Source of the DNA: an uncultured Planctomycetia bacterium
Lineage (GTDB): Bacteria > 4484-113 > JAGGVC01
Reading direction: 5' to 3'
DNA: 64,000 nucleotides
Assembly: GCA_964388445.1 (NCBI GenBank)
Contig: CAYMAI010000001.1
Location: forward strand, 336,215-400,214
A program made the position numbers and the translations under genes. The notes beneath the pieces were generated by a model. That model worked only from the letters and a program-made list of their open reading frames with translations. It did not search any database and had not been told where the DNA came from. This document shows positions 1 to 64,000 of the stretch, in pieces. Positions within the stretch are counted from its first letter, which is position 1. Every line of letters starts with the position of its first letter.

Positions 1-732
1 CAAAACGGATGTAAGAAAATATGCGAGCGGGTTCGGCGCGCCGAAAACGAGGGAACGGCTTCCAACCGTATTTCTTATCCGAATGACTAAGTCGCGGAAT
101 GCGTAAGATTCCGGTCCGGCCGCGTCGATTATTATGGAATCATTCGATTCGACGGCATCGGCAATTAGCTCCGCGAAATCTTCCACGAAAACTGGCTTGA
201 TTCCATATTTGCCGTTGCCGGGATAGACAAATAGTGGAAACTTTCGCAGAAAATATGCGATGTTGTTTATCAATATATCCTCATCGCCGAATAGCACCGC
301 GGGGCGCAAAATCGCGTATGACATTCGGCTCGATTGGATATGAGATTCCACTTCGGCCTTGCCGCGATAGTAAGGCGACGGACTGTCGAGAGATGGGTTA
401 AGTATGCTGACATGAACTATGCGCGGCACTCCGGCGTCAGCAGCGGCGTCGATCAGTTTAATGCTGTTGGCCACGGCCTTTTCGTGGGTCGCGCCGCGGT
501 GCCGATACCTTATCCAATATGTATTGACCAGCGCACTACATCCTTGCATGGCGTCTTTCAGCGAAGTTTTGTCGTCGAAATTCAGCGGGTGCGTATCCGC
601 AATGTATGAAGGCGCATCGTGCGGTTTTGGCCTTGAGGTCAAGGTTGCGAATTCGTAGCCCCGCTTTGCCAGCTCTTTTGCCGCGTATTTGCCACTGAAT
701 CCGTACGCGCCTGTTATCGCAATTCTCGGCAT
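1..732 (-). CDS. NAD(P)-binding Rossmann-fold protein (NmrA/SDR-like), partial; 3' end beyond window edge
   Basis: Own minus-strand translation from ATG at 732 (MPRIAITGAYGFSGKYAAKEL...) stays open to position 1; glycine-rich dinucleotide-binding N-terminus. Absent from ORF track because truncated. Confidence 0.5.
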   Translation of the reverse strand, partial: MPRIAITGAYGFSGKYAAKELAKRGYEFATLTSRPKPHDAPSYIADTHPLNFDDKTSLKDAMQGCSALVNTYWIRYRHRGATHEKAVANSIKLIDAAADAGVPRIVHVSILNPSLDSPSPYYRGKAEVESHIQSSRMSYAILRPAVLFGDEDILINNIAYFLRKFPLFVYPGNGKYGIKPVFVEDFAELIADAVESNDSIIIDAAGPESYAFRDLVIRIRNTVGSRSLVFGAPNPLAYFLTSVL

Positions 733-744
733 ATCCCCTTCCAA

Positions 745-1053
745 TCAGTCCGAGTCTTCCGCCGAGCCGCCGTTCATTCCTTTGATGACCCATTTGCCGT
801 CGGGCGTTTTTTCGACGTACTTTCCGACGCGCTTCTTGGCTTCCTTAAGGTAGCCGTCGCATTTTTTGATGAGAGCGACGCCTTCCTCGAAAAGCCGCAC
901 CATTTCGCCCAGTTTCACGTCTTCGCGCTCGAGTTCGCCGACGATTTCGCGCAGTCGCTCGAACGTTTCTTCGAAGTCCGCGAGCGAGTCCTCACCGCTG
1001 TCAGAAAGTTCTCCGCCTTCGAAAAGCTCCTTGTCTTCCGTCATTTCAATCAC
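745..1053 (-). CDS. xseB: Exodeoxyribonuclease VII small subunit
   Basis: 102 aa acidic helical protein with XseB-like core (FEETFERLREIVGELE...LFEEGVALIKKC); start overlaps xseA stop by 4 nt (GTGA); alternative ATG at 1044. Confidence 0.8.
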   Translation of the reverse strand: MIEMTEDKELFEGGELSDSGEDSLADFEETFERLREIVGELEREDVKLGEMVRLFEEGVALIKKCDGYLKEAKKRVGKYVEKTPDGKWVIKGMNGGSAEDSD

Positions 1054-2426
1054 CTTTCCTTTTCGTCATTTTCGTTAGCCATGCCGGTCGCGTCGGGTTC
1101 GCCCGCCGTTGCGAAAAATGCGCCGCGATGGGCGCGCACGCGTATTTCGTCGCCGGGTTTAACTTCGTTAGCAACGGTAATCGGCTCCGACTTCCCGCGC
1201 CGCGTGACGACGCTGAATCCGCGTTTGAGCTGTTTTTCAAGGTCGCCCGCGTAAATCGCGGAGCGGAATCCGGACAAACCCGATTCGAGCGAGCCGAGTT
1301 TTCCGTCTGCGCCGCGCGCGAGCGCAAGCGACGTCGCCGAGAGGTCGGATTCGCGCCGTGCCGCCGAAATAATTATCGCGGCAATCGTGCGGTGGTCCAG
1401 CGCGCGAGCCGTTTCCGCCCGCAGGCTTTCGATTCGCGCCGGAAGCCCGGTAGCCGCGCCCGCGGCGTCGTCCAAAGTTCTTTCCGCGTCTTCGATGCGT
1501 GCCGAAATAGCGCGCACGGCGCGCAAATCCGCGAGCCGCGCGAAGTCCGATTCGATAGTCCTGATTCGCCTATCGGCAAGCTCGAGTGCTTGTTGCGAAA
1601 GCCGCCCGTACTCGGCCAGAACTATCGGCCAATTGGCGGTGGCGATTTCCATCGCGGCGGTCGGGGTCGGCGCGCGAAGGTCGCTTGCGAAATCGCATAT
1701 CGTAAAGTCGATTTCGTGGCCGACGCCGCTAATCACGGGGATCGTGCAGTTCGCCACGGCGCGCGCGAGCGATTCGTCGTTGAAACACCAAAGGTCTTCG
1801 ATGCTTCCGCCGCCGCGGGCGACGATTACGAGATCGAACTGCCGCGGGTCGCTTTGCGCGGCTTCGAGCGCGGCGATGATTTTCGGCGGCGCCGAGTCGC
1901 CCTGCATAATCGTTGAAAACAGCTTCAGCTCCACGTGCGGCGCGTTTTTGTCGTGAATGTTCAGCATGTCCTGAAGCGCCGCGGTGGTCGGGCTCGTAAC
2001 GATCGCAATGCGGTGAGGAAGTTTCGGAACGGGGATTTTTCGCTCTTCGTCGAACAGCCCTTCCGCCTTGAGCCGGGCCTTGATTTTCTCGAACTCCGCG
2101 GCGAGCGCGCCGACGCCTTTCGGGACGACTTCGCTTACGGAAAGCTGATATTCGCCGCGAGGCATATAAACGGTTATCTTTCCGGTCGCGACCACTTGGT
2201 CGCCGTCGTTAAACGGCAGTTTTTTGCGCCCGTGACCGAACCAGACGCACTTTACCAGCGCGTCCTTTTCCTTGAGGTTGAAATACACGTGGCCGAGGCT
2301 CGATACCGTAGGCTGAGACACTTCGCCGGCGACCGAGACGTGCATGAATAGAGGTTCCGATTCGAGCGCGGCTTTTATGAGCTTCGTAAGCTCGAGCACG
2401 GTAATCGTTTTTCTCGCGGACGACAC
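1050..2426 (-). CDS. xseA: Exodeoxyribonuclease VII large subunit
   Basis: 458 aa ORF with XseA-like N-terminal OB-fold region and catalytic core (IAIVTSPTTAALQDML, VIVARGGGSIEDLWCFNDE, ISGVGHEIDFTICDF); coupled to xseB. Confidence 0.9.
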   Translation of the reverse strand: MSSARKTITVLELTKLIKAALESEPLFMHVSVAGEVSQPTVSSLGHVYFNLKEKDALVKCVWFGHGRKKLPFNDGDQVVATGKITVYMPRGEYQLSVSEVVPKGVGALAAEFEKIKARLKAEGLFDEERKIPVPKLPHRIAIVTSPTTAALQDMLNIHDKNAPHVELKLFSTIMQGDSAPPKIIAALEAAQSDPRQFDLVIVARGGGSIEDLWCFNDESLARAVANCTIPVISGVGHEIDFTICDFASDLRAPTPTAAMEIATANWPIVLAEYGRLSQQALELADRRIRTIESDFARLADLRAVRAISARIEDAERTLDDAAGAATGLPARIESLRAETARALDHRTIAAIIISAARRESDLSATSLALARGADGKLGSLESGLSGFRSAIYAGDLEKQLKRGFSVVTRRGKSEPITVANEVKPGDEIRVRAHRGAFFATAGEPDATGMANENDEKER

Positions 2427-2460
2427 GCTCCGATTTTACACGACGGCGGGTTCGCACGGA

Positions 2461-4566
2461 CTATTTGGCCGGCTTTGGATTATCGGCAGCGGATGGAAAC
2501 AGAAAAACGGCGGAAAGAAGCATGCCCGCGATTAAAAACCATACGGCTACTTTATCCTCGAATTTCTCTTCGAACTTGAATTCGAGTGCGTGCCCTCCGG
2601 GAGGAATCAAAACCGCTTGAAACGCGCCGTTCGCTTCGATAATTCGAACCCGATTTCCGTCGAGATACGCTTTCCATCCGGGATAGTTTGTCGCCGTTCT
2701 TACGAACAATGCGGATTTATCGGTGTTAATCGAATATTCCTGCAGCCGCGCGGTTGCCGACACAAGTCTCGCTTCCGAAACTTCGCCTCGCGATTCGATT
2801 GCGACGTTTTCGGTAACCAGCGCAATCTGGTCGAGAAACAGCGGATAGTGCGATTCGATATGTCCGAAAATGTCAGGTTCGGATTCGAATTTGCGGACGC
2901 TGTGTATGAGGTAGTATCCCCGAAGCGGCTCCGTAGCGCCGGGGAGTTCGGACGACGGAAGCGCATTCAGCCAGGCGGCTGTTTCGGCGGCGCGCGACTC
3001 CGCCATCGGGCCGTCTCCGCTTGCGAGCGCGGCGGAGTAAAAATCGCGAAAATTTTCGAGAACCAGTTCGCCGGCCCATCCCACGCTTCCGAGCCCCGCG
3101 ATTGACGGATAGCACGGTTTCGAAAACTCGGCGTCGTGATAATTTTCCGGCGCTTCGCCGGTATGGAATATTCGCTTTGCGCCGTCTTCGGCATTCATTT
3201 GTTTGAAAATTTCGGGCACCGGCAGGGCGGATTCCTTCGGCGACGTAAGGTTGAACGCGCGGTGAAACGAAAGCAGCGGGAGGAAGCACAATAGGAAGAG
3301 GGCGGAGGAGGCGATGCGGCGGGCGCGCGCCGAAATCGCGTTAAAAACCGCGCCGTCGAGCGAAATCGCGGCGAGCGCGCAGAGCATGAGAATGGCCGGA
3401 ATTATGAAGCGCGCGGGAATTCGAGTAGCGCTCATCCCAGGCACGAGCCAAAAAATCGCGTATATCCCGGCGTACTTGCCGAGCGCCAGAACGAGCGCCA
3501 CCGCGGCCGCGGAATATGCCGCGAGCGCGGCCTTGTACGCATGCGCGATCGGCAGGGCGAACTTCGATGTCTTGCGCGAAAGAATGCCGATGAAACCGGC
3601 GAGCGCGAAAACGGCCGGGATTACTCCGACGAGCGATACGTATTCGACGAATCCTTGCGGGCCGCGATAATCGGGCGATTGCCATGCGTTCGCCGGCCCG
3701 AACGCGAAAGGATAAAGCAAAGTGGCGAGCATCGTGGGCGGATAGCTGTAGGATAGGAAATCCGCGAACGTAAAATCCGAGCGGTTGCTCATGCCCAGAA
3801 GTTGAAGCGTCGAAAGCACTTGCGGAAGCGCGATAAACGCGCCGAGGAAAAAGCCCGCAGCCGGCGCGGCGATGAACGGCAATACTTTCGGCCTGTTTTC
3901 GCGCCGCTCGACCGCCAGTTTCGCGGCCAGGAGCAAGATTAGCGCGATGAATGAGATGGCTGTCATTTGCGGATGTCCGGCGAGAATCATCGACGCGGAG
4001 ACGATTGAAACGAGAGCGATTTTTTTGAGCAAGCCGGCGTTAGAAGTTCCGCGCAAATGCGCCGCGCGAGCGGCGTCCAGCCCCGCGGCAATAAGCCATG
4101 GCATAAGCGATGCGACCGCGACGAGATTGAAATGGCCGAGGTGGGCAATAAGCGGCCCGCTCGCCATGAACACGGTTGACATTATCGCCGCCCCCGAATG
4201 GCTTGCGGAAAGCCGCCGGAAAAGGAAGTATGCGCCAGCGCCCGCGAGAATCGTGTGCAAAAGACAGAAAAGCGAAATCGCCGTCCAAACGTCGAACAGC
4301 GAATGGAGGAAAAGGTTCGGCGGATAAAGCATCCCCGTCTGGCCTTCGGCGAACAGCGGAAATCCGCACGCCTGATCGGGATACCAAAGCGCGAGCCTGC
4401 CCTCCTTGAGTTCGGAGGCATAAAAGTTTCGCCACGGGTAATTTTGATAGACGATGTCGCCGCTGGGCGCGTAAACTTCGCCGAAGAACAGCACCGGAGA
4501 ATGCAGGACAATCGCCGCCGCGATTATCGCCGCAAGCGCGGCAAAAGCGCCTTTGAATTCCGTCAT
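2461..4566 (-). CDS. Large polytopic membrane protein, YfhO-like (candidate membrane glycosyltransferase family)
   Basis: 701 aa ORF, many hydrophobic segments, conserved-looking N-terminal loop (YQNYPWRNFYASELKEGRLALWYPDQACGFP). Family call from memory only. Confidence 0.5.
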   Translation of the reverse strand: MTEFKGAFAALAAIIAAAIVLHSPVLFFGEVYAPSGDIVYQNYPWRNFYASELKEGRLALWYPDQACGFPLFAEGQTGMLYPPNLFLHSLFDVWTAISLFCLLHTILAGAGAYFLFRRLSASHSGAAIMSTVFMASGPLIAHLGHFNLVAVASLMPWLIAAGLDAARAAHLRGTSNAGLLKKIALVSIVSASMILAGHPQMTAISFIALILLLAAKLAVERRENRPKVLPFIAAPAAGFFLGAFIALPQVLSTLQLLGMSNRSDFTFADFLSYSYPPTMLATLLYPFAFGPANAWQSPDYRGPQGFVEYVSLVGVIPAVFALAGFIGILSRKTSKFALPIAHAYKAALAAYSAAAVALVLALGKYAGIYAIFWLVPGMSATRIPARFIIPAILMLCALAAISLDGAVFNAISARARRIASSALFLLCFLPLLSFHRAFNLTSPKESALPVPEIFKQMNAEDGAKRIFHTGEAPENYHDAEFSKPCYPSIAGLGSVGWAGELVLENFRDFYSAALASGDGPMAESRAAETAAWLNALPSSELPGATEPLRGYYLIHSVRKFESEPDIFGHIESHYPLFLDQIALVTENVAIESRGEVSEARLVSATARLQEYSINTDKSALFVRTATNYPGWKAYLDGNRVRIIEANGAFQAVLIPPGGHALEFKFEEKFEDKVAVWFLIAGMLLSAVFLFPSAADNPKPAK

Positions 4567-4707
4567 CGCCGGATTTTATCATCCGCGCCCGCGGCGCCCG
4601 CAACCTTACCCTGCGGGCGGAGTCGATAATGACGGAGGGCGAGTCCGGTTCGATTGCGCCGGAAAATGGATAGAATATAGTTGTCGCGTCGTTCGCGGCG
4701 AAAAATT

Positions 4708-5550
4708 ATGGCGGCTGTAAAGTTTAACTGGGACATTGTTTGGAATATCGCTCTCATCGCGCTTTGGATTTGGCAGGCGCGATGGACGTGGCTCGACGCG
4801 CACGCGAAATACGGACGGGGGCCGTTTTTCGGGCTGTTGGCGCTTTTTCTGCCGGGTGCGGGGATATTGTTCTACTTTTTGTACCGCGAAAGCGCGCTGA
4901 TGGAAATCGACATGCTCGACGCCGAAACGGCGCTCGAAGTTTCGGACACGGTGCAGGTCAGCCGCACCGCCGGGGACAGGGCGAGTTCGAGAGACGTCAG
5001 AAATATGGCGAGAAATACCGGTCGTTTCATTAGCCGGCGCGACCGTCGCGACGCGAAGGAACTGCGCGAAAAAGCCGCCGCCGTGGAAAACGAAAATCCG
5101 CTTCTCGCGAAAGAGCTCAGGGAAAAGGCGGATCTTCTCGACCCGCCGCGCCCGCCGCGAAAGCCGTTTCGGCGCAGGTGGAAGGAGTTTTGGATTATTC
5201 AGCGCGACAAATGGGAAATCCGGCGGAAGAGGATGCGGGAGCGAAGGGAATATCTGAAGCGGCCGAAAAAACTGCGCAAGTACGACGAATTCATGGAGCG
5301 GCTTCAAAAGACGCCGGTCGTCGACCCTACGATGGAAGGGCTGATTTTCGAAGGGCAATACGAAGTTGCGCGCGAGCGTGCGATAATAAACCTGCAAATC
5401 GCGGAAGAAGCGGGCGACGAGCGCAAAATCATCACCTATCGGCGATACCTCGACCAAATCGAAAAAATCACGCATATGTATTTCCCCGAGCGCGCCGAAG
5501 AAGACGAGACGCTGGAAAAATACGATATGTCCGGCGGCGGAGAGGAGTAA
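4708..5550 (+). CDS. PLDc_N-domain membrane protein with charged coiled C-terminal region
   Basis: N-terminus matches PLD-nuclease N-terminal membrane motif (WIWQARWTWLDAHAKYGRGPFFGLLALFLPGAGILFYFLY) followed by K/E/R-rich repeats; first ATG at 4708 (track ORF begins with TTG at 4681). Long antisense ORF 4606..5676 judged spurious. Confidence 0.5.
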   Translation: MAAVKFNWDIVWNIALIALWIWQARWTWLDAHAKYGRGPFFGLLALFLPGAGILFYFLYRESALMEIDMLDAETALEVSDTVQVSRTAGDRASSRDVRNMARNTGRFISRRDRRDAKELREKAAAVENENPLLAKELREKADLLDPPRPPRKPFRRRWKEFWIIQRDKWEIRRKRMRERREYLKRPKKLRKYDEFMERLQKTPVVDPTMEGLIFEGQYEVARERAIINLQIAEEAGDERKIITYRRYLDQIEKITHMYFPERAEEDETLEKYDMSGGGEE

Positions 5551-5746
5551 ATTTTCGACATATGACGCGCGCGAACGGCGAGCGAGAGGACAGCGCGCGG
5601 CTAGCTGTTTCCTTTGCTTTGTCGAACCTTTCTGTAATGAAATGTAGAAAAAAAGCGAAAGGATGGCGAACGACAAAAAGGCCGCAAAAAGCTGATAACC
5701 CGGCCGAATTTAGGGTATGATATTTTGTCCTACTCCGAGGTGCGCT

Positions 5747-5989
5747 ATGCCGAAACTTAAAATCGCCGTGACAATAGACGAGGCGCTGTTGTGCGAACTC
5801 GACAAGCTCGTGGCGGATGAGGTTTTTCCTAGCCGCAGCAGCGCGATTGAAAGCGCGGTGAAACTTGCGCAAAAAGCCATGCGCCGCAAGAGGCTTCTTC
5901 GCGAGCTCGACAAGATTTCGCCGGAAGAAGAAATTGCCCTTGCCGAGGAATTCGAGACTGCGGATATTGAAACATGGCCGGAATACTAA
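5747..5989 (+). CDS. Ribbon-helix-helix (CopG-like) antitoxin
   Basis: Short protein MPKLKIAVTIDEALLCELDKLVADEVFPSRSSAIESAV, typical RHH N-terminus; overlaps the downstream MazF/PemK toxin by 16 nt. Confidence 0.7.
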   Translation: MPKLKIAVTIDEALLCELDKLVADEVFPSRSSAIESAVKLAQKAMRRKRLLRELDKISPEEEIALAEEFETADIETWPEY

Positions 5990-6309
5990 GGGGCGGAATA
6001 TATTGGTGCGAGCTGGAGCCGGGAGTAGGTCACGAGCAGAGCGGGAAAAGGCCGGTGTTGGTAATAAGCCACGCGCAAGTAAACGATAAGCTTCGTACCG
6101 CAATCGTAATCCCTTTGACGAGTTCGAGCCAGCGAGCCGGTTTTCCGCTGACCATGGAACTCGGCGATAAAAAACTGTCCAAAAAGTCTTGGCTGAAAAT
6201 TTCGCAAGTCAGAACGGTCTCGATTGCAAGATTGTCCAAGCTAATTACAAAAGTGAACGACCAAGTGCTAGTTAAGGCAATTTCGGGTTTAACGGAGCTT
6301 ATATCATAG
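5974..6309 (+). CDS. MazF/PemK-family mRNA interferase toxin
   Basis: 111 aa; GGIYWCELEPGVGHEQSGKRPVLVIS...AIVIPLTSS matches the PemK/Kid/MazF N-terminal signature; paired with upstream RHH gene. Confidence 0.85.
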   Translation: MAGILRGGIYWCELEPGVGHEQSGKRPVLVISHAQVNDKLRTAIVIPLTSSSQRAGFPLTMELGDKKLSKKSWLKISQVRTVSIARLSKLITKVNDQVLVKAISGLTELIS

Positions 6310-6523
6310 GCGGCTGCCGCATATTCGCGCCCTCGTGAGTTTTTCGCTTGAAATCGGACACATACCGGGATATTCTATTCAGGGCTTAGAACGGCCACCG
6401 GGATTTCCTTCGAGGGAGGAGCGAGATGAGAATTGCGGGAATTTTACTGGCGGCAATTTTGCTGCTTTCGCTGTCCGCCTACGCGTCTTCCTGCGGGAAG
6501 GCAGGCGGTGCTACACTTTCCGA

Positions 6524-7756
6524 ATGCCCATTGCGGCGGCGATACTTGTTTTGACCTACGTTCTGATTGCGCTTCAGCGCTTTCTGCGCACGCGGCTCAA
6601 AATGCCCTCCGGCGCGCTTCTCGGCGCGGCGTTGATGGCGGTGTTCGGCGGAATTCCTGCGGATAAAACGCTGTCGCACATACCCGCGGACATTCTGCTT
6701 TTCCTGACGGGGATGCTCGTTATCGCCGTGTATTTGCAGGCGGGGAACGCGGTTTCGTTTTTCGCCGGGAGCGCTCTGCGCCTCGCGAATTCGCCGGTCA
6801 AACTTTTGATTTTTTTCACGCTGACCGGCGCGATTGTTTCCGCATTGGCGCTTAACCTGACTGCGGCGATTCTCCTCGCACCGCTCGCGCTATCGATTTG
6901 CCGCAAGGTGGGCGAAAAACCGGCGCCATATTTAATAGCGCTGATACTGGGCATAAACCTCGGCAGCGCCGCGACGGCGATGGGCAGCCCGCAGACGATG
7001 TTCATCGTGTCGCTTTCCGGCATGGGATTTTGGGAATATTCCTCGAAAATGATGGTCGTTTCGGCCGTGGGGACCGCCGCGGCAATCGCATGGCTGCTCG
7101 CAATTTACGGCAGGCAAATGCGCGGCAGAAGCTTCGCGGGGGAAAAGGACGCGTCGGTAAGTCATGGCCTCGGTTTTACCGGCGCGACGAGCGTCATAGT
7201 CTCTGCGGGCGTGATAATCGCGCTTTTCCTCGGCGCGCCGCTGCCGGTGGCGGCGATGGCCGGCGCCGCGGTTCTAGTAGCGATAAATCCGCAACCGCCG
7301 AAGGACGTGCTGTCCATCGTCAACTGGCCGCTGATTATCTTCATCGGCTCTTTGTTTGTCATCGTCGGCGCGGCGGCCGATGCGGGAATCGCCGGGTGGC
7401 TTGGCGAAAGCGTACTGCCGTTTCTCGCTGCCGAGGCCAAGGCGGGAATGGCGCTGTTCGTGGCGGCTTTGACTGCGCTCACCGCGCTGTTTTCGGGGGT
7501 ACCTGCGGCGGCGCTCGTTTCGCCCGCGCTTGAAGGACTGGATGCGCCAAAGGCCGTCTGGTTCGCTATCGCTGTCGCTACGACGTTCGCGGGGAACGTT
7601 ACGCTGTACGGCTCGCTGTCGAACCTGTCCGTTATCGAACAAACCGCGGCTCACGACGAAGCACGCATAGGCGCGCTGGAATTTTTGCGGGCCGGGCTTC
7701 CCGTAACGTTGATTACGCTCGCAATCGGGCTTGCGATGCTTACTTTAGGCGGATAA
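6524..7756 (+). CDS. Polytopic anion/ion permease (ArsB/NhaD-superfamily-like)
   Basis: About 410 aa, Gly/Ala-rich with 10+ hydrophobic helices; start placed at first ATG giving a TM-first N-terminus (MPIAAAILVLTYVLIAL). Family call tentative. Confidence 0.55.
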   Translation: MPIAAAILVLTYVLIALQRFLRTRLKMPSGALLGAALMAVFGGIPADKTLSHIPADILLFLTGMLVIAVYLQAGNAVSFFAGSALRLANSPVKLLIFFTLTGAIVSALALNLTAAILLAPLALSICRKVGEKPAPYLIALILGINLGSAATAMGSPQTMFIVSLSGMGFWEYSSKMMVVSAVGTAAAIAWLLAIYGRQMRGRSFAGEKDASVSHGLGFTGATSVIVSAGVIIALFLGAPLPVAAMAGAAVLVAINPQPPKDVLSIVNWPLIIFIGSLFVIVGAAADAGIAGWLGESVLPFLAAEAKAGMALFVAALTALTALFSGVPAAALVSPALEGLDAPKAVWFAIAVATTFAGNVTLYGSLSNLSVIEQTAAHDEARIGALEFLRAGLPVTLITLAIGLAMLTLGG

Positions 7757-7771
7757 GAGCGGCGGTCCGGC

Positions 7772-8578
7772 TTACGTGCCCACCGGACGGCCGTCCGCGT
7801 CGAGAAGAGTTACATACTCGAAATCGAAAGCGGATGTTCGCGACGGCTCGCGGTCCGCGCTCGCTGCCTTTTTCTCTTCGAAAATCACGCGGGCTAGAAC
7901 CCCCGTGCCGCTGATTCCGCCTTGACCGCGCTTGCGGGTAATCGAAACCGCTACGACGCCTATCGGAGTTTTGTCCTTTTCGCCGATGAATAGGACGTCA
8001 TTCCCCAAGAAGTCGCCCTTTTCGACGGCTACGCAAGTGTATTTCGACTGCTGAAAATTGATGCGAAACGCCGCTTGAAACAGATTCGTCACGCCGCTTG
8101 CGCTTACGCTGACTACTTTGCGGCCTTGGGAGTCGGTCGTTACGCTCATCGTGGCGGCGGAATTGCCGATGACGATTCGCTTTTGGGCGCTTCTGTCGCC
8201 GATTGCCGCAGATAACGTGAACTCGCCGGGCGACGCTGGCGTGACCCAAAATATTTTGTTTTGCTTCGTTGTCAGGCTGGCCGCGCCCCCTGTTTGAGAA
8301 ATGCCGCGAAGCACCATAGTAAAGTCCGGCTGGGCTTCGTAAAGCGTGCCGCCGCTGGCGGTGTAGAGCTTCAATCTGTCGGATACCGGCGTGCCGGTCG
8401 CGGACGCGTCTATGGTCACTTCGACGAGCGCGGTCGTTCCGGGCGTCGCCGGATTAACGATTAGGTCGCGCACGTTCACGGCGTCGCCGGGCGAGCCGCC
8501 GTCTTTGCCGCCGCCGTTATTGCAGCCGGCAAGTGCGAGCAATAGCGAGAAAACGAGGATTACAACCGATTTAATCAT
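7772..8578 (-). CDS. Secreted lipoprotein, hypothetical (possible cohesin/Ig-like beta domain)
   Basis: Signal peptide plus lipobox (LLLALAGC) followed by Thr/Ser/Gly-rich beta-strand-like sequence. Confidence 0.5.
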   Translation of the reverse strand: MIKSVVILVFSLLLALAGCNNGGGKDGGSPGDAVNVRDLIVNPATPGTTALVEVTIDASATGTPVSDRLKLYTASGGTLYEAQPDFTMVLRGISQTGGAASLTTKQNKIFWVTPASPGEFTLSAAIGDRSAQKRIVIGNSAATMSVTTDSQGRKVVSVSASGVTNLFQAAFRINFQQSKYTCVAVEKGDFLGNDVLFIGEKDKTPIGVVAVSITRKRGQGGISGTGVLARVIFEEKKAASADREPSRTSAFDFEYVTLLDADGRPVGT

Positions 8579-8664
8579 GGCGCATGATTTTACCCCAAAT
8601 TCGCCGAATAAGGCACGCGCGCGAAGCCCGCTTCGTTGACTTTATGCGGGCGCGACTTTAAACT

Positions 8665-9879
8665 ATGCCCGTGCTTCAGGCTTGGCGAAGGTTTAACTAT
8701 GCGTTCTGGTCAACCGCATCCGACCTTGTGGACATCGCGAGGCGCGAAGGTCTGCACCGGTTCGCGCTGATAATAGCCGCGATTCTCGTTTTCTCCGCGC
8801 TGGGCGTTTTTCTTTTCGAATACGGAGCGAAGCCTGGCAGCTTCGGAAATATTTGGGACGCGCTATGGTGGTCGATCGTTACGGCCATGACCGTGGGATA
8901 CGGCGACATGTATCCGGTGACCGCGGGGGGCAGGGCGGTGGCGCTGTTCGAAATTCTGGCGTTCGGGCTTTTTGTAATGCCGCTGTTCGTCGCCACAATC
9001 ACGTCGGTTTACGTCTCTCGGCGCATCAAGGAGGGCAAAGGCTTGGAAGAAGTCAAATTCATCGACCATTTGATTATCTGCGGTTACAATCTGAACTGCG
9101 CCAATATTCTGGAAGGCTTGAGGAAGCTCGGCGATTCCGAGCCGGTGCCGGTAATTCTTGTTGCCGACCTGCCCGAAGACGATTCCTCGGAATTGCTTTA
9201 TCGATATTCCGACTTGAATCTCAAGTACGTTCACGGCGATTTCACATCCGAAAGCGTCCTTAAGCGCGCGAACGCACAGCACGCCAAGTATGCCATCGTG
9301 CTTGCGGAGTACGAGACGGAACAACTTCATAAAAGCGACGAACGGGCGATTCTGGCTACGCTAACGATTAAAAGCCTAAACAAAAGAATCACCGTGTCGG
9401 CGGAAATTTTGGACCCCGCCAACAAAGGGCATATGAAACGCGCCAACGCCGACGAAATAGTCGTGGTCGGCGAAGATTCCGGATTTCTGTTGACCGCGGG
9501 AGTTCTTGCGCCGGGCCTTCCCGAAGTCGTGCGGGAACTGACAAGCTGGGTGTTCGGAAGCGAGCTTTGGCATCGGAAGATACCGCGGGAATTCGAGGGC
9601 AAAACATTTTCGGAACTAATGAATCATTTCCTTCAAACCGACGGCTCGCTTTTAATCGGCCTAATCAGTTTCGAAAAGCCGATTTCGCTCGACGACATTT
9701 TGGGCGAGGACTTTTCGAGCATTGACCATTTCATCAAAATGCAATTCGAAAGGTCGGGCAAGAAAGATCTTGACGGCGGCGAAGACAACGTCGACGTGCA
9801 TATCAATCCCGGAGCGGACTACGCGGTGGGCGAAAACGACGTCGCGGTCGTCATCAACCCGCCGGGAGGGAAAAAATGA
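8665..9879 (+). CDS. 2TM potassium channel with RCK/TrkA-N-type cytoplasmic domain
   Basis: K+ selectivity filter TVGYGD (TAMTVGYGDMYPVT) between two TM helices, then Rossmann-like RCK segment (LIICGYNLNCANILEGL). Confidence 0.8.
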   Translation: MPVLQAWRRFNYAFWSTASDLVDIARREGLHRFALIIAAILVFSALGVFLFEYGAKPGSFGNIWDALWWSIVTAMTVGYGDMYPVTAGGRAVALFEILAFGLFVMPLFVATITSVYVSRRIKEGKGLEEVKFIDHLIICGYNLNCANILEGLRKLGDSEPVPVILVADLPEDDSSELLYRYSDLNLKYVHGDFTSESVLKRANAQHAKYAIVLAEYETEQLHKSDERAILATLTIKSLNKRITVSAEILDPANKGHMKRANADEIVVVGEDSGFLLTAGVLAPGLPEVVRELTSWVFGSELWHRKIPREFEGKTFSELMNHFLQTDGSLLIGLISFEKPISLDDILGEDFSSIDHFIKMQFERSGKKDLDGGEDNVDVHINPGADYAVGENDVAVVINPPGGKK

Positions 9880-10391
9880 GCATAGACTATCCCGACATCC
9901 TCGGTAAAGTGAGCCTGTTCGCCGGGCTTGGCGAAGAGCAGATTGCCGCCGTTGCGGAGCTGTGCCGGGAATTCAAAGCGCTCGCGGGCGAGCGGATAGT
10001 GACGGAGGGCGAGCGCGGCGACGGCGTTTATATCCTCATCGAAGGAAGCGTAGATATTTCCAAGAGGCTGACGCTGCTTTCGCGCGGCGAAAAGGACTTG
10101 CGGGACAAAAAGCTAGTTATTCTGCACGCCGACAAAGAGGCCGGGAAGTTCCCGGTATTCGGAGAAATGGGGCTGTTCTATCCCGACGAGCGAAGCGCGA
10201 CCGTGACCGCGGTTGCGACGTGCATACTTCTCGAAATCCGCAGCGACGAATTCGGCAATATTTGCGAGGCGGACAACCGGCTCGGCTATTTGGTCGCGAA
10301 AAACCTGGTCGAAATAGTCAGCGAGAGGCTGCGCAACGCCAATAGGGACGTACTTAAACTAACGACGGCGCTGTCGCTGGCGCTCGACTAA
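9876..10391 (+). CDS. Cyclic-nucleotide-binding (cNMP/CAP-type) domain protein
   Basis: 171 aa with CAP-effector-domain pattern (GERIVTEGERGDGVYILIEGSVDI ... FGEMGLF ... RSATVTAV); ATGA start/stop overlap with the K+ channel gene. Confidence 0.75.
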   Translation: MSIDYPDILGKVSLFAGLGEEQIAAVAELCREFKALAGERIVTEGERGDGVYILIEGSVDISKRLTLLSRGEKDLRDKKLVILHADKEAGKFPVFGEMGLFYPDERSATVTAVATCILLEIRSDEFGNICEADNRLGYLVAKNLVEIVSERLRNANRDVLKLTTALSLALD

Positions 10392-10400
10392 CGGCCCTTT

Positions 10401-10898
10401 CTAGTCGGAATGCTGGCCGTCTTTGAACAACAAGTCTAGCTGGTCGAGCGGGTGCTGCGAGCTTAAATGGCTGTGAGGATAGTCCGACGGATATTTGACC
10501 ATGTTGCGTTTGCATGGCAAATACTCGATTTTATGCATCGTTTCCGCAAGCAGCTTTTCGTTTTTAATCTGAGTCTCGATGACTTTTTCGTCCCAAACTT
10601 CGCCCGTGCGGCCGATTTCGCGATTTATCAGCCGCTCGCTTGCGCGCCGGATGTACCGGACTACCGTGTCCGCCGTGTTGTTGCCCTTGGGCGAAAAGAC
10701 GACGTGCACTTCGTCAGGCAAAACAACGTAACCGCCGAGAAGGCACTGGTTCAGCTCGCGAGTGTTCGCGATAAAGCTAACGACGATAGCGGCGATTCCC
10801 CCGTCCGCTAGCTGCTGCGCTCGCCTGACCGTATTCCAACTGACGGCAAAGATTTTCCCATGCTTGTGTTCCCCAGGCATTACCGCAATATTATACAC
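10401..10898 (-). CDS. IS200/IS605-family HuH tyrosine transposase-like protein (RayT/TnpA-REP-like)
   Basis: 165 aa; HuH-like motif LPDEVHVVF, downstream RYIRRASERLINREIG...GEVWDEKV and C-terminal Y-containing segment resemble Y1 transposases; single gene, no obvious IS ends or partner tnpB. Confidence 0.55.
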   Translation of the reverse strand: MYNIAVMPGEHKHGKIFAVSWNTVRRAQQLADGGIAAIVVSFIANTRELNQCLLGGYVVLPDEVHVVFSPKGNNTADTVVRYIRRASERLINREIGRTGEVWDEKVIETQIKNEKLLAETMHKIEYLPCKRNMVKYPSDYPHSHLSSQHPLDQLDLLFKDGQHSD

Positions 10899-10956
10899 AA
10901 AAACGGTGCATAGTCAAAAACTGACATACGGCGATTTCACAAATGGAAAAAGTCGT

Positions 10957-11373
10957 CTAGCTCGCCGGTACAAGCGTCCAGGTGAACGAAGTGCCTTCGG
11001 CGATTTGCTGCGAGAGCGTGGTGTCGGGCGTATTTTCGCCCGCGCCAAGCGAGTATGTCCCCGGAGCGACGGCAATCGTCACGGTCGCGCCGGTCGAAAT
11101 CGTCCCCCATACTTCCCCGTTTATCCAAAGCTGGATAGGCCTTCCGGTGTTATTCACCACGATGAGCGCGGTTTGAGGGGCCGATTCGGAAGTGTAATAG
11201 TAATACGCGCCGTACGCCGCCGCGCCTATACCCAGCATAATCGCCGCCGACATGCTTGCGTTCGGCTCGATTCCGCAGCCGGTTGCCGAAAGCGAAAGCG
11301 ACGCAAGAATCGCGAATGAAACCGCAAGAATCAAGCGTTTCAAGAGACATTCACCGCCGCAATTAAACCGCAA
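10957..11373 (-). CDS. Small lipoprotein, hypothetical
   Basis: Signal peptide plus lipobox (LSLSATGC), Tyr/Gly/Thr-rich mature region. Confidence 0.4.
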   Translation of the reverse strand: MRFNCGGECLLKRLILAVSFAILASLSLSATGCGIEPNASMSAAIMLGIGAAAYGAYYYYTSESAPQTALIVVNNTGRPIQLWINGEVWGTISTGATVTIAVAPGTYSLGAGENTPDTTLSQQIAEGTSFTWTLVPAS

Positions 11374-11498
11374 CCCGTCCGCAAATGCAATAGGCTTGAT
11401 AAAATTCCGTTTTGGATGGCGTCCGAATCGGTATTTCGCGTATCGCTTGCCAAACCGGAATTTGGGCTATAAAATCCAAGCCGTTCTAAAAAGGGTGA

Positions 11499-12236
11499 TT
11501 GAGGATGCAAAAGAGGGAAAAGCTGTACGAGGGCAAGGCCAAGGTACTTTGGTCCACGGACGACCCCTCGCTTTTGATTCAGGAATTCAAGGATGCCTTG
11601 ACCGCGTTCGACGGCGAGAAGTTGTCGTCTATGGGCGGAAAAGGCGCTATTAACTGCGAAATTTCGAGCGCCGTATTCGAAATGCTCGAAAAGCGCGGCG
11701 TCGCAACGCATTTCGTACGGCGCCTTTCGCCGAACGAGCAGCTTGTGCGCCATATGAAGATGATTCAGCTCGAAGTCGTCGTGCGAAATTACGTCGCCGG
11801 TTCGATTCAGCGCCGCACCGGACTTCCGGAAGGTAAAGAAATAGAGCGTCCCATCGTGGAATTTTATTACAAGTCGGACGAACTTAAAGACCCGCTTTTG
11901 GCCTTCGACCACATCTTCCTTCTCGGCTTTCTTAGTATGGCTGAATATAACTATCTCCGCAAAACCGCACTCGAAATAAACGAAGCGCTAATCGACATTT
12001 TCTTCGGCGCAGGAATCAAACTCGTAGATTTCAAACTTGAATTCGGCTGGTTCGAAACGAGCATTCTTTTGGGCGACGAAGTTACTCCGGACACTTGCCG
12101 GCTTTGGGACGCCAAGACCGGCGCCAAGCTGGACAAGGACGTTTTCAGGTTCGATTTGGGCGACGTGAGCACGGTGTACAACGATGTTTTGCGCAGAATC
12201 GGCGAGATTTCGAGCGGAGAATCCGCCGGCGCATAA
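11499..12236 (+). CDS. purC: Phosphoribosylaminoimidazole-succinocarboxamide synthase (SAICAR synthetase)
   Basis: N-terminus LYEGKAKVLWSTDDP and overall PurC-like sequence, about 240 aa. Confidence 0.9.
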   Translation: MRMQKREKLYEGKAKVLWSTDDPSLLIQEFKDALTAFDGEKLSSMGGKGAINCEISSAVFEMLEKRGVATHFVRRLSPNEQLVRHMKMIQLEVVVRNYVAGSIQRRTGLPEGKEIERPIVEFYYKSDELKDPLLAFDHIFLLGFLSMAEYNYLRKTALEINEALIDIFFGAGIKLVDFKLEFGWFETSILLGDEVTPDTCRLWDAKTGAKLDKDVFRFDLGDVSTVYNDVLRRIGEISSGESAGA

Positions 12237-12271
12237 TCGCGCGGCTTTGCCGCCACCAACAGGATAGGAAA

Positions 12272-12523
12272 ATGCAATTTAAAATCGAAGTCTATGTTTC
12301 GCCAAGAAAAGACATACTCGACCCTCAGGGGAAGGCGGTCGAGCAGGCGCTGCACAACCTGCGGTTCACCGGCGTTTCTAATCTTCGCGTGGGCAAATAT
12401 TTGATTTTCGATCTCGAAGCGGACACCGGCGAGGCTGCGAAAACGGCGGCGGAAGAAATGTGCAAAAACCTGCTTGCAAATCCCGTTATCGAAGATTTCG
12501 AAATCAGCGTATCTCAGGCCTGA
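12272..12523 (+). CDS. purS: Phosphoribosylformylglycinamidine synthase subunit PurS
   Basis: 83 aa MQFKIEVYVSPRKDILDPQGKAVEQALHNL..., classic PurS; ATG at 12272 verified, directly downstream of purC. Confidence 0.85.
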   Translation: MQFKIEVYVSPRKDILDPQGKAVEQALHNLRFTGVSNLRVGKYLIFDLEADTGEAAKTAAEEMCKNLLANPVIEDFEISVSQA

Positions 12524-12654
12524 TTCGCACTCTATTTTAGACCCGTCGTTTGGCCCACGTGGCGGCGGACTCTGCCTTGCCGCATATTTTTTTTCCGGAC
12601 GGCATGATTGTGATAAACTTGACGCGCCCATGTTGATAGCTTTCCGGAAGTGCC

Positions 12655-14850
12655 ATGTCAGGCGAGGTAATTGCAATGCGCATAGATAAATTTGCCCTGA
12701 TGGTTGTCGCGTTGATAGCCGCACTTGCGGCGTTTTCGGCGCCGGTTAACGCGGAAATCGTCAATCTCGTGTTTTTGCACACGGGAGACTCCGAGGGACA
12801 GCTTTATTCGTTCTATCCGAACGACGCCGCGCTTGCCGAAGTGGGGATTTCTTCGAAGCCGGTCGGCGGATATCCGAAACGGCACATTTTCTTCGCGGAC
12901 AAGCGGGCGAACAAGAAAATCCACTGGATTGCGCTGGACAGCGGAGGGGCGTTCGGCGGCTCGATGCTGTCGTTTTATACCCAAGGCTTTGCCGACATCG
13001 ACATGATGAACAGGCTCAAGTACGACGCGATGGCGCTCGGCTTGCAGGAATTCCGGTTCGGCCAGCCGGTGCTGAAAGAGCGGGTGGGAATGGCGCAGTT
13101 CCCGTTTCTGTGCGCGAATGTGAAGGTAGCGGACACCGGCGAATATTTCGCCAAGCCGTTCACGGTAATCGAAAAGGGCGGGCTAAAAATAGGGGTTATC
13201 GGGCTGATTTCCGGAAATGCGCAAAACCTGATCAACCCAAGGCATACGGAAGGATTGATTTTCAGCGACCCGGTCGAGTCGGTCAAAGCGATTTTGCCGG
13301 AAGTGCAAAGCCAGGCGGACGTTATCGTCGCGCTTACCCATCAAGGCGTGGATGCCGATATAAGGCTTGCCGCGGAAGTGCCGGAAATCAGCGTAATCGT
13401 CGGCGGAATGAGCAAGACCGAGCTTGAAGTTCCGATGCGCGTAGGCGATACGTACATCGTGCACGCCGGAATGTGGGGCGAAAAAGTCGGAATGTTCAAG
13501 GTGACGTTCGAGAGCGAGGACGGCGAAAGCTGGCACATCCGGTTTTTCGACGAAACGCTCGTCGCGATGGACGGTAGATACGCGGATAACACCGACATTC
13601 TCAAAGTGCTAAACGCCCACGCAAGCGACGTTCAAGCCAAACTAGGCGTCGTACTCGGGGAGTTTAAGGAAGAGCTTTCGAACCTCCGCGTAAAGGCGTC
13701 GGAAACCGAAATCGGCAACTTTGCGGCGGACGTGGCCCGCGAATTCGCCGGTGCGGACGCGGCGCTGATAACGGCGTCGAGCATACGTGCGCCGCTTCCC
13801 GAAGGGCCGATTACCGCCGGCGACGTGTATCGCGCGTTTCCCTGCGACGATGTTCTCGTCAGCTACGAGCTAAAGGGCTTCGAGCTGTGGCGGCTTTTGA
13901 ACGAAAGCGCAAGGCAAATCGGAACGAACGGTTTTCCGAGCGTCTCGAACATCGAATTCGGGATTTTCGACGGAAAGGCATACGACGTCATCGTAGGCGG
14001 CTTGAACCTAGTGCCGGATGGAACCTACACCGTCGTAACGACGAATTACGTTGCCGGTGGCGGCGAAGGTTACGGCGCGCTTCTGGGCAGAACGCCAGTT
14101 CTTTATACCGGCGTCACTTTGCGCGAAGCAATCGAGGATTACATCAAATCGCGCACCGGAATCGCTCCTGAAACAGAAGGGCGAGTTTATTTTCTTGCGG
14201 AACCGCCGGAATCGGAAGGTTCGGAGCCATACGAATATTACGTTCCGCCTTACGAGGAAGAGGAAACTTCCGGCGATGAAAGCGCGGAAACCGAAGAACC
14301 GGCGGATGGAGGCGAAGCGCTTCTGCCGGAGGACGGCATAGCGAATCTGGAGGAGATGGAGGCCACGCCTTCGTCCGGTTCTTCCGGAGGTCAACCGCCG
14401 ATGCTAACCGAAAATTACGTCGGAGTAGCGGAAATTACCGAGGAAGGTGTGCATTACGCATTCGCCGTTGTACCGCGCGAAGAACTGGGACAAAAGTATC
14501 TAGAATTCCGGCTTGACGTGACGAACGTGGGCGAAATCAACAAGCTGATTAATTTCCAAACTCATCAGCACGTGGACTTCGTAATCAAAGAAGGAAACAG
14601 AGTGGCTTGGAACTTCGGTTTCTGGCGTTACTGGCCGAATATCGTCGATTCGTTCACGCTCGAGCCGGGAAAATCCGTAACATACATCGCGAACTGGGAC
14701 GGGCTTGAAAACAGCGGGACGAAGGCCGCAAGAAAGCTTTACAGGTTCGAGGCGCAATACCTTTCCACCGGCGGCGCGACGCTAGGATTCACGAGCCTTC
14801 TCGAATGGAGCGGTTCCGCGGAAGGCGGGGAATCAGGAACATCCGAATAG
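12655..14850 (+). CDS. Secreted 5'-nucleotidase/metallophosphoesterase-family protein with degenerate metal-binding motifs and C-terminal BsuPI-like beta domain
   Basis: Signal peptide; N-terminal calcineurin-like and C-terminal 5'-nucleotidase-like regions; expected DxH, GD, GNH[DE] and GH positions read D-S-E, G-G, GLQEF, HQG; C-terminal ~130 aa resemble the intracellular proteinase inhibitor (BsuPI) fold. Confidence 0.7.
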   Translation: MSGEVIAMRIDKFALMVVALIAALAAFSAPVNAEIVNLVFLHTGDSEGQLYSFYPNDAALAEVGISSKPVGGYPKRHIFFADKRANKKIHWIALDSGGAFGGSMLSFYTQGFADIDMMNRLKYDAMALGLQEFRFGQPVLKERVGMAQFPFLCANVKVADTGEYFAKPFTVIEKGGLKIGVIGLISGNAQNLINPRHTEGLIFSDPVESVKAILPEVQSQADVIVALTHQGVDADIRLAAEVPEISVIVGGMSKTELEVPMRVGDTYIVHAGMWGEKVGMFKVTFESEDGESWHIRFFDETLVAMDGRYADNTDILKVLNAHASDVQAKLGVVLGEFKEELSNLRVKASETEIGNFAADVAREFAGADAALITASSIRAPLPEGPITAGDVYRAFPCDDVLVSYELKGFELWRLLNESARQIGTNGFPSVSNIEFGIFDGKAYDVIVGGLNLVPDGTYTVVTTNYVAGGGEGYGALLGRTPVLYTGVTLREAIEDYIKSRTGIAPETEGRVYFLAEPPESEGSEPYEYYVPPYEEEETSGDESAETEEPADGGEALLPEDGIANLEEMEATPSSGSSGGQPPMLTENYVGVAEITEEGVHYAFAVVPREELGQKYLEFRLDVTNVGEINKLINFQTHQHVDFVIKEGNRVAWNFGFWRYWPNIVDSFTLEPGKSVTYIANWDGLENSGTKAARKLYRFEAQYLSTGGATLGFTSLLEWSGSAEGGESGTSE

Positions 14851-14900
14851 GCGGTAGCTCGATGCAAGATGAAAACGCGAAGCGGAGCGTTTAGCCGCAA

Positions 14901-15764
14901 ATGGACTTCCTATTAGACCTGTTCAGCGTTGACGGCGTAGTGCTTTTCGTTTTCGGGCTTCTCACGATAATGAGCGTGGTGGACACGCTTAACCTATCCA
15001 TCAGAGTCGCCGGCGTAATCACGAAACGGCTCGCCATCGCTCTGACGCTTTTCAACATTCTGATGGTCTTCTCGCGCATGAGCAATATGATTCAGGCGCC
15101 GTTCGTCGGGGGAATGGTGGATGGCGCAATTCTCGCCAGTCCTGGCGGCCACGCCGAGTTAATCGTAATCCCTAAGTTCAGAATGCTCATTCTTGCGTAC
15201 ACGCTCGGCGCGATGCTCGGCGCGTTCTTGACGCCGACTTTTCAGCGGATTTTCAGCAGCGTCATAATGGAATTCGAGGAAAAAAAGAGCATGGCGCGCG
15301 CAGCGGCGAAGATTTTCAATCCTGCGAATTTATTCAAGCTGACTCTGCCCGGCAGGGGGCATTTCGAGCGATACTCGAACTGGAAAAACATTCCGAAAGG
15401 CTTCATCGTTTGGAATCTTTTCGTTACGAGTTTTTATACGGTCGGCGTTTTGAGCTCGCTTCTCGCCGGAGCGATGCTTCCCGAATTCAGGGCGACGGCC
15501 GCGACGCTTTCCGGGCTAGTCAACGGCATAGCCACGTTTCTTTTGTTCCTGATGGTGGACCCGACGGCGGCGCTCATTACCGATCATTGCATACTCGGAA
15601 AGCGGCCGGAAATCGACGTGAAGGTGATGAACTTTTACCTTATCTGGTCGAAAATTTTCGGCACGCTGCTTGCGCAGCTGCTGCTCGTGCCTATGGCGAA
15701 ATACGTCGGCTGGGCTGCCGAGATGGTGAACAGGCTTTCGGATTACTGGGCGCTTAACGTATAG
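14901..15764 (+). CDS. Polytopic membrane protein, Amj-like (DUF2837; candidate alternative lipid II flippase)
   Basis: 287 aa, N-terminal pattern L-x-LSIRVAGVITKRLAIALTLFNILMVFSRMSNMIQ reminiscent of Amj family; from memory only. Confidence 0.45.
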   Translation: MDFLLDLFSVDGVVLFVFGLLTIMSVVDTLNLSIRVAGVITKRLAIALTLFNILMVFSRMSNMIQAPFVGGMVDGAILASPGGHAELIVIPKFRMLILAYTLGAMLGAFLTPTFQRIFSSVIMEFEEKKSMARAAAKIFNPANLFKLTLPGRGHFERYSNWKNIPKGFIVWNLFVTSFYTVGVLSSLLAGAMLPEFRATAATLSGLVNGIATFLLFLMVDPTAALITDHCILGKRPEIDVKVMNFYLIWSKIFGTLLAQLLLVPMAKYVGWAAEMVNRLSDYWALNV

Positions 15765-15832
15765 GCCGCAAGAATGGCGTTACATAACTGATTTCGCAAG
15801 CAATTGCCGAAACAAATTGATATTATTAAACC

Positions 15833-17194
15833 GTGCCGAGCAGAAGCCTGAAAACATCCGGTCCGCGGAATCAGCGGTTTCCGCCGTCGCCTACCGAGAA
15901 GATAAGGCAGCGAAAACCGGCGAAAACCCCGATCAAAAGGAAGAATACGCTTGCCATCTCCTTGATAACTGCCGCCGCCGTAGCCGCCGTTATCGGCGTT
16001 ATAACCCTAATCAATTTCCGGCTTGAAGCGAAAGAGACCGCCCGCATTCTGTCGGAGCTTGCGCCGATGCTGAACAGCCAGCGGTTTTTCGTCGGCATCC
16101 AACTGAAACCGGAAGGCAGAGACACGCTATATGCCTTCGACCCGGAAACTCGAACCGCTGCAAATTTGGGCGTGCTTTCAAACGAGTTAATTGCGACAGT
16201 GAATCCCGAAAAAACGAGGCTGTTCTACCTGCGAAAACCGGTCGGGCTGAGCGTCGGACTGGCGCAGATTTTCGGAAAAACGATTTATTCCGCGGACGGC
16301 GTGGTTATCGAGCCCAAGGAAAGAAAAATTCGCGTACCGTTTCATTCGCTTCCCGGAAAACCGCTTTCGGTTGGGTACGGTGTAACCGGGATTTGGGGCG
16401 GCTCGGCGGACAGGATATTTCTATCACTTCTTAAATCGCCCGGAAACGTCGGCTCGGGTGGCTACATTTTTTACGGAGACGGCCAGACCTTGGAAGATAT
16501 GTCGCACGTCGTATTCGATTTGAGAGATAAGAAGCCGCGGCCGCATTTTCCGATTCCGGCGCGCGCGAATCTCCGGGACGCGCTTTTTATAGGCGACGAC
16601 GTATGGTACGCACAGGCGTATCCGCACAGGTTGGGTCTATCGACAATCGACGCCGAAAAGCATATGACGTTGGAAGTAGAAGACTCGATCAGCTCGCTTT
16701 TTTCCGTCAACGAAAATCAAATCGGAATCGTCAGCGGAATGCGGGCCGATCCGCTCTATAGAAGCGGCATTTTTACGCTCGACCCGGCGGACAAAACCAT
16801 CGACTTAAAATTCAAAACGGGCTCGGTCATAAGGAAAGAAAGCACGGACAAATTCAACCGCATGCTGTTTTTTATTCAGTCGGAGCTTAACGCCAAGCTC
16901 GTTTCGGACGACGAATTCAGCAACGAGCCGAGAACCACCTACGGGCTTTATGCGCTGCCGTATGAGGTGCTCGAAAGCGACGAGCCCGGCGAATTGTCCG
17001 ACTTGCGAAGGATAACTACGCTCGGACGAAGCGGGAGCGCGGGATATTTCGACGTGAATTACCGTACGAAAACCATTGTTTTTCGCGACTCGAGGGCGCT
17101 TTACGAAATTTCGTACGAAGGCGGGGAAGCAGAGGAGCTTTGGATGCCGCCCGAACTGAATCTTCAATGGATTCAGGCCATTTACTGCGATTGA
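15833..17194 (+). CDS. Membrane-anchored hypothetical protein (beta-rich extracytoplasmic domain)
   Basis: 453 aa, basic N-terminus and one TM helix (LAISLITAAAVAAVIGVITLI); no recognised catalytic motif. Confidence 0.45.
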   Translation: MPSRSLKTSGPRNQRFPPSPTEKIRQRKPAKTPIKRKNTLAISLITAAAVAAVIGVITLINFRLEAKETARILSELAPMLNSQRFFVGIQLKPEGRDTLYAFDPETRTAANLGVLSNELIATVNPEKTRLFYLRKPVGLSVGLAQIFGKTIYSADGVVIEPKERKIRVPFHSLPGKPLSVGYGVTGIWGGSADRIFLSLLKSPGNVGSGGYIFYGDGQTLEDMSHVVFDLRDKKPRPHFPIPARANLRDALFIGDDVWYAQAYPHRLGLSTIDAEKHMTLEVEDSISSLFSVNENQIGIVSGMRADPLYRSGIFTLDPADKTIDLKFKTGSVIRKESTDKFNRMLFFIQSELNAKLVSDDEFSNEPRTTYGLYALPYEVLESDEPGELSDLRRITTLGRSGSAGYFDVNYRTKTIVFRDSRALYEISYEGGEAEELWMPPELNLQWIQAIYCD

Positions 17195-18849
17195 AGCCGG
17201 TCCTTGAGCTTCGCGAATTCGGCGGGATTGACCGTAACGCTTTTTTCTTCGCGCATAAGCACACGGCCCGGAGGCGAGTTTTTCGGCTTCCGCAAGTGTT
17301 TCATCTGAGTGTAGCTTACATCCACGGAATGCTCGTCTTTGTCCTTGCTGTGCGCTGCCGCGACGATAGCACATTCGATTCTCGTGCGGTCGGGCAGGGC
17401 GGCGCGTCCGGTAAGCGCGATTACCCAGCTTCCCGGCACGTCGCGCGAATGAAACCACCAATGCGGCGTCGAGCCGTATCGTTTCAGCAATGCTTCGTTC
17501 GCCCTGTCGCTAAGCCCGACTATTATCGCAACGCCGTCGCTCGAAAAATAAAGCTTGTGCTTGATGCCGAGCTTGCGCAGCGAAGAAATTTCCTGTTTCC
17601 GCTTTTTGCCGAGTTCGCTCGATATCCCGGCTGTTTTTCCTTTGGAAGTTTTTTCCGAATCGCCCAATAGGGACTGTAGCTTCGGAATCGCCGCTTTGTA
17701 TCTTTCCGCAGTTTTAATTAAAAGTCCTGCAAGGATTTCGGGCGGTTCGTTTTTTTGCAGCAGTTTTTCGATTTGCGGCGGGCATCCGGTTTTACTTGCC
17801 ACTCCGAGCGCTCTCGCCCGGAATTCGTCGGGAATGGGATTTCCGAGCAGGCCGTCCGCGCTCGCCTGTTCGACCAGCCATCCCGCAAGTCCGGATACTG
17901 CCGGATGCCGCTCTATCTGCCGAAGTTCTTCCTGCATTTGCGCCGTCCGCCTGTCCGCGGAGTACCTTGGCGTCCATGGTTTAGAGGTCTTCGATTCCTT
18001 TGCGGAAAAGGCGTTTCTAAATTGGACTTCAAGGATTTCTTCGATACTTCCGGCGGCAAATTCCCCGCCCGGCGAGACGCCGTTCTCCATTGCCTTGAAC
18101 GCTTCGAACAATCGAGTCAACCAGCCGCCATTCGAAACCAAACGGCCAATCGTCGCGTCTGCGGATATTTCCAAACTCGAAAATACCAGTTTTAGCAATC
18201 CCGTATTCAGGCCGGAAAAAACGGCTTGGAGCGCGCTTATCGCCGCTTCACCGTCATTTTCAACCGCATAATCTATTAGGAGCTTTGCGAAATCTGCATG
18301 GTTTATACCGATAATGCTTGCTTTCGAAAGCGGCGGCGGTTCGGGGTACGGTTTTCCCGTGATTATCCGGCGAAAGGTGTTTTTTGATTGGTCGTACTTT
18401 CTGGCGGCGCTTATGACGAAACGATTTTCGTTCAGCAAATACGCTCCGCTGTGCCTGCCCATAATTTCAATGACAAGGTGGCGGACGATTTCCTTTCCGA
18501 ATTCGGTGCGTCTGGCGAATTTTAGCTCCGCCCGGCGCTCTCCCGCCGGAAAAGCAATGCCGCAGAGAATCGAACCTGAAAGCTGAAACGAAAGCGACTT
18601 TGTGAAATTATCCGGTTCTTGAGTGGTGAACTCTTGCACGGTAGTTCCGCTCTCGCCCCGGATAACGGCGAATACCGGCGCGTCCGGCTGCACGGAAACG
18701 GCGGCCAATAACGGCTCGCCGCCGGCAAATTCCAATGCGAATCCGCCCCGGAGCCCTTGAACCGAAGCAAGCCGTTTTCCTGCGCCGGATTCTGCAAGCA
18801 AGCGGACGGCATGGTTGAACGTGAAAATATCCACCGGAGCATGATACAA
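17182..18849 (-). CDS. NFACT-family protein (RqcH/FbpA-like ribosome quality control factor)
   Basis: N-terminal NFACT-N-like region with MGRHSGAYLL motif; C-terminal NFACT-R/DUF814-like segment (VAIIVGLSDRANEALLKRYGSTPHWWFHSRDVPGSWVIAL). Confidence 0.7.
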   Translation of the reverse strand: MYHAPVDIFTFNHAVRLLAESGAGKRLASVQGLRGGFALEFAGGEPLLAAVSVQPDAPVFAVIRGESGTTVQEFTTQEPDNFTKSLSFQLSGSILCGIAFPAGERRAELKFARRTEFGKEIVRHLVIEIMGRHSGAYLLNENRFVISAARKYDQSKNTFRRIITGKPYPEPPPLSKASIIGINHADFAKLLIDYAVENDGEAAISALQAVFSGLNTGLLKLVFSSLEISADATIGRLVSNGGWLTRLFEAFKAMENGVSPGGEFAAGSIEEILEVQFRNAFSAKESKTSKPWTPRYSADRRTAQMQEELRQIERHPAVSGLAGWLVEQASADGLLGNPIPDEFRARALGVASKTGCPPQIEKLLQKNEPPEILAGLLIKTAERYKAAIPKLQSLLGDSEKTSKGKTAGISSELGKKRKQEISSLRKLGIKHKLYFSSDGVAIIVGLSDRANEALLKRYGSTPHWWFHSRDVPGSWVIALTGRAALPDRTRIECAIVAAAHSKDKDEHSVDVSYTQMKHLRKPKNSPPGRVLMREEKSVTVNPAEFAKLKDRLQSQ

Positions 18850-18920
18850 TTTATTCGCGCATGGCCAAATCCGGCGATTTTCGGGAACACGAATTTACGG
18901 CGCCGGTCTAAACATGCGAG

Positions 18921-19529
18921 ATGACTATGGCCGTCATTTCAGTAGAGAATCGATTCAACGCCGTGGAAGTCAACGAGCTAATCGCAAGGTGTCAACGTGG
19001 CGAGCGGACGGCGTTCGACGAGCTGATCACGCGGTATCAGCGGTACGTGTTCAACTTGATTTACCAGCACCTCGGCAACTCGGCGGACATCGAAGACATC
19101 GCCCAGGAAGTGTTTATCCGGATATTTCGTTTTATTAAGAAGTATCGCGGCGAAGCTTCCTTCGAAAGTTGGGTATACAAGATTGTGCTCAATTATTGCC
19201 GCAGCTATGCGAGGCGCAGGTCAATGCTGAACCGCATCTTTTTCGTGCCTGTCGAGCGCGAAGAAGACGAGAAGTCGGTGGACATTATCGGCGACCAGCC
19301 GCAGCCGGACGCCAATCCGATGATGCTCGTGGAAAACCGGCGAATTGCGGACGACATACTCGGCGAACTAAGAAGGCTTCCTCCGATTTATAAGGACATT
19401 CTGATTATGCGCGAGGTGAACGAGCTGTCGTACGAGGAAATCGCCGAAATTCTCGGCATTTCGATCGGCACGGTCAAAAGCCGTATTTCGCGCGCACGTT
19501 CGATTATCAGGGACAAGGTGAAGTTGTAG
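18921..19529 (+). CDS. ECF-subfamily RNA polymerase sigma-70 factor
   Basis: About 200 aa with sigma region 2 (FDELITRYQRYVFNLIYQHLGNSADIEDIAQEVFIRIF) and region 4 HTH (LSYEEIAEILGISIGTVKSRISRARS). Confidence 0.85.
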   Translation: MTMAVISVENRFNAVEVNELIARCQRGERTAFDELITRYQRYVFNLIYQHLGNSADIEDIAQEVFIRIFRFIKKYRGEASFESWVYKIVLNYCRSYARRRSMLNRIFFVPVEREEDEKSVDIIGDQPQPDANPMMLVENRRIADDILGELRRLPPIYKDILIMREVNELSYEEIAEILGISIGTVKSRISRARSIIRDKVKL

Positions 19530-20368
19530 TGGGAAGAGACGAATTCTACAAATTGATTACCGCTTACTTGGACAACCAACTCGACGCCGACACGCTTAGG
19601 CAGTTCACCGAGCGGCTTAGGACCGATTCCGCGCTTCGTGCAGAGGTTCAGGCTCAGCGCAGGATTAAAAACTATCTGCAACACCTGCCCAAAGTCGAAA
19701 TTTTGAACGACAACTTCAAAAAGCAGCTCCTTCACCGGGTGGAGCGCGAAGTCATTCCTCCGAAGCGCAGTTACCGCCTGAATTACGCAACCGTCACGCT
19801 CGCCGTGATATTCGCAAGCTTCCTGTTGGGCGGCGCCGTATTCGGGCTCAAACTTGCTATCGAAGAAATCAGCAAGACCGAAACCTACATAGCCCGCGTC
19901 GAAACCGGCGTCGCGGCCGCGTCGCGGCAATATTCGCGGGAATTCCACTCTCAGCAACCGGCGCTGGAAGCCAAAGTGACGAAGAGAATCCGCTACGACG
20001 TTGTCGGCGTCGTCCCGGAGGAGTTTTTCTCCAGCGTTCTTGCCAGCTATCAAAGCGGCGAAGTTCGCAAGGAAATACTTGCGCCGTTTTTCATACAAAC
20101 CTCGATTTTCGACGGCGCAACGGTCAGCCTCCCCGAAAACGGGATTCTCGGCGGCAAAACCCATTGGGTGAATTTCTCGAAAAGCATACCCACCGAAGTG
20201 CACATCGTCATTCCGTCCTCGCTTGAACCCGGTTTTCGCGACTTCATGAGCCGCCAGAAAGGAACGGTTATGCCGTCGGCGAACACAGGCATTCTTGGAA
20301 ATACGCTGTCCGCAGGCGAAGGCGAGCACGTGATAATAGACATTAGGTTCAGCTCATTCGGCGGTTAG
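19529..20368 (+). CDS. Putative membrane-anchored anti-sigma factor
   Basis: Starts at the sigma gene stop; cytoplasmic N-terminus, single TM (VTLAVIFASFLLGGAVFGL), extracytoplasmic C-terminus; call by context and architecture. Confidence 0.55.
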   Translation: MGRDEFYKLITAYLDNQLDADTLRQFTERLRTDSALRAEVQAQRRIKNYLQHLPKVEILNDNFKKQLLHRVEREVIPPKRSYRLNYATVTLAVIFASFLLGGAVFGLKLAIEEISKTETYIARVETGVAAASRQYSREFHSQQPALEAKVTKRIRYDVVGVVPEEFFSSVLASYQSGEVRKEILAPFFIQTSIFDGATVSLPENGILGGKTHWVNFSKSIPTEVHIVIPSSLEPGFRDFMSRQKGTVMPSANTGILGNTLSAGEGEHVIIDIRFSSFGG

Positions 20369-20389
20369 CGGACCGCCGTTTCGCCTTTG

Positions 20390-20629
20390 TCATTTTTCCT
20401 TGCCGGTTCTTTCCCTGGCGCCGTCCATGATTTTGTTTACGGCCTCATGGCTTTCTTCCAGCCGTTTTTCCACCTCTTCCTCGCTTTCCGGTATTCCGGA
20501 TTCGCGCAGGCTTGCGGCTATCAAGCGTCTTACCGCCCAAAAAACGAAAATCGAAATCGCGATAAAAACGAGCACGGTAAGCGCCGTGTATTTCGTGAGA
20601 AGCTCTGCCGTTTGATTCAGCGGGTTCAT
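20390..20629 (-). CDS. Small membrane protein with acidic/charged tail
   Basis: 79 aa from internal ATG (MNPLNQTAELLTKYTALTVLVFIAISIFVFWAV...); ATGA overlap with upstream gene; the longer track ORF 20390..20824 would overlap that gene. Confidence 0.4.
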   Translation of the reverse strand: MNPLNQTAELLTKYTALTVLVFIAISIFVFWAVRRLIAASLRESGIPESEEEVEKRLEESHEAVNKIMDGARERTGKEK

Positions 20630-21174
20630 ACTTTCGGAAGACTCTCCACGAAATCGTCCCAGTATTCGAAGTCGCCTTCGGGATGGATGTAAAGGTACTT
20701 GCTCATAGTATTCGGATTCGCCGAATGAAAATCGGCGAAACACGCCCTGTGAACGCCGAACTTTTGTTCGATGAAATACACGATTTCCATGTCTTCGCTG
20801 TGGTCCAGCATGCAATGAGGACATGATTTCGCGAACGACTCGACGTCCACCGACAACCCGCCGATTTCCTCCATAATCTTTTCGCGAATTTTAAGCTGCT
20901 CTGCCTGTTTCTCCCGCTCCATTTTTTTCGCTTCGGCCATGATTAAAAGCGTGTCTTTCTCGGCACGAAACTCCCGGTCGATTTCGGCAACGGGGCTACG
21001 CTTGAAATATTCCTTCACGTACCAGATGACGAGGAACAATGCGATGACGATGAAAATTATGAAAATCGTGGGCACCATTATGGCGCGTGCCACGTCGGAA
21101 GAGGCTGGGCCGGCCTGCAAAACCGGAAGCTGATAAAAAATCGGTATATTGCCGATGGGGAATGTGCCGGTCAT
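20626..21174 (-). CDS. Membrane protein with Cys/His-containing cytoplasmic domain
   Basis: One TM helix then charged helical segment and CPHC...H...C...H cluster (possible metal site); 4-nt overlaps with both neighbours. Confidence 0.5.
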   Translation of the reverse strand: MTGTFPIGNIPIFYQLPVLQAGPASSDVARAIMVPTIFIIFIVIALFLVIWYVKEYFKRSPVAEIDREFRAEKDTLLIMAEAKKMEREKQAEQLKIREKIMEEIGGLSVDVESFAKSCPHCMLDHSEDMEIVYFIEQKFGVHRACFADFHSANPNTMSKYLYIHPEGDFEYWDDFVESLPKV

Positions 21175-21578
21175 TTGCCGTCCTCCTTTGCTCCACCCGC
21201 CGCATCCGCGCCGCCCGGGGCGGATTCGGCGATTTTTTCAAGTTCTATTCTAAGGCTGTCCATGCTCTGTCTCATTTCCCTGCCGAGCAGCTTGTAACTA
21301 ATTTTCCACCGCATATATAGATAGACTACAAGCGTAATCAAAAACACCGACAAAACCGAAATCGCGAGCGCAAAAAGCTGGCGCGTAAAGAAGAGCTTGA
21401 ACGTGAAAGCGACGCACATGTATAAAAGGCAAAGGTTGATTACCCAGCCGAGAGTCGTTGTCCAAACGCGCTCGGCGGGGCCGAGGTAAGAAATGAACTT
21501 CCGCTCCGCGCCGTATCCCCAGACGCCCACGCCGATTATTACGAGCGAAATGACGAATCCGGGAACGTCGAAAGCCAT
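21171..21578 (-). CDS. Small polytopic membrane protein
   Basis: 135 aa, three to four hydrophobic helices, charged C-terminal tail; tightly packed in operon. Confidence 0.5.
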   Translation of the reverse strand: MAFDVPGFVISLVIIGVGVWGYGAERKFISYLGPAERVWTTTLGWVINLCLLYMCVAFTFKLFFTRQLFALAISVLSVFLITLVVYLYMRWKISYKLLGREMRQSMDSLRIELEKIAESAPGGADAAGGAKEDGK

Positions 21579-21582
21579 ACGG

Positions 21583-22665
21583 TTAATGTCCTCCGATCGG
21601 TCTTATCCCGATATCCCGGAACATTCCGCCGAGCGAAACGTCGTAGATGACCTCTTCGGTTTCAATGTCTATTGCCGTAAGCCAGCCGCTTCCCGACGAA
21701 TCCACGATGAATATAGTGTCGTCGAACGGGCTTATTTCGATTACTTCCGCGGGGTGCGGAATCGGAATCGTTTTGGTCACGCGCCCCGCCGCGACGTCCA
21801 TTACGGCAAGCTGGCGTGTTTCGGAAAGCGGCACGTAAAGAATGCCGCCGTCGCGCGTCGATGCCATCTGGCGGCTCCTGCCGACTCGAACGGTTTTCAT
21901 AATCTCGTTCGTATATCTGTCGATTACGAATATCATTCCGCGCCGGATGGTCGAGACAAAAAAGTTGCGTCCTTCCGGCGGAAAATACATGTCAATCGGC
22001 GCGCCGTTGATTTCGATTGTATTCACGAGCGAATTATTGGCGAGGTCGTACACGAAAAGCTTTGAATCCTTGCTGTCGATTGCATATAGCAGTCCGGTTT
22101 GCCGGTCGATTTCGATTCTTCCGGTCAGCTTCAAATCGCGAGCGCGAAAAATCCTCGCCTTTTTCCCGGCGCCCGTCGGGCTTTTTTCCATAAGGTCTAG
22201 CACGTCGAATCCGCTAGCCATAAAGTCGGTTTTCGCTCCGTTTACGACGACGAGCCTTCTGTTGTCCGATGCGACTGCAAGGTCTTGCGGAATGCCGTCA
22301 ACTTCGATGACCTCGGTTTTCAAAAACCTGTGGGCGTCTATGACGGTTACTTTGTTCGTCACGTCGACCGCGTTCGATATAAAGGCATATTTTCCGTCCG
22401 GGCTGAAAACGAGCTTCTGCAATCCGTCCGCAATCGCCATTTTCTTTTCGATTTCGCCAGTCGCCGCGTTGACGACGAGAAGTTCGTCCGGCGCGTGATT
22501 AAGAAGAAACAATCTTACGCCGGTGTCTTTCACGCTGACCGCGGCCGTAATCGCGAAAAACGCGACCCAAAAAACGATTTGCACAATCCAAAGCGTTTTC
22601 GCCGCGCCAGCCTTGCCGCGCGCGGGCGCGCCTTTTGCTTTAGCAGTTTTGCCCGTATCAGTCAT
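21583..22665 (-). CDS. Membrane-anchored YVTN/YncE-like beta-propeller repeat protein
   Basis: N-terminal TM helix then repeated beta-strand motifs (LVVVNGA, LYAIDSKDSKLFVYDL, IFVIDRYT, IFIVDSSG). Confidence 0.6.
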   Translation of the reverse strand: MTDTGKTAKAKGAPARGKAGAAKTLWIVQIVFWVAFFAITAAVSVKDTGVRLFLLNHAPDELLVVNAATGEIEKKMAIADGLQKLVFSPDGKYAFISNAVDVTNKVTVIDAHRFLKTEVIEVDGIPQDLAVASDNRRLVVVNGAKTDFMASGFDVLDLMEKSPTGAGKKARIFRARDLKLTGRIEIDRQTGLLYAIDSKDSKLFVYDLANNSLVNTIEINGAPIDMYFPPEGRNFFVSTIRRGMIFVIDRYTNEIMKTVRVGRSRQMASTRDGGILYVPLSETRQLAVMDVAAGRVTKTIPIPHPAEVIEISPFDDTIFIVDSSGSGWLTAIDIETEEVIYDVSLGGMFRDIGIRPIGGH

Positions 22666-23485
22666 CTTTAAGCACCCTGTTCCTGACGAGAGAGGCGGCG
22701 CGAGGATGAAGCGCCTTCAGGACCGAAAGTATATCACGCCTGGTCATTCCCGCGCTTTTCATAATCTCCACGGCGCTCTCCCAATCGTTTAGATTCGCTT
22801 CGGCGATTTTGGTTTCATCCGCGGCGCCTTCCACGACGATTGTGAATTCGCCCCTGTTCATTATGCCCGCTTCCGGCGGCGAGCCTAGCTCGAAAATCAA
22901 AATTTCTTCGAATTTTTTCGTCATCTCTCGCGCCGCAAGCGCCCGGCGTTCCTTTCCGCATGATTCCCGCAATTCCTCGACGAGTTTTTCCACGCGTCCC
23001 GGCGCCTCGAACATCACGCTCGGATGGTCGCGCGCCGCAATTTCGCGCAGCCTGTCCGCTCGCTCGCGGCCTTTGCGCGGCAGGAATCCCTCGAATGCGA
23101 ACCGCTGGGCGGTGAACGGCGCATAGGCGAGAGCCGTCGTAAGCGCGCTTACGCCAGGAATAACCTCGACTCTGATTCCACGTACAAGCGCCGCCGCCAC
23201 AATCTCATGGCCCGGGTCGCTTAGGGTTGGCATACCCGCGTCCGTCACGTACGCCACATCCGCTCCGGCCTCGACTTCGTCCAACAGCTTTGCGATTTTC
23301 GACTCGCCGCTATGCGCGTGCAGGCTGAACAGCCGTCCGGAAACTCCGTACTTCGCAAGCAGGATGCGAGTCCGCCGCGTGTCTTCGCACGCGATAAGCC
23401 CGGCTGATTTCAACGTTTCGAGCGCCCGCAGCGTGATGTCCGCAAGGTTGCCGATCGGCGTGCCGATTATAAAAAGCTTGCCCAA
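22658..23485 (-). CDS. rsmI: 16S rRNA (cytidine1402-2'-O)-methyltransferase
   Basis: N-terminus MGKLFIIGTPIGNLADITLRALETLKSAGLIACEDTRRTRILL is the RsmI tetrapyrrole-methylase-type signature. Confidence 0.9.
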   Translation of the reverse strand: MGKLFIIGTPIGNLADITLRALETLKSAGLIACEDTRRTRILLAKYGVSGRLFSLHAHSGESKIAKLLDEVEAGADVAYVTDAGMPTLSDPGHEIVAAALVRGIRVEVIPGVSALTTALAYAPFTAQRFAFEGFLPRKGRERADRLREIAARDHPSVMFEAPGRVEKLVEELRESCGKERRALAAREMTKKFEEILIFELGSPPEAGIMNRGEFTIVVEGAADETKIAEANLNDWESAVEIMKSAGMTRRDILSVLKALHPRAASLVRNRVLKDD

Positions 23486-24385
23486 TCAATCCTCCCGGTT
23501 TTCCTTACCGGCTTTGTCCGATTTTTTGGCGGGCGAAAGCGCGGCTGCTATTGCGGAGAGATTTTCACGCGAAAGGTTTTCCGGCCGCTCGCCCGGCGAT
23601 ACTCCCGCCGCGCCGAAGGCCGCTTCGATTTGCTCGCCCGATAAGTGCGGAAAAGTCCGCTTGAGCGCGTTCGCCGCGGTTTTCCGCCTGTGCTTGAAAA
23701 TCCCGGAAGTCAGTTTGAAATATAAATTCGATTCGGGAAGATCGCTCAAATTACGGCTGCGCGGCGCCATCGCGATAATCGCGCTTTCAACCTCCGGCTG
23801 CGGGATAAACGCGTCCGGCGGAACGCCAATCACGCGTTCGGTTGCGAAATACGTTTGCATGAACACCGACAAGCTGCCGTACGAGCGGCTACCCGGCGAG
23901 GCGGTCAGGCGGTCCGCTACTTCGCGCTGGAGCATCACGCACACGAGCGAAATCCACTCGGCATATTCCACCATCGCCTTTAGGAACAGCGATGAAATCT
24001 GATATGGCAGGTTCGCGCAGACCTTTATTCCGCCGCCGCCGAGCGACGGTTCGATTTCTTCGATCAGCTCGCCGAAGCTGTAGGCGTTGAAGCTCTTTTT
24101 GATTAGCGTAATATTCGGAAATTCCTTGAACTCGCGCCCCAAAAACTCGAAGAAAAAATCCTCGATTTCGAACGTGTAAACGCGGCCCGCCTCTCGCGCC
24201 AGCCTGCGCGTAAGAGTGCCTAGGCCGGCGCCCACTTCGACGGCGGTGTCGGTTCGGGCAAGATTCGCCCGACGCGCCAGCGCCTCTTGCGCGCTTTCGT
24301 CAACGAGAAAATTCTGGCCGCGAAGACGGCTCGGCCTGAATCTGAGGCTTTTAAGCGATTCTCGCGTATAGGTTTCCAAAGACAC
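23486..24385 (-). CDS. rsmA: 16S rRNA (adenine1518/1519-N6)-dimethyltransferase
   Basis: KsgA/RsmA signature (RGQNFLVDESAQEALARRANL...VEVGAGLGTLTRRLA). Confidence 0.9.
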   Translation of the reverse strand: MSLETYTRESLKSLRFRPSRLRGQNFLVDESAQEALARRANLARTDTAVEVGAGLGTLTRRLAREAGRVYTFEIEDFFFEFLGREFKEFPNITLIKKSFNAYSFGELIEEIEPSLGGGGIKVCANLPYQISSLFLKAMVEYAEWISLVCVMLQREVADRLTASPGSRSYGSLSVFMQTYFATERVIGVPPDAFIPQPEVESAIIAMAPRSRNLSDLPESNLYFKLTSGIFKHRRKTAANALKRTFPHLSGEQIEAAFGAAGVSPGERPENLSRENLSAIAAALSPAKKSDKAGKENRED

Positions 24386-24481
24386 CGGCGCATGGTAACA
24401 CGCGGCAACGCGCCCCGGCGGGATTATCCGCCGCCGGAGCGCCGAATGTTGCGCATCAGCCCTTCAAACTAGCGCGGCAAG

Positions 24482-25045
24482 TCAAGATTCTTCGGCGGGA
24501 AGAACGGTGATAGGTATTTCAAGCATTTTTGAGTGTGGAGGAGAAGGCTCTATCGGTTGAAATGGACTTATGACATGGCCTTCGTAGGTAACGCTAAATC
24601 CGCCCCATTCTAATGATTCAGCAGTAGTAATGCGGAGCAAGTAATTCCCGGCATTCAAAAGGGGAAGTGTGAATGATGCGGATTCGAGAACAGGGTTGTA
24701 GTCCTGTGTGAAGTACTTAGTAATCCAAGTACTTAAAGTTATGACTCCGCCCTCATTTAGTACAAATGCATTGTCGGTATCCGGCCTCAGGTATTTTAAA
24801 ACATCCGGGTTGAGCCTAGTAGAGAAATGCAAGACAATTTCTGCGTGTTCCCCTTCTTTAACTTGTTCAGGAACATCTACTGCAGTTATGTAGGGGAGAT
24901 AGGCAGTTATCTGGCTCTTTGGATTCGGCGGGGCTATGGCGGTCATCTTACATCCTGCAACCATTATTATTTGCATTAAGGCAGTTGCAAATAACAGCCC
25001 AAATGCGACTACAAATAACTTGCGAAACTCATGAAAGATTTTCAT
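24482..25045 (-). CDS. Lipoprotein of paralogous PITVLPxEES family (member L1)
   Basis: Lipobox (IIMVAGC), conserved YLPY and TAESLEWGG motifs, C-terminal PITVLPAEES; preceded by leader repeat copy. Confidence 0.6.
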   Translation of the reverse strand: MKIFHEFRKLFVVAFGLLFATALMQIIMVAGCKMTAIAPPNPKSQITAYLPYITAVDVPEQVKEGEHAEIVLHFSTRLNPDVLKYLRPDTDNAFVLNEGGVITLSTWITKYFTQDYNPVLESASFTLPLLNAGNYLLRITTAESLEWGGFSVTYEGHVISPFQPIEPSPPHSKMLEIPITVLPAEES

Positions 25046-25487
25046 ATTTCAACTCCTACCATGCGTTAATTGCTGAATAGTAATTTAAGAAACCCGCGAT
25101 GTCGCGCCGCGCAACGCGCATCATCGCCGCATTCGAGCGAATCATTAATAGACTTTCTCTACAAAAACTCTCTCCGTCCACATTCCCGCTCCGAACTTCC
25201 GGAATCCGATTTCCAAATTCGCAAACCCGCTTGTTTCCCAATTCGCAATCCAGTTTGGCGTTTTCCACGCTCCGGGTTTAAACAACGCTCCCGGTTTAAT
25301 AAGAAACACAATCTCCCGCTTCGCTTTGCATCTTGAATACACCTCAGAGTGCGCCACCGCATCCTTGGCGCACAACGGGATTTTACCCCGATTTGCAGGT
25401 TTTAAACCGGCATCAGGCTCGCGTAAATAATCACAATCCCAAGCCGCGGGAAAGCGGTGAAAATGGTGTATAAATCTGTATAATGCG
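25046..25487 (-). repeat. Conserved ~400 bp leader/promoter element, copy 1 of 3
   Basis: Near-identical to 33783..34228 and 56913..57352 from about 25106 (divergent nearer the L1 start); contains inverted repeat GTGCGCCA-N9-TGGCGCAC (25349..25373) and two pairs of direct repeats. Confidence 0.8.
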
Positions 25488-25565
25488 TGTAAAATACATC
25501 GGCGGGTTTATTTGGAAAAGCCAATGATGAGACGAAAACCGAGGTAGTTGCCGTAGGCGCCCGTA

Positions 25566-26846
25566 TTGCAATATCTTGAAGGATGTGAGATATTACGGAC
25601 CGTGACGCATGGTCATCAAACAAAAGGCAAGAGATACAAGCTTCGGACGCTGGCGCTTTACTACAGAAAAGGGGAAGTTGCCGTCGTCGAAAGCTGGCTG
25701 GTTGTAGGCCGGAAGGCTTACGAACTCTCAGCCGTGAGCAGGGAAAGCCTCGACGGCCTTCTTCCTCCGGCTTTTCGCGATGCCATTACGCTCGGCAATA
25801 TCCGGCAAGCCGTGTCGCGTGCCGAAAAAAGCGTCATTGCGGGTGACCGGGTTTACGCACCGGGAGTGAGGCCGGCGATATATTATTGCGGAAAGGAATT
25901 TATCATATCGGATTTGTTTTTCATCGACTCAGAACAGGCGATAAGTTCGTACGAGTTAACGGCGGTAAAACTTGAACGCCCGCACCTGATAACCGCAATA
26001 ACATCTGCCGCTCTATTACCGTTTTGGCACTATTACGGTTTCGATTACGTCGCCAAGTTTTTCGAATCGCGCTACGATATGTATTTAACCTATGTCGCGA
26101 TGCTGGTTCCCGCGATGTATTACTTTTTTCAAAGGCGCACGCTCAAAATAGAATTCGGAGGCCGGTTCGAGCACGTTTACGGCACTCACAAGCTCTCCGG
26201 GGGAGAATTGCCCGAAGTATGCAGCGCGATATCCGCGATGCTCGACAAAAGGCCGCACCTGGAAACGGTTGCCGCCGCGCCTTCGGCCAATGAATCCGCT
26301 AATGCGCTCGTCGGCGAAGGAAAAACGGGCGAAAGCGCTTCGGAGCGGGAATGGGAAAACGCAGACGGCGTTTATGACGAACAAGAAAGAATAAACTCGC
26401 ATATGCGAAAGCGAATGGCGCAAAAGTATTCGGCAATGCAGATGAAGGAGGACTCGCGCGGCTATTACGTGGATGAAAATGATGTGACGGTAACCGCGAA
26501 CAGAGCAAGGATATTCGGAGTCGAATTCCAAATCGACGACGTGGATTCGGTTGAAATTAGGCAAATGGGCTGCTTTGCAATGTTGGCTAATATTATTGGC
26601 ATAATCGCAATGCTCTACGTTTTAATTGATGGAAAAATTCCCGTACCAAAGCCATATAATATGATACTTATTGTTGCATCGCTTGGATATCTTATGTTAA
26701 TTCAATGGCTGTCGAATAAGCAAAAACTTATCGTATATTTCAAAGACGGGACGGTCGAATATTTTCATTCGAATCGCGGAAAGCAACTCGATAAGGCTCA
26801 TCAAGCGCTTTTCTTTTTAACGCTGGACGATGGAGGAGAGGGCTAA
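25566..26846 (+). CDS. Hypothetical membrane protein
   Basis: 426 aa, hydrophobic helices mid-protein and at C-terminus; 3' third noticeably AT-richer than background; non-ATG start in track, true start uncertain. Confidence 0.4.
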   Translation: MQYLEGCEILRTVTHGHQTKGKRYKLRTLALYYRKGEVAVVESWLVVGRKAYELSAVSRESLDGLLPPAFRDAITLGNIRQAVSRAEKSVIAGDRVYAPGVRPAIYYCGKEFIISDLFFIDSEQAISSYELTAVKLERPHLITAITSAALLPFWHYYGFDYVAKFFESRYDMYLTYVAMLVPAMYYFFQRRTLKIEFGGRFEHVYGTHKLSGGELPEVCSAISAMLDKRPHLETVAAAPSANESANALVGEGKTGESASEREWENADGVYDEQERINSHMRKRMAQKYSAMQMKEDSRGYYVDENDVTVTANRARIFGVEFQIDDVDSVEIRQMGCFAMLANIIGIIAMLYVLIDGKIPVPKPYNMILIVASLGYLMLIQWLSNKQKLIVYFKDGTVEYFHSNRGKQLDKAHQALFFLTLDDGGEG

Positions 26847-26864
26847 TGGGTTTCGCGCTTGCAA

Positions 26865-29018
26865 TTATTCCCGCGCCTCTGAGTTGATTTTTCCGTTTCC
26901 AAATTTCGCCGCCAATTTCAAATATGCCGCGTATACAACGTAAAGGAGGCTGCCGTTTATCATCCCGATTGCCGCGCCGAGAAGCGTGCGGGTAAGGCTG
27001 ATTCCAATCGGCGTATGCAAATGGCAGAACGTGTTGACGATGCTCGTGAACGCCACCGCGCCGATGAGAAGAAGCACGATGGAGGGTTGTTTGCGCCTGA
27101 AAAAGTACGCGAGGAAAAAGAAAAACGCCGGAAGCCCGAACAGCTCTTTCGTTCGCGGCCTGACTGCAAGCAGGTCTTCGAGCCGCTCGCGGAACAAAAG
27201 CTCCAATTGCGCGACCCCGATCGGCGCTTCGTTTCCGCTGCGAAGAAGTATCAGCGCGAGCGCGGCGATGCCGAGAAACACGACCATCATATCCACGAAT
27301 TTTATGTCGAGGTCGAGGAGCGAATTCAGCCGTTCAATCCAGCCCGGAAGTTTTTTCGCATTTCCGTTTTCGCCGCCGCCGGAAACCTCGCCCTTAAACT
27401 TGAGCGATGCAAGATTCCAAAAATACACCGCGATTAAAAGAACGGGCAGCGCGAGAGATAGCATAACGCCTTTGAAGGTTTCCACTTTTACGAACGCGTC
27501 CGCCGAGTTTATCAGCGCGTACACGAAAATTCCGCCCAGCGCGCTTGCGGCGATTGCGATTAGATATGCCGAAAGCACGCGGCCGTAGTTCGCCGGAACT
27601 TGTTCCTTGCCGCGAAGCAGCAGCGCGATGGCGAGCGCGGCGCCCGCGACCGGCGCGAGAATCGCGGCGACAAGCGCCCAGCCGGAATATAGCAGGGCGG
27701 GCGATTTGATAAACAGCGCGGCGCTTCCCGCGATGGAAAGAGCCCAGAAAGCCGGCTCCATCCACATCGGCGCCGCGAAAAACAGCCGGATCATCAATGC
27801 TGCGAGCGAGATGACGCCGAGCGCGGCGAGAAGTTTCAGCGGATGCAGGTCTTGAAAATCCGGCGGCGACGGTTCGCGCGCGACGTTGAAGCCGTGGCGG
27901 TTTATCGCATCGAAAAGCGAGCCGTAATATTCGAGGTTGAATTCGAGAGCGCTCTCGGATTTTGCGCCGCGCCCTTCGTCCACGAAAAGCCCGGTGAAAA
28001 ACGGACGGACGTATACCAGCCTGACGTTTCTTTCCTTCAGCGCTCGAACGAACCGCGACTGCGCGACGGATGGCTTTTGTTTGACCATTTCTTCCGCGCT
28101 GATGCTGTGCGTTATTACGACGTCCGGCGAAAGCATCGACGCGAGCGCGCCGGCGCCGTCCTGAATTTCGAATTCTATCCAGCCCCAATACCAGCCGTAT
28201 TTTTCGATTTCCGCTGCGGTTGCGGCGACGTTGTTCGGATAACCGAGAACCGCGTCGCCCTCGAAAATGACGGTGCGCACGTCCGCGGGCGCGGCCGGCG
28301 AAATCGTAAGCTCGCTCACCTTTTGCAAATCGGCGAAGACCGCGGCAAGGTCGTTTGCGTCGTACTTCGGATTATTCGTCACTCGCGCGACGACGTCGAA
28401 GCCCGCCGCTCGTACCCGACGCCATTCGCCCTTGTCGAAACCGAGATTTATTTTATTCAGGTCAACTTCGGCTTCGCGCGGAATGCTGATTAGAAACCAG
28501 CCGCCCGCGGCAGCCCCCGCATCCGGCGATGGCAGCCGTTCGAGCGCGACCGGAACCGAAATGAAATTTTCGCCGTATAGCAGCTTCAGCCTTTCGCGCG
28601 CAGCCTCCTCGCGCTCTTCGCCGAAAATGCAGAAATTGCGGCGCGCCAAAACCGAATCGAGAATATCCGCCAGGCGCGGATTATCCTCCGCCCACTTTAA
28701 AATCAAGTCGTCGCCGGCTTCGAATAGGTAACCCTTTTCATGCGCTGCGAGAAAAGTGAGTTCGCTGACCGCCATGCTGGAAAAGCCGGTCGAGCGAAGC
28801 CTTGCGAGCACGCTTTCTATCGATTGGCCGCTAACCTGCGCAAGCTGGAAAGCCGCGTTGTAATCGAGACAAACGACGGCGTCGCGATAGCGCCGGTCCC
28901 AATCGGCGCGCTGTACGAGCAGCAGAATCGCCGAAATCGTTCCGAGCGCGATCAAAAACAGCGGGATGAAAACGCTTGCGGGTACGCCGATTATTCGCAA
29001 AGGAGTTTTACCTGCCAT
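26865..29018 (-). CDS. Large membrane protein: N-terminal extracytoplasmic domain plus C-terminal polytopic domain
   Basis: 717 aa; single N-terminal TM, ~300 aa soluble region, then 8+ hydrophobic helices; no catalytic motif recognised. Confidence 0.55.
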   Translation of the reverse strand: MAGKTPLRIIGVPASVFIPLFLIALGTISAILLLVQRADWDRRYRDAVVCLDYNAAFQLAQVSGQSIESVLARLRSTGFSSMAVSELTFLAAHEKGYLFEAGDDLILKWAEDNPRLADILDSVLARRNFCIFGEEREEAARERLKLLYGENFISVPVALERLPSPDAGAAAGGWFLISIPREAEVDLNKINLGFDKGEWRRVRAAGFDVVARVTNNPKYDANDLAAVFADLQKVSELTISPAAPADVRTVIFEGDAVLGYPNNVAATAAEIEKYGWYWGWIEFEIQDGAGALASMLSPDVVITHSISAEEMVKQKPSVAQSRFVRALKERNVRLVYVRPFFTGLFVDEGRGAKSESALEFNLEYYGSLFDAINRHGFNVAREPSPPDFQDLHPLKLLAALGVISLAALMIRLFFAAPMWMEPAFWALSIAGSAALFIKSPALLYSGWALVAAILAPVAGAALAIALLLRGKEQVPANYGRVLSAYLIAIAASALGGIFVYALINSADAFVKVETFKGVMLSLALPVLLIAVYFWNLASLKFKGEVSGGGENGNAKKLPGWIERLNSLLDLDIKFVDMMVVFLGIAALALILLRSGNEAPIGVAQLELLFRERLEDLLAVRPRTKELFGLPAFFFFLAYFFRRKQPSIVLLLIGAVAFTSIVNTFCHLHTPIGISLTRTLLGAAIGMINGSLLYVVYAAYLKLAAKFGNGKINSEARE

Positions 29019-29412
29019 TTCTTACGAGCACCTGAACTTCGGTGGCAAACTTGATGGGGAAGTCTCCGCTCGCGGCGCATATGTAGTGGCGGTTCACGGA
29101 AAGCGCGGAATCTCCGGCAACCGCTCCTTGAGTCAGGTCGATCACTTTGTCCATTTTGGCCTTGTCCGCCTCGACGGAAATCGCAAGGTCGTTCGCGAAA
29201 ATGACGACGAATTCGGTGCCTTCGCCAATAGTCAAGGTTCCGCCCGCCGGAATTTGTACGCGCTGCCACTTGCCGAGGCTGTCGGCGTAGCTTTTGGTAA
29301 TAAGCGGGTCTTCGCGGCTTCCCGGTGCGGGGTCTTTCGACGCCCACACAATGCCGGCAAGCAACAAAATTGCGGCGAGCGCCGCCGCCGAAAGCAGGTA
29401 GATACGATTCAT
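29008..29412 (-). CDS. Small secreted protein, hypothetical
   Basis: Signal peptide (LLSAAALAAILLLAGIVWA); overlaps start of downstream large membrane protein gene. Confidence 0.45.
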   Translation of the reverse strand: MNRIYLLSAAALAAILLLAGIVWASKDPAPGSREDPLITKSYADSLGKWQRVQIPAGGTLTIGEGTEFVVIFANDLAISVEADKAKMDKVIDLTQGAVAGDSALSVNRHYICAASGDFPIKFATEVQVLVRNGR

Positions 29413-29472
29413 GGCGCCTCCCGCGTGGATTATATCAAAGCCGCATCGGGAAGCGCGCCTGCCGCCGCCGGC

Positions 29473-29760
29473 TTATCTGTCATGGGCGTGAACGTTGAAC
29501 AGAAGCGACTGCAGGAAATAGAACATCGTCATCGCGATAGCGGCTACGAAAACGATGAGGAGTTTGTTGAGGGACGCGGTCCAATAGGCGCTGACGCCGG
29601 TTACCTCGAATAAGAGGTATGCGGTGAACGCCGACACGCCGAGCGCCAGAATTTTCTTCAAAAAAGCCAGCTTGGCGGGAAGCAGCCATATGACAACTCC
29701 GCCCGCAAGCCAGAGCACGACGACGAACTGCCAAAAGTAAACTTTCACCATTTCGACCAT
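29473..29760 (-). CDS. Small membrane protein
   Basis: 95 aa, three hydrophobic helices; between TrkA-like gene and secreted protein gene. Confidence 0.4.
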   Translation of the reverse strand: MVEMVKVYFWQFVVVLWLAGGVVIWLLPAKLAFLKKILALGVSAFTAYLLFEVTGVSAYWTASLNKLLIVFVAAIAMTMFYFLQSLLFNVHAHDR

Positions 29761-29823
29761 TGATCAGACACCTCTCCAAGCCCGCTTCAAAGTGCCATCC
29801 CCAACGTTAAATAATACCCCGGC

Positions 29824-30477
29824 TTACCCGAAATGATGCAGAAATTTTTCAATATCCGAATCGGTTCCAATGACCCACAAATGAGAATCAGCCGGTATTT
29901 CCCCGTCAGGATTGGGATTTACGTCAAGTTTGCCGCCCGTCTCCAGCGCGACCACGTTGAAACCGTGCTTTGCCCTAAGGTCTGCGCCGCGCAACGTCTT
30001 TCCGACCAGCTTTTTGGGAGTTTGAACTTTCGAAAACTTGTAGCCGCCCGGAAGGTCCACGATTTCGCCGATGGCGTGGAACTCGATTAAATGCACCAGC
30101 CGTTTCGCCATGTCCTTTTCGGGAATGATAACCTCGTCAGCCCCGACTTTTGAAAGAATGCGTGCGTGAACTTCGTCGCGCGCCTTCGCCAGAACCCGCG
30201 GCACGCCGAGCTCTTTTAGGCACATCGTGGCGAGAATGCTGGCTTCTAGGTCGCGCCCGATGGCGACGATTACGGCGTCGAAATTGGAAATGCCGACGGC
30301 TTCCAGGCTCGACGGGTCGGTCGCGTCAAGTTCCACCGCGTTTCGCGCGATGTCCGACGCCTTTTGGACGATCGACAGGTCGCGGTCGATGGCAAGCACC
30401 TCGTGCCTGTCCGCGAGAAGCGTCTCGACCGCCGCCAGCCCGAAGCGCCCAAGCCCGATTACAGCGTATTGACCCAT
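29824..30477 (-). CDS. TrkA/KtrA-like RCK regulatory protein (TrkA-N plus TrkA-C)
   Basis: From internal ATG: MGQYAVIGLGRFGLAAVETL... Rossmann TrkA-N motif and C-terminal TrkA-C-like segment. Confidence 0.8.
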   Translation of the reverse strand: MGQYAVIGLGRFGLAAVETLLADRHEVLAIDRDLSIVQKASDIARNAVELDATDPSSLEAVGISNFDAVIVAIGRDLEASILATMCLKELGVPRVLAKARDEVHARILSKVGADEVIIPEKDMAKRLVHLIEFHAIGEIVDLPGGYKFSKVQTPKKLVGKTLRGADLRAKHGFNVVALETGGKLDVNPNPDGEIPADSHLWVIGTDSDIEKFLHHFG

Positions 30478-30673
30478 AGGGTTGACCCGCCGCAATTATA
30501 TCACGCGACGCCGCCACAACCGGAGCGCGATTGAAGGCCGATTCGGCTCCAGAACTTGGCCGGTTCGGCTGGCCGGAATACGCTTAAGGTATCAAGCGCC
30601 AAGAGCGCCCCGGCGGGAGAGGCCGCCGGAGCGCCGTAAACTGGGCGTCAACCCATCAATCTAGCGCGACGAG

Positions 30674-31279
30674 TCAGGAACCTTCGGGGGGGAGGACGGT
30701 GATGGGTATCAGTAAGTAAGTTGCATGTTCGTGATTTGGTCTAAGGCTAGAGCCTTGCCAATCTCCATTAATCGCTGGAATTCCATTGCCGTATTCATAC
30801 GAAACACCCAATCCGCCCCATTCGGCGGAATCCGCTGTCGGAATTTCCAGCATATACTCACCTTTCGCTAGTCCATCGATATAATACGAAACTGATGTCT
30901 TAGAAGGTTTCACAATGCCCACAACCCGAACCCAAGTGGTTAATCTGATAATCCCGGCGGAATTAGGTTTCAATGGCAAGGCACTTTCAAGGAAATACTC
31001 CTTAAGCGCGTCCGGAAATCTGTCTGCCGAAACTTCCAAATCAACCTTAAAAGCCTCTCCTTCGCGAATCTTATCTGGAATGGTTACCTCCTTGACGTAA
31101 GGTAAATATTCCGCAACACCAAAACCGCCGGGGGTGGCATAGCCGATTTTGCAGGAACTTGAAAAGCAAAAAACAGCAAATGCAAGGGTAAACACGGTAA
31201 TGGTCAAATGCCCGCAAGCGTCGGAGAAATTAGGTTTGTTGTTCATGTTCATTGCCTGTTTGTTACGTAAGTTAAACAT
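30674..31279 (-). CDS. Lipoprotein of PITVLPxEES family (member L2)
   Basis: Lipobox (FCFSSSC), EYLPYV, TADSAEWGG, C-terminal PITVLPPEGS; start may be an internal Met (31252 or 31246). Confidence 0.6.
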   Translation of the reverse strand: MFNLRNKQAMNMNNKPNFSDACGHLTITVFTLAFAVFCFSSSCKIGYATPGGFGVAEYLPYVKEVTIPDKIREGEAFKVDLEVSADRFPDALKEYFLESALPLKPNSAGIIRLTTWVRVVGIVKPSKTSVSYYIDGLAKGEYMLEIPTADSAEWGGLGVSYEYGNGIPAINGDWQGSSLRPNHEHATYLLIPITVLPPEGS

Positions 31280-31285
31280 TTCAGG

Positions 31286-31795
31286 TCAGGATTCTTCGGC
31301 GGGAAGAACGGTGATGGGGAATTCCAAAGTTGTCTCGTGCTCGTGTTTAGGCCTATCCCTACCATAAAATCCATAATACTTAATTTCGGTGCCCCCCCAT
31401 TCCTCTGAATCCGCAGTTGCAATTACAAGTATGTATGTACCTGCGCTTAGTGGCGGAATTGAAACCGAAATTGAAGATCGCAAAGGGGAACTTGCGAAAT
31501 CGAAAGGATCATATTGCATCCATGTGCTTACTAGAATCTTGTCTCCCGGCATATAAGTGTAATTTGCAGGATCGCTCTCGCCCGCCATAAAACCCCGAAG
31601 TGCATTGGGATTGCGCAATGCTGAGACTTGCAGTATGACATCAAATTCTTCATCTTCAAAAAGATATTCAGGGACAATTGCAGACTCCACAAATGGAAGA
31701 TATTCCCTATTCCAATTGGGAACAGGGCCTGCAATTCCGCGGTTACTGCACGAAGTCAATGTCAAGCTCATCAGACACAGCAAGACAAATCTCAT
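31286..31795 (-). CDS. Lipoprotein of PITVLPxEES family (member L3)
   Basis: Start set at internal ATG 31795 (MRFVLLCLMSLTLTSC, SD-like AAGGTGG upstream) rather than track start 31897, which would overlap the peptidase; EYLPFV, TADSEEWGG, PITVLPAEES. Confidence 0.6.
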   Translation of the reverse strand: MRFVLLCLMSLTLTSCSNRGIAGPVPNWNREYLPFVESAIVPEYLFEDEEFDVILQVSALRNPNALRGFMAGESDPANYTYMPGDKILVSTWMQYDPFDFASSPLRSSISVSIPPLSAGTYILVIATADSEEWGGTEIKYYGFYGRDRPKHEHETTLEFPITVLPAEES

Positions 31796-31853
31796 GTACA
31801 GCTTACCACCTTGTTGTTGAGCGTGTGGGTGTATGTTTCTCATTCCTAACCTC

Positions 31854-33782
31854 CTACCATCCATTGATTGCAGCGTAGTAATTTGCAATGCCAGCAATTG
31901 GCACTGCTCCGGTTTGATCCAAGTCCCGTCTGCGAGTATTTACTATTCTTGCTTGAACTTGGATATAGGTTGAGTCTGGGCGAATTCGGTACAAATGAAA
32001 TGCAAGCGATGAAACTTGTGGTGCACATGCGGATGTCCCATTAAAGTGATCGTAGCCGGAAAAAGGTATTGTTGATAAATGGCGACTTCCAGACATGAAA
32101 TCCATAAAGTCATATATTCCCGATACCGGATAGGTTGTGTAGTTATCGCTGAAATAGTTAGAACCGTTGCCGATTTCTCCCGTGTCCCACTGAGTTCCGT
32201 AAAAGTTTGTCCTAAGCCCACTCACGCCTAAAACGTTGTCATGCGCCGCGGGATATGTGCGCAAGTGCTTGCGCTCGTTTCCAGCGCTTGCAACATATAA
32301 CCGATCGTTTCGCCTTAGATCAAGCGATATTTCATCCTTCATGGTCTTCGGAGGATTCCAGTCCATGTACTTCCATCCTCCACCAAAACTCATATTGACT
32401 ACTCTTACCTTCTCTCTCCAATTGAGATGAGGCTGTCGTGGATCGTGATGAAATTCGAACCTTAGCGCTCTTATTGCTTTTAGCATCGAACCTGCAGTAA
32501 ACTTTTCCAAATATCCATCGACAATATTGTCAACCTTTAATCGTATGGGGAGAATTTTTGCATTTGGAGCCATGCTTGCAGTGCCGATGGAGTTGTTCGT
32601 AGCAGCCGAAATAATTCCCGCAACATTTGTACCATGTTTTGCCAGATTTCCGGTAACAGGATCGATAAATGTAGGCTCTCCCTTACCTTTGCCTACTTCA
32701 TAGGACTTATCCCAGCAGTCGACACCGATGTTGCTAATATGCCAATCTCGAACTCCTCCACCTTGAGTTGGACCGTTCAGATCTGGATGGTTTCTATAAA
32801 CCCCCGAATCAATGACCGCAACCATTTGGTCCGAAAAATTAGCGCTTCCTTGACCCCCTTCGGGCCCATAAGGTATTTGAGGAATCTGGTTCACGAAAAA
32901 GTGATTGATATAAAGCGCTTTGTTGCTGGTGTAATGCGTGTCGTTCGGAGGAGGATAATCTGCGGTATATTCGTCCATTGTATTTGGCTGAGCCTGTTCA
33001 ATCTTCTGATGAGTGCTGAAATATGCGTAAGCGAGGTCGAATGTAGAAAATCTTTCCTCAGTGAATCTAAACTGAAACCATGCGATTGAATTTCCCTCTT
33101 CTGGTTCTTCCGGCCCTTCAAACCAAGAAAAGATTACGTAAAGATCGTTAGCGGCAATGAAATTGCTAATTTCCTGCTCCGTCACTTCCTGCTTGAATAA
33201 CACAATCATCTCGTCTTCAGCGATTTCGAATTCCCCGCCAGCGGGTGCAGTCCAAATAATTGTCTCCGGTGATTCTTCATTATAGTTTGTAGTAAAAAAG
33301 TCCTGCAGAGGTTCGTTAGTTACCAGAATGTTTCCGTTGGGCAGTTGATACGTGCCTGTAAACGGATCGGGACTTGAGAGGCGGTTAACGGTAACAAATT
33401 GCCCCGGAGAAATCTCGACAACGCTTTGGGAGATTACAGGACCCCAGGGATTAATCTGGTCCAAATAAGGATCCAACAGCGATTGCGGATCACCGATAGG
33501 ACCTGCTATCTGCCTTTCCCAGCCTTCAGGCGGGTCGCCGCCGCTATCGAATGGCCCTTCGCCTCCGCCACCGGGATCGTTAGCAATTGCGGTTTGCCGA
33601 GTTTTCTCTGGGTCTTTGGAATCGGCACCATCCTGCGATTGCTGCGAATCGATTCTTGCCCCTGCGGTCATCTTGGCGTCCCTGTCACAAGACATCAGCG
33701 CAAAGGCGCACATCATTACAAGGGCGAGTAAAACTACCCCCCCCCCCCAGCCGGGGGCAAACGAAAACTTGGACTTTTTCAT
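31854..33782 (-). CDS. S8-family (subtilisin-like) serine peptidase, lipoprotein
   Basis: Catalytic triad motifs AVIDSGV, HGTNVAGII, GTSACAP; lipobox ALMSC; first ~40 aa and upstream leader nucleotide-identical to the peptidase at 55161..56912; 12-nt G run in signal-peptide codons. Confidence 0.85.
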   Translation of the reverse strand: MKKSKFSFAPGWGGGVVLLALVMMCAFALMSCDRDAKMTAGARIDSQQSQDGADSKDPEKTRQTAIANDPGGGGEGPFDSGGDPPEGWERQIAGPIGDPQSLLDPYLDQINPWGPVISQSVVEISPGQFVTVNRLSSPDPFTGTYQLPNGNILVTNEPLQDFFTTNYNEESPETIIWTAPAGGEFEIAEDEMIVLFKQEVTEQEISNFIAANDLYVIFSWFEGPEEPEEGNSIAWFQFRFTEERFSTFDLAYAYFSTHQKIEQAQPNTMDEYTADYPPPNDTHYTSNKALYINHFFVNQIPQIPYGPEGGQGSANFSDQMVAVIDSGVYRNHPDLNGPTQGGGVRDWHISNIGVDCWDKSYEVGKGKGEPTFIDPVTGNLAKHGTNVAGIISAATNNSIGTASMAPNAKILPIRLKVDNIVDGYLEKFTAGSMLKAIRALRFEFHHDPRQPHLNWREKVRVVNMSFGGGWKYMDWNPPKTMKDEISLDLRRNDRLYVASAGNERKHLRTYPAAHDNVLGVSGLRTNFYGTQWDTGEIGNGSNYFSDNYTTYPVSGIYDFMDFMSGSRHLSTIPFSGYDHFNGTSACAPQVSSLAFHLYRIRPDSTYIQVQARIVNTRRRDLDQTGAVPIAGIANYYAAINGW

Positions 33783-34228
33783 GTCCTACTCCTTTGGTTG
33801 AATTTTGAAATATCGCGTACGCTTGGGCGGGCGTTCTTACGCCGCGCCGCGCGCATCATCGCCGCTTTCGAGCGAATCCTTAATAGACCTTCTCTACCAA
33901 AACTCTCTCCGTCCACATTCCCGCTCCGAACTTCCGGAATCCGATTTCCAAATTCGCAAACCCGCTTGTTTCCCAATTCGCAATCCAGTTTGGCGTTTTC
34001 CACGCTCCGGGTTTAAACAACGCTCCCGGTTTAATAAGAAACACAATCTCCCGCTTCGCTTTGCATCTTGAATACACCTCAGAGTGCGCCACCGCATCCT
34101 TGGCGCACAACGGGATTTTACCCCGATTTGCAGGTTTTAAACCGGCATCAGGCTCGCGTAAATAATCACAATCCCAAGCCGCGGGAAAGCGGAGAAGCTT
34201 TTGTATAAATTTGTATAACCGGTCCGCG
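33783..34228 (-). repeat. Conserved leader/promoter element, copy 2 of 3
   Basis: Identical or near-identical to 56913..57352 and 25106..25487; identity continues into the peptidase coding region to about 33660. Confidence 0.85.
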
Positions 34229-34304
34229 AATCGAAGTCGATTAACAAGGTTGCACAAATCGAATCGGCAGATAACTATTTCGCAGCCATGCAAAAAGCCT
34301 GTCG

Positions 34305-35603
34305 TTACAGCCTGTCGGCTTCGGTTAAATCGGGCTTTCCGCCAAGGTAATTGCGAAGCGCGTCCGGCACGTCAACGCCGCCGTCCGGGCGCTGATAGTT
34401 TTCGAGAATCGCAGCGTACAGCCGCGGCAGCGCAAGCCCGCTTGCGTTCAGCGTATGCGCGAAAAACGGCTTGCCGGTGTTAGGGTCGCGATAGCGGATG
34501 TTCGCACGCCGCGCCTGATAGTCCTCGTAGTTGCTCGAACTCGACACTTCCTGCCAGCTGCCGTCGCTCGGCAGCCACACTTCGAGGTCGTAAGTTTTCG
34601 CGCTGCCGAAAGTCATATCGCCCGTCGGCAAAAGCGTGCGCCTGAACGGCAAATTCAGTTTTTTGAGAATCGCTTCGGCTTCGGCAGTCAGCCCTTCGTG
34701 ACGCTCGTAGCTTGCGACCGGCGTCGTGAAGTTGACTAGCTCTACCTTGTCGAATTGATGGACGCGAATAAGCCCGCGCACAGCCTTGCCATGGCTGCCC
34801 GCCTCGCGCCTGAAGCACGCGGTATACGCGCAAAATTTAATCGGCGTTTCGAGATTGTCGAGAATGGTGTCGCGATAGTAATTCGTGACCGGCACTTCGG
34901 CGGTGGGGATAAGATACATTTTCCCGTCTTCGAGTCCGTACATATCTTCCGCGAATTTCGGAAGCTGGCCCGTCCCTACCATCGAATCGGCAAGCACGAT
35001 GTATGGCGCGCTTAGCTGCACGTATCTGTGCTCCGTCTGATGAACGTCGAGCATGAATTGGATAATCGCCTGTTGAAGCCGTGCGCCCCAGCCGCGGAAG
35101 AAATAATAGCCGTGGCCGCTTACCCTGGCGCCGGCTTCGAAATCGATAAGCCCAAGGCGGCCCGAAATGTCGAGGTGGTCTTTGGGCTCGAAATCGAACG
35201 TACGCTTTTCGCCCCACTCAGAAACGATTTTTTTGTCGTCTTCGTTCAAGCCGTAGGGCACGGATGGGTGCGGAATGTTCGGGAATTCCAGCAAGAGCCG
35301 CTCTGTACGGTCGCGAAGTTCGGTAAGCTCGTCTTCCATCGCCTTGATGTGAAGCGAAAGCGTTTTCATCGCGTCGATGCGGGGGACGGCTTCCTGCCTT
35401 TTGCCGGCTTTCTGCAGCTCGCCGATTTCCTTCGATTCCTTGTTTCGCTGTTCCTGTAACTCGTTAAGCGTTTGCTGCGTTCGGCGCGCTTCCTCGTCAA
35501 TGGCGAGAAACTTGTCAACGAGTTTCGGAAAATCGTGTCCGCGCTTCGACAGCGCGTCCTTCGCCTCCGCCGGGTGCTCCCGAATGAACTTGCGGTCAAG
35601 CAT
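34305..35603 (-). CDS. serS: Seryl-tRNA synthetase
   Basis: 432 aa with N-terminal coiled-coil arm and class II aaRS core; clear SerRS-like sequence. Confidence 0.95.
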   Translation of the reverse strand: MLDRKFIREHPAEAKDALSKRGHDFPKLVDKFLAIDEEARRTQQTLNELQEQRNKESKEIGELQKAGKRQEAVPRIDAMKTLSLHIKAMEDELTELRDRTERLLLEFPNIPHPSVPYGLNEDDKKIVSEWGEKRTFDFEPKDHLDISGRLGLIDFEAGARVSGHGYYFFRGWGARLQQAIIQFMLDVHQTEHRYVQLSAPYIVLADSMVGTGQLPKFAEDMYGLEDGKMYLIPTAEVPVTNYYRDTILDNLETPIKFCAYTACFRREAGSHGKAVRGLIRVHQFDKVELVNFTTPVASYERHEGLTAEAEAILKKLNLPFRRTLLPTGDMTFGSAKTYDLEVWLPSDGSWQEVSSSSNYEDYQARRANIRYRDPNTGKPFFAHTLNASGLALPRLYAAILENYQRPDGGVDVPDALRNYLGGKPDLTEADRL

Positions 35604-35838
35604 TCAAATACCCCAGCAGGCCGCCTTCCGCCACCTTGCCTTCCGGCACGAGTATTTCGGCCAGCGTGCCCTCGGCTTCCGCTTCGCATACTACGGTCGC
35701 CTTGTCGGTTTCGACTTCGAAAAGTTCGTCGCCCATTTTGACCAAATCGCCGACGTTTTTCAGCCAGCCGCTAAGTTCGATTTCCTGGCTCGCCATCCCG
35801 ATTTCCGGCATGCGTATTTCGATTTTCGCGGTGTTCAT
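35596..35838 (-). CDS. Stand-alone lipoyl-attachment (biotin/lipoyl-type) domain protein
   Basis: 80 aa with hybrid-barrel pattern and ETDKA lysine motif (LFEVETDKATVV). Confidence 0.6.
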   Translation of the reverse strand: MNTAKIEIRMPEIGMASQEIELSGWLKNVGDLVKMGDELFEVETDKATVVCEAEAEGTLAEILVPEGKVAEGGLLGYLNA

Positions 35839-36269
35839 TTTGCGCTCCCGGCAACCTGCGATTCGTGGCTTTCCGCGGCGTACTTACGTACGCTTTGGGC
35901 GATGCTTTCAAGTTTGGTTCCCGGTCCCATCACTTCCTTCACGCCCGCCGCGACGAGAGCGGCCGCGTCTTCGCCGGGAATGATTCCGCCCGCGAGAACG
36001 GCGATATGCCCCGCTCCGCGGTCCCGCAGCTTTTGCACGATGGCCGGCACCAGCGTCAAATGCGCGCCGGAAAGTATGGACAGACAAAGAACAGCGGCGT
36101 CTTCTTCGATACAGGCGCGGACAATTTGGTCCGGCGTTTGATGAAGCCCGGTGTAAATCACTTCCATACCGGCATCCCGCAGCGCGCGGGCGACGACTTT
36201 CGCGCCGCGATCGTGGCCGTCCAAGCCGGGTTTCGCAACCACCACTCTGATTGTTCGCACAATTTCCAT
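35835..36269 (-). CDS. Cobalamin (B12)-binding domain protein (mutase small-subunit-like)
   Basis: 144 aa Rossmann-like domain with DxHxxG B12-binding motif (KPGLDGHDRGAKVV). Confidence 0.65.
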   Translation of the reverse strand: MEIVRTIRVVVAKPGLDGHDRGAKVVARALRDAGMEVIYTGLHQTPDQIVRACIEEDAAVLCLSILSGAHLTLVPAIVQKLRDRGAGHIAVLAGGIIPGEDAAALVAAGVKEVMGPGTKLESIAQSVRKYAAESHESQVAGSAK

Positions 36270-36788
36270 TTTCTCACCGCAAGGCGCGCATCCGCGCCGC
36301 CTCGCAACCGCGAATTTTACACCAGCAAGGGCGCTTCGGCAAAATAGAGCTTAGAGGCGGATAAAACTAAAATTTTCCAAAAGTCGCGGTTTTGGGTTTG
36401 CTTTAAAAATTCAGCCAGTTCAAAAAGCCTTCTCCAGTCGAGCCTGCATCTTGAATAAAACCTATAGGCAAACCGCGGGAAATGTCCTAACCCGCGTGGA
36501 CAGGCGCCGAAACTCATTCGGTTTCCGTGGATTCGGGATCGTCTTCGAGCAATGCAATGACAAGTTTGCGAATTCGTTCCATTAAGGTTGCCATGTCGGG
36601 AGCTTGGGTTCTGCAACTTCTATCGGACGGAACGCTTGCTATGATGCAGTCCTCGTCCCGTTCGACGATTCCTTGAAGTCCTTTGGTGAGCACGTAAAAA
36701 ATATGAAGGCGGCTGTCTTTTTTGCATGCTCGATTGCTCTGCTATACTCGTAATTTCGCCGCGAGGCGCGGATTTGCGGAGCGTGTAA

Positions 36789-37622
36789 ATGGTCATAACT
36801 CAACGGCAGATTGAAGAAAGCGTACGCGAAAGCGTTGACTTCATCCGCAAGACGACGGACTTGAAACCGGACGTAGCGGTCGTTCTCGGCACGGGCACTG
36901 GCGATTTTACGAGCTTCATCAGGCGCCCGGCCGTGATTCCTTTCGCGGAAATTCCGCATTTCGGGCGCACGACCGTGGAAGGGCATCCCGGCAATCTGGT
37001 GTGCGGAAAATTCGAAGATAAATCGGTCGCGGTTTGCGCGGGCAGGTTTCACTATTACGAAGGCTATTCGATGCACGAGGTTGCCTATCCCGTGCGCGTT
37101 CTAAAGGCGCTCGGAGCGGGAACCGTAATGCTCATTAACGCGGCGGGCGGCATCAAGCGCGATATGCAGACCGGCGATTTGATGATTCTCGCGGACTACA
37201 TCAACGTAATGGGAGATTCCCCTCTCAGGGGGATTTTAACCGAGCCGCCGAGCGCGAAATTCACGCCGATGAATCGCCCGTTCGACGAGGAACTGACCGA
37301 CATAGCGTTTCGCAGCGCGGTAAGGCGCGGTTTTCGCGTGCATCGCGGAACGTACGTTGCGGTTCATGGGCCGAGTTACGAAACGGACGCCGAACTTCAG
37401 TTTTTCCACGTGATCGGCGGCGACGCGGTCGGAATGAGCACGGTGCCCGAAGTAATAATCGCGCGCCACCTTGGCATGCGATGTCTGGCGATAAGCGTCA
37501 TAACGAACCTCACGTTCGGAGCGGACAGCGTGCACGTAAGTCACAAGCAGGTTCTCGAAACCGCGCGCGGCTCGCTATCGGCGCTTCGTGAAGTGTTCAA
37601 AGATATTTTGGAAGCGATTTAG
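36789..37622 (+). CDS. Purine nucleoside phosphorylase / methylthioadenosine phosphorylase family protein
   Basis: PNP family-2 features (VVLGTGTGDF, YEGYSMHEVAYPVRVLKALG, GPSYETDAELQFFHVIGGDAVGMSTVPEV). Confidence 0.85.
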   Translation: MVITQRQIEESVRESVDFIRKTTDLKPDVAVVLGTGTGDFTSFIRRPAVIPFAEIPHFGRTTVEGHPGNLVCGKFEDKSVAVCAGRFHYYEGYSMHEVAYPVRVLKALGAGTVMLINAAGGIKRDMQTGDLMILADYINVMGDSPLRGILTEPPSAKFTPMNRPFDEELTDIAFRSAVRRGFRVHRGTYVAVHGPSYETDAELQFFHVIGGDAVGMSTVPEVIIARHLGMRCLAISVITNLTFGADSVHVSHKQVLETARGSLSALREVFKDILEAI

Positions 37623-37630
37623 CGCAAACG

Positions 37631-38443
37631 TCAAACTAAAGCCTCGGCACTGCCGCCCCGGATTCTGCGCCTTACTTTGTCCCACGAATCCGTGATGAGA
37701 AAGCTTTCCCGCGCGTTTTCGACCATCCGCTCGAAAAGCGGAAACGGCACCGCGAAACTCAATACGCCTGCGGGAACGTACGGCCTGGCGGACACGTCGA
37801 ACATTCCCAAAACTGCCCGCGGCTTTTCGGATTCCAGTTCGCGCATCGGCCAGTAAACGATCGAACCGCAACCCGCAGCGAACGGAGCGATAACCGACTG
37901 CGGCGAGTCGTCTTCAAACCCCGACAAAGTGAAAAGTCCCGAAAGTACGTCCGGCGGCGAAAAGAAAATTACCACTTGCGGGTTGTCGGCTTCGGTCAGC
38001 GCGTCCCACCTTTTAAACACCGCATACTTCGCCGGAGCCGAAAACGGCTGCCATTTGTCGAGAAGGCTAATCACGGTTTCAGGCGAGTTTTTATACCTTT
38101 CGCCCTCCATCACGCCGCGTATGCCGCTCGACAAAAAATATTCAAAGCCTTCGCGCAACTCGCCCGTATATCCGAGATAGCGCATCGCCCCGCCGCACTT
38201 GATGTTTTCGCTGCCGAGCGCCAGCCGCTCGCCGCGCCTTACGCGCGCAAGCTCGGCGATTATGCAGCGCCATTCCTTGGCGGGCTCTGCGATTTCCGCG
38301 CCGAGAGTGTCCGCCGAGTATTCGAAAGTAATCGGCAAATCCGCGCAGGGAAAAAACTCGTCCCATACGGCGGCGAAACCTTCCAAAATTCTCTTTTCCA
38401 TAACGCCCTCCGCGACGTTTTTGTCGCACTTCAAGTTTACCAC
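37631..38443 (-). CDS. Hypothetical protein
   Basis: 270 aa, no TM segments or recognised catalytic motif. Confidence 0.45.
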   Translation of the reverse strand: MVNLKCDKNVAEGVMEKRILEGFAAVWDEFFPCADLPITFEYSADTLGAEIAEPAKEWRCIIAELARVRRGERLALGSENIKCGGAMRYLGYTGELREGFEYFLSSGIRGVMEGERYKNSPETVISLLDKWQPFSAPAKYAVFKRWDALTEADNPQVVIFFSPPDVLSGLFTLSGFEDDSPQSVIAPFAAGCGSIVYWPMRELESEKPRAVLGMFDVSARPYVPAGVLSFAVPFPLFERMVENARESFLITDSWDKVRRRIRGGSAEALV

Positions 38444-38513
38444 GCGTGCCGAAGCGATTCAGCCCGAGTTTAACCTTTAATTACCGGGCTTGTGCAGATC
38501 AAATCACATGAAC

Positions 38514-38529
38514 TTTAACATATGTTAAA
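38514..38529. promoter_or_regulatory. Perfect 16-bp palindrome TTTAACATATGTTAAA (candidate operator)
   Basis: Read directly from sequence; lies in the AT-rich stretch between a minus-strand gene start and a GC-rich untranslated region. Confidence 0.3.
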
Positions 38530-38962
38530 TCGTAATAGACTTGTAAAAAATCGCGAACAAAGTTAAAATGTATAAGTCTGTACAATCGGCGAAGAACATG
38601 CTGTATCTTCAGCGCTAGTGCAGCAGGCGAATGGCCCGCCCGGCCGCCATACCGGGCGATGCGGATGTACGAGTGGCCCGGGGTTGCCGCCGGAAGTTCG
38701 CAAAACCGGCAGCAGGCGGATTTTTCCGCCGGATCGCCGGCGGATAAGGCTCCGGCTCCGGCCGGAAGAGGGATGAGGCTTGCGCTGCCAGCCGACGGCG
38801 AAGCAGCGCGGTGGATTCCTAACTCAGTCATCACCGCATCCGGGCGGGAAAGCGTGACCTGCCCGGGTGCGGAATGAATGACGGGTTAAAGAAGCCGGTC
38901 CGCAAATCCAACCAGCGTACCCCGGCAAACGTCTTGGCATTAAAGCGCTTGGCATCGCTTGG

Positions 38963-39002
38963 AAATGGCGGCACCCCCGCCATTTTTTCTTTGCCGTTTT
39001 TT
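38963..39002 (+). terminator. Intrinsic terminator-like hairpin with U-tract
   Basis: 9-bp stem AAATGGCGG / CCGCCATTT with 5-nt loop, then TTTCTTTGCCGTTTTTT; about 85 bp upstream of the sugar transferase gene and closing a ~400 nt non-coding stretch. Confidence 0.5.
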
Positions 39003-39085
39003 GAATCGGCGCTTCCAGCTTGCAGTTTCACAATTGGTTACGCCTCTATTGCTATCCCGGTCTGCCTTTCTGTTAAAATGACGGC

Positions 39086-40522
39086 GTGGCAAACGGCGAT
39101 CCGGGTTACCCCGCATCCAGCGGCGCATCCTCCATCGGCAACCTCGCAAGCGGCGAGGGCGTACCCGTATCTTGGATTCATTTGGTTTTGGAAGCGGCAG
39201 TATTTTTTTCGGCATTCGCGGCGGCGCATACTTTGAGATTCGCCACTTCGATTTTCCCCGCACCGACCGAGTTTATTCCGCTGTCGAAGTACATATATTT
39301 CGCTGCCTTAATCGCTCCGGTGTGGCTTCTTTTGCATCTCGGGCATGGCCTATATTTCCAAAAAATTCACGCTTCGTTTTCGGAGGAGTTCGGCGCGCTC
39401 GTGAACGCCCAAACGCAGGGCTTTCTTATGTTGATTATGCTCAGCTTTTTCGAGCGCGATTTTCCGTCCAGTAGAATCACACTGCTTTTAATTCTGGCGG
39501 CATGTTTCGCCGGCTGCTTGCTTATGAGAATAGCGCTAAGGCTGGCGAAAAACTATATGCTCGCAAACGGGGTCGGCGTGCGGCCACTCATCGTCGTCGG
39601 CGAAAGCGTGCTCGGCGAGCTATTGATAAAACGAATCGAGCAAAACAGGTCGCTAGGTTTCATACTGGGCGAAAGGATTTCAATCGGCGGCGAAGATTCC
39701 GGCGATTGCGTGCGGGTATTGCGTCACCTCATTGCGGAACGCATCGAAACGCCTGCCGTTCTGGTCGCCGCAACGCTGCCGGACGACAAGCTCGCCGCGA
39801 TTATCGCGGAGTGTCATCGCAGCGGCGTGGAGTGCATACTCCCGTCCGAAAAGAGCGCCGCAGCCGGACTGCCGGCTACCGCGGTCACGATGGAAGGCGT
39901 TCCCGTCGTTAAAATCGTTTCCGCGGGCGAACTTGCATGGCTTAGGCTCAAGAAGCGGACATTCGACCTTGCCGTGGTCGCTCTTACGTCGCCTCTTTGG
40001 CTTCCGCTTTTGATTATCGTCGCGATATTATCGCTATTGCTGCAGGGCGCTCCGGTGTTTTTCACTCATCTGCGGCTCGGAAGGCGCGGGCGGATAATAC
40101 CGACGTATAAATTCCGCACGATGGTGAAAGATGCAGACAAACTTCCGCCGCCCGATGAATTCGCGGAAGGCTTCAAGGCGAAAGACGACCCTCGCATTAC
40201 GCAATTCGGCAAAATTTTGCGCAAGACGAGTTTGGACGAGCTTCCGCAAATAATCAATATAATTCGCGGCGACATAAGTCTTGTCGGGCCGCGTCCCATT
40301 GTAACTGGCGAGCTTGAAAAATACGGCGCTTGGGGCGGGCTGCTTTTGAGCGTGCCGCCGGGACTGACCGGGCTTTGGCAAGTGAGCGGCAGAAGCGACC
40401 TTAGCTATGCCCAGCGCGTGGAGCTTGACGCCTATTACATTCACAACTGGTCGCTCGCCCTCGACGTGCGGATACTTTTGCAAACTCTCCCCGCCGTGCT
40501 GAAAAGGCGGGGCGCATATTGA
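39086..40522 (+). CDS. Polyprenyl glycosylphosphotransferase (bacterial sugar transferase, WbaP/WcaJ/EpsL-like)
   Basis: N-terminal TM helices, central Rossmann-like region, C-terminal Bac_transf-like motifs (KFRTMVKDAD, DELPQIINIIRGDISLVGPRP). Confidence 0.85.
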   Translation: MANGDPGYPASSGASSIGNLASGEGVPVSWIHLVLEAAVFFSAFAAAHTLRFATSIFPAPTEFIPLSKYIYFAALIAPVWLLLHLGHGLYFQKIHASFSEEFGALVNAQTQGFLMLIMLSFFERDFPSSRITLLLILAACFAGCLLMRIALRLAKNYMLANGVGVRPLIVVGESVLGELLIKRIEQNRSLGFILGERISIGGEDSGDCVRVLRHLIAERIETPAVLVAATLPDDKLAAIIAECHRSGVECILPSEKSAAAGLPATAVTMEGVPVVKIVSAGELAWLRLKKRTFDLAVVALTSPLWLPLLIIVAILSLLLQGAPVFFTHLRLGRRGRIIPTYKFRTMVKDADKLPPPDEFAEGFKAKDDPRITQFGKILRKTSLDELPQIINIIRGDISLVGPRPIVTGELEKYGAWGGLLLSVPPGLTGLWQVSGRSDLSYAQRVELDAYYIHNWSLALDVRILLQTLPAVLKRRGAY

Positions 40523-40525
40523 GGA

Positions 40526-41140
40526 TTGTCACGGTTAGCACAATCGCAAAACGCTTGCGGTGATAAAATACGCGGCGTGGAAATCCGCATCGAGCCAATG
40601 GAACTTCGTCATTTGGACGAGGTAATGGAAATCGAGCTGTACAGCTTCCCCACGCCGTGGGAAAGGCGAATGTACGAAATGGACATCGCGGAAAACGAGC
40701 GCAGCAGGTTTTACGTTGCGCTTGCAAATTCCAACGCGGCTTCCGCTGCTTCGCAATCTCCAGCTTCATCCGCGTATGCGCACGCGCGAAGCGCCGAAGT
40801 GGCGGGATATATCGGCAACTGGTTTATCATCGACGAATGTCATGTGGGGACGGTTGCGGTCAGCCGGGATTTTCGCGGGCTCGGCATTGCCAAGCTTATG
40901 CTCGGATATACCGCCGAAAAGGCGCTGGCCGAAGGCGTGACCCACATAATTCTCGAGGTAAGGGTAGGCAACGAAGCGGCAATCGGGTTGTATCACGGCT
41001 TGGGTTTCAAAATCGTCGGCAGGCGCAAGGGTTACTATCAGGACACCGGCGAGGATGCGCACCTGATGATGGCAACGAACCTTGAGGACATCGCGGCCAG
41101 ATATTCCGGCGCCGGCCCGGCGGGAGTGCGCGTCCTCTGA
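40526..41140 (+). CDS. GNAT N-acetyltransferase, RimI-like
   Basis: GNAT core (VAVSRDFRGLGIAKLMLGY...ILEVRVGNEAAIGLYHGLGFKIVG); start may be the internal ATG at 40598. Confidence 0.75.
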   Translation: MSRLAQSQNACGDKIRGVEIRIEPMELRHLDEVMEIELYSFPTPWERRMYEMDIAENERSRFYVALANSNAASAASQSPASSAYAHARSAEVAGYIGNWFIIDECHVGTVAVSRDFRGLGIAKLMLGYTAEKALAEGVTHIILEVRVGNEAAIGLYHGLGFKIVGRRKGYYQDTGEDAHLMMATNLEDIAARYSGAGPAGVRVL

Positions 41141-41182
41141 CGGCGCATGTTTGCAGCGGCAATCGGATTATCGGAGGGGAAA

Positions 41183-42526
41183 ATGGAGAAGTTTTTCCGG
41201 CTTAGGGAAAGCGGGACGGACGTACGCACCGAAGTCATCGCGGGCGTGACGACGTTTATGACGATGGCATACATAATCTTCGTCAATCCCGCAATTTTGT
41301 CGAGTCCGCATGGCGCGGCGATGCCGTTCGAGGGCGTAATGGCCGCAACGTGCATATCGAGCGCGCTTGCCACGCTTCTTATGGCGGTTTTCGCCAGATA
41401 TCCAATCGCGCTTGCGCCGGGAATGGGGCTTAACGCGCTATTCAGCTTCACAATTTGCGGCGCGATGGGCGTGCCTTGGCAGACCGCGCTCGGAATGGTT
41501 TTCATCAGCGGCACGATATTCACGGTTCTCACGTTCGTCAAAGCGCGCCAGATGCTGGTGGATTCCATTCCCATAAACTTAAAGCTCGCCATCGCGGTGG
41601 GCGTGGGTTTCTTTATCGCTTTCATCGGGCTGAAAGACGCCGGGCTTATCGTTGCCGACCCGAACACTTTCGTCAAACTCGGCTCGTTCAAAGAACCGGC
41701 GGTGCTATTGTCCGTTTTCGGACTATTGCTCACCACCGGGCTTTACGCTCGCGGCGTCAAAGGCGCGATTTTAATCGGCATTTTCGCGACCGGAATAGCT
41801 GGGCTCGCATTCGGAATAATCAAGTACGAAGGCGTTTTCGGCTATGCCGACGTGTCGAGCGTGGCGTTCAAACTGGACATTTTGCACGCGCTCAGCTTCG
41901 CGTTCGTCGTGCCGATTTTGGTGCTTTTGTTTTTCGATATGTTCGACACAATCGGAACGCTTATCGGGGTCGGCGAGCGAAGCGGTTTTCTGAAGGACGG
42001 CAAGCTGCCGCGAATCACGCAGGCGCTTGCCAGCGATTCCATAGGCACAATCGCCGGTTCGCTTTCCGGAACGAGCACGGTGACGAGCTATATCGAAAGC
42101 CTGACGGGCATCGCGGCGGGCGGTCGCACGGGACTCGCGAGCGTTGTCACGGCCGTTTTGTTTTTATCAGCGCTGTTCTTCGCGCCGGTCGCGCGAATGT
42201 TCGGCGGCGGCATCATTCCTTCATGGGCGCTTGCCGACGCGCCGGTTTTTCTTTTCCCCGTAACCGCGCCGGCGCTGATCATCGTCGGATATTTCATGAC
42301 GCAGAGCATAATAAAAATCGACTTCAAAGACCCTTCCGAGGCAATTCCAGCGTTCCTTACGATAATCCTTATGCCGCTTACTTTCAGCATCGCGGAAGGG
42401 CTGGCAATCGGGTTTATCAGCTATCCGGTCCTGAAAATCGCCTGCGGAAAATATTCCGACGTCTCTCCGCTCGTTTATATTCTTGCGCTCCTGTTCGTGC
42501 TGCGATACGCGTTTTTGCTGACGTGA
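41183..42526 (+). CDS. NCS2-family nucleobase permease (AzgA-like)
   Basis: N-terminus FRLRESGTDVRTEVIAGVTTFMTMAYIIFVNPAILS typical of AzgA-type permeases; start at internal ATG 41183. Confidence 0.8.
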   Translation: MEKFFRLRESGTDVRTEVIAGVTTFMTMAYIIFVNPAILSSPHGAAMPFEGVMAATCISSALATLLMAVFARYPIALAPGMGLNALFSFTICGAMGVPWQTALGMVFISGTIFTVLTFVKARQMLVDSIPINLKLAIAVGVGFFIAFIGLKDAGLIVADPNTFVKLGSFKEPAVLLSVFGLLLTTGLYARGVKGAILIGIFATGIAGLAFGIIKYEGVFGYADVSSVAFKLDILHALSFAFVVPILVLLFFDMFDTIGTLIGVGERSGFLKDGKLPRITQALASDSIGTIAGSLSGTSTVTSYIESLTGIAAGGRTGLASVVTAVLFLSALFFAPVARMFGGGIIPSWALADAPVFLFPVTAPALIIVGYFMTQSIIKIDFKDPSEAIPAFLTIILMPLTFSIAEGLAIGFISYPVLKIACGKYSDVSPLVYILALLFVLRYAFLLT

Positions 42527-42663
42527 TTCCTTCCGGAACGCGGCTGGCGTTAATGCAGGCGAAGTCTGCCTTTGCATAAGCGGTCCTAACGAGTTCACAA
42601 GCCGTTTCTCGCGCCTTCGCCCGATTTTCTTGACACGATGCGCCTCGCGCCATATACTTGCGG

Positions 42664-42735
42664 TGCGGGGTGGAGCGGTGGTAGCTCATCGGGCTCATAA
42701 CCCGAAGGTCGGGGGTTCAAATCCCCCCCCCGCAA
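42664..42735 (+). tRNA. tRNA-Met (anticodon CAT)
   Basis: Manual cloverleaf fold: 7-bp acceptor stem TGCGGGG/CCCCGCA, D-arm GAGC/GCTC, anticodon stem TCGGG/CCCGA with loop CTCATAA, T-arm GGGGG-TTCAAAT-CCCCC; CCA not encoded. Elongator Met versus lysidine Ile2 not distinguishable. Confidence 0.8.
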
Positions 42736-42807
42736 TTTAATTCCATCGCTCCCGGCCCTATTTTCAATCCAAAGCCTGCCCATAGGCACTTTCCGGCCGC
42801 AAAAAAA

Positions 42808-42841
42808 CGGCGGGGGTAAACCCCGCCGCTACCTGTTTTTT
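42808..42841. terminator. Bidirectional intrinsic terminator between tRNA-Met and rho
   Basis: 8-bp GC stem CGGCGGGG-TAAA-CCCCGCCG flanked by AAAAAAA upstream and TTTTTT downstream. Confidence 0.6.
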
Positions 42842-42926
42842 GCCATCCGCACCGAACAGAAATCGCGGAAATCGGCGCACGGAGAAACTCGTGCGTACAA
42901 TGGCTTGACGTCGATTAATGCGGCAA

Positions 42927-44864
42927 TCAATACCCGCCGGAGTCCACGGCCTTCTGCACCTGCAGGAGCAGCTCGACGTTGCTCTTCGTTTTGATGAGCT
43001 TGCTGATGAGCCTGTTCATCCGCTCCGCCTCGTCCATTTCGGCAATCATCTTGCGAAGCTGCCACAGGCAATCCATTTCGTCGGGATTGTAAAGAAGCTC
43101 CTCGTGACGAGTGCCGCTCTTCAACAGGTCGATGGCTGGGAATATTCGCTTGTCCGCAAGCTCCCGCATAAGGTGGATTTCGCTGTTCGCCGTGCCTTTG
43201 AATTCTTCGTAAATGATGTCGTCGAGGCGCGAGCCGGTTTCGACGAGCGCGCTCGAAAGAATCGTCAGGCTTCCGCCGCCCTCGATGTTGCGCGCCGCGC
43301 CGAGAAAGCGCTTGGGTTTGTGCAGAGAGTTCGGGTCGAGACCGCCGGTCAGCGTCTTGCCGCTGGGCGGGCAGGTCAAGTTGTACGCGCGGGCGAGTCT
43401 GGTGAGGCTGTCGAGAAGTATCATCACGTCTTTGCCCTGTTCCACGCGGCGCTTGGCATATTCGATTGCAAGCTCCGCCGTTTGGATGTGGCTTTCCGGC
43501 TTTTCGTCGAACGTGGACGAAATGACGAGGCCTTGGATGTTGCGCTCGAAGTCGGTCACTTCTTCTGGGCGCTCGTCGATGAGTAGTGCGATAAGCTCGA
43601 TTTCGGGATGATTGCGCGCCACGGACGCCGCGATTTTCTTCAAAAGGACGGTTTTGCCGGCCTTGGGTTTCGCCACGATTATGCCGCGCTGGCCGCGCCC
43701 GATTGGCGAAAACAGGTCGAGAAGCCGGGTGCTGGTTTCGAACTGGTCGGTTTCGAGAAATATCCGCTGGTCGGGGTAAATCGGAACGAGCTTTTCGAAC
43801 GGCGTCGGGATACGGTAAGAGTCGGGATAGTGCCCGTTTATTTTGTCGATTTTGACGACGCTCTTATAGCGTTCCTGATCGCGCGGCGGCCTTATGGTGC
43901 CTACCACGACGTCGCCGGAACGAAGTCCGAATTTCTTGATTTGGCTGATGCTTACGTAAATGTCTTCTTCGCCGTAACGGAATTCCTTCTGGCGGATGAA
44001 CCCGTAAGTGCCGTCGGGATGTATATCCAGAACTCCCTTCTGAGCTTCTCCGTCGCCGGACGCCTGAGGTTGATAAGCGGTACGCTTAGCTTGTTGGACG
44101 CGCTGTTCGCTCTTGGGCGGTCTGCCGCGCCTCGGACGGTCGTCGCGCTGAGGTTCGTCCGCGGCGATTTCGTTGTCAATGTCGTCATATACCGGCGCAC
44201 GCTCGGGAGTTTTTTCCCGTGAGCCGAAGTCTTTGCTTACAGGCGGCTCGACGATTTCCTCTTCTTCCTCTTCGTACACTTCCGGTGTTCTGGCTCTGGC
44301 GGGACCGGCCTGGCGAACCGGCTCGGGCCTTTCTTCCTCTTCTTCCCGTTCTTCGCGCACGTATGCCGGCGGCTCGCGCTTTACAACGGGGCGAAGCGGC
44401 TCGCGCTGAACGGCAGGCGGCGAATACTCGCGGCGCGCCGCGGGACGCTGAGGTTCGGGCTCGATTTCGTCCACCCCACCATCCCGGAGTTCGAATTCGT
44501 CTTCGTATTCGTCCGGATCGGGCAAGGGAGCGGGCTTGGGGATCGGCGGCCGTTCGTACGGCTTGCGCGCGGGAACGAAGGAATCTCTGGTCGGCCCGGG
44601 GCGAGACCTTTCCTCCTCGCTCTTGGCATCTTGCACCGCTTCGATTTCCTTGGGCGCTGCGTGCGTTTTGGGCGCTCCCGGCGCACTCACGATGCTTACC
44701 GAAACCTTTCTGAAAAGCACGCGCTCGACGTCCATTATTTCGTCGATGATTTCGTTCTTTTTAAGCTTTCGGTAATTTTTGATTCCCCTTTCCTTGGCGA
44801 GATCGTAAAGATCGTTAAGGGTCATCGCCTCAAGCTCTTCAGCGCTTCTGGACCTGTTCGACAT
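42927..44864 (-). CDS. rho: Transcription termination factor Rho with long low-complexity N-terminal insertion
   Basis: 645 aa; Rho N-terminus (LNDLYDLAKERGIKNYRKLKKNEIIDEI), ~230 aa Arg/Glu/Pro-rich insertion, then RNA-binding and RecA-type ATPase core (Walker A GKTVLL). Confidence 0.95.
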   Translation of the reverse strand: MSNRSRSAEELEAMTLNDLYDLAKERGIKNYRKLKKNEIIDEIMDVERVLFRKVSVSIVSAPGAPKTHAAPKEIEAVQDAKSEEERSRPGPTRDSFVPARKPYERPPIPKPAPLPDPDEYEDEFELRDGGVDEIEPEPQRPAARREYSPPAVQREPLRPVVKREPPAYVREEREEEEERPEPVRQAGPARARTPEVYEEEEEEIVEPPVSKDFGSREKTPERAPVYDDIDNEIAADEPQRDDRPRRGRPPKSEQRVQQAKRTAYQPQASGDGEAQKGVLDIHPDGTYGFIRQKEFRYGEEDIYVSISQIKKFGLRSGDVVVGTIRPPRDQERYKSVVKIDKINGHYPDSYRIPTPFEKLVPIYPDQRIFLETDQFETSTRLLDLFSPIGRGQRGIIVAKPKAGKTVLLKKIAASVARNHPEIELIALLIDERPEEVTDFERNIQGLVISSTFDEKPESHIQTAELAIEYAKRRVEQGKDVMILLDSLTRLARAYNLTCPPSGKTLTGGLDPNSLHKPKRFLGAARNIEGGGSLTILSSALVETGSRLDDIIYEEFKGTANSEIHLMRELADKRIFPAIDLLKSGTRHEELLYNPDEMDCLWQLRKMIAEMDEAERMNRLISKLIKTKSNVELLLQVQKAVDSGGY

Positions 44865-44903
44865 TTGTTTAACTCCAATCCTTGAAAAATACGGGATTCA
44901 CAT

Positions 44904-45431
44904 CTAGTTGATCGCGTAGATGTCTTTGAACTGACGATACTTGTGCTCGAAATCGAGACCGTAGCCCACTACGTAATGATCGGGAATTTTGAAGCCGACG
45001 TAGTCGAGAGTCAAATCCACTTTACGTCTGCTGGGGCGGTCAAGAAGACTTGCAAGCGCCAGGCTTGCCACCTTGCGGGTCCGGAGATTACGCTCGATGT
45101 AATGAAGCGTAAGCCCGGTGTCTATTATATCCTCTATTACCAGAACATGTCTACTTTCGATGTCTTCGTCAAGATCTTTCGTGATTCGCACCACTCCGCT
45201 CGATTCCGTTCCGTGATAGCTCGCGACCGAAAGGAAGTCGAACGTAACAGGCACGTCAATCGCCCTGACGATGTCCGCGAGAAAGTAGGCAGCGCCTTTA
45301 AGGACGCAGATAATATGCAGTTCCTTTCCGTCATAGCGCGCGGAAATTTCCCGTCCGAGTTCTTCAACCCGCCGGGCGATGTCTTCCTGGGAAAGTAAAA
45401 GCTTGAAATGTGGAGGAATTTTAAGAGTCAT
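44904..45431 (-). CDS. hpt: Hypoxanthine-guanine phosphoribosyltransferase
   Basis: 175 aa with PRPP-binding motif (VLVIEDIIDTGLT) and Hpt-like overall sequence. Confidence 0.9.
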   Translation of the reverse strand: MTLKIPPHFKLLLSQEDIARRVEELGREISARYDGKELHIICVLKGAAYFLADIVRAIDVPVTFDFLSVASYHGTESSGVVRITKDLDEDIESRHVLVIEDIIDTGLTLHYIERNLRTRKVASLALASLLDRPSRRKVDLTLDYVGFKIPDHYVVGYGLDFEHKYRQFKDIYAIN

Positions 45432-45492
45432 AAACAGCCCCGTAAGTCATTATAGCATTCTTGCGCGCGCGCAAGCCCTCGCGCCGAAACGA

Positions 45493-47052
45493 TTACTCCC
45501 ACTCTATGGTCCCCGGCGGTTTCGAGGTGATGTCGAGAACCACCCGCACCACGCCGCGCACTTCGTTAAGCACCCGGTTCGCGATTTTGTCCAACACTTC
45601 GTACGGTACGCGCGTCCAATCGGCCGTCATCTCGTCGTCGCTCGAAACGGCGCGGATAACCACCGGATAGCCGTACGCCCGCGCGTCGCCGGTGACGCCT
45701 GTCGTTTTCACCGTCGGAAGCACGCCGAACGCGCGTGTCCTGCCGTCATAGAGGTTCGCCGCGATAATTTCTTGGCGAATAATCGCGTCGGCTTCCTGAA
45801 GTATTTCTATTCGTTCGCTCGTCACTTCGCCGACGATTCTGATGCCGAGACCCGGGCCGGGAAACGGCGGGCGGTAGGCGATCGAATCGGGAAGCCCAAG
45901 TTCCACGGCAAGCGTGCGGATTTCGTCCTTGAAAAGGTCCCGCAGCGGTTCGATGAGCGCAAGATTCATTTTTTCGGGAAGACCGCCGACGTTATGGTGG
46001 CTTTTGATTACGTGCGCATGGTGGCCTATTCCGCTCGATTCGATGATGTCGGGATAGCTCGTGCCCTGAGCCAAATATTTAATGCCTTCAAGCTTCGCGG
46101 CTTCCTCTTCGAACACCCTTATGAATTCCTCGCCGATAATCTTGCGCTTTCGTTCCGGCTCGTCCACGCCGGCAAGTTTTTCGAGGAATCTTTCGCTCGC
46201 GTCTATTCTTATGAGCTTACTGTGGAAGCTGGCGTTGAACGCCTCTTCCACTTCGTCCGCCTCGCCCAGGCGCATCATTCCGTGGTCAACGAACACGCAA
46301 ACCAGTTGTTCGCCGATTGCCCTGTCCACTATAGCGGCCGTAGTTAGGCTGTCCACGCCGCCGCTGAGCGCGCAAAGCACCTTTTCGCCGCCCACTTTTT
46401 CGCCGATATCCTTGACGCTGCGTTTGATGAAATCGGCCATTTTCCACTTCGGCTCGGCGCCGCACACGCGATATAGAAAATTCGCGAGAAGGTCTTTGCC
46501 CCAAGGCGTATGGGTAACTTCAGGATGAAATTGGACGCCGTAAATTTTCCGTTCGCGATTTTCGAAGCTGGCGACCGGAGTATTAAGCGTATGACTGGTC
46601 GAAACGAATCCTTCCGGCGAGACCGCCGTGATGTCGCCATGACTCATCCAGCAAATCAAGTCGGGGTTCAATCCGTGATAGAGCAGGCTCGTTTCGTCCG
46701 TTACGGTAAGCTCGGTCTTGCCGAACTCGCGGTGTTTCGCGCCGGTAACCTCCACGCCGAAAACCTTGCCGACAAGCTGCATTCCATAGCAGATTCCGAG
46801 AATGGGAACTCCTAGCTCGAAAATGCCCGAATCCACTTCGGGGCTGCCGTATTGATAGACGCTGTTCGGGCCGCCGGAGAGAATTATTCCCGCGGGAGAC
46901 ATTTTCTTTAACTCTTCCGCGGTCAATGTGTTGTTGAAAATCTCGCTATAAACCTTGAGTTCGCGTATCCGGCGCGCGATCAGCTGGGTGTACTGCGACC
47001 CGAGATCGACTATCGCTACTTTGTCGAAATTGCCTTTCGCTTGCCAGACCAT
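45493..47052 (-). CDS. guaA: GMP synthase (glutamine-hydrolysing)
   Basis: 519 aa; class I glutamine amidotransferase N-terminus, ATP-pyrophosphatase SGGVDS motif, GMP synthase C-terminus. Confidence 0.95.
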   Translation of the reverse strand: MVWQAKGNFDKVAIVDLGSQYTQLIARRIRELKVYSEIFNNTLTAEELKKMSPAGIILSGGPNSVYQYGSPEVDSGIFELGVPILGICYGMQLVGKVFGVEVTGAKHREFGKTELTVTDETSLLYHGLNPDLICWMSHGDITAVSPEGFVSTSHTLNTPVASFENRERKIYGVQFHPEVTHTPWGKDLLANFLYRVCGAEPKWKMADFIKRSVKDIGEKVGGEKVLCALSGGVDSLTTAAIVDRAIGEQLVCVFVDHGMMRLGEADEVEEAFNASFHSKLIRIDASERFLEKLAGVDEPERKRKIIGEEFIRVFEEEAAKLEGIKYLAQGTSYPDIIESSGIGHHAHVIKSHHNVGGLPEKMNLALIEPLRDLFKDEIRTLAVELGLPDSIAYRPPFPGPGLGIRIVGEVTSERIEILQEADAIIRQEIIAANLYDGRTRAFGVLPTVKTTGVTGDARAYGYPVVIRAVSSDDEMTADWTRVPYEVLDKIANRVLNEVRGVVRVVLDITSKPPGTIEWE

Positions 47053-47107
47053 AAGTGAACCTTCGCCCGCACGAAGCGGACATAACTTATACGATTATCG
47101 AAACCCT

Positions 47108-48268
47108 TTACGGCCGCTGCTTAAGTTGAAGCGATTTGCCTTCGGTTCTGAAGCTGGTGCTAACGTAAAGCGAGGTTTTTTGAAATTCCTTTATCGTCGC
47201 CGCGCCGGCAAGCCCCATACTGCTTCTGATGCCGCCAGTTATGTTCTGCGTGCCGTTAGAAACTCTCGCCGGTCCGAACAGCACTTGTTCGATGGACACT
47301 CCGCCATCCGATTTGACGCGCGTGCCCCTCGGCAGATTCGGATGCGGCGCCGCCATTCCCCAATGATACGGATGCGCCGGCGCTTCCGGGCAGCCGGTGA
47401 ATACGCTGCCGAACATTACCGCGTCCGCCCCGGCCGCAAGGCACTTGGCGACTTGCCCGGAGGTGCGCATTCCCCCGTCCGTTATGACTGCCACGCGCTT
47501 TCCGGTCTCGCGTTCGAAGTCGTCGCGGGCGTCCGCGGCTTCTGCGGTCGCCGTAATCTGGGGTACGCCCACGCCCGTCACGTCTCTCGTCGTACATGCC
47601 TGTCCGGGGCCGACGCCGATTAAAATGCCGTCCGAGCCTGCGCGCATAAGTTCGAGCGCAACTTCGTATCCCACGCAATTGCCGACGATTAACGGAACCT
47701 TCGCATCCCATGTTGACGAAACGAGATCGCCGATGTCGAGAACCTCGCCGGATTTGCTTCTGTGTTTCGGGCTCGTCACCGTGCTTTGAACCACGAGTAT
47801 TTCCGCCCCCGACTCTCTCGCGGCTTCCCAATAGCGCTTGACTCCGAGAGGCGTGAGACTGACCGCGGCGATTGCGCCTTCGTCTTTCAGCGCCTTCACG
47901 GAGCGCACTACAAGTTCTTCCGTAACCGGCCTGGCGCTGTAAACCTCTTGAAGAATCGGCGTCGCTTCATCGTCCGAAGCAGCCGCGATTTTGGAGAGAA
48001 CTTCATAAGGATTTTCATACCTTCCCCAAACGCCTTCCAAATTCAGCACCGCGAATCCGCCGAATTTCGTAAAGCGCGCCGCCATTTTAGGATCAACCAC
48101 GCTGTCCATCGCCGCCGCGATAATGGGCAGCGCGAACGTCCGGTCGCCTATGGCGAAGCTAAGGTCCACGTCGTCGGGGTCAACGGTGGAAGCGGATGGC
48201 GCAAGCGACACGTCGTCGAAACCCAGTGCCAGCCTCGCCTTCCTGTATTTGGATATAAGGAACTCCAC
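47108..48268 (-). CDS. IMP dehydrogenase / GMP reductase family protein (no CBS pair evident)
   Basis: 386 aa TIM-barrel IMPDH-family sequence (PIIAAAMDSVV...GILIGVGPGQACTTRDVTGVGVPQ); size fits CBS-less IMPDH-like or GMP reductase; assignment open. Confidence 0.75.
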   Translation of the reverse strand: MEFLISKYRKARLALGFDDVSLAPSASTVDPDDVDLSFAIGDRTFALPIIAAAMDSVVDPKMAARFTKFGGFAVLNLEGVWGRYENPYEVLSKIAAASDDEATPILQEVYSARPVTEELVVRSVKALKDEGAIAAVSLTPLGVKRYWEAARESGAEILVVQSTVTSPKHRSKSGEVLDIGDLVSSTWDAKVPLIVGNCVGYEVALELMRAGSDGILIGVGPGQACTTRDVTGVGVPQITATAEAADARDDFERETGKRVAVITDGGMRTSGQVAKCLAAGADAVMFGSVFTGCPEAPAHPYHWGMAAPHPNLPRGTRVKSDGGVSIEQVLFGPARVSNGTQNITGGIRSSMGLAGAATIKEFQKTSLYVSTSFRTEGKSLQLKQRP

Positions 48269-48437
48269 TATGGAACCGTCCTGGGAAAAAAGTAGGGCGA
48301 AGAATCTCCCGAAGATGCGGCAGTATATACAACGTTATGTGAACGGTGTCAACAGCGGCGGGCTTCGGGTGAAATCTCTTATACCCGCTTTCACAAAGAA
48401 TATCGCCGCCCCGGGCCGATTGTGGTAAATTCCACGC

Positions 48438-49472
48438 GTGCGAACCGCAGTGATACTTCTCGGAGGCGCCGGAACCAGACTTGCGCCGCTTACGAACAGC
48501 ACGCCGAAGCCGGCCGTTCCGTTTTTGGACAAGCCGATTATTTCCTACCTAATCGGCCTTCTGAAAGACGCCGGCATCGGGCGGCTCGTTTTATGCCTCG
48601 GTCACGGTAGCGAATCTATACTGGGACTAATGGAAGCGAACTCCGGGTTCGGCCTCGAATTCACGCCGGTAATCGAAGAATCGCCGCTCGGAACGGGAGG
48701 CGCTCTGAGGGCGGCGTATTCGAAACTTGCGCCGGATGAACCCTTCATCGCGGTGAACGGCGATTTGCTCTGCAACATCGATATTTCGGCGATGAAATCC
48801 AGAATGAGCGCGCTCGGTTGCGATTGTGCGATAGCGCTTAAGGCTGTCGATAATCCTTCACGGTTCGGCCTGGTAAAACTCGACGAAGAAGGCAGGGCGG
48901 CTTCGTTCGTCGAAAAATCGGCAGAGCCCGGCGAGCCGCCGTATCTGGTCAACGCCGGAATGTACGTATTGCGGCCCGAGCTGCTCTTGCGATTTCCCGA
49001 AAGCGAGCCGCTGAGTTTGGAACGGGATATGTTTCCCCGTTGGATTGGCGAAGGCGTGAAAATAGCCGGTTACGAACATAACGGATACTGGCGGGACATC
49101 GGTACGCTGACGAGCTATTTCCGCGCGCATTTCGAGGTCTTGCATCATTACTATCTCTACGATCCGGCGTTCGCGAACAGGGATGAAAAGGGATTCAGCC
49201 TGTTCAAAGGTTACATTTATATCGAAAACAGCGTGAAAATGGCCGGAAAAGCGCGGCTGGACGGGCATGTCGTACTGATGAAAGGCTGCGAGGTGGGGGA
49301 AGGCGCCCATTTAAGCCGCGTGATTGCGCTGCCGTATTCCAAAATCGGGGAAGGCGCAATACTGCGCGACGCGATTATCGGGCCGGACGTAACTATCGAG
49401 TCCGGAGCCCGCGCCGAAGAAATCTGCATTACCGCCGACACGAAAGTGCCGCTCGATACTTACGAGGATTGA
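48438..49472 (+). CDS. Sugar-phosphate nucleotidyltransferase with C-terminal left-handed beta-helix
   Basis: N-terminal NTP-transferase motif (AVILLGGAGTRLAPLT) and C-terminal hexapeptide repeats; GTG start. Confidence 0.8.
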   Translation: MRTAVILLGGAGTRLAPLTNSTPKPAVPFLDKPIISYLIGLLKDAGIGRLVLCLGHGSESILGLMEANSGFGLEFTPVIEESPLGTGGALRAAYSKLAPDEPFIAVNGDLLCNIDISAMKSRMSALGCDCAIALKAVDNPSRFGLVKLDEEGRAASFVEKSAEPGEPPYLVNAGMYVLRPELLLRFPESEPLSLERDMFPRWIGEGVKIAGYEHNGYWRDIGTLTSYFRAHFEVLHHYYLYDPAFANRDEKGFSLFKGYIYIENSVKMAGKARLDGHVVLMKGCEVGEGAHLSRVIALPYSKIGEGAILRDAIIGPDVTIESGARAEEICITADTKVPLDTYED

Positions 49473-50062
49473 TCGCCGGAGTTTAGCCGTCGCGTGCCGG
49501 TTAGTTTCTCGAAATATTCAAGCTGAGCTTTGCCATGGATTCGCTGTTTTTCCCGGTTGGATTTTTGCGTTTCTGCGAACCTTTCCAATTCCACTTCGGT
49601 TTTGCCTTCGATTTCCGGCTTTGTGAAATCCGCGCTCCATATTTGGCATTCCGTTTCCAGCCGATCTTTCAGCATCCATGCAATCTCCATCGTTTCGGCG
49701 CGGAAATGCGCGCCTGCTTGGCCGCTTGCGCAATCGCCGCAGAAACTCATCGAGTCTCCCATGGCGATTCCGTTAATCACTGGCGGCATAGCGACGCCGT
49801 TCACGGTTTCAAGGACGATGTAGTTCACGCCCAGGTCGGTAATGTGCTGGCGGATTACCCCGTCCGACGGAAAAGAAAAACCCGAAAAACTTTTGTTCGA
49901 CGCCTGCGCCTGCAGCGAAGCGGGATAAGGCAAAGGCTGCTGCGGTTCGGCGAATGATGGATTCGGCAGCTTTCCGAGCGCGAAATACATCGCCAGCGCG
50001 CCGAATATGAACGACAGTGCGGCAACCCTGAAGATGAAAAACAAACCCGGTCTTTCGTTCAC
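49460..50062 (-). CDS. Membrane-anchored hypothetical protein (unclassified family, intact copy)
   Basis: N-terminal TM, conserved block FSFPSDGVIRQHITDLGVNYIVLETVNGVAMPP, Cys-containing C-terminal region; paralog of the disrupted copy at 50373..50978. Confidence 0.5.
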   Translation of the reverse strand: MNERPGLFFIFRVAALSFIFGALAMYFALGKLPNPSFAEPQQPLPYPASLQAQASNKSFSGFSFPSDGVIRQHITDLGVNYIVLETVNGVAMPPVINGIAMGDSMSFCGDCASGQAGAHFRAETMEIAWMLKDRLETECQIWSADFTKPEIEGKTEVELERFAETQKSNREKQRIHGKAQLEYFEKLTGTRRLNSGDQSS

Positions 50063-50372
50063 GAATTTCCACCCAAACTCCCGAATATGGACGGCTAAAC
50101 AGACTCGAAAGCGCAGATTTTGTTCCTTGCTTGACTTTTGCGAAAATTAAAACATCATCCGCTGGGTGATACCTTTGACCACCACAATCTGACTGACTAT
50201 CGGTGAAGCAACGAATGAGCGCATGGAAGAATTTGTAAAAGTGTGGAGGTAGCCGCTTTACCAAAAAACACTCACACAACAGGATGTTTAGTTTCCTGCA
50301 ACTTTAATGGATACTTTGCAGGTACCCATTTTGTAAAATTGAGCTTCCTCCTTTAGATAAAAGGTCTGGGCT

Positions 50373-50978
50373 TCATTGGTTTTGCGGTGCAGTTGTGGAC
50401 TCTGAATAACTAGCTATGAATCCCTCAATATACTCCAGCTGTGCTCTACGGTGGTTGTTAATAATCGTGCGTCGCGCAAGCTTGCTATTGTAAATCTTAT
50501 CGATTTCCTTATCTGTTTTACCCTCGATTTGATGAAGCTTGATTGGAACTTCCTCTATTGCCACTCTTTGCTTGATATCTCTGCGGATTTGCATTGCTAG
50601 TTCCATAGTTTCTTTCATAAATGCCGACCCGGCATCGCGGCCACCTCAGCCCGCCCCGATTGACGGTTCAGACCCAAGCTCGATACCATTTACAATCGGA
50701 GGCAAAGCCATGCCGTTCACCGTTTCCAGTACAATGAAGTTTACGCCGCAGTAGTTGGTAATTTGCCTTACCGCACCATCAACCGGAAAGGAATAATCCG
50801 TAATTATGGAATCGCTTCTTTCCAATAAAATTGATGACGGGTACTTCTGCAAGCCTACCTCCTGGGCGGCCGCATAATTCAGCTGGCATACAAATGACAA
50901 GTAAACTGCCACGCCGCCTAGGGCGAAGCAGATAGTGGCAATTCTGAATGCACTAAAGAACTGAAAACCCTTCTTCAT
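50373..50978 (-). pseudogene. Disrupted paralog of 49460..50062 (split into two frames)
   Basis: Track ORFs 50646..50978 and 50373..50618 match the N- and C-terminal halves of the intact copy but are in different frames; region is AT-richer than background. Confidence 0.5.
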
Positions 50979-51069
50979 CTCGTACCTCCGCTGCGCTAAT
51001 TCGCAGTTCTGAAATGTTACCTAATATTATGAAAATCTTCAATCCGGTGTTTTCCAGACTGCCCGTCCT

Positions 51070-51294
51070 TTAAAACATCATCCGCTGGGTGATTACGACG
51101 ACGATTGCGAGAACGAGCGTAAGAAGAATGTTGAAAAGAACCGCAAGTTCCATACAGCCCATTATTTCGCCGTGTTTGTAAGAGCCTCTCGTGGATTTTT
51201 TCAAAAGAAATCGTATTTCGAACGGCAGTAAAATTAGCTCGATTGCGAGAATGAAAACCAAAAAATTCCTTACGAAAAAATCGAGCGCGTTCAA
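51070..51294 (-). CDS. Small two-helix membrane protein (possible flippase-like partner of GT2/GT-C genes)
   Basis: 74 aa, two hydrophobic helices; directly downstream of GT2 gene; function inferred from context only. Confidence 0.4.
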   Translation of the reverse strand: MNALDFFVRNFLVFILAIELILLPFEIRFLLKKSTRGSYKHGEIMGCMELAVLFNILLTLVLAIVVVITQRMMF

Positions 51295-51327
51295 ACTGAC
51301 GCTCCTTGTCCGGCTGGTTCCGCGGTT

Positions 51328-52086
51328 TTACGGAAGCGCTTTCGGGATTTTTTTAAGCACGCGCAGCCTGAAACTAATGGAAAATATTTCAAACAGCATT
51401 TTCGTTGCGTCCCGCAGAAAATTCACCTTGCTTTCCGGACTGTCCACCCAAATGACCGGCACTTCTTTGTATTTGAAACCCAAAAGGCTTGCAAGCGCAA
51501 GAAGTTCGAGGTCGAAACTCCATCCCCAGACGCGCTGGCGTGGAAAAATCTCGTCCGCGGCTTTCGACGAAAACAGCTTGAAGCCGCACTGCGTGTCGCG
51601 CACGCCCGGAATAATCAGGGCGCGGGTTATCGAGCGCATCACGTTTCCCGCAAGCCGCCGGTGAATTGGCTGGCGGACTCGCACGTCGCTGTCCGGCAGG
51701 CTTCGCGACCCGAAAACGACGTCCGCCCCTTGTTCCGCCCAAAACAGCAGCTTTTTCACCTCGCCAATCGGCGTGGATAAATCCACGTCCGAAAACAGAC
51801 GATATTTGCCGCGAGACTCCTGCATACCGCGGTTGACCGCCGCGCCTTTCCCTTTTCTGGATTCCGGCGTCGAAACGAGCCTTAATCTAATCTCCGGGTT
51901 CGCCGCCGCGAAGTCTTTCACGATTTCCGCGGTCGCGTCGCTCGAATGGTCGTCAACCACGATAATTTCGACTGGCCGCGTGCTTGCCGACGCGAAATCG
52001 AAAAGCGCGGCAAGGCATGCCGGCATGCGCTTTTCTTCGTTGAACGCCGGCACTACGATTGACAAAAATATTCCACTTTCAGCCAA
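51328..52086 (-). CDS. GT2-family glycosyltransferase (polyprenyl-phosphate sugar synthase-like, DPM1/GtrB/ArnC-type)
   Basis: GT-A N-terminus LSIVVPAFNEEKRMPACL...EIIVVDDHSSDATAEIV with DxD-type acidic motifs. Confidence 0.85.
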   Translation of the reverse strand: MAESGIFLSIVVPAFNEEKRMPACLAALFDFASASTRPVEIIVVDDHSSDATAEIVKDFAAANPEIRLRLVSTPESRKGKGAAVNRGMQESRGKYRLFSDVDLSTPIGEVKKLLFWAEQGADVVFGSRSLPDSDVRVRQPIHRRLAGNVMRSITRALIIPGVRDTQCGFKLFSSKAADEIFPRQRVWGWSFDLELLALASLLGFKYKEVPVIWVDSPESKVNFLRDATKMLFEIFSISFRLRVLKKIPKALP

Positions 52087-52134
52087 GGCACCGGATTTTA
52101 CTTTATATTCCGCCCGCTGGGATAGAAATTCGGG

Positions 52135-53922
52135 TTAATTACGCAAATCGTATATCCAAATCGCGCCGTTCGCGATTACCTCGTCCGGCCGCGAATTCAG
52201 GAACGCGGCGGATAATTCATGCGCACGCGCCGATTGTTCGACGAATAAATTTACGTCGGTTATTTCGGAGTAACCGGTTGCAACCCAAAGACTAACCGCA
52301 TAGACGTTTCCCGGCTTGAAATCTCGGGGTAGGACGTCGTCCGGCGTTACTAGCGTTGCGTTTAGACCGTACACCGCCGGGTTGTCGCGCAAATTTCCGT
52401 AATACAACTTCACTCCTGCCACGCCGTTTTCGTCCATCCATTTTTTCAGCGCTGGCAGGCCCTGTCCCCAGTCCAAATTCGAGTCGCTAAGCAGATATGC
52501 CCGTCTTGCCGGCGATCCAGCGAATTCATTCATGTAACTTATCGGATATGGCATTTGACTAAGGCTCGACGTCGCCGCAAATAAAACCAAGGCCGCGCAA
52601 ACCGCCGTTCCGTACTTTTTCAACGCTGGAATGCGATCGAACCCCGTTAATGCGCCGGACGCGTAAACGAAAAGCAACGGATAAACGAACAGCAGGTGTC
52701 TTACTCCGAAATTCATACCGCTGAATATCGCGATGGCCGAGTAAATGAAAACGGGGATGAGCAGCGCAGTCTCGAAATCGCGGACCTTTGCCGGTTTGGC
52801 GAACGTAAGTGCCGCGCTCGACAAAATTAACAGCATAATCGCGATCGGAGTTTTGAAAAAAAATACCGCGGGAAAATAATGCCACCATCCGCGCAGGCTG
52901 AATTCGCCGAACAAATAAGCCGGATGTCCGAGTGATATGTGATGGAATACCTGATATATGCCCAGCATTGTTTCCTTTTGCACGGGTACTGCGGTAAGCG
53001 CTCCGGCAATCGCATCCTCGATAGGCGTGTCCCCAGGTATCGCGGAATCAATCCTTTCCTCGAATCGCGGCGAATTTTCGGGAGTGATTTTTTTCATCGT
53101 GAACGCGTAAGCCAAGGGAATAGCAAGCGCCAAAGCGGCGGCAACAAAAGCCAAGTAAAAAAGTATAAAACCGCAAAGAGCTCCGCATGGCGATTTGCCC
53201 GGTAACTTGATGCGAAAAATTCGAGTGGGAATTTTGAATGCTCCGCGCTTGAAAAGCCATGCGAAAATTGCAATAGAACAAAGCGGCACGGCAAGCCCGC
53301 TGAATTTTGTCAGCGCCGCTGCCGCGGTGAAAAACATCAGAAGCGAAAAGCTAAGCATCGAACCGGTTTTTGCGAAACGAATCGTGAAATACACGGACGC
53401 CAAAACCGCCGCTGCGATTGCCGCGTCGCTGTTCGCAAGCGCGGCGTGCGCGATAAGGTTCGGCTCGATGGCGAAAATCGCAATCGCAAGAGTGCCGGCC
53501 TTTGTGCCGTAAATTTCGCGCGCCGACAGGAACGCGAATACACTTGAAAGCGAGACCAAAATCAGCAGGGGCAGCCTCGCAGCGAACAGAATCCAAAGTT
53601 GATTTTTTTCGTTTACGCGCCAAAATTCCTCGGAAAACGCGATTTGATCCTTTGCGTTCCACGCGCCGCCGCCAATCGGCGATTTAACGCCCGCTGCCGC
53701 GAGCGGCATACCGATTAGCCATTTTGTGAGCGGAGGATGCTCGGTGTTCATTCTGAAGTCCCGAGCGCCATAATATGAAACTGCGGCGGGAATGTGCAAT
53801 GCCTCGTCGTTGGTAAGCCCGTTTTTGTGGGCAACCCAAGCGCCTTGAGCAAAAAATATCGCAATTAACAGCGCGATGGGTAGCCCCTGAATTCCGGTTG
53901 AAAAAAGGCGCTTCACGCACAA
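52135..53922 (-). CDS. GT-C membrane glycosyltransferase (PMT/ArnT-like, COG1807-type), paralog 1
   Basis: 595 aa polytopic protein; first extracytoplasmic loop with acidic DE motif (GLTNDEALHI), large C-terminal soluble domain; about 50-60% identical in aligned N-terminal blocks to 57463..59307. Confidence 0.8.
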   Translation of the reverse strand: MCVKRLFSTGIQGLPIALLIAIFFAQGAWVAHKNGLTNDEALHIPAAVSYYGARDFRMNTEHPPLTKWLIGMPLAAAGVKSPIGGGAWNAKDQIAFSEEFWRVNEKNQLWILFAARLPLLILVSLSSVFAFLSAREIYGTKAGTLAIAIFAIEPNLIAHAALANSDAAIAAAVLASVYFTIRFAKTGSMLSFSLLMFFTAAAALTKFSGLAVPLCSIAIFAWLFKRGAFKIPTRIFRIKLPGKSPCGALCGFILFYLAFVAAALALAIPLAYAFTMKKITPENSPRFEERIDSAIPGDTPIEDAIAGALTAVPVQKETMLGIYQVFHHISLGHPAYLFGEFSLRGWWHYFPAVFFFKTPIAIMLLILSSAALTFAKPAKVRDFETALLIPVFIYSAIAIFSGMNFGVRHLLFVYPLLFVYASGALTGFDRIPALKKYGTAVCAALVLFAATSSLSQMPYPISYMNEFAGSPARRAYLLSDSNLDWGQGLPALKKWMDENGVAGVKLYYGNLRDNPAVYGLNATLVTPDDVLPRDFKPGNVYAVSLWVATGYSEITDVNLFVEQSARAHELSAAFLNSRPDEVIANGAIWIYDLRN

Positions 53923-53980
53923 AGTTTACATCAAATTCGAAATTCGCGGCTAACAGGCGTGGATAAACCTCATTGCGCGC

Positions 53981-54075
53981 TAAGGCGCGAATATCCGAAT
54001 CGCGCCGTTCGCGATTACGCCGTCCGGCCGGCGCCCCGCGATGACCGCAAATCTCGCTTCGCGACCCCCGATTGG
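53981..54075 (-). other. Fragment homologous to the 3' end of the GT-C glycosyltransferase genes (gene remnant)
   Basis: About 90 nt near-identical to the last codons and stop region of 57463..59307 and 52135..53922 (CGCGAATATCC(G/A)AATCGCGCCGTTCGCGATTAC...), between lipoprotein L4 and GT-C paralog 1. Confidence 0.5.
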
Positions 54076-54157
54076 AACACGCGGCAACGCGCCCCGGCGG
54101 GAGAGGCCGCCGGAGTGCTGTAAATTGCGCATCAGCCCTTCAATTTAGCGTGACAGG

Positions 54158-54607
54158 TCAGGATTCTTCGGAGGGAAGAACGGTGATGGGGTATTGAAAT
54201 TGCCTGCTTCTCTCTTCGCCGTCCAAGTACACTACCTTTAGCTTGGGAAGATAGCTACCCGGCGACAAGTATGTTTTTTGTAATTGGTGCGAGTACAAGT
54301 GGTCTTCATATTTGCCTGAAATCGCGATTTCAACGTAACCGTTACCGTCGTCGAAGTCGATTTGAATGGATTTTACAAAGCCGGCGATGGATTGGTTGTT
54401 GCTAATCCAAAGGTCAAATTCGACCGAAAAAGGAGCGGTACCTTCATTCGATGTCAGCCTCTGAAACAAAACCCCTCTTGAAGGCCATAAGCCGTATTTA
54501 ATGCCGCTTCGGCCGTTGCAGCTGCTTAGCAAGCTGACTGCCGAAAAATCGGCGAGCATTATCGCCATCAGAAAAAAGCCTGAACAAACTTGATTTATGA
54601 ACTTCAT
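54158..54607 (-). CDS. Lipoprotein of PITVLPxEES family (divergent member L4)
   Basis: Lipobox (LLSSC), C-terminal YPITVLPSEES; 3' flank shares the conserved hairpin-containing sequence with L1 and L2. Confidence 0.5.
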   Translation of the reverse strand: MKFINQVCSGFFLMAIMLADFSAVSLLSSCNGRSGIKYGLWPSRGVLFQRLTSNEGTAPFSVEFDLWISNNQSIAGFVKSIQIDFDDGNGYVEIAISGKYEDHLYSHQLQKTYLSPGSYLPKLKVVYLDGEERSRQFQYPITVLPSEES

Positions 54608-54644
54608 CTAATCCACCTACCTTAATGATTTTCGCTTGGCTGCG

Positions 54645-55151
54645 CTACTCGACTGACACAACCGGATACGAATGGAATTGGATGCTGGTTTCGAATATTT
54701 CCCGGCCGTAGTAAACGCGCGAAATGATGTTGTAAACGCCGGGCGTCTCGAATGTGTAGGTAAGCAGCAGCGATTCGTCGAAATTCCTCGACCCGTAAAG
54801 TCCATCATATTTTGGCGATTTCAGGAATTTCAGCGCATCTTCTGTAACGTCAACTACCTCATCGCCGAAATTTACTTCAATCTTGTCCGGGTAAACGCGG
54901 CTTCGGTCAATCTCGCGATGAACTGGGCGCATCCAAACCCAATACTTGATCGAAAATGGGGCAGCGCCAGAGCTTTCCCCTTCTACGAAAACAATCGTAG
55001 ATACAGGTGGGTAAAAGTAGTATCCATCTTCCGGATACCCCCAGTCGTAACCGGGAAATTTGGACTTGTAATTTGTACTGGAGCAACCGGCAAAGATCGC
55101 AGTCAAAACAAGCACAACAAGCGCGGTGGAAAAAGTAAGTATCTTTATCAT
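54645..55151 (-). CDS. Small lipoprotein, distant relative of L4 (member L5)
   Basis: Lipobox (IFAGC); shares APFS...W block with L4; C-terminus YPVVSVE instead of PITVLPxEES; 10 bp downstream of peptidase 2. Confidence 0.5.
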   Translation of the reverse strand: MIKILTFSTALVVLVLTAIFAGCSSTNYKSKFPGYDWGYPEDGYYFYPPVSTIVFVEGESSGAAPFSIKYWVWMRPVHREIDRSRVYPDKIEVNFGDEVVDVTEDALKFLKSPKYDGLYGSRNFDESLLLTYTFETPGVYNIISRVYYGREIFETSIQFHSYPVVSVE

Positions 55152-55160
55152 ATCAACCTC

Positions 55161-56912
55161 CTAGGGACGTAATGTCTCGTACGCATTCAACTTCCAAGCG
55201 CCAAGATTGGGGTCGTAAGTGGCGCGCTGAAGAATCCGGTTCTTAGCGAGTTGTGGCGCTGAGTATTGGGGTCTCGTTACCAGCATCCCTGCTACAGCGC
55301 TCACATGTGGAGTGGCAGCGGACGTGCCGCTAAAAGCTGCGGTCAAGCCTTCCGGGTCACTTCGATAGCCAAGGTCGTACAAACCATTTGGGCTCTTTCC
55401 AACCATATCGACTGTCCAAATGAGCTGGTTTCCGGATCCTTCTCCACCTGGAGCAAATACGCTTCCCAATTTGCTGTATCCTGTCATTTGCCCAGATATC
55501 TTGTACGCACCTACAGACAATACTCTAGGATGTCTTGCAGGCCAATCTTCGGGCCATCTGGGTTCAGCGACTTCTTTGCGATTTCCTGCCGCGGCTACAA
55601 AAAGCATGTGTTGGGTGAGCTTGTCGAGAAAGCGCATATTCGTCTCACCTAAAGACGGTCCGCCGAAGCTACAATTTACAACCTCAATATTAGTATAAGG
55701 TACTTGCGGAACGAAAGGATAATACTCCCAATCCGCGCGGTAAATCCTCTTGACGCATCCTATAGCGAGGAATGAATTGGCTAAAGTAGAAGTTGAAAAA
55801 CCGCTATTGTGATACATTGCGATCGGCAGAATACGAGGACAACGAACAATTCCGCAAATATCCTGCTCGTCGTCTAACTGGTAGCCGGGGTCGTTATTGA
55901 TTGCGGATCCGATTATTCCAGCGACACAGGTACCATGACCCGCACTGCGAGCTGATACTGCACTAGCGTTTAACACACTTGGACTTGGCTGACCATGCCC
56001 TTGACCGAATGTTGTCCACCATTTGCTATCGTACGTGTTAACGCCCCATGAAAGAAATGCGGAACCTAGATCTTTATTGGCTTGCCTTCTCTGAACTCCA
56101 GTATCCAATATCGCAATTATGCCGGAATCGTAATAGTAATTCTTCCAAGCGTTCTGAATTCTAATGCTCTGTCCACTCGCATCGCGTATCGCCCATTGAA
56201 ACGGAAACAGATCGTCATCGGGCTCTGCGTCTATTGGCCATGCGCAGGTCGAAGCCAACGCATCCGGATCGACGGAATCGATTAAGTCGGGATATTCGTC
56301 CGGCCAATATTCGACTGCATACTCAATGCTTGTTCCTTGCGGCAACAGCGCGCCTATGCACTTTACCGCGTTCCACTCCACAAAGACTGCCAATTCTTCG
56401 GCAAGCACAAAATCGGCAACATCTTGATCCTCCGATACGGTGCTGTATGATGTTTGATGATAGTACTCATCCTCTGGGGATATTTCCTCATCGAAGTAGT
56501 TCGGGTCAACATCGGGATATTCCGGCGGGTTCTTGAACGCGATTATTACTCTTCCGTCGATTATAGGGTATGTCTCCTGGGTACGCGGATCGGTAAAGTC
56601 GCGAATGTCCCATTCGTCTTCTTCGTCGAATCCGCCGCCGCTTCCGCCCGGGCCGCCGTCCATCGGCTCTTCTCCGCCTCCGCCGAAATCTCCCGCGGAC
56701 GAGTTTCCGCGACTTTTGGTTGCGGATTGGCTTTCCGTAATGGCATCCTGGCCGGCTGCCGGTGTTGCTGGAATCAAACCGGTCGCATCCCCTGCGGTCA
56801 TCTTGGCGTCCCTGTCACAAGACATCAGCGCAAAGGCGCACATCATTACAAGGGCGAGTAAAACTACCCCCCCCCCCCAGCCGGGGGCAAACGAAAACTT
56901 GGACTTTTTCAT
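55161..56912 (-). CDS. S8-family (subtilisin-like) serine peptidase, lipoprotein, paralog 2
   Basis: Triad motifs IAILDTGV, HGTCVAGII, GTSAATPHVSAVAGML; N-terminal 40 aa and 5' leader identical to the peptidase at 31854..33782; same 12-nt G run. Confidence 0.85.
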   Translation of the reverse strand: MKKSKFSFAPGWGGGVVLLALVMMCAFALMSCDRDAKMTAGDATGLIPATPAAGQDAITESQSATKSRGNSSAGDFGGGGEEPMDGGPGGSGGGFDEEDEWDIRDFTDPRTQETYPIIDGRVIIAFKNPPEYPDVDPNYFDEEISPEDEYYHQTSYSTVSEDQDVADFVLAEELAVFVEWNAVKCIGALLPQGTSIEYAVEYWPDEYPDLIDSVDPDALASTCAWPIDAEPDDDLFPFQWAIRDASGQSIRIQNAWKNYYYDSGIIAILDTGVQRRQANKDLGSAFLSWGVNTYDSKWWTTFGQGHGQPSPSVLNASAVSARSAGHGTCVAGIIGSAINNDPGYQLDDEQDICGIVRCPRILPIAMYHNSGFSTSTLANSFLAIGCVKRIYRADWEYYPFVPQVPYTNIEVVNCSFGGPSLGETNMRFLDKLTQHMLFVAAAGNRKEVAEPRWPEDWPARHPRVLSVGAYKISGQMTGYSKLGSVFAPGGEGSGNQLIWTVDMVGKSPNGLYDLGYRSDPEGLTAAFSGTSAATPHVSAVAGMLVTRPQYSAPQLAKNRILQRATYDPNLGAWKLNAYETLRP

Positions 56913-57352
56913 GTCCTACTCCTTTGGTTGAATTTTGAAATATCGCGTACGCTTGGGCGGGCGTTCTTACGCCGCGCCGCGCGCATCATCGCCGCTTTCG
57001 AGCGAATCCTTAATAGACCTTCTCTACCAAAACTCTCTCCGTCCACATTCCCGCTCCGAACTTCCGGAATCCGATTTCCAAATTCGCAAACCCGCTTGTT
57101 TCCCAATTCGCAATCCAGTTTGGCGTTTTCCACGCTCCGGGTTTAAACAACGCTCCCGGTTTAATAAGAAACACAATCTCCCGCTTCGCTTTGCATCTTG
57201 AATACACCTAAGGCAGCGCCACCGCATCCTTGGCGCACAACGGAATTTTACCCCGATTTACAGGTTTTAAACCGGCTTCAGGCTCGCGTAAATAATCACA
57301 ATCCCAAGCCGCTGGAAATCAGTGAAAATTGTGTATAAATCTGTATAACGCG
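56913..57352 (-). repeat. Conserved leader/promoter element, copy 3 of 3
   Basis: Matches 33783..34228 and 25106..25487; identity extends into the peptidase coding region to about 56790. Confidence 0.85.
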
Positions 57353-57462
57353 GGAATGACGCCGCGAGAAATGCCTATTATCGCGAGGGGCAAGCACTTA
57401 ATTAGAATGCAGCCTCGCGGCTCGCGCATATAGGCATCGAGCTAACGTGTGCGAATGGCTCG

Positions 57463-59307
57463 CTACGGCGCGAATATCCAAATCGCGCCGTTCGCGATTA
57501 CCTCGTCCGGCCGGCGGCTTACTATGTCCGCATATCTCGCTTCCGCGGCGCGCCAGTCCTCTTCGTTATCGAAAAATCCGTACGTCAGATTCATGTCCGC
57601 GACCGTCCACATGCTTATCGCGTACACTTCGCCCTCGATGAATTCGTCCGGGTTCAGCTCTAGCGGGTCTTTGAGAATATAGTTAAAGTCATATAGCGCG
57701 GGATTATCGCTAAGGTTTCGATAAAACAGCCGAACGGTTTTAATGCCGTGCTTTTGCGTCCACTTTTCCAGCGCGGGCAAGCCCTGTCCCCAGTCGAGGT
57801 TCGAATCGCTCAAAAGCCACGCGCGCCGCTGATGGCCGCCCGCGAATTCGTTCATATAGCTTATGTAATACGGCGCCTCGTGAAGCGGCGAGAAAATCAT
57901 GAACGCCGCCAGTGCGCCTATCGCCGTTTGCAGCGCTAGGTTTTTAACGTTCAATTCTTTTCGCTTGACCGGTTTTCCGCCGACTTTGTATTCGTCCGGG
58001 TCGAACCGCGGCTTCGTCCTGAACCCGACGGCGAGTATTCCCGACGCGTAAACGAATAACAGCGGGAATATAAACAGCAAATGCCGCACGCCGAGATTGA
58101 TGCTGCCGAGAATCGCGGTAGCGGCATAAATCAATATCGGAATGACTAGGACGGATTCGCTTATCCAAATTTCACGGTCTTTGCGGTAAGCGAAAACAAC
58201 GCTCAAAAGTATTAGCGCCATAAGCGCAATCGGAGTTTTGAAAAAGAATACGACGGGAAAGTAATACCACCATCCGTGAAGCGCATATTTTCCGAGCAGA
58301 AAGGAAGGATGCCCCACGTCGTTATGCTGAAACACTTGATATAAGCCCATTATGTATTCTTTGGGCAGCGGTATTTTTTGAGCGAAGTCGATTAGCTGCT
58401 CGCGAAGCGGAAAACCGTCGGGAATTCGTACGTCGCAAATGTATTCGAAATTCGGCGAGTTTTCGGGAGTGATTACCGTCAATTTGAAACCGTAACTCAA
58501 AAGCACTGCGAAGAGACCCGCGAGGAAAAACCAAAGAGACATAATAAGTATGAACGCCGCGCCGCGCGCGCCGCGCGATTTAAACGGCAGTTTGATGCCG
58601 AGAAGCGTGCGAGGTATTTGATATTGCGTGGGATAGTTTCTTAAAAGGTATATGTATAAAAATATCAATAGCGGAAGCACAAATAGCCCGCTGTATTTAA
58701 TCAAAATCGCGATAGACGAAAAGACGAGAAGGAAAACGAAATCGATGTGTTTGAGAGATTTTAAAAACTTCAGCGCAAAGTATATACAGGCGGCAACGGT
58801 CAATCCGAGAGGCGCGTCGCTGTTCGCAAGCGACGCATGAGCGATGAAATTCGGCTCGAAAGCGAATAGGAACATCGCGAAAAGCCCGGCCTTTTCGCCG
58901 TAAATCTCGCGCCCTAAAAGGAAAATGAACGCGCCCATCAGCGCGCAAAAAAGAAGGTTCGGAATGCGGGCGAGGAATAAAAACTTGCGCTGGTTAGACG
59001 AGTTCTCCTTCCAAAAATCGCGTGCGTATTCGATTTGCTTTTTTGCGTCCCAATACGGCGAATCCGCTGGAAGTCGCGCGCCCGCGGCGGCAAGCGGCAG
59101 CCCCGCCAGCCACTTCGTAAAAGTGGGATGCTCCGTGTTCATACGAAAATCGCCCGCCTTCCAATATGTCACACCGGACGCGATGTGAACGAGTTCGTCC
59201 GTGGTCATCCCGTTGCTTTTCGCAACCCAAAGACCCTGAGCGAAAAAGATAAGGGCGAAGAGCGCAACCGCTCCCCAAACCAACGGTCCGCTTTTGATGG
59301 TTTCCAC
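57463..59307 (-). CDS. GT-C membrane glycosyltransferase (PMT/ArnT-like), paralog 2
   Basis: 614 aa; same architecture and motifs as 52135..53922 (MTTDELVHI loop, conserved C-terminus RPDEVIANGAIWI). Confidence 0.8.
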   Translation of the reverse strand: METIKSGPLVWGAVALFALIFFAQGLWVAKSNGMTTDELVHIASGVTYWKAGDFRMNTEHPTFTKWLAGLPLAAAGARLPADSPYWDAKKQIEYARDFWKENSSNQRKFLFLARIPNLLFCALMGAFIFLLGREIYGEKAGLFAMFLFAFEPNFIAHASLANSDAPLGLTVAACIYFALKFLKSLKHIDFVFLLVFSSIAILIKYSGLFVLPLLIFLYIYLLRNYPTQYQIPRTLLGIKLPFKSRGARGAAFILIMSLWFFLAGLFAVLLSYGFKLTVITPENSPNFEYICDVRIPDGFPLREQLIDFAQKIPLPKEYIMGLYQVFQHNDVGHPSFLLGKYALHGWWYYFPVVFFFKTPIALMALILLSVVFAYRKDREIWISESVLVIPILIYAATAILGSINLGVRHLLFIFPLLFVYASGILAVGFRTKPRFDPDEYKVGGKPVKRKELNVKNLALQTAIGALAAFMIFSPLHEAPYYISYMNEFAGGHQRRAWLLSDSNLDWGQGLPALEKWTQKHGIKTVRLFYRNLSDNPALYDFNYILKDPLELNPDEFIEGEVYAISMWTVADMNLTYGFFDNEEDWRAAEARYADIVSRRPDEVIANGAIWIFAP

Positions 59308-59535
59308 GCCGGAAGTTTACATTATCGCCAATGCCAAGGCAACTGCTCTTTCGTTGACGGATGCAGCAGGCGCATCGTCCGGAAGCTGAAGTATTTTGTT
59401 GAGCGATGTAGATTATTGGCGGTAAATGCGGAAACGCTGCCGAATCCGGTCGATAAGCAGAGGAAATCCTTATCGGAAATAGTTGATATTTGAGTATTGC
59501 TGTTAGGAATTTCGCCGGCGAACGTTATGCCCCGG

Positions 59536-60951
59536 TTACGGTTTTACATCGCCGTCTTCGAGCACCGCGCCGCCGTCGAGAAGCATTTTCCTGACGGACG
59601 GATATAAATCGTCCACGCCGCCGATTCCGCCTACTTTTGCGATTACCGCGGCTGTACATCCGGCGGCATGTCCGACCGCCATGCAGGTCGGCATCACGCG
59701 AGTTGATGCAAACGCCTCGTGCGTCACTCCGATGTGCCGTCCCGCCATCACTAGATTATTCGCTTCTTCGACGAGCAGCGAGCGAAGCGGTATGTCGTAA
59801 TGTCCGCGCTCGCCGAGCGATTCGGTTTTCAGTTCCGCGCCGCTTGCCGAATGAATGTCTATCGGAAACGCGCCCAACGCGACGGCATCGCCGAAACGCG
59901 CGCCGCCGACCACGTCTTCGCGCGTCATCACATATTTGGCAATAGTGCGATAGCTTTCCCTGACGCCCAAATAATCCGCTTTTCTCGATATATAGCAGTC
60001 TTTGAATCCCGCCACGTGGTCGCGGAAAAAGTCGAGCAGGAATATTATCTGGCGCATTCCTTCTTCCCGGAGCGCTTCGTCCGTTCCGAATTCATGCGGG
60101 ATTCTCGTCGTATTCACCATCACTTCGCCGTAAGCGGGAGTCTCGAAAAACAAGAGCCTGTCGCGCGGCACTTCCCATTCCCCACGTTCCTTCGCCGCCT
60201 GGACAAGCGAGAAAAACCCGCTAACTCCCACGTAATCGCCGTACGCGGCGCTTTTGTCGGCGCTAAGCACGAAGTCGTCCGGATGATCTTTTATGTACGC
60301 CCGTATTTTCGCCATTTCCACGCCCGCAAGCGCGAACAGCCACGACATCGGCTGTCTTTGTCCGGACATTTCGGTTTCCGCGCCGGAAAGCCTTGCAAGT
60401 TTCGCGCTCCCCGTCGCGTCGACGTACGCTGCGGCGGAAAGATTCCATTCCTTTACGATGGGGAGTTCGAGTTTCTGCCAGTGTCCGAAAGGAATTCCGC
60501 TGGGCATTTTCGACTGGTCGAGCGTGCCCATCGTAACTTGCTCCAATTTTTCGCCCGTGTTTTCAGCGCCGGTAACGCAGGTGTTCAAAAGCAGCGTCAC
60601 GCCCTCTTCGTAAAGCCATTCGAGCATGACGTGGCGGGAAATCCTGTCGTCCATCGGAGTGAGCGTAGAGGCGAATCCTATCGGGTCAGGCACGTGGCCC
60701 AAAGTTCCGCCGTGCAATTTCATTCTGTCCACATATTCCTGCGCGATTCCGCGTATTACCTGGCCTTTGCGGGAATGGAAAGTTTGATATGGCTGTACGA
60801 GGGCCTGATTAGCCATTCCGCCGGGATAGGAACACGCTTCCGCGAGCACGACGTCGCAGCCCGCGCGCCTTGCCGCGACTGCGGCGACAACGCCGGCCAC
60901 GCCGCCGCCGGCAACCAAAACGTCCGTCTTTTCAGGAAAATCGCCGGTCAT
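59536..60951 (-). CDS. FAD-dependent oxidoreductase
   Basis: N-terminal FAD dinucleotide-binding motif (DVLVAGGGVAGVVAAVAARRAGCDVVLAE); 471 aa. Confidence 0.8.
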   Translation of the reverse strand: MTGDFPEKTDVLVAGGGVAGVVAAVAARRAGCDVVLAEACSYPGGMANQALVQPYQTFHSRKGQVIRGIAQEYVDRMKLHGGTLGHVPDPIGFASTLTPMDDRISRHVMLEWLYEEGVTLLLNTCVTGAENTGEKLEQVTMGTLDQSKMPSGIPFGHWQKLELPIVKEWNLSAAAYVDATGSAKLARLSGAETEMSGQRQPMSWLFALAGVEMAKIRAYIKDHPDDFVLSADKSAAYGDYVGVSGFFSLVQAAKERGEWEVPRDRLLFFETPAYGEVMVNTTRIPHEFGTDEALREEGMRQIIFLLDFFRDHVAGFKDCYISRKADYLGVRESYRTIAKYVMTREDVVGGARFGDAVALGAFPIDIHSASGAELKTESLGERGHYDIPLRSLLVEEANNLVMAGRHIGVTHEAFASTRVMPTCMAVGHAAGCTAAVIAKVGGIGGVDDLYPSVRKMLLDGGAVLEDGDVKP

Positions 60952-61020
60952 ATTTGCCTACAAAATAATCGAAAGAACGGTTATCAATACCTGCACGGCT
61001 GCGAAAATAACTATGGAAAT

Positions 61021-62799
61021 TTACGGCTCGATACGCTCTTCTTCTTGATACAGCTCTTCCATATACTTGTCGTCCGCATATACGCGCACGTCAACTTCGA
61101 ACAACCTGTTCCACGGGAAAGTTATCTCCGGCTCGATCGTATTCGGCGCTTTGATGCCGCGGCCGCGGTAAATTGCACGGTGCTTGGTGTCGTAGCTCGA
61201 TTTCATCGGTTTTCTCAAGTCCAAACAGCCTTTCTCCACGAGTTCGATAGTGTACAGGTCGAAGTTCCAGGGGTCTCCGCCGTTTGCGGTAACAATTTGC
61301 CAGAATTTTTGCCGGACGATAATCGGAAACCACCTGTCCGATAAAAGCGACTCGAATTTGAAGCGCTCGGCGGCCCACACCGCCGCGGTAGTCGTTCTTT
61401 CGGCGGGGTCGTTCGCAATCCGGTATCCTCTGCAGACGATTTGCGCCAGCGCTTTTCCGAAAGTGTTGCCCGCGGTGTTCCAGCTTGAATATCCGCAAAG
61501 GTAATTTCCGTTGCCCTGCGCGAACGCCTCGTCAAGCGCCGGATCGCCGCCGTTCGCCCACGCGATGTCCGCGACGTATACGTCAACCGTATTCGCCAAT
61601 AAAAGCGGGCCGAGAAACGGTATGGGATTGTTAACGTGCTGCGATATGGGACAGGGCTTGCCGTCCTTCATATGGTCGCCTTGCTCTCGCTCGAAATTGT
61701 TTATTATCAACAGCGGCACTTTGCGCTTGATGATGTCTTCGTCGGCGCCGCCGAGAACGATTTGCGGGTCGTTCGACCACGTTCCGATGCCGGGGTCAAG
61801 AGGGGAAAGCCGAAGGTGTTCCAGGAATTTGGCGAGGTTTTGTCCGGACGTGTAACACTCGAACTTCGCAATTCGCGCCGCCGAATCGGGATACGACCAC
61901 CAAATGCCGACCGGCAAACGGCCTTCGATTCCGTCGCGCAAATGGCGCGCCAGCATTACCATTCCCTGCTCGTCGCAGCCGTTCACGACGGATATTTTCC
62001 TCGCCAAGTCGGTCGAAACCGAGTTCATAAGTTCGTCAACTTCGTCAAGCTGAGGGCCGGTTTCGGAGCCGTCCTCGACCGATATGCACCAAGAGGTCGC
62101 CATCGGCAAAAGCGAGCCGAGGAGTTCCAAATGGTCTTCTTGATTGCGCTTTCTGGCGCTCAGATATTCCGTGTATGCGACGTCCGCAAGCTCCTTAAAC
62201 GCCTTTTCCTTTTCGATTTCGTCCGCGGATTTTTCTGGCTGGCCTTCACCTCCTGCGGTTTCGGGAATTTCGCCGGAGCCCTGTCCCCTTTTGAGGATTT
62301 CATTATAAAGATTAAGCTCGGAAGACTTGAGAAGGGTGGTTCCGATGCGCGGAACGGTTTTGAAGCAATGCAGCCTGCATCCCGGCCTCGACCTTAAAAA
62401 TATCCCGATGAATTCGGCGATTTGTTCAGGCGATTTTTCGCGCACGTCGGCGGTTCGCGATTGAACGAGACCGCCGTAAAGCAGCGCGTCGATGGAAACG
62501 AGCAGCCCTTCCAGTTGGATGGGAAGCCCGCTTAGCCAGTCGAAAAGCGCCTGCGCGTCGCCGGCTTTTTCGCGCCAGCCGAGGAATTCCAGCGGCGGCA
62601 CCATCAGCCGCACGCCGGCGACGTCGGCAAGCCGCAGCGGATATAGCCAGTTGCAAGGCCTGCTGTCGAGCGGAATAAGCGCGATAAGCGGCGCGAGCGT
62701 GTCGGTGAAGATTGCCTCTTCCATCGGGTTGGACAGAGTGTCTCCCGTAAATTCCGCCACGCCCAGTTCGGTATCGACCGGTGAAGTCACGTTTCCCAT
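61021..62799 (-). CDS. Conserved hypothetical protein
   Basis: 592 aa soluble protein, coherent sequence without low-complexity; no catalytic motif recognised. Long antisense ORFs judged spurious. Confidence 0.5.
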   Translation of the reverse strand: MGNVTSPVDTELGVAEFTGDTLSNPMEEAIFTDTLAPLIALIPLDSRPCNWLYPLRLADVAGVRLMVPPLEFLGWREKAGDAQALFDWLSGLPIQLEGLLVSIDALLYGGLVQSRTADVREKSPEQIAEFIGIFLRSRPGCRLHCFKTVPRIGTTLLKSSELNLYNEILKRGQGSGEIPETAGGEGQPEKSADEIEKEKAFKELADVAYTEYLSARKRNQEDHLELLGSLLPMATSWCISVEDGSETGPQLDEVDELMNSVSTDLARKISVVNGCDEQGMVMLARHLRDGIEGRLPVGIWWSYPDSAARIAKFECYTSGQNLAKFLEHLRLSPLDPGIGTWSNDPQIVLGGADEDIIKRKVPLLIINNFEREQGDHMKDGKPCPISQHVNNPIPFLGPLLLANTVDVYVADIAWANGGDPALDEAFAQGNGNYLCGYSSWNTAGNTFGKALAQIVCRGYRIANDPAERTTTAAVWAAERFKFESLLSDRWFPIIVRQKFWQIVTANGGDPWNFDLYTIELVEKGCLDLRKPMKSSYDTKHRAIYRGRGIKAPNTIEPEITFPWNRLFEVDVRVYADDKYMEELYQEEERIEP

Positions 62800-62833
62800 A
62801 GCGATGATTTTACCAAACCGGCAAAAGATGTAA

Positions 62834-63895
62834 ATGGCGAAGCGGCGTTTGCCGGATTATAATGAAAGCGTGGAATCGAATTCCGAGCGCGTATCGAATG
62901 TCAAAGTTGCGGTCATCGGCGGCGGAAGCTGGGGCACCGGCTTCGCATGGCTGCTCGGCGAGGCCGGCCGTCGCGTATCGCTTTGGGCGCGCGAGCCGGA
63001 AATAGTGCGCGGAATAAACGAAAACCGCCGCAATCCGCTTTTCAACACGGAAGCGTTTTTGGCGCCGGGCGTTTCCGCAACGGAAAGCATGGGCGATGCG
63101 CTTGAAGGCGCGTCCATCGCCGCGGTCGCCGTGCCGAGCAAGTTTCTATACGAAGTTATCGAATCTCTCAAACCGGCTTGGCAGACCGGTTGCATATATC
63201 TTTGTCTCACGAAAGGACTTTGCGGCGAGCCCGCGGATTTCGTAAGCGGTTTCGTCAAGTCGGCCTGGCCGATTTTGGGAGCCGAAAAATTCGCGATTCT
63301 GGGCGGGCCGAATCTTGCTGGCGAAATCGTTCAAGGTTATCCGACGGCCGCCGTCGTGGCGAGCGAAAGCGCGAAAACCGCCGAATCGGTTCGCGCCGCG
63401 GCGAGCGGCAATACTTTCAGGATTTATACGTCCGGCGACGTTCTTGGCGTAGAAATCGGCGGCGCTGTGAAAAACATAATCGCAATCGCCGCCGGAATGC
63501 TGGACGGCCTCGGATTCGGCGTAAATGCGCGCAGCGTGCTGATTACGCGCGGCCTCGTGGAAATGACGAGGCTGGCCGAAAAGCTCGGCGCGAAGCGTGA
63601 AACGCTTATGGGGCTTTCGGGACTCGGCGATCTCGTAACGACCTGTTCCAGCCCCAATTCCCGGAATTTCACCGTGGGGCGAAGGCTTGCCGGCGGCGAA
63701 ACTCTCGCGGAAATCACGGCGTCGATGAAAATGATTGCCGAAGGCGTCACGACGACCGCCGCCATAGTGAAACTTGCGCGAGGATATGGCATAGAAATGC
63801 CGATAGCGGAACAGGTTCAGGCGGTTCTCGAAAGCGGCAAACCGATTAAGGACGCCATTTTGGAACTGATGACGAGACTGCCGAAGGCGGAATAA
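62834..63895 (+). CDS. gpsA: Glycerol-3-phosphate dehydrogenase [NAD(P)+]
   Basis: NAD-binding VAVIGGGSWGTGFAWLL, GPNLAGEI, GGAVKNIIAIAAGMLDGLGFGVNA and C-terminal domain are GpsA hallmarks. Confidence 0.9.
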   Translation: MAKRRLPDYNESVESNSERVSNVKVAVIGGGSWGTGFAWLLGEAGRRVSLWAREPEIVRGINENRRNPLFNTEAFLAPGVSATESMGDALEGASIAAVAVPSKFLYEVIESLKPAWQTGCIYLCLTKGLCGEPADFVSGFVKSAWPILGAEKFAILGGPNLAGEIVQGYPTAAVVASESAKTAESVRAAASGNTFRIYTSGDVLGVEIGGAVKNIIAIAAGMLDGLGFGVNARSVLITRGLVEMTRLAEKLGAKRETLMGLSGLGDLVTTCSSPNSRNFTVGRRLAGGETLAEITASMKMIAEGVTTTAAIVKLARGYGIEMPIAEQVQAVLESGKPIKDAILELMTRLPKAE

Positions 63896-64000
63896 AAAGC
63901 GCCATTGATTCCTTGATACGGAATTGCGCAAGCTGCGGCTATGTTCTAAAGGCGCATTATGTAAGGTATAATATTTTTGCCGCGCGCCTTTGCGGCATAA

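What the first reader, a model, noticed from the sequence alone, without database searches (positions are those of the whole stretch)
8665..10391. Split cyclic-nucleotide-gated-like K+ channel: 2TM channel with RCK domain translationally coupled to a separate cNMP-binding protein
The channel gene (TVGYGD filter plus RCK domain) ends in an ATGA overlap with a stand-alone CAP-type cNMP-binding protein. In characterised prokaryotic cyclic-nucleotide-regulated K+ channels the cNMP domain is normally fused to the pore. A two-polypeptide arrangement combining RCK and cNMP sensing is unusual and would make a dual-input channel.
Basis: partly seen in the sequence, partly recalled or inferred. Interest (0 to 1): 0.5.

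Follow-up and report, generated by a model that had tools for sequence, protein, structure and literature searches.

The report
K+ channel with separate cAMP-sensor subunit
A potassium channel gene and a small cyclic-nucleotide-binding protein gene sit together as a two-gene unit that is kept, never fused, in bacteria of at least ten phyla, which suggests an undescribed kind of bacterial ion channel whose chemical sensor is a detachable subunit.

Summary
Window 8665-9879(+) encodes a 404-aa MthK-type channel: two transmembrane helices, a TVGYGD filter and one RCK domain. Its TGA stop overlaps (ATGA, 9876-9879) the start of a 171-aa protein (9876-10391) that is only a CRP-like cyclic-nucleotide-binding domain (CNBD) plus a long C-terminal helix, with no HTH.

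The pairing is not unique to this genome:
- All 12 full-length family channels found in GTDB genomes, and one more looked up separately, have the CNBD gene directly downstream. None of 66 other K+ channels do.
- 72 of 75 assessable CNBD-family loci from metagenomes have the channel directly upstream.
- Gaps run from -4 to +85 nt, the gene order never changes, and no fusion was found.

Two family-specific features travel with the pairing. One is a ~39-residue insertion in the peripheral lobe of the RCK domain, absent from MthK and from unpartnered RCK channels. The other is a nearly invariant, all-round hydrophobic CNBD C-terminus (KLTTALSLAL), which is the best-conserved segment of either protein. 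The cNMP phosphate-binding cassette is retained.

Best reading: the CNBD protein is a dedicated soluble cAMP/cGMP-sensing subunit of the channel. Physical binding, the ligand and a second input through RCK are inferred, not shown. I found no description in the literature searched. I rate it a new variant of a known kind.

The parts
8665..9879 (+). Gene for a 404-aa MthK-type K+ channel with two transmembrane helices and one RCK domain (stop codon included).
   Evidence: ORF. Pfam Ion_trans_2, TrkA_N and Slo-like_RCK. MthK is the best PDB relative. AF2 pLDDT 87.7.
8752..9018 (+). Pore module: TM1 (residues 30-52), pore helix (63-74), TVGYGD filter (76-81, at 8890-8907) and TM2 (87 to about 118).
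   Evidence: AF2 secondary structure. The filter is invariant in 59 homologues.
9022..9048 (+). Conserved TM2-RCK linker RIKEGKGLE (residues 120-128). It has no conserved internal Met of the MthK type.
   Evidence: E123, G126 and L127 are invariant or nearly so. Met frequency is at most 0.10 at linker positions 119-136 and at most 0.19 anywhere in 105-136, in 52 non-redundant channels.
9058..9465 (+). RCK N-lobe, a Rossmann-like fold (residues 132-267).
   Evidence: Pfam TrkA_N and Slo-like_RCK. The AF2 model shows alternating strands and helices.
9682..9798 (+). Family-specific insertion of about 39 residues in the RCK C-terminal (peripheral) lobe (residues 340-378). Motif S-x-I-D-x-F-I-K-x-x-F, with D354 and I357 invariant and F356 nearly invariant. 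Proposed docking site for the partner protein.
   Evidence: Present in all partnered channels aligned, and absent from MthK and 9 unpartnered 2TM-RCK channels. Low pLDDT (53-69) in the monomer model. Invariant columns.
9864..9870 (+). Shine-Dalgarno sequence GGGAGGG for the second gene, lying inside the end of the channel gene.
   Evidence: Sequence read. It lies 5 nt before the ATG at 9876.
9876..9879 (+). ATGA overlap of the start and stop codons.
   Evidence: The same 4-nt overlap occurs in 19 of 67 homologous pairs.
9876..10391 (+). Gene for a 171-aa stand-alone, CRP-like cyclic-nucleotide-binding protein (stop codon included).
   Evidence: Pfam cNMP_binding only. AF2 pLDDT 88.3. The best Foldseek matches are the sensor domain plus dimer helix of M. 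tuberculosis CRP, GlxR and T. thermophilus CAP.
10158..10205 (+). Phosphate-binding cassette FGEMGLFYPDERSATV (residues 95-110).
   Evidence: G96, R106 and A108 are invariant, and F95, E97 and M98 nearly invariant, in 74 homologues. The motif G-[ED]...R-[ST]-A is kept in 64 of 67 pairs, and the Arg in all 67.
10347..10385 (+). Nearly invariant hydrophobic C-terminal tail DVLKLTTALSLAL (residues 158-170) at the end of the C-helix. Proposed output and docking element.
   Evidence: It is the lowest-entropy 8-mer of either protein (0.28 bits, against 0.66 for the selectivity filter). L162, T163 and A165 are invariant in 74 homologues. It is also conserved in loci that were chosen without using the motif. 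Hydrophobic moment 0.23, mean hydrophobicity 0.43.

Best explanation
A conserved two-gene operon encodes a K+ channel and its dedicated soluble ligand sensor. The channel is a tetrameric, K+-selective, MthK-type pore with one cytoplasmic RCK domain per subunit. The second protein is a CRP-like cyclic-nucleotide-binding domain that binds cAMP (or cGMP) in a canonical phosphate-binding cassette. Its long C-helix ends in a nearly invariant hydrophobic tail. As in other CNBD proteins, the position of the C-helix should depend on whether ligand is bound. I propose that the tail docks on the channel. The most likely site is the family-specific 39-residue insertion in the peripheral lobe of the RCK domain. 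Nucleotide binding would then change the conformation of the RCK assembly and so the pore gate. Shown here: the domain identities, the strict and ancient gene linkage, the absence of fusions, the co-occurrence of the insertion and the tail with the pairing, and the retention of the cNMP pocket. Inferred: physical binding, the docking site, the identity of the ligand and the direction of regulation. The confidence of 0.7 applies to the CNBD protein being a dedicated regulatory subunit of the channel; the specific tail-to-insertion docking model deserves about 0.35.
For: Linkage starting from the channel: 12 of 12 full-length family members in GTDB genomes carry the CNBD gene immediately downstream on the same strand, against 0 of 66 other K+ channels (Fisher p = 2e-14). 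One further channel looked up separately (P0138) shows the same arrangement.

Linkage starting from the CNBD: six homologues looked up, at 43-75% identity, all have the channel directly upstream, with flanks that differ outside the window's own lineage. In the metagenome scan, 72 of 75 assessable loci are paired.

Operon structure: gaps run from -4 to +85 nt, 56 of 67 are at most 14 nt, and the order is always channel then CNBD. No other neighbouring gene is conserved.

No fusion turned up among the top channel homologues, a chimeric-query search or a 1.84-billion-protein profile search.

The RCK insertion is present only in partnered channels. The tail is the most conserved segment and is hydrophobic on all sides. 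The phosphate-binding cassette is conserved. The two proteins diverge together (distance correlation r = 0.92).

Against: There is no direct evidence of binding. Inter-protein covariation on 52 pairs was scattered and underpowered. Three CNBD loci from one lineage keep the tail but have no channel within 3 kb, so adjacency is not obligatory. The tail could serve homo-oligomerisation instead. No nucleotide cyclase was seen next to any locus or among the 15 window ORFs scanned against Pfam. The high distance correlation is expected for any co-inherited gene pair.
Confidence: 0.7

Rival explanations
1. The two genes are co-expressed but do not bind each other. The CNBD protein is a free cAMP receptor or buffer that acts on another target, and it shares an operon with the channel only so that both are produced together.
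For: Some operon partners do not interact. Three orphan CNBD loci exist without an adjacent channel. No interface could be computed.
Against: Linkage with fixed order is kept across many phyla while all other neighbours change. A channel-specific insertion and a nearly invariant partner tail co-occur with the pairing. The 171-aa protein has no other output domain.
Confidence: 0.14
2. The CNBD protein is mainly a structural subunit. It would complete or cap the cytoplasmic RCK assembly, taking the place of the soluble RCK that MthK makes from an internal start codon. Its pocket would bind something other than cAMP or cGMP, or nothing.
For: There is no conserved internal Met in the TM2-RCK linker and no separate RCK gene nearby. 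The tail is conserved more strongly than the binding pocket. Domains of the CRP/FNR family can bind other ligands (general knowledge).
Against: The residues that contact the ribose and phosphate (G96, E97, R106, S/T107, A108) are invariant or nearly invariant across the family. That argues for selection on cNMP binding. Internal starts at GTG or TTG cannot be excluded.
Confidence: 0.1
3. The pair is an anti-phage effector of the Pycsar or CBASS type: a membrane pore opened by a cyclic-nucleotide alarm signal.
For: PADLOC models of PycTIR and Pycsar effectors match the CNBD domain (E 2e-11).
Against: Those matches cover only the generic CNBD domain, and the channel has no PADLOC hit. No cyclase or any other defence gene is conserved next to the pair. 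The filter is a canonical K+-selective TVGYGD rather than a lytic pore. The two proteins diverge together across phyla (distance correlation r = 0.92), consistent with co-inheritance of the pair as a unit rather than independent acquisition of each gene.
Confidence: 0.03
4. The split is an artefact: a fused channel-CNBD gene broken by a frameshift or a sequencing error.
For: None beyond the 4-nt overlap in this window.
Against: The same split is seen in more than 80 independent loci with varied spacing (-4 to +85 nt) and with their own start codons, and here with a Shine-Dalgarno sequence. No fused homologue was found.
Confidence: 0.01

Closest known systems
MthK (Methanothermobacter Ca2+-gated 2TM-RCK K+ channel)
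   Same: The architecture is the same: a 2TM pore with a TVGYGD-type filter, then a linker, then one RCK domain per subunit. MthK is the best solved relative by both sequence and fold.
   Different: Identity is only about 21%. The new family has a 39-residue insertion in the peripheral RCK lobe. It lacks a conserved internal Met for a soluble RCK. In the HMMER alignment MthK D184 aligns to Leu, so Ca2+ site 1 does not look conserved. It also carries an obligatory CNBD partner gene.
MloK1 / SthK / LliK (prokaryotic cyclic-nucleotide-modulated K+ channels)
   Same: A K+ pore is associated with a CNBD that has a canonical phosphate-binding cassette. The CNBDs of MloK1 and SthK are detectable relatives (E 4e-9 to 1e-5).
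   Different: In those channels the pore is 6TM and the CNBD is covalently fused through a C-linker, with no RCK. Here the pore is 2TM plus RCK, and the CNBD is a separate polypeptide that was never found fused. L067 shows the fused type for contrast.
KefC-KefF and KefB-KefG (glutathione-gated K+ efflux with an ancillary subunit)
   Same: A soluble subunit of about 20 kDa is encoded in the same operon, often with overlapping genes, and acts on a KTN/RCK domain (PMC10224563).
   Different: The Kef membrane part is a CPA2 antiporter, not a channel. KefF is a flavodoxin-like quinone oxidoreductase and is encoded upstream. Here the partner is a CNBD and is encoded downstream.
CRP/FNR transcription factors (M. 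tuberculosis CRP, GlxR, T. thermophilus CAP)
   Same: These are the best structural matches for the 171-aa protein: a CNBD plus a long C-helix, with a CAP-like GE(L/M)GLF...ERSA cassette.
   Different: The window protein has no winged-HTH DNA-binding domain. It ends in the KLTTALSLAL tail instead.
bCNG channels (MscS-like channels fused to a CNBD)
   Same: They are bacterial channels that combine a non-CNG pore type with a CNBD (P0268-P0270).
   Different: They are fused rather than split, and the pore is MscS-type, not a K+-selective P-loop.

Membership tests
MthK-type 2TM-RCK K+ channel | A two-transmembrane P-loop pore with a K+ signature filter (TVGYGD). | tested here: met
   T76-D81 in the sequence. 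Pfam Ion_trans_2. The filter is invariant in homologues.
MthK-type 2TM-RCK K+ channel | A C-terminal RCK domain, made of a Rossmann-like N-lobe and a peripheral C-lobe. | tested here: met
   Pfam TrkA_N and Slo-like_RCK. The AF2 model and the full-length Foldseek match to MthK, E 4e-20.
MthK-type 2TM-RCK K+ channel | A soluble RCK made from a conserved internal Met, needed to build the octameric gating ring. | tested here: not met
   Met frequency is at most 0.10 at linker positions 119-136 in 52 non-redundant members. Non-ATG internal starts were not excluded.
MthK-type 2TM-RCK K+ channel | Ca2+-site residues D184, E210 and E212. | tested here: inconclusive
   In the HMMER alignment D184 aligns to Leu, and E210/E212 align to I/D with a possible one-residue register shift. 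No structure-based check was made.
CNBD-fused prokaryotic cNMP-modulated K+ channels (MloK1/SthK) | A 6TM core with the CNBD covalently linked through a C-linker. | tested here: not met
   The channel has only 2TM. The CNBD is a separate ORF. No fusions were found.
CNBD-fused prokaryotic cNMP-modulated K+ channels (MloK1/SthK) | A CNBD with a functional phosphate-binding cassette (Gly, Glu, Arg, Ser/Thr, Ala). | tested here: met
   FGEMGLFYPDERSATV in the window. These residues are invariant or nearly so in 74 homologues and across 67 pairs. Actual ligand binding was not tested.
CRP/FNR transcription regulators | An N-terminal CNBD followed by a long dimerisation helix. | tested here: met
   The AF2 model. 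The top Foldseek hits are M. tuberculosis CRP, GlxR and T. thermophilus CAP.
CRP/FNR transcription regulators | A C-terminal winged-HTH DNA-binding domain. | tested here: not met
   No HTH family in Pfam. The NCBIfam CRP match stops at profile position 140 of 214. The protein ends at residue 171 within a single helix.
Kef-type RCK system with an ancillary subunit (KefFC/KefGB) | A soluble ancillary subunit encoded in the same operon, often overlapping, that acts on the RCK/KTN domain. | tested here: inconclusive
   The operon arrangement is met. Action on the RCK domain is inferred only. The description of Kef is from PMC10224563.
Kef-type RCK system with an ancillary subunit (KefFC/KefGB) | A CPA2 antiporter membrane domain and a flavodoxin-like oxidoreductase subunit. 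| tested here: not met
   Pfam shows an ion channel and cNMP_binding instead.
Pycsar/CBASS-type cNMP-activated defence effector | A linked nucleotide cyclase and a defence-island context. | tested here: not met
   No conserved neighbour in 66 loci. PADLOC hits are limited to the generic CNBD domain, and the channel has none.

The most novel reading that the evidence does not exclude
The CNBD protein is an integral part of a hybrid gating apparatus. CNBD dimers or tetramers would plug their invariant hydrophobic tails into the RCK peripheral-lobe insertions. The result would be a mixed RCK-CNBD ring that replaces the soluble-RCK half of the MthK ring. This would be a new channel architecture in which the sensors of two otherwise separate channel superfamilies (RCK/Slo and CNBD/CNG-HCN) act on one pore through non-covalent assembly.
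Probability: 0.25. Interest if true: 0.8.

Novelty: new variant of a known kind. Interest (0 to 1): 0.62.

Why it matters
All characterised cyclic-nucleotide-regulated K+ channels, in bacteria and in animals, carry the sensor fused to a 6TM pore. RCK channels are known to sense ions or nucleotides through the RCK domain itself. A widespread family in which a 2TM-RCK pore is tied to a detachable CNBD subunit would add a third design.

It would link cAMP or cGMP signalling to membrane potential and K+ homeostasis in many little-studied anaerobic and marine phyla, including Marinimicrobia, Cloacimonadota, Desulfobacterota, Chloroflexi and Latescibacteria.

It would also give a simple two-protein system for studying how a CNBD C-helix movement is passed to a gate across a non-covalent interface. 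Neither protein has a curated family model: the NCBIfam hits are far below their cut-offs. Neither has a solved close relative.

Tried and rejected
1. Complex prediction. I concatenated 19 channel-linker-CNBD pairs (alignment A4).
2. Search for natural fusions. I checked the top 120 channel homologues, ran a chimeric query of the RCK C-lobe plus the CNBD, and ran a profile search of 1.84 billion representatives. In the last search the long hits are multi-CNBD proteins with 3-20 matched stretches, not channel fusions. No fusion was found. Sensitivity is limited by the word index and by the top-150 list.
3. Inter-protein covariation (MI with APC correction, 52 non-redundant pairs). The top pairs were scattered, for example channel E247/G269/E270 with CNBD T109/R153. 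Enrichment for the insertion was weak (14 against 9.3 expected). The analysis is underpowered and confounded by phylogeny, so I did not use it.
4. Search for a third conserved gene such as a cyclase or phosphodiesterase, by clustering flanking ORFs from 66 loci. Only lineage-specific synteny appeared.
5. Defence-system reading (PADLOC). Rejected.
6. Frameshift artefact. Rejected on the comparative data.
7. Six literature searches found no description of this pair. The library holds open-access papers only, so an earlier description elsewhere cannot be excluded.
8. The first alignment (A1) was too divergent for the genome scan. The afdb50 fold library was unavailable. The Chloroherpeton thalassium homologue (P0043) could not be placed on a contig.
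9. Promoter and terminator scans were at chance level.
Full report
**Observation**

The window holds two same-strand ORFs, 8665..9879 (404 aa) and 9876..10391 (171 aa). The sequence at 9870-9879 reads gaaaaaATGA. The first gene's TGA stop therefore overlaps the second gene's ATG, and a GGGAGGG Shine-Dalgarno lies 5 nt upstream of that ATG.

The first protein has the filter T76-V-G-Y-G-D81. Pfam finds Ion_trans_2 (residues 37-116), TrkA_N (137-267) and Slo-like_RCK. Its best solved relative is MthK, both by sequence (E 2e-15) and by fold (Foldseek E 4e-20 over the full length). The AF2 model (pLDDT 87.7) shows an N-terminal helix, TM1, a pore helix, TM2 and a two-lobed RCK domain.

The second protein matches only Pfam cNMP_binding. 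NCBIfam CRP aligns to profile positions 15-140 of 214 only. The AF2 model (pLDDT 88.3) is a beta-roll with a long hairpin, followed by one 37-residue C-terminal helix (134-170), with no HTH. Its best structural matches are the sensor and dimer-helix parts of M. tuberculosis CRP, GlxR and T. thermophilus CAP.

**Is the pairing conserved?**

Starting from the CNBD protein, homologues at 75, 62, 61, 53, 47 and 43% identity all have a 367-402-aa channel of the same family directly upstream. The three closest homologues keep the window's upstream synteny (CitMHS and a cohesin-like gene) but differ downstream. The three more distant ones have unrelated flanks on both sides.

Starting from the channel, a scan of one genome per GTDB species returned 80 K+ channel loci. 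I built HMMs of both families and scanned all six frames of each locus. All 12 loci whose channel matches the family model over its full length carry the roughly 170-aa CNBD gene immediately downstream on the same strand. These loci are from Syntrophales, a Pseudomonadota MAG, Marinimicrobia/Neomarinimicrobiota, Desulfarculia, Cloacimonadota and Desulfomicrobiaceae. None of the 66 other RCK-type, 2TM or 6TM K+ channels carries it. One further locus (L067) is a classical fused 6TM-CNBD channel. Fisher p is 2e-14, not corrected for phylogeny. One more channel, looked up separately on a 4.6-Mb contig, is also followed by the CNBD gene.

In the reverse direction, a metagenome scan seeded by the CNBD family gave 80 loci. 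Of these, 72 have the channel upstream and 5 have less than 135 nt of upstream sequence. The remaining 3 (L108, L113, L127) come from one lineage and lie between a GT4 glycosyltransferase gene and a hemerythrin gene, with no channel within about 3 kb.

In 67 complete pairs the spacing is -4 to +85 nt. It is at most 14 nt in 56 of them, and 19 share the 4-nt overlap. The order is always channel then CNBD (start codons were chosen heuristically). Clustering the flanking ORFs of 66 loci revealed no third conserved gene. Source annotations of homologues add Chloroflexi, Latescibacteria, Chlorobi (Chloroherpeton), Bacteroidota, KSB1, Armatimonadota, Planctomycetales and Spirochaetota.

**Never fused**

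No protein combining both halves appeared among the top 120 channel homologues. None appeared in a search with a chimeric query of the RCK C-lobe plus the CNBD. None appeared among the best 150 hits of a profile search of 1.84 billion representatives, where all the long hits are multi-CNBD proteins. Within the limits of these searches, the split is the native and stable state.

**Family-specific features that travel with the pairing**

- The RCK insertion. An alignment of partnered channels with MthK and nine unpartnered 2TM-RCK channels shows an insertion of about 39 residues in the C-terminal (peripheral) RCK lobe (window residues 340-378). Every partnered channel has it and all the others lack it. 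It carries the invariant D354 and I357 and the nearly invariant F356. It is the lowest-confidence part of the monomer model.
- The CNBD tail. The C-terminus of the CNBD protein, D-V-L-K-L-T-T-A-L-S-L-A-L, is the most conserved segment of either protein. Its entropy is 0.28 bits, against 0.66 for the selectivity filter. L162, T163 and A165 are invariant in 74 homologues that were collected by overall similarity. The motif also holds in loci that were selected through the channel rather than through the motif. The tail is hydrophobic on all sides of the helix (moment 0.23, mean 0.43). It should therefore be buried in an interface or a helical bundle.
- The phosphate-binding cassette. It reads F-G-E-M-G-L-F-Y-P-D-E-R-S-A-T-V and is CAP-like. 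G96, R106 and A108 are invariant and E97 is nearly so. The Arg is present in all 67 pairs. The pocket is therefore under selection.
- No soluble RCK. The TM2-RCK linker has no conserved internal Met, and no separate RCK gene lies nearby. The MthK route to a soluble RCK is not evident.

**Most likely mechanism**

Shown: a K+-selective MthK-type pore with one RCK domain, a CNBD-only protein with an intact cNMP pocket, and strict, ancient, unfused operon linkage.

Inferred: the CNBD protein is a dedicated soluble sensor subunit. It binds cAMP (or cGMP), its C-helix moves as in other CNBDs, and the buried hydrophobic tail at the end of that helix couples it to the channel. The RCK peripheral-lobe insertion is the best candidate receptor, because it is the only channel feature that is exclusive to partnered members. 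In MthK that lobe lies on the outside of the gating ring (my knowledge of the MthK structures, not tested here).

Whether the nucleotide opens or closes the channel is unknown. Whether the RCK domain binds a ligand of its own is also unknown. In the HMMER alignment MthK Ca2+-site residue D184 aligns to Leu, and there is no GxGxxG motif. 'Dual input' is therefore possible but unsupported.

The closest functional precedent is KefF/KefG, soluble subunits encoded in overlapping operon genes that bind the KTN/RCK domain of KefC/KefB (PMC10224563).

**Rival explanations**

- Co-expression without binding remains possible. It does not explain the co-occurring insertion and tail, or the lack of any other output domain.
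- A mainly structural role, with a non-cNMP ligand or none, is weakened by the conserved cassette.
- A Pycsar-like defence role is unlikely. There is no linked cyclase, the PADLOC hits cover only the generic CNBD, and the filter is a canonical K+ filter.
- A frameshift artefact is excluded by more than 80 independent split loci.

**Comparison with known systems and novelty**

The channel belongs to the MthK-type 2TM-RCK class. It fails the internal-Met test, and the Ca2+-site test is inconclusive. The partner is a CRP-like CNBD that fails the defining HTH test of CRP/FNR regulators.

The system probably works like a cyclic-nucleotide-regulated K+ channel, but it is not a member of the MloK1/SthK family, which has a 6TM pore and a fused CNBD. 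It resembles Kef in using an ancillary subunit, but neither protein is homologous to a Kef component.

NCBIfam has no model that either protein passes. No close relative has a solved structure. Six full-text searches found no description of the pair, although only open-access papers were searched.

I rate it a new variant of a known kind and of moderately high interest. The genomic signal is very strong, but the biochemistry is wholly untested.

**Limits**

The metagenome set was seeded by the tail motif, so tail conservation in that set is biased; the genome set and the similarity-based sets are not. The counts include closely related loci, and 52 pairs remain at 90% non-redundancy. The source organism is an unclassified 'bacterium' MAG. 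No cyclase was found among the 15 window ORFs scanned against Pfam.

Noticed in passing
window 10401..10898 (-): A 165-aa ORF convergent with the CNBD gene resembles a REP-associated tyrosine transposase (RAYT / IS200-like Y1). NCBIfam scores it 66.9 bits, below the cut-off of 80, and Pfam Y1_Tnp is weak. This position holds different genes in the close relatives L003 and L006-L007, so the right-hand boundary of the operon is a variable spot.
   Followed up: partly
P0168 (517 aa; alignment A1): One member of the same channel family carries two complete pore domains in tandem, each with TVGYGD and with two Ion_trans_2 stretches, ahead of the single RCK domain. This is a bacterial tandem-pore (K2P-like) variant. 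It would form a dimer carrying only two RCK domains.
   Followed up: partly
L163-L167, channel ORF 1227..2954 in L163: The stop-to-stop ORF is 576 aa, with an extra weak hit of the family HMM to the pore region (positions 69-107). Pfam finds only one pore. This may be a degenerate N-terminal extension or a second pore.
   Followed up: partly
L171 4620-5819; L173 5770-7905: In some genomes the pair is followed by a Metallophos phosphoesterase gene and an MscS-like channel gene (L171), or by a GAF-sigma54 activator gene (L173). These are possible lineage-specific additions, such as a phosphodiesterase or an osmotic-response link. They are not conserved across the family.
   Followed up: no
L108 2741-3262, L113 2968-3492, L127 842-1381: One lineage keeps the CNBD protein with its KLTTAL tail but has no adjacent channel. 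The gene lies between a GT4 glycosyltransferase gene and a hemerythrin gene. Whether the channel is encoded elsewhere in those genomes is unknown.
   Followed up: partly
window 8636-8664 (+): A promoter-like TTGACT-17-TAAACT ends one base before the annotated ATG at 8665. That would imply a leaderless mRNA or a start a few codons downstream; relatives start at the GTG two codons later. The number of such sites in the region is at chance level (2 found, 1.3 expected).
   Followed up: partly
window 6335-8578 and 26865-29018: The upstream genes, a CitMHS/ArsB-like transporter and a divergently oriented lipoprotein with a weak cohesin-like domain, are syntenic with the pair only in the closest relatives (L001, L003, L006). 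In those relatives DUF5693 lies directly upstream of CitMHS. In this window it is about 20 kb away, which indicates a local rearrangement.
   Followed up: no
channel residues 120-128 (window 9022-9048): The TM2-RCK linker motif (R/K)IKEGKGLE is unusually conserved for a linker: E123, G126 and L127 are invariant or nearly so. It is among the most conserved 8-mers of the channel, and no function is assigned to it.
   Followed up: no

Follow-up and report, generated by a model that had tools for sequence, protein, structure and literature searches.

What does a protein do that is built like a secreted 5'-nucleotidase, departs from that family at the metal-binding motifs and ends in a domain resembling a protease inhibitor? 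The question is raised by an open reading frame of 731 aa at 12655-14850 (+) of the window, the 64,000-nucleotide stretch of DNA from an uncultured Planctomycetia bacterium that was analysed here. A sequence-only reading had described it as a catalytically dead 5'-nucleotidase homolog that, given the subtilisin-type peptidases encoded in the window, might be an inhibitor or binding protein. The features of the locus are as follows.

12562..12583, + strand: terminator-like hairpin followed by a T-run, directly 3' of purS (7-bp stem, 5 GC pairs, tail ATATTTTTTT)
12665..12668, + strand: GAGG Shine-Dalgarno, 8 nt 5' of the ATG at 12676; 12655 is an in-frame ATG further upstream
12676..14850, + strand: pseudo-5'-nucleotidase-BsuPI fusion gene, 724 aa counted from M8 (731 aa from 12655)
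12676..12753, + strand: Sec-type signal peptide, MRIDKFALMVVALIAALAAFSAPVNA with E as the next residue, by inspection of the translation; without lipobox Cys
12754..13575, + strand: N-terminal metallophosphoesterase-fold domain with a degenerate dimetal site (D-S-E, G-G, G-L-Q-E, T-H-Q-G, G-M-S-K)
13576..14205, + strand: 5'-nucleotidase C-terminal (substrate-binding) domain, partly degenerate (PF02872, 5_nucleotid_C, E 3e-25)
14206..14415, + strand: acidic Pro-rich disordered linker (29% D+E, no K/R; model pLDDT 24-36)
14416..14811, + strand: BsuPI/IPI-type Ig-like beta-sandwich domain (Pfam PF12690)
14901..15764, + strand: amj (PF10997, 'alternate to MurJ'), 50 nt 3' of the fusion gene with no terminator-like site between

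The fusion protein and its degenerate active site

M8 at 12676 is the likelier start, because the GAGG Shine-Dalgarno lies 8 nt upstream and database entry P0001 is a protein of 724 aa beginning at this residue. The signal peptide agreed with the earlier proposal that the protein is secreted, and N-terminal hydrophobic leaders were seen in its relatives too. A lipoprotein anchor was ruled out, since no Cys lies close to the signal-peptide cleavage site. The position after purC-purS had been called odd, and the gene does follow purS, but this is incidental because the hairpin separates the two and the adjacency is limited to close relatives, purC-purS not being found upstream in more distant ones. 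The neighbourhood was for these reasons dropped as a clue to nucleotide metabolism.

The motifs of the N-terminal domain were registered by phmmer against the T. thermophilus 5'-nucleotidase 2z1a (homology across residues 38-531, E 6e-46), by MAFFT with catalytic relatives and by the match of the AF2 model to UshA. All three were concordant and returned the registration first proposed (D-S-E, G-G, GLQEF, HQG), with the ligands not conserved. In the 731-aa numbering, motif I (DxH) reads D45-S-E47, with the Asp retained and the His replaced by Glu, and motif II (GD) reads G96-G97, the bridging Asp being Gly. Motif III (GNH[DE]) reads G129-L-Q-E132, with Leu for the Asn ligand and Gln for the catalytic His; three residues further on, Arg takes the place of the dyad Asp (G-L-Q-E-F-R). 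Motif V (GHxH), which was absent from the original motif list, reads G-M254-S-K256. Motif IV keeps its His (T-H229-Q-G), which is Tyr in relatives L002/L009. The claim that the ligand histidines were replaced thus holds for most of them and is too strong for all, because the motif-IV His is retained.

Altogether, substitutions affect the catalytic His-Asp dyad and five of six dimetal-ligand positions. The window protein gave no match to Pfam Metallophos (PF00149) even at E<=1, and scored 176.7 bits on the NCBIfam UshA equivalog NF007109 against a cut-off of 600. The former ligand positions vary among close relatives (E/Q/G; L/S; Q/P/G; H/Y; M/R; K/E), and there is therefore no conserved substitute catalytic constellation. 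From these residues the window protein is predicted to be a catalytically dead 5'-nucleotidase scaffold, as had been suggested.

The C-terminal half of the 5'-nucleotidase body is altered as well. The phosphate-binding Arg (V-R-x-x-E) is Lys and the base-stacking Phe (LPF) is Cys, while the second stacking aromatic is retained as Tyr and the GGIR motif, here SSIR, keeps its Arg. The AF2 model has a pLDDT of 85-98 across most of residues 60-510 and matched E. coli UshA with a TM of 0.79-0.80 (Foldseek). As modelled, the window protein has the UshA-type two-domain fold, a metallophosphoesterase domain plus 5_nucleotid_C.

Behind this body comes the linker, 76 aa as delimited in the family alignment and 69-178 aa long in 14 aligned family members. 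The BsuPI fold suspected at the C terminus was borne out: residues 613-688 match PF12690 with 32.5 bits (gathering 22.9), relatives score 43-63 bits, the family signature TN...DF...W...PG...W is present, and the domain has the IPI-type Ig-like beta-sandwich fold. With only the C-terminal domain as query, a word-index homology search gave no match, and an exhaustive profile search was required. B. subtilis IPI is reported to inhibit the subtilisin-type Isp1 with nM Ki, and a wedge stretch was proposed, from docking alone, to block subtilisin (PMC3901451). This stretch (R-x-F-[TVM]-Q) reads W-R-Y-W-P-N-I-V in the window protein. IPI 62-68, KMFTQAF, aligns to RYWPNIV, and the family-wide F-[TVM]-Q has therefore been lost here. 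The change is found in the window's clade, and most other fusion proteins retain N-R-F-F-[VMT]-Q.

The relatives showed different degrees of decay. One member (P0029) has intact active-site residues in a gene coupled to amj, and four (P0038, P0046, L030, L032) have lost the site-2 ligands alone. Clade B, with one further ligand gone, still has GD, the catalytic His and two other ligands. Sites that are dead through differing losses occur in the window's clade, in the P0030 group, in P0061 and in P0076. Judged from these residues, an unconventional activity may exist in the family, above all in clade B. Public annotation of family proteins reads "5'-nucleotidase/UDP-sugar diphosphatase", a label almost certainly mistaken in the majority of cases. 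An independent degenerate 5'-nucleotidase lineage (P0014/P0016) lies among flagellar genes beside a sensor kinase, with no BsuPI or Amj, and does not share the context of the fusion gene.

Against a 79%-identical relative, the dead N-domain had a pN of 0.081 and a pS of 0.698, and the BsuPI domain, with a pN of 0.082, was level with it; these two are under stronger constraint than the rest of the protein. pN was far under pS for every folded domain, with dN/dS values being approximate only, as dS is saturated. These results showed that purifying selection acts on the dead domain.

Pairing of the fusion gene with amj

The informative neighbour of the fusion gene is amj, which the sequence-only reading had overlooked. 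Its product scored 267.7 bits against a Pfam cut-off of 27 over profile positions 2-252 of 253, has 6 hydrophobic segments as a polytopic membrane protein, and shares 34-43% identity with proteins from Firmicutes that bear the name 'Lipid II flippase Amj'. It is a clear member of the Amj family by sequence, with a predicted flippase function. The role of Amj as a lipid II flippase is disputed, and murJ/amj phenotypes have been linked to Und-PP availability (PMC12096821); the cellular process served by a partner is therefore uncertain.

Searching from the fusion-protein side, amj was found immediately 3' of the fusion gene in 13/16 assessable lineages spanning 31-100% identity, L029 being excluded from the count as its sequence stops at the gene. 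The three lineages without amj directly downstream were L010, P0061 and P0076. Near generic 5'-nucleotidase genes, amj was found at 0/78 loci. The distance from the fusion-gene stop to the amj start is -1 to 5 nt in 6 lineages, and a reverse search from the Amj relative P0180 again found a fusion-type partner upstream, with a 1-nt overlap. The other flanking genes are unrelated between lineages, and the pairing is kept down to about 31-40% protein identity. The pairing with amj is tight and specific, and the two genes are likely translationally coupled.

Gene adjacency does not by itself prove that the products interact physically or functionally. Every named genome with a family member is either a MAG labelled 'UBP7'/Planctomycetales or an unclassified 'bacterium' MAG, and common descent could thus account for part of the pairing. 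A second connection came from Amj itself. P0207 is an Amj that carries a BsuPI domain at its C terminus (Pfam 53 bits), and in L023 Amj is 414 aa long and includes a BsuPI-like extension (hhalign probability 96%); both genes adjoin a gene for a 5'-nucleotidase-like-BsuPI protein. The Amj-fused BsuPI domain is 31-35% identical to the partner-type BsuPI domains, and a crude positive-inside analysis (simple hydropathy plus charge count) placed the Amj C-terminus outside the cytoplasm.

Proposed role and alternatives

The best reading is that the product of the fusion gene is a periplasmic accessory to Amj with no catalytic role, a cell-envelope partnership not previously described in the literature searched. 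The literature on Amj with nucleotidase, on BsuPI/PF12690 and on inactive 5'-nucleotidase homologues gave no earlier account of it, and no accessory protein for Amj was described there. We consider it probable, with considerable room for doubt, that the product is a secreted (periplasmic) pseudoenzyme working with the downstream-encoded membrane protein. The BsuPI domain would dock at or beside the extracytoplasmic face of Amj through a BsuPI-BsuPI or BsuPI-Amj contact, and the tethered 5'-nucleotidase-like body would bind or scaffold close to the flippase without catalysing a reaction. Since the family still has an intact member, it probably descends from an active periplasmic phosphoesterase that was coupled to Amj; catalysis would then have become dispensable repeatedly while the partnership persisted. 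UshA-type enzymes hydrolyse the pyrophosphate bonds of UDP-sugars. An extension that we regard as speculative and on present evidence improbable is that the dead body, descended from such a UDP-sugar/pyrophosphate hydrolase and anchored to the flippase through BsuPI, acts as a periplasmic receptor that recognises the pyrophosphate-sugar head group on the lipid-linked cargo of Amj, lipid II or another Und-PP-linked intermediate.

Other roles were weighed against this one. The protein could still be an enzyme, remodelled to hold a single metal through D45, E47 and H229 or to use other chemistry, on a substrate exported by Amj (undecaprenyl-pyrophosphate or a lipid-PP-sugar). The pyrophosphate chemistry of UshA-type enzymes, the intact amj-coupled member, the intermediate members with catalytic His, GD and two ligands, the capacity of Glu to ligate metal and the phenotypes tied to Und-PP availability (PMC12096821) are all in keeping with this. 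However, the window protein has Gly for the bridging Asp, Gln for the catalytic His and Arg for the dyad Asp, with Lys and Cys for the phosphate-binding Arg and stacking Phe of the C-domain, and the replacements vary among the closest relatives, as relaxed selection at the old site predicts; we judge such an enzyme unlikely. Much the same holds for a periplasmic protein that senses or binds a ligand and has no connection with Amj, with adjacency an operon accident inherited in a narrow group of related uncultivated bacteria. The restricted labels of the family genomes, the three lineages without the pairing and the independent degenerate lineage adjoining a sensor kinase would suit it, but the amj pairing outlasts the change of other flanking genes down to about 31-40% identity, overlapping stop and start codons are maintained, and a BsuPI domain of the same subfamily is fused to Amj in two lineages. 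This leaves it an unlikely explanation.

The suggested link to the S8 peptidases of the window gained no support, and we think it quite unlikely that the BsuPI domain inhibits periplasmic or secreted S8 peptidases with the dead body as a mere carrier. The homology and fold of the domain are real, the fusion protein is secreted, the genome encodes at least 2 S8 peptidases, and inhibition of Isp1 is reported for B. subtilis IPI (PMC3901451). Nevertheless, the S8 genes (31854-33782 and 55161-56912) are encoded on the opposite strand, 17 and 40 kb off, no subtilase occurs within 5-8 kb at any relative's locus examined, and amj is the conserved partner instead. The proposed inhibitory wedge is lost, and inhibition would leave the strong constraint on the dead 5'-nucleotidase domain unexplained. 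Moreover, the IPI family has been withdrawn from MEROPS, its members possibly being competing substrates, and the majority of IPI homologues are secreted, multi-domain, cell-surface, adaptor-like proteins (PMC3901451). Finally, the loss of catalytic residues might be taken as the mark of a decaying pseudogene or remnant without function. We give this practically no credence: the 724-codon frame is intact and conserved in many assemblies, the fusion architecture is kept across distant lineages, and the low pN relative to pS in each folded domain refutes it.

A conserved, translationally coupled periplasmic partner would provide testable hypotheses on the outer face of Amj, whose mechanism and flippase status are debated. 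Such a partner would derive from a pyrophosphate-bond hydrolase, survive as a pseudoenzyme and be tied to Amj via a common BsuPI domain. If the dead body were indeed a receptor for the lipid head group, it would be the first subunit of a cell-wall precursor flippase dedicated to handling substrate outside the cytoplasm, and the intact members would act in the periplasm as Und-PP(-sugar) pyrophosphatases whose activity is coupled to flipping. With an intact enzyme at one end and several independently dead forms at the other, the family also offers a clean natural series in which to study the change from enzyme to scaffold.

Relation to known systems

Compared with UshA and the periplasmic 5'-nucleotidase-UDP-sugar hydrolases (PF00149 + PF02872; PDB 1USH, 2Z1A), the window protein is alike in its Sec signal peptide, two-domain fold, sequence homology and Pfam-recognised C-domain. 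It differs in having lost five of six dimetal ligands, the dyad and several nucleotide-pocket residues, and in having gained the acidic linker, the BsuPI domain and the pairing with amj that generic 5'-nucleotidase genes do not show (0/78). With B. subtilis IPI (PF12690; PDB 3ISY) its last domain shares the Pfam match and the TN...DF...W...PG...W signature, and like most BsuPI homologues it is a secreted multi-domain envelope protein (PMC3901451). Unlike IPI, this domain sits behind a 5'-nucleotidase-like body, its wedge is changed, and its linkage is to Amj rather than to a subtilase.

The window Amj belongs to the same family as Amj (YdaH) of B. subtilis, the alternate lipid II flippase (PF10997), but here it is accompanied by a dedicated upstream periplasmic partner, and two lineages carry BsuPI on Amj itself. 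A further parallel is Vps29 of retromer, a non-catalytic calcineurin-like phosphoesterase fold that serves as a protein-interaction scaffold after loss of metal ligands. Both proteins have kept the metallophosphoesterase fold after ligand loss, whereas lineage, compartment and partners are unrelated, and Vps29 has neither a 5'-nucleotidase C-domain nor BsuPI.

A dead 5'-nucleotidase body joined to a BsuPI domain

The window protein is encoded by the following reading frame.

12655-14850, + strand, ORF of 731 aa

A GAGG motif lies 8 nt 5' of an in-frame ATG at 12676, and P0001, the database protein identical to the window protein, has 724 aa, so that the true start is probably 12676. Translation from this ATG gives the N-terminus MRIDKFALMVVALIAALAAFSAPVNA|E, which by inspection is a typical Sec signal peptide lacking a lipobox cysteine, consistent with the secretion proposed by the sequence-only reading. 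Pfam search returned 5_nucleotid_C (E 3e-25) and BsuPI (32.5 bits, gathering score 22.9) and no Metallophos domain in the protein even at E<=1, and the NCBIfam UshA equivalog model scored 176.7 bits, below its cut-off of 600.

Motif states were read, in 731-aa numbering, from the alignment to the best-matching solved relative, T. thermophilus 5'-nucleotidase 2z1a (E 6e-46, residues 38-531 aligned), and from MAFFT alignments with catalytic relatives. The results showed that DxH was changed to D45-S-E47, GD to G96-G97, GNH[DE] to G-L-Q-E with Arg in place of the dyad Asp, and GHxH to G-M254-S-K256. The motif-IV His was retained (T-H229-Q-G). In the C-domain, Lys stands in place of the phosphate-binding Arg in V-R-x-x-E-[ST]-N and Cys in place of the base-stacking Phe in L-P-F; the GGIR Arg is kept. 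The AlphaFold2 model (pLDDT 85-98 across most of the 5'-nucleotidase body) superposed on E. coli UshA with a TM of 0.79-0.80, indicating that the motif registration is no alignment artefact. The substitutions previously suspected in DxH, GD and GNH[DE] are thus confirmed, and the loss of motif V (GHxH) is added to them, but the motif-IV ligand had been wrongly counted as replaced.

A profile built from the C-terminal ~135 residues of four family members found B. subtilis IPI (3ISY) as its sole PDB match (E 1.6e-6), which, with the Pfam score, bears out the BsuPI-like C-terminus suggested earlier. When 1.84 billion cluster representatives were searched exhaustively with this profile, 1036 proteins were found at E<=0.001, including proteins with 4-6 tandem repeats by Pfam and small single-domain proteins. 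Between body and BsuPI domain the window protein has a 76-aa linker (29% D+E, no K/R, model pLDDT 24-36), and 14/14 aligned family members had a linker that is acidic, rich in Pro and 69-178 aa long.

Relatives were found by word-index, genome, metagenome and profile searches, and the same architecture recurred in them; the named carrier genomes are MAGs titled 'UBP7', 'Planctomycetales bacterium', 'uncultured Planctomycetia bacterium' or 'bacterium'. Across this fusion family the motifs form a graded series from intact to dead. All are intact in the relative P0029 (DTH, GD, GNHE, H, GHSH, R, GGIR, PF), which also has a Pfam Metallophos match. Only the site-2 ligands are lost (GVH, GMSH/Q) in proteins P0038 and P0046 and at loci L030 and L032, clade B (L011-L015, P0023) has DTQ on top of these losses, and P0030/L033/L034, P0061 and P0076 are dead by other substitutions. 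In clade A (window, L001, L002/L009, L010) nearly all motif residues are gone, and the ex-ligand positions are unconserved (E/Q/G; L/S; Q/P/G; H/Y; M/R; K/E), which speaks for relaxed selection on the former active site and against a new catalytic arrangement. The L010 gene is broken by a masked N run (L010:2600-2720).

Compared with a 79%-identical relative, the dead N-domain had pN 0.081 and pS 0.698, the BsuPI domain pN 0.082 and the linker pN 0.227, ratios that are approximate since dS is saturated; the neighbouring amj and purC showed similar constraint. By these comparisons the protein as a whole is strongly constrained despite its dead site. Fourteen aligned fusion proteins also share conserved residues missing in ordinary 5'-nucleotidases, such as a basic helix (K68, R69, K76) and, apart from it, W84 (all numbered from the Met at 12676).

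Degenerate sites were also seen elsewhere. P0011 (Spirochaetota) is annotated 'bifunctional UDP-sugar hydrolase/5'-nucleotidase', yet with GVHD and GLSH it has lost both ligands of metal site 2, Asn being replaced by Val and His by Leu/Met, as in the intermediate fusion proteins, so such loss is a recurrent variant. An independent degenerate lineage without BsuPI, P0014 (L007:3247-4851) and P0016, reads DSE / GE / ANHE / Q / GDSD; the P0014 gene is flanked by fliH-fliI on one side and by a gene for a large hybrid sensor histidine kinase on the other, and this lineage may represent a further pseudoenzyme that serves another role.

Specific pairing with amj and Amj-BsuPI fusions

The gene directly 3' encodes Amj (PF10997, 'alternate to MurJ'), a membrane protein described as an alternate lipid II flippase.

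12562-12583, terminator-like hairpin and T-run, directly 3' of purS
14901-15764, amj, 50 nt 3' of the window gene, full-length Amj family member (267.7 bits)

No terminator-like hairpin was found between the window gene and the next ORF. The position after purC-purS had been called odd; the adjacency is as described, but the hairpin follows purS and purC-purS lies upstream only in the closest relatives. By comparison, amj is immediately 3' of the fusion gene in 13/16 assessable lineages (window group; L001; L002/L009; L003/L011; L012/L015; L013/L014; P0029 at L020/21; P0030 at L022; P0038 at L023/24; L030/31; L032; L033; L034), and not directly 3' in L010, P0061 (L025) and P0076 (L026). Stop-to-start spacing is -1 nt in three lineages and 2-5 nt in another three; clade B has 28 nt, and the window and L001 each have 50 nt. 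Translational coupling of the two genes is likely. Other flanking genes are unrelated from lineage to lineage. At generic 5'-nucleotidase loci from the same scans, 0/78 had an Amj match (in 53/78 the downstream sequence reached 1.5 kb or more). Conversely, for P0180, an Amj relative from a lineage not sampled above, the upstream gene encodes a 748/760-aa 5_nucleotid_C+BsuPI protein with a 1-nt overlap.

Fusions were found among the Amj homologues themselves. In P0207 (407 aa), Amj is followed by a C-terminal BsuPI domain (Pfam, 53 bits; 31-35% identity to partner-type BsuPI domains), and the gene upstream encodes a 745-aa 5'-nucleotidase-like-BsuPI protein. The 414-aa Amj beside P0038 has a C-terminal extension matching the BsuPI alignment (hhalign probability 96%). 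Simple hydropathy and charge analysis predicted six membrane segments for Amj and an inside location for the K/R-rich TM3-TM4 loop, so by this crude method its C-terminus and the fused BsuPI domain would be extracytoplasmic and share a compartment with the secreted partner.

As for neighbouring genes, the 453-aa product of 15833-17194 (+), directly 3' of amj, has no Pfam match, and its Lys/Arg-rich N-terminus and hydrophobic stretch suggest a membrane anchor; it is conserved close to these genes in L001 (62% identity) and farther downstream in L002/L009 (34%), but not in other lineages. L010 has a TPR/thioredoxin-like gene and a CPBP-type membrane protein in place of amj. L003 and L023/L024 share the order fusion gene, amj, ~200-aa protein (weak V4R match in L023), SIS+CBS gene (sugar-phosphate isomerase-like), PfkB kinase and prepilin peptidase (A24), which L107 follows only as far as the ~200-aa gene. 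Elsewhere in the window are envelope-related genes for a weak YfhO-like membrane protein (2461-4566, -), a DUF5693 protein (26865-29018, -; 420 bits) and a PMT_2-type glycosyltransferase (52135-53922, -), and, between a cNMP-binding gene and the purC region, a 165-aa ORF (10401-10898, -) whose match to an IS200-like Y1 transposase is weak and below threshold (19.8 bits vs 23).

Protease inhibition or partnership with Amj

The sequence-only reading had also linked the BsuPI domain to inhibition of the window S8 peptidases.

31854-33782, - strand, S8 peptidase gene
55161-56912, - strand, S8 peptidase gene

Beyond the domain name, nothing positive was found for this link. Both genes are on the minus strand, and no subtilase was found near homologue loci. 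The IPI family was taken out of MEROPS as true inhibition is unclear, most of its homologues are multi-domain proteins that are secreted to the cell surface and carry SLH, LysM or PG-binding domains, and the inhibitory stretch of IPI (residues 62-68, KMFTQAF) was proposed by docking only (PMC3901451). Across the family this stretch takes the form of an R-x-F-[TVM]-Q motif, kept as NRFF[VMT]Q in most fusion proteins but changed to WRYWPN in the window's clade. Inhibition of the S8 peptidases is an unlikely but possible role.

The best-supported reading is that the window protein partners Amj in the periplasm without catalytic activity. The BsuPI domain would mediate association at the outer face of Amj, the tethered 5'-nucleotidase-like body could serve as a binding or scaffolding module, and the ancestor was probably an active phosphoesterase alongside Amj. 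UshA-type enzymes hydrolyse UDP-sugars at the pyrophosphate bond, and Amj has been implicated in the handling of precursors linked to Und-PP. In recent work, murJ/amj phenotypes were tied to Und-PP availability (PMC12096821). Because of these links, recognition of a lipid-PP-sugar head group by the dead body is a possibility.

Members of the family are publicly labelled '5'-nucleotidase/UDP-sugar diphosphatase' or '5'-nucleotidase C-terminal domain-containing protein', and the literature searched held no prior description of the pseudoenzyme family, its architecture or its Amj pairing. The family and this pairing bear on cell-envelope biology, and their components, 5'-nucleotidase, BsuPI and Amj, are each of already known kinds.

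Follow-up and report, generated by a model that had tools for sequence, protein, structure and literature searches.

Homogenised 5' modules with built-in repeat switches are a textbook feature of host-associated pathogens such as Mycoplasma and Neisseria. The vsp genes of M. bovis and the vpma genes of M. agalactiae form phase-variable lipoprotein families with conserved modules made of the 5' untranslated region (5' UTR) and the signal peptide (PMC2268961). In both families the genes are clustered and depend on a single promoter, and an Xer-type site-specific recombinase inverts DNA at a site in the 5' UTR. The opa genes of Neisseria occupy about 11 dispersed loci and carry CTCTT repeats in the region coding for the signal peptide (PMC3745409), and the secreted sialidase NanH3 of Gardnerella is subject to phase variation through a poly-C tract (bioRxiv 10.1101/2020.09.16.300947). 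In this study, we analysed a 64-kb stretch of DNA, hereafter called the window, from an uncultured bacterium known from metagenomes. It contains three copies of a leader of about 400 nt upstream of genes for secreted subtilases of the S8 family and for lipoproteins. The explanation that we favour, with a probability of about 0.5, is that the leader consists of a shared promoter module and a G-rich 5' UTR of ~330-380 nt, that recombination homogenises and shuffles its copies, and that the S8 genes are also gated by a poly-G tract.

Like the vsp and vpma genes, the paralogues studied here (at loci B and C) have near-identical 5' untranslated and signal-peptide sequences in front of unrelated mature parts, a homopolymer tract is associated with the module, and recombination appears to act on the conserved 5' region. 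Unlike in those families, the copies are dispersed and in direct orientation, each has the full upstream module, and no recombinase is present among the annotated ORFs of the window. The module here comprises ~400 nt plus 124 nt of coding sequence (CDS), and the products are S8 proteases and Ig-like lipoproteins instead of repetitive antigens. Since the locus has the shared module and lacks the single promoter and the site-specific recombinase, we regard it as an analogue of vsp/vpma and not as a member. An invertible promoter (inverton) of the fimS or Bacteroides type was also looked for, and neither flanking inverted repeats nor, among the ORFs of the window, a recombinase were found. With opa and NanH3, the locus shares a frame-setting simple-sequence repeat located in the signal peptide or the 5' coding part of a gene for a secreted or surface protein, as well as dispersed loci with conserved, recombining 5' ends. 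It differs from them in having a shared leader of 400 nt and in that the length difference seen here is G12 versus G13 between assemblies only. The closest known kind is a vsp/vpma-type module of 5' UTR plus signal peptide combined with a contingency switch based on a simple-sequence repeat.

The same logic of module and switch would operate in an uncultured bacterium, on secreted subtilases and their partner lipoproteins. If confirmed, this would extend contingency-locus strategies to extracellular proteolysis in environmental or uncharacterised lineages, and would provide a compact, lineage-specific module of promoter and leader whose regulator could be sought.

Position, extent and distribution of the leader

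By repeat search and three-way alignment, we found three copies of the leader in the window, all on the minus strand (A, B and C in Table 1). In register over 392 nt, the identity is 95.2% between A and B, 94.4% between A and C and 95.7% between B and C, which bears out the first-pass annotation of a near-identical leader before the gene for lipoprotein L1 and both S8 peptidase genes. The start codon of a secreted-protein gene directly abuts each of the three copies in sense orientation, and an AGGAG-type SD sequence precedes the ATG in each, as had also been read from the sequence before. The leader had been taken to be the same up to the start codon; this is correct for the 392 nt and incorrect for the final ~50 nt of copy A, which differ from B and C.

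The leader loci are scattered at distances of 9 and 23 kb, all in direct orientation; the three copies fall within 32 kb of what is otherwise ordinary chromosome, with xseA, rho, guaA, guaB, serS, ksgA, rqcH and other genes. The upstream flanks of A, B and C (a divergent membrane-protein gene, serS and the PMT_2 gene, respectively) show no similarity to one another, and in every variant the element has its sharp 5' boundary at TTATACAGATTTATACA (25467-25483). The operons also have a conserved 3' module, of which further copies lie at 30605-30706 and 54089-54190, and cassette C is bracketed by 89-nt direct repeats. According to the annotation of the window, no regulator gene adjoins any of the three leader copies. 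We propose that a small family of paralogous operons, each encoding an S8 (subtilase) lipoprotein and/or Ig-like lipoproteins, has the element as its common 5' expression module. A structure model of L1 (pLDDT 73) had only generic matches to Ig/PKD-like beta-sandwiches, none of them significant.

Table 1. Features of the leader copies and of the operons downstream of them (positions in the window)
Feature	Position	Strand	Remarks
Leader copy A	25046-25487	-	Upstream of the gene for lipoprotein L1 (24482-25045)
A-specific segment	25046-25095	-	Final ~50 nt of copy A, without similarity to B and C; holds SD GGTAGGAG
Part of copy A common to B and C	25096-25487	-	From alignment
Leader copy B	33783-34222	-	Between serS (34305-35603) and S8 peptidase B (31854-33782)
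Lipoprotein genes 3' of S8 peptidase B	31286-31897 and 30674-31279		Both of the L1 family
Leader copy C	56913-57352	-	Between PMT_2 glycosyltransferase gene (57463-59307) and S8 peptidase C (55161-56912)
Small lipoprotein genes 3' of S8 peptidase C	54645-55151 and 54158-54607		
Conserved 3' module of operons	24413-24514	-	Last codons (...PITVLPxEES, stop) plus ~90 nt with a 12-bp GC hairpin
5' boundary motif TTATACA-N3-TTATACA	25467-25483	-	7-bp direct repeat, 10-bp period
Promoter candidate P1, extended -10 TGTGATTAT	25427-25435	-	Relaxed scan
Promoter candidate P2, TTTAAA-N15-TAAAAT	25380-25406	-	9/12 to sigma-70 consensus, relaxed scan
Hairpin/palindrome h2 GCCGGTTTAAAACCTGC	25396-25412	-	Outer pair varies among variants
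Hairpin h4 GTGCGCCA-N9-TGGCGCAC	25349-25373	-	Downstream of the last promoter candidate
Variable GGA-rich centre	25205-25305	-	Absent in L046 and L047-end, degenerate in the L044 and L056 copies
Tandem unit TTAAACCSGGAGCGT, two copies	25267-25281 and 25285-25299	-	Period 18
Direct repeat TTGCGAATTKGGAAA, two copies	25210-25224 and 25234-25248	-	
Block 2, conserved 3' block	25105-25187	-	GGGAATGTGGACGGAGAGAGTTTTKGTAGAG ... ATTCGCTCGAAWGCGGCGATGATGCGCG; kept in L046
First 124 nt of the S8-B CDS	33659-33782	-	100% identical to S8-C 56789-56912; encodes MKKSKFSFAPGWGGGVVLLALVMMCAFALMSCDRDAKMTAG
G12 homopolymer, S8-B codons 12-16	33737-33748	-	In frame
G12 homopolymer, S8-C codons 12-16	56867-56878	-	

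A repeated non-coding element of ~400 nt with three copies in 32 kb could also be a MITE, an IS remnant or another selfish repeat that landed upstream of these genes, and the first-pass annotation had set its regulatory reading against just such an element in random orientation. We consider this origin extremely unlikely, as an inverted-repeat scan that included the flanks found no terminal inverted repeats or target duplications common to the copies, and all three copies are in sense orientation, each directly before a start codon in the same family of operons. None of the internal ORFs matches Pfam, and the variants break them; the plasmid, phage and viral collections contained no match to the leader, and the boundary pattern matched no other genome. 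A degenerate form of this pattern, used in a metagenome scan, recovered loci B and C of a sister assembly and nothing else, and nhmmer with a profile of the leader variants recovered only the three copies in the window. Among the Rfam 15 covariance models run on the whole window, only that of tRNA-Met matched; at E<=10 there was no Rfam match for copy A, nor for copy B with the 5' CDS. The tandem-repeat pattern GCGAATTNGGAA...GCGAATTNGGAA, scanned against genome contigs, hit 43 unrelated loci, which were other repeat arrays without homology to the element. The L1 lipoprotein family has only four clusters in a set of 5.8 billion proteins, and every one of them comes from this species group; a search with the 41-aa N-terminus shared by S8-B and S8-C gave no candidates. 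On these searches, the leader appears to be lineage-specific, being found only in this species group.

Modular build and candidate promoters

We compared five sequence versions of the leader, including the variants L046 and L047-end. L046 is a Logan contig in which the genes flanking the leader are ~90% identical to the window. Its leader is ~75% identical and keeps the 5' ~130-195 nt and the 3' block (GGGAAT.TG..CGGAGAGAGTTTTGGTAGAG ... TCGCTC....GCGGCG); a centre of ~170 nt with both tandem repeat pairs is absent. The L047-end variant is the A locus of a sister assembly. Its block 1 (~195 nt) has ~20 substitutions and is followed by 75 unrelated nt, an SD sequence and a different ORF (ATG GCG AAA CGG AGA AGA), and the centre with the tandem repeats is missing here as well. 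The sister-strain copies L044 (A) and L056 (B) have in common a 'type 2' centre with a degenerate second TTAAACC unit, and in sister strains the segment 25113-25163 of the A copies is of the B/C type. Block 1 is the sole part common to all five variants, where it is joined to different downstream segments and genes.

The repeats within the leader had been noted at first pass as tandem TTTCC-type repeats, two tandem 17-bp units at 25267-25300 and an 8-bp inverted repeat with N9 at 25349-25373. The first are indeed present, as TTGCGAATTKGGAAA at 25210-25248, with six occurrences in the window versus 0.8 expected, and so is the inverted repeat (h4 in Table 1). The two tandem units are also present, with a period of 18 and not 17. 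Their reading as an operator array did not survive the comparison of variants: both tandem repeat pairs are missing or degenerate in L046, in L047-end and in the sister-strain copies, suggesting that the tandem repeats are dispensable and arguing against such an array. What stands of the shared regulatory leader proposed earlier is a consistently oriented 5' control region of the S8/lipoprotein operons. In the mechanism that we propose, the GGA-rich repeat region would be a dispensable part of the 5' UTR.

To judge from the tRNA-Met promoter in the window, which is a canonical TTGACA-N17-TATACT, and from the SD sequences, the organism uses canonical sigma-70 promoters and SD sequences. A scan of the leader for the sigma-70 consensus with a spacer of 16-18 nt and at least 9/12 matches found no minus-strand site. 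The relaxed scan gave two candidates in block 1. P2 has counterparts in copies B (34115-34141) and C (57245-57271) and is kept in all five variants; its spacer of 15 nt is unusual. P1 is weakened to GATTTT in L046, and the L047-end variant, with GCTTTT, has lost it. From these patterns, we infer that block 1 carries the promoter, with P2 as the best candidate and P1 as the alternative.

The TTATACA direct repeat at the 5' boundary is also present at 34202-34218 (with one mismatch) and at 57332-57348; at 38569-38585, the upstream region of a DUF169 gene contains the related site TTGTACAGACTTATACA. Immediately downstream of the repeat, 10 nt are deleted in L046, which leaves the helical phase intact. 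We consider the repeat a candidate activator site or upstream promoter element; it may serve the operons as the site for a shared activator upstream of the promoter in block 1. A TTATACA-like sequence upstream of the S8 gene in the distant homologue L060 was dismissed as a coincidence, as it is the divergent rpsB promoter.

Alternatively, the leader might be upstream regulatory DNA, that is, an array of protein-binding sites, made up of the TTATACA direct repeats, the palindromes and the tandem repeats, acting on gene-proximal promoters in the last 60 nt of the copies. A fair sigma-70 match (GCGACA-N17-TACTAT) precedes the ATG of copy A by ~60 nt, and in B and C the distance from a weak GATATT to the ATG is 27 nt. 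In the distant homologues L059 and L060, a clear TATAAT is found ~50 nt before the ATG together with an anti-SD hairpin, and there is no long leader. The match in copy A together with the TATAAT of these homologues makes gene-proximal promoters plausible; inspection of the gene-proximal regions by eye found no sigma-54 -24/-12 element. The 10-bp period of the boundary repeat, the phasing kept by the L046 deletion and the related motif before another gene are also consistent with a role as DNA. However, the distance between block 1 and the start codon differs by ~200 nt among the variants, which fits a promoter followed by a variable UTR better than an operator at a fixed distance, and no regulator gene lies beside any copy. 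The loss or degeneration of the tandem repeats in variants and the strong strand bias (G over C, and GGA) argue in the same direction. Changes from C to T in one arm of a hairpin, giving G·U, and altered loop length (see below) suit an RNA and not a symmetric operator. We therefore regard regulatory DNA of this type as a serious candidate, though an unlikely one.

Predicted RNA structure and composition of the leader

With the promoter in block 1, transcription would cover the remaining ~330-380 nt and give a 5' UTR that is rich in G and poor in C, with hairpin h4 first and the SD sequence last. The sense strand of the leader has 130 G and 83 C. If the transcript started at P2, h4 would be its 5'-terminal stem-loop. 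In L046, h4 reads GAGCGCTC-N10-GGGCGCT, with two compensatory pairs and one G·U; in the L047-end variant it is GTGTGCCA, with a C-to-U change that gives G·U, and in copy C it is shortened to 6 bp. At the outer pair of h2, A and B have G-C, C has G·U and L046 has A-U. Taken together, h4 and h2 contain two double compensatory changes and four G·U substitutions. Because each G·U would be an A·C mismatch on the other strand, these changes make sense only for an RNA of the sense strand. Pairing is kept in 93% of the h4/h2 cells versus at most 51% when the partners are slid, a difference that comes from four variants and does not reach significance in the shuffle control (111/500). The fold of the whole leader is barely better than that of shuffled sequences (z = -1.88).

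The structured 5' UTR that the first-pass annotation had offered as one reading is thus retained as a tentative element: the hairpins are kept, and against them stand the z of about -1.9, the 111/500 shuffles and the lack of an Rfam match. A long-range helix, CCGCUUUCCCGC/GCGGGAAUGUGG, was also predicted and was set aside because of three uncompensated mismatches in copy C. Peptides encoded in the leader (67 aa on the minus strand, 88 aa on the plus strand and 12 aa in block 2) were rejected as well, as the variants break or delete their ORFs, which do not match Pfam.

In the aprE leader of B. subtilis and the ompA 5' UTR of E. coli, 5'-terminal stem-loops stabilise long-lived exoprotein mRNAs. 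As in aprE, h4 would be at the very 5' end of a subtilase mRNA if transcription started at P2. Unlike in aprE and ompA, the leader here is several times longer, and it has no sequence similarity to them.

GGA occurs 16 times in the leader versus 7-10 expected (p about 0.016), and 11 of the occurrences are within 117 nt in the non-conserved centre. Several GGA in a purine-rich untranslated region, one of them in the SD sequence, are reminiscent of the leaders bound by CsrA/RsmA and of CsrB-type sponges. Each copy could in this case be an independent sRNA gene that only happens to stand before the operons, such as a CsrB/RsmZ-like, GGA-rich sponge of a CsrA-type protein, and the shared part does end in a GC-rich hairpin, which in copy A is followed by GGGTTTCTT. 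We find this very unlikely. The enrichment is about 2-fold only and falls in the dispensable centre, the least conserved part of the leader. B and C have no U-tract after the GC-rich hairpin, and their identity runs on into the CDS. Moreover, Rfam gave no CsrB/Rsm match even at E<=10, and the window contains no csrA gene.

Probable recombination between copies and the poly-G tract

Copies B and C do not differ at any position of a 421-nt stretch (33659-34079; 100% identity) that takes in the first 124 nt of the CDS; downstream of it, the ungapped identity is 31%. The 41 residues shared by S8-B and S8-C consist of the signal peptide, the lipobox LMSC and ten further residues, and the whole proteins are 26% identical. 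That the identity reaches into the signal-peptide codons with the poly-G tract had been missed at first pass. Copy A shares the leader only (392 nt) and not the CDS. The copy-specific differences are clustered, with B-specific ones at 25486-25458, C-specific ones at 25456-25345 and A-specific ones at 25163-25099; they form 7 runs, and 0/200,000 permutations gave as few.

The 'type 2' centre is common to an A copy and a B copy of sister assemblies. In L046, the leader is fused to a 3' remnant of S8-B that is followed by a B-type lipoprotein gene, and this B-type lipoprotein cassette stands behind the PMT_2 gene, which precedes cassette C in the window. Gene conversion or an exchange of cassettes by way of the conserved 5' and 3' modules is indicated by the abrupt break between B and C, the clustered differences, the patches common to paralogous copies and the swapped cassettes. 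The near-identity is probably best accounted for by concerted evolution or recombination, in line with the recent spread or concerted evolution suggested at first pass: two proteins of 26% identity are 100% identical over the leader and 41 codons. The copy-specific sites all lie within ~140 nt of unique flanks, and the short-read contigs of sister strains break inside the element, so that repeat collapse in metagenome assemblies may exaggerate the identity of the core and add to the mosaic; the 100% identical core and part of the mosaic could be due to it. According to our proposal, homologous recombination or gene conversion would keep the copies alike and swap them between gene bodies, and with the copies kept alike, all three operons would answer to one regulatory input.

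The same observations raise the possibility that the leader is above all a homology arm, which together with the 3' module would serve cassette exchange for antigenic or functional variation, its regulatory content being incidental. Divergent gene bodies are bracketed by conserved 5' and 3' modules, the identity of B and C breaks abruptly after codon 41, and direct repeats of 89 nt surround cassette C. In L046, a different cassette follows the same upstream gene and an S8 remnant is fused to the leader, and a different gene follows block 1 in the L047-end variant. A homology arm, however, needs neither a sharp common 5' boundary motif nor conserved hairpins, and no recombinase is found nearby. 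In addition, the direct-orientation copies flank the essential rho, guaA, guaB and serS genes, which a reciprocal exchange within the genome would delete. We consider it improbable that this is the main role of the leader; the idea is compatible with, rather than exclusive of, a shared promoter and 5' UTR that are homogenised by recombination.

The G12 tracts of the two S8 genes are the only homopolymers of at least 10 in the 64 kb. Both genes thus have a feature of contingency loci, a long homopolymer in the 5' CDS that sets the frame. At locus B of the sister assembly L047, the tract is G13 and the S8 gene is then called from M23, while the orthologue of S8-C in a related species (L058) has G12. 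The difference between G12 and G13 could be a homopolymer sequencing error. Homologues of 40-44% identity from other uncultured bacteria have G9 at the place of G12 in two independent assemblies; their SD-linked frame hits TAG, and only G8 or G11 restores the lipoprotein signal peptide. These homologues keep the operon, with an S8 gene and genes for two lipoproteins of ~210 aa that are distantly related to L1. The homologue P0016 has an in-frame GGG, and a homologue of 42% identity has (CT)6(AC)3 at the position of the tract. As far as sequence comparison goes, the differences in the tract fit slipped-strand phase variation of the S8 genes, and slipped-strand changes in the G12 tract would, in the mechanism that we favour, additionally switch both of them. 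There are also practical consequences: short-read assemblies break at these loci because of the repeat, and the protease genes come out truncated from gene callers because of the G tract.

A bolder version of this explanation is that the promoter, the structured leader RNA and, for the proteases, the poly-G signal peptide form a portable cassette that recombination moves from one unrelated gene body to another, within and between strains. We put this forward with considerable doubt. If it were true, shuffling together with slipped-strand ON/OFF switching would vary the repertoire of secreted proteases and lipoproteins of an uncultured environmental lineage, and distant relatives would have kept a repeat at the same codons of the signal peptide, in the form of G9, G12 or (CT)n. 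As a separate observation, protein P0014 is identical to S8-C.

Organization of the S8 peptidase and lipoprotein operons

The three operons headed by copies A, B and C of the shared ~400-nt leader all end in a conserved module, the copies of which are 72–84% identical to each other. It comprises C-terminal codons (...PITVLPxEES*) followed by a stretch of ~90 nt that includes a 12-bp GC-rich hairpin (GCGCTCCGGCGG/CCGCCGGGGCGC) and lacks a U-tract. None of the lipoproteins encoded alongside the S8 peptidases belongs to a Pfam family. An AlphaFold lipoprotein model (pLDDT 73) predicts an Ig/PKD-like beta-sandwich, for which a comparison with the PDB gave no significant match. In distant relatives of these lipoproteins, the gene always lies directly after an S8 gene.

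Features of the operons, their leaders and related sequences (positions in the window unless a contig is named)
Feature	Position	Strand	Location
Conserved 3' module	24413-24514, 30605-30706, 54089-54190		End of all three operons
Lipoproteins accompanying S8 peptidases	24482-25045, 31286-31897, 30674-31279
G12 tract	33737-33748	minus	Signal-peptide codons, S8 lipoprotein gene B
G12 tract	56867-56878	minus	Signal-peptide codons, S8 lipoprotein gene C
G13 tract	L047:280-292		Sister assembly
G9 tract, same place	L059:5963-5971, L060:5271-5279		S8 homologues
(CT)6(AC)3 repeat, tract position	L061:~2955-2980		More distant S8 homologue
89-nt direct repeats, 85% identical	53972-54060, 57455-57543		Either side of cassette C and leader
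Region with TATAAT promoter (predicted) and conserved segment	L059:5900-5960, L060:5210-5270		~50 nt upstream of S8 start, distant homologues
TTGTACAGACTTATACA, resembling leader 5' boundary motif	38569-38585	minus	~170 nt upstream of DUF169 gene (37631-38443)
Sigma-70 match GTGAAA-N16-TATAAT, 10/12	25457-25484	plus	Reverse complement of copy A boundary motif

Simple repeats and upstream regions of S8 genes

Comparing tract lengths, we found G12 in the S8 genes of the window, G13 in the sister assembly and G9 in the homologues with 40–44% identity, where it breaks the frame set by the SD-linked ATG. Whenever the tract is out of frame, gene callers call the S8 genes too short. The upstream regions with predicted promoters in L059 and L060, two sequences with distant S8 homologues, also share a conserved segment, ACTCCTAYCATCGGGAGGAGGG; an anti-SD inside this segment could pair with the SD.

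Leader variants and the origin of cassette C

In a related species (L046:788-1331), a leader variant is joined to the final ~190 nt of a gene of the S8-B type, with the junction near the codons of the catalytic-Ser motif and most of the peptidase gene deleted; the fusion sits behind a PMT_2 gene of the C-locus type. At the A locus of the sister assembly (L047:8541-8817), block 1, the 5' part common to all leader variants, is followed by 75 unrelated nt, an SD, a different ORF (MAKRRR...) and the contig end, and represents either a fourth leader–gene combination or a chimeric contig end.

Cassette C, the S8-C operon, is bracketed together with its leader by direct repeats. One of these is the 3' end of the PMT_2 gene 57463-59307; the other is a remnant that lies upstream of a paralogue, the PMT_2 gene 52135-53922. 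These repeats suggest that the cassette arose by insertion or duplication inside a PMT_2 array.

Boundary motif and Rho

The site resembling the boundary motif upstream of the DUF169 gene could be a further site for the same putative regulator. The plus-strand sigma-70 match in copy A is a good one and points toward the divergent gene 25566-26846; copies B and C have TATAAC at the corresponding hexamer and no divergent gene after it. Rho (42927-44864; 645 aa) carries a long insertion separating its N-terminal domain from the RNA-binding domain, which is relevant to how the long, C-poor putative untranslated leader might avoid Rho termination.

Follow-up and report, generated by a model that had tools for sequence, protein, structure and literature searches.

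Small lipoprotein genes that lie beside S8 peptidase genes and share a near-constant ending raise two linked questions: what such lipoproteins do for, or to, the protease encoded next to them, and whether the ending is a signal in its own right. Both arise in a 64,000-nucleotide stretch of a contig from an uncultured Planctomycetia bacterium (assembly GCA_964388445.1, contig CAYMAI010000001.1, positions 336,215 to 400,214; hereafter the window). There, a first-pass annotation made from the DNA letters described a paralogous family of five small lipoproteins (L1 to L5), held to lie always next to S8 peptidases and, in L1 to L4, to carry the invariant C-terminus PITVLPxEES. The family could not be placed, and the roles offered for it were cognate inhibitor, chaperone or substrate of the adjacent peptidase, or a novel C-terminal recognition tag.

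Small lipoprotein genes of the window

All five open reading frames were recovered on the minus strand (Table 1), each with a plausible lipobox in a pattern check. L3 starts at 31795 or, with a longer start, at 31843, and the public gene call for L2 (P0003) starts at Met12. The translations also bore out the motifs common to L1, L2 and L3 (YLP(Y/F)(V/I), (S/T)TW, TA(D/E)SxEWGG and the C-terminal end PITVLP(A/P)E(E/G)S) and the PITVLPxEES endings of L1 to L4. The proposed five-gene family, by comparison, stood for L1 to L3, which are homologous (37–40% pairwise identity), and not for L4 and L5: an HMM of the family (hereafter FAM) matched L1 to L3 alone within the window, and a profile–profile comparison (hhalign) aligned L4 with the FAM profile over no more than its 13 C-terminal residues. 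On these two results, L4 and L5 were rejected as distant members. L4, ending in PITVLPSEES, and L5, ending in YPVVSVE and without the motif, are weak paralogues of each other (BLASTP E=0.004). L4 has a weak match to Pfam PKD_4 (E=0.1; its 13 bits fall short of the 27-bit cutoff) and resembles the PKD-like C-terminal domain of a FAM fusion protein (P0083; E=1e-4), and L5 matched neither a PKD model in Pfam nor FAM.

Table 1 Features of the window
Feature	Position	Strand	Description
L1	24482..25045	-	FAM lipoprotein; lipobox VAGC; FAM HMM E=2.4e-44
L2	30674..31279	-	FAM lipoprotein, last gene of pep1 operon; lipobox SSSC; FAM HMM E=3.6e-41
L3	31286..31843	-	FAM lipoprotein, first gene after pep1; lipobox LTSC; FAM HMM E=2.8e-45
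L4	54158..54607	-	Small lipoprotein outside FAM, weakly PKD-like; lipobox LSSC
L5	54645..55151	-	Small lipoprotein, weak L4 paralogue, non-FAM; lipobox FAGC
pep1	31854..33782	-	S8 subtilase lipoprotein; Pfam Peptidase_S8 (PF00082) E=1.9e-29, above gathering score
pep2	55161..56912	-	Divergent S8 subtilase lipoprotein; Pfam Peptidase_S8 E=2.5e-26, above gathering score
Leader copy A	25105..25483	-	Upstream of L1; 97% identical to copy B over 379 nt
Leader copy B	33783..34219	-	Upstream of pep1; opens with direct repeat TTATACA-N3-TTATACA
Leader copy C	56913..57349	-	Upstream of pep2; 96.6% identical to copy B over 437 nt
3' module at L1	24407..24529	-	Last 48 nt of coding sequence and ~75 nt downstream
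3' module at L2	30599..30721	-	Found by repeat finder and alignment
3' module at L4	54083..54205	-	Last ~15 codons of L4 and 75 nt past the stop

These genes belong to three expression units, each opening with a copy of the same leader: leader–L1, leader–pep1–L3–L2 (with L3 and L2 following at 6–10 nt) and leader–pep2–L5–L4. That the lipoproteins always adjoin S8 peptidases was correct for L2 and L3 behind pep1 and for L4 and L5 behind pep2, but not for L1, a solo unit in which no peptidase gene separates leader and lipoprotein; the genes beside it encode an rRNA adenine dimethylase (RrnaAD) and a DUF6232-like protein.

Extent and predicted fold of the family

Profile searches uncovered further relatives of L1 to L3, and none matched a known domain family. 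An exhaustive HMMER search across 1.84 billion representatives yielded 146 representative clusters at E<=1e-3, of which 62 reached E<=1e-10; word-indexed homologue searches under-reported the family (5 proteins with a profile of L1 to L3, 9 with a 112-member profile), and a locus search with a narrow FAM alignment returned 4 short metagenome loci and 2 genome loci. Nearly all members are 165–200 amino acids long (typically ~180) and match the profile from end to end, and the lipobox cysteine column is kept in 123 of 127 aligned members (97%). The consensus of this 127-member alignment reads YLPYVExVxxP..AGExF..L..SA...P..L.G ... W ... G.Y.L...SA.sRE.GG ... P ... (I/F)TVLP(AE), its conserved motifs being YLPYVE, S..P..L.G, G.Y.L..SA.sRE.GG and TVLP. 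The failure to place the family was upheld: Pfam-A gave no real match for 112 members, NCBIfam gave none for L3, L4 or L5, and structure comparison found no specific structural relative. FAM is an uncatalogued lipoprotein family, absent from Pfam and NCBIfam.

AlphaFold2 modelled the mature part of L3 as an all-beta sandwich (pLDDT 82.6, pTM 0.76), and the FAM domain is predicted to be an Ig-like beta-sandwich of ~150 residues with YLPYVE as its first strand and (I/F)TVLP as its last. In the L3 model, the C-terminal motif is this last strand, predicted with high confidence (pLDDT ~95), and the model buries its TVL residues within the sandwich. The motif can also be internal: in four tandem three-domain FAM proteins (P0015, P0029, P0040 and P0061) the chain runs from it directly into the next domain, for example at TALPPEDEDLYYTGYIPFVEE in P0015 and at TINVQQPEFDDLYYYGYLPYVEE in P0040. 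The tail beyond the motif proline is short (median 4 residues; 0–11 in all but four of 127 members) and rich in Glu, Ala, Gly and Pro, with Ala-Glu favoured at positions +1 and +2; it is absent in 18 of the 127 members (14%), most of which end in ...VLP (for example, L019, L020 and L022:7086). Variants of the motif itself include TVIERP, TVQPAP, TVEPAL and EVLP. Taken together, the model, the internal copies, the tails and the variants show the motif to be a structural element, a domain-end strand with a proline cap, rather than a signal.

Linkage to one clade of S8 peptidases

Outside the window, FAM genes were found in the same company. Other samples contributed ~12 separate loci in which the DNA upstream of FAM could be read, and in each of them the gene directly ahead of FAM is a pep1-type S8 lipoprotein peptidase, whole or as a remnant, which supports the functional link to the peptidase that the first-pass annotation had proposed. 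In FAM-based synteny, the S8 gene or remnant lies directly upstream in L001, L007, L008, L014 (gene order pep-FAM-FAM), L015-17, L018, the P0159 contig and L023. The linkage holds equally from the peptidase side: four independently chosen peptidase homologues, on contigs of 68–298 kb, are each followed directly by 1–3 FAM genes, and the genes flanking these peptidase–FAM pairs are otherwise unrelated housekeeping genes. One clade of S8 lipoprotein peptidases has FAM as its constant partner downstream, at 1 to 4 copies per peptidase. The carriers are uncultivated bacteria, some of them metagenome-assembled genomes (MAGs) labelled Planctomycetales (for example, L008, an 'uncultured Planctomycetales' MAG), a taxonomic placement taken from a few MAG titles only. 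We found no literature on a subtilase/lipoprotein operon in Planctomycetes or on the assembly accessions.

Decay has affected the two partners in several ways. Derivatives include a leader joined straight to FAM (L1), a fusion of a peptidase pro-region to FAM (P0037) and a truncated peptidase (P0177), and in L002, L018 and L023 a C-terminal peptidase fragment of ~60 amino acids precedes FAM. FAM copies also show lineage-specific expansions and decayed copies, and FAM paralogues are more diverged from one another (25–40% identity) than are the peptidases (40–47%).

A possible membrane partner of the protease

The architecture of the peptidases bears on what a dedicated lipoprotein could do for them. 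Catalytic residues are intact in both pep1 and pep2, those of pep1 (the triad D325, H383 and S584 and the oxyanion residue N502) being conserved across its clade. In the structural model of pep1, the lipobox, which the clade also conserves, is followed by a ~55-residue disordered linker, a beta N-domain (~90–180) that is strongly conserved in the clade (VNRLSSPDPFT), a prodomain (184–274) with the beta-alpha-beta-beta-alpha-beta order of the I9 type, a low-confidence hinge (277–287) and a catalytic domain (319–642) that ends in a clade-invariant Trp. Its best structural matches were unautoprocessed pro-subtilisin E, fervidolysin, SUB1 with its prodomain and pro-Tk-subtilisin, and alignments to these prodomain-bearing structures covered ~100 more columns than alignments to structures of the catalytic domain only; two members of the clade gave weak Fervidolysin_NPro-like matches. 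Because of this prodomain fold and the pro-subtilisin matches, pep1 has its own intramolecular chaperone. We therefore rejected FAM as a chaperone that replaces a propeptide, and the chaperone role suggested earlier is unlikely in that form. PADLOC returned only generic subtilase matches, and a link to a defence system was set aside on that result.

We tentatively propose, with a probability of about 0.4, that FAM is a dedicated membrane-anchored partner of the pep1-type subtilase, analogous to PrcB of dentilisin. The proposal draws on the operon linkage, on the lipoprotein nature of both products and on the position of the peptidase's sole lipid anchor, which lies N-terminal to the prodomain. 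Since that anchor precedes a removable prodomain, the catalytic domain would need a partner at the membrane. The peptidase would be held by lipid solely through the N-terminal end of its pro-region; cutting off the I9-like prodomain on activation (autoprocessing of pep1 is assumed here, on the structural model) would cost the catalytic domain its anchor; and the FAM lipoprotein would then bind the mature enzyme and hold, stabilise or restrain it at the membrane surface.

The closest known parallel is the dentilisin system of Treponema denticola (PrcB-PrcA-PrtP), in which a lipidated subtilase and small accessory lipoproteins are likewise encoded in one operon. There, the acylated N-terminal polypeptide of PrtP is removed on activation while PrcB and PrcA1 keep their lipid anchors, and PrcB (23 kDa) interacts with PrtP and is required for its stability and detection (PMC8167434). 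The two systems differ in gene order, with the partner gene downstream of the peptidase here and the accessory genes upstream in dentilisin, which counts against a membrane partner of the PrcB kind. They differ in their components as well: PrcB and PrcA occur in oral treponemes only, FAM matches no NCBIfam or Pfam family and by these models shows no homology to PrcB or PrcA, and the peptidases are not PrtP orthologues, reaching 22–25 bits (E about 1e-5) against the NCBIfam denti_PrtP model, far under its 300-bit cutoff.

Subtilases offer a second comparison. Secreted subtilases often bear C-terminal beta-sandwich appendages (P-domain, PPC, PKD or Fn3-like), and FAM resembles these in being a beta-sandwich module paired one-to-one with an S8 catalytic domain; at the pep2 locus, weakly PKD-like lipoproteins occupy the equivalent position. 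Unlike the appendages, FAM is encoded by a gene of its own and is lipid-anchored in its own right, and no Pfam appendage model matches it. As a membrane partner, FAM might thus supply in trans the accessory domain found at the C-terminus of many secreted subtilases.

Two further observations sit less easily with a membrane partner. The fast divergence of FAM and its copy number of 1 to 4 fit an arms race or surface variation no worse than they fit a subunit of fixed stoichiometry, and L1, L002, L018 and L023 keep FAM where the adjacent peptidase has been lost in part or entirely; because FAM outlives its neighbour in these cases, it may have a function of its own or act in trans.

If the partner does tether or regulate the enzyme, the module would solve independently, and for a second time, the problem met by dentilisin, the retention of a subtilase at the cell surface after loss of its lipidated pro-piece, and would give a handle on surface proteolysis in little-studied bacteria. 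Pairing of a protease with a dedicated partner is a known theme, of which this module is a variation; what is new is a domain family outside Pfam and NCBIfam and the conserved two-gene module that it forms, a lipoprotein subtilase followed by an Ig-like lipoprotein.

Inhibitor and substrate roles

A protein encoded directly behind a protease might instead be its cognate inhibitor, or a temporary inhibitor-chaperone that blocks the active site until the enzyme is in place, perhaps by way of the C-terminal end. The model for such a role is ORF2 of Aeromonas sobria, a small protein that is encoded directly downstream of the subtilase ASP, at tight spacing as FAM is, and that serves ASP specifically; ORF2 depends for its function on its C-terminal end, whose residues bind around the catalytic site and inhibit ASP (PMC5638518). 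The C-terminal end of FAM is also among its best-conserved parts, and fast divergence is compatible with co-evolution of enzyme and inhibitor. The likeness weakens at the level of structure: FAM is predicted to be all-beta and Ig-like rather than to have the alpha/beta, propeptide-like fold of ORF2, and ASP has no propeptide, ORF2 substituting for it, whereas pep1 has a prodomain of its own. Loss of a single C-terminal residue is said to abolish ORF2 function (a result attributed to Kobayashi et al. 2015), which contrasts with a FAM tail that is variable in length or absent, and with a motif that can be internal and whose TVL residues lie buried in the predicted sandwich. Compared with the Inhibitor_I9/ORF2 type as a whole (an alpha/beta body, an exact C-terminus in the active site and a propeptide-less protease), FAM differs on each count, and we consider an inhibitor role unlikely.

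Less probable again is that FAM is a substrate or cargo, with the motif as a protease recognition site at which the subtilase would, for example, trim the acidic tail after TVLP and so bring a surface protein to maturity. Precedent comes from dentilisin, whose partner PrcA is cleaved by PrtP (PMC8167434), and the 18 tail-free members look as if genetically 'pre-trimmed', just as the preference for Ala-Glu at +1 and +2 could reflect a cleavage context. Against this, the model places the motif in a well-structured strand (pLDDT ~95), the removal of 0–9 residues has no obvious purpose, and the variants TVIERP, TVQPAP and TVEPAL keep no conserved scissile-bond context. A more specific form, in which (I/F)TVLP|AE(E) is the cleavage site of the cognate subtilase and the trimmed ...TVLP carboxyl end is kept or transferred, has in our judgement only a slim chance of being correct. 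Were it so, the product could act as a product-like lock on the enzyme, or the subtilase could catalyse an attachment step; the tail-free 14% would be naturally 'pre-processed' forms; and the outcome would be a protease-dependent C-terminal maturation of lipoproteins without known counterpart.

Shared ends of the expression units

The three units are most alike at their two ends. The leader copies (379–437 nt) are 96.6–100% identical, and in copies B and C the identity extends through codon 41 of the peptidase, so that the first 41 codons of pep2 are identical to those of pep1 while the rest of the two proteins is ~31% identical. As a known riboswitch or cis-regulatory RNA the leader was rejected: Rfam gave no match to it even at E<=1 (the search of the window returned one tRNA alone), and its folding energy is unexceptional (z=-1.4, computed on copy A, which is equivalent to copy B). 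A sigma-70 scan of the leader gave no convincing minus-strand promoter.

At the other end, a 3' module of ~120 nt sits at the operon-terminal genes L1, L2 and L4 and includes a GC-rich hairpin (GCGCTCCGGCGGC...CCCGCCGGGGCGC, seen at L1; repeat family D3). Its copies are 69–86% identical over the last 48 coding nucleotides and 74–80% identical downstream of the stop codon, where the similarity reaches ~75 nt, and the flanking 100 nt on either side are at background (~50% identity). The last 48 nt of L4 are 86% identical to those of L3, with the preceding 100 nt again at background. Because the similarity spans the stop codon yet drops to background further upstream, the L4 ending is a graft, by recombination, of the shared 3' module onto an unrelated gene.

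Codon usage separates what selection and what local DNA exchange may each have contributed to the ending. Across genomes, the TVLP codons vary synonymously (ACA/ACC/ACG/ACT, GTC/GTG/GTT/GTA, and so on), which argues that TVLP is under selection at the protein level. Within this genome, L1, L3 and L4 have identical ITVLP codons (ATC ACC GTT CTT CCC), and the 3' ends of L1 to L4 constitute one 42-nt DNA repeat family (repeat finder, D4), far above chance. The 'invariant C-terminus' of the first-pass annotation is accordingly real on L1 to L4, with much of its invariance within the genome lying at the DNA level, in identical codons and in similarity that continues past the stop. We infer from these sequence comparisons that the unit ends are kept alike by recombination or gene conversion, from which the local invariance largely stems. 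PITVLPxEES is on this reading the last strand and its proline cap, made uniform here by such exchange between unit ends.

The same features could mark the units as variable surface lipoprotein cassettes, with leader, signal peptide and 3' module as recombination handles by which divergent surface lipoproteins would be swapped or switched, and the protease merely another cargo. Unit ends that are 96–100% (5') and 74–86% (3') identical around interiors that are 37% identical or unrelated would suit such cassettes, as would the lineage-specific expansions and decayed copies of FAM, the 89-nt direct repeat around unit C (repeat family D7) and a related strain (L002) in which another unit follows a leader next to a glycosyltransferase gene, only the two ends of that leader being retained. 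Yet the window showed no invertase, recombinase, inverted repeats or silent-cassette archive; other genomes that carry the peptidase–FAM module lack the leader, which is thus a local feature that leaves the family itself unexplained; and plain co-regulation with gene conversion accounts for the same data. We give cassettes little credence.

Least probable by far, and largely refuted, is the sorting or anchoring signal, in which dedicated machinery would read PITVLPxEES in order to export the protein or attach it covalently. The ending does show strong conservation in L1 to L4, is recognisable across FAM and, like LPXTG, PEP-CTERM, GlyGly-CTERM and the T9SS C-terminal domain, is a short conserved motif near the C-terminus of envelope proteins, but it is predicted to be part of the fold and is internal in the tandem proteins, its tail is short and variable, and no hydrophobic segment, membrane helix or basic cluster follows it in the 127 members, which argues against a sorting signal and, with the tail-free members, against the novel recognition tag suggested earlier. 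The FAM tail consequently lacks the tripartite arrangement of motif, transmembrane segment and basic cluster of the first three signals, FAM has no T9SS C-terminal domain (~80–100 amino acids, Por_Secre_tail-type profiles), the inspected loci contain no linked gene resembling a sortase, exosortase or rhombosortase, and the proteins already bear a lipoprotein signal. For readings of DNA letters by themselves, the case carries a caution: an invariant terminal peptide can be a strand homogenised by local gene conversion, and no signal.

The units are set among housekeeping genes, including serS, trkA, rsmA and PMT_2 glycosyltransferases.

Each of the three expression units (L1 alone, pep1 with L3 and L2, and pep2 with L5 and L4), which are otherwise divergent, is preceded by a copy of the same leader (379–437 nt; 96.6–100% identity among copies), which begins with a direct repeat, TTATACA-N3-TTATACA. 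A search of the leader against Rfam gave no match and its folding revealed nothing unusual; at the related-strain locus L002, only the outer ~90 nt at either end of the leader were kept. The leader is probably a shared regulated promoter plus 5′ untranslated region, its uniformity maintained by gene conversion. The two S8 subtilase lipoproteins, pep1 and pep2, are also identical at the DNA level through their first 41 codons (spanning the signal peptide, the lipobox and the start of the linker), beyond which the proteins are only ~31% identical.

The pep2-L5-L4 unit is bracketed by PMT_2-type glycosyltransferase paralogues, one on each side, and in the related strain the leader is likewise adjoined by a glycosyltransferase 3′ end. 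Around the same unit lie 89-nt direct repeats (85% identity), the sequence of which corresponds to the 3′ end of a PMT_2-type glycosyltransferase gene. This arrangement resembles what an insertion, or the replacement of a paralogue, would leave behind.

Coordinates of features in the window and at loci from other samples (L002, L018 and L023)
Feature	Location	Strand
Leader copies	window 25105-25483, 33783-34219, 56913-57349	minus
Identical first 41 codons, pep1 / pep2	window 33660-33782 / 56790-56912	
pep1 beta N-domain (residues ~90-180)	window ~33243-33515	
Glycosyltransferase paralogues	window 52135..53922, 57463..59307	
Segments flanking pep2-L5-L4, including the 89-nt direct repeat	window 52149-52191, 53972-54060, 57455-57543	
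Small membrane-anchored paralogues	window 49460..50062, 50373..50618, 50646..50978	minus
Subtilase C-terminal fragments	L002:947-1318; L018:1616-2107, 2704-3012; L023:2137-2634	
P0037	L023:2671-3891	

Subtilase C-terminal remnants of ~60–65 amino acids recurred in unrelated samples, immediately upstream of genes of the uncatalogued lipoprotein family of L1–L3. All run from the catalytic-Ser motif to an invariant Trp, and their common breakpoint may mark either a hot spot of recombination or a cis element that has been retained. Family members also occurred in unusual architectures: joined directly to a peptidase pro-region without the catalytic domain (P0037); as three tandem domains (P0015, P0029, P0040 and P0061); and fused to a PKD-like domain resembling L4 (P0083; E = 1e-4).

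Within the subtilase clade, the beta N-domain that precedes the prodomain carries a near-invariant motif (VNRLSSPDPFT) and shows conservation no lower than that of the catalytic core, and the very last residue is an invariant Trp (pep1 residue 642); neither this domain nor the terminal-Trp end matched a Pfam model. Elsewhere in the window, small membrane-anchored paralogues, the 200-amino-acid copy of which had no Pfam match, have in common the segment GVN(Y/F)IVLETVNG(V/M)A(M/L)PP(V/I)(I/V)NGI, and the second copy appears to be split into two ORFs.
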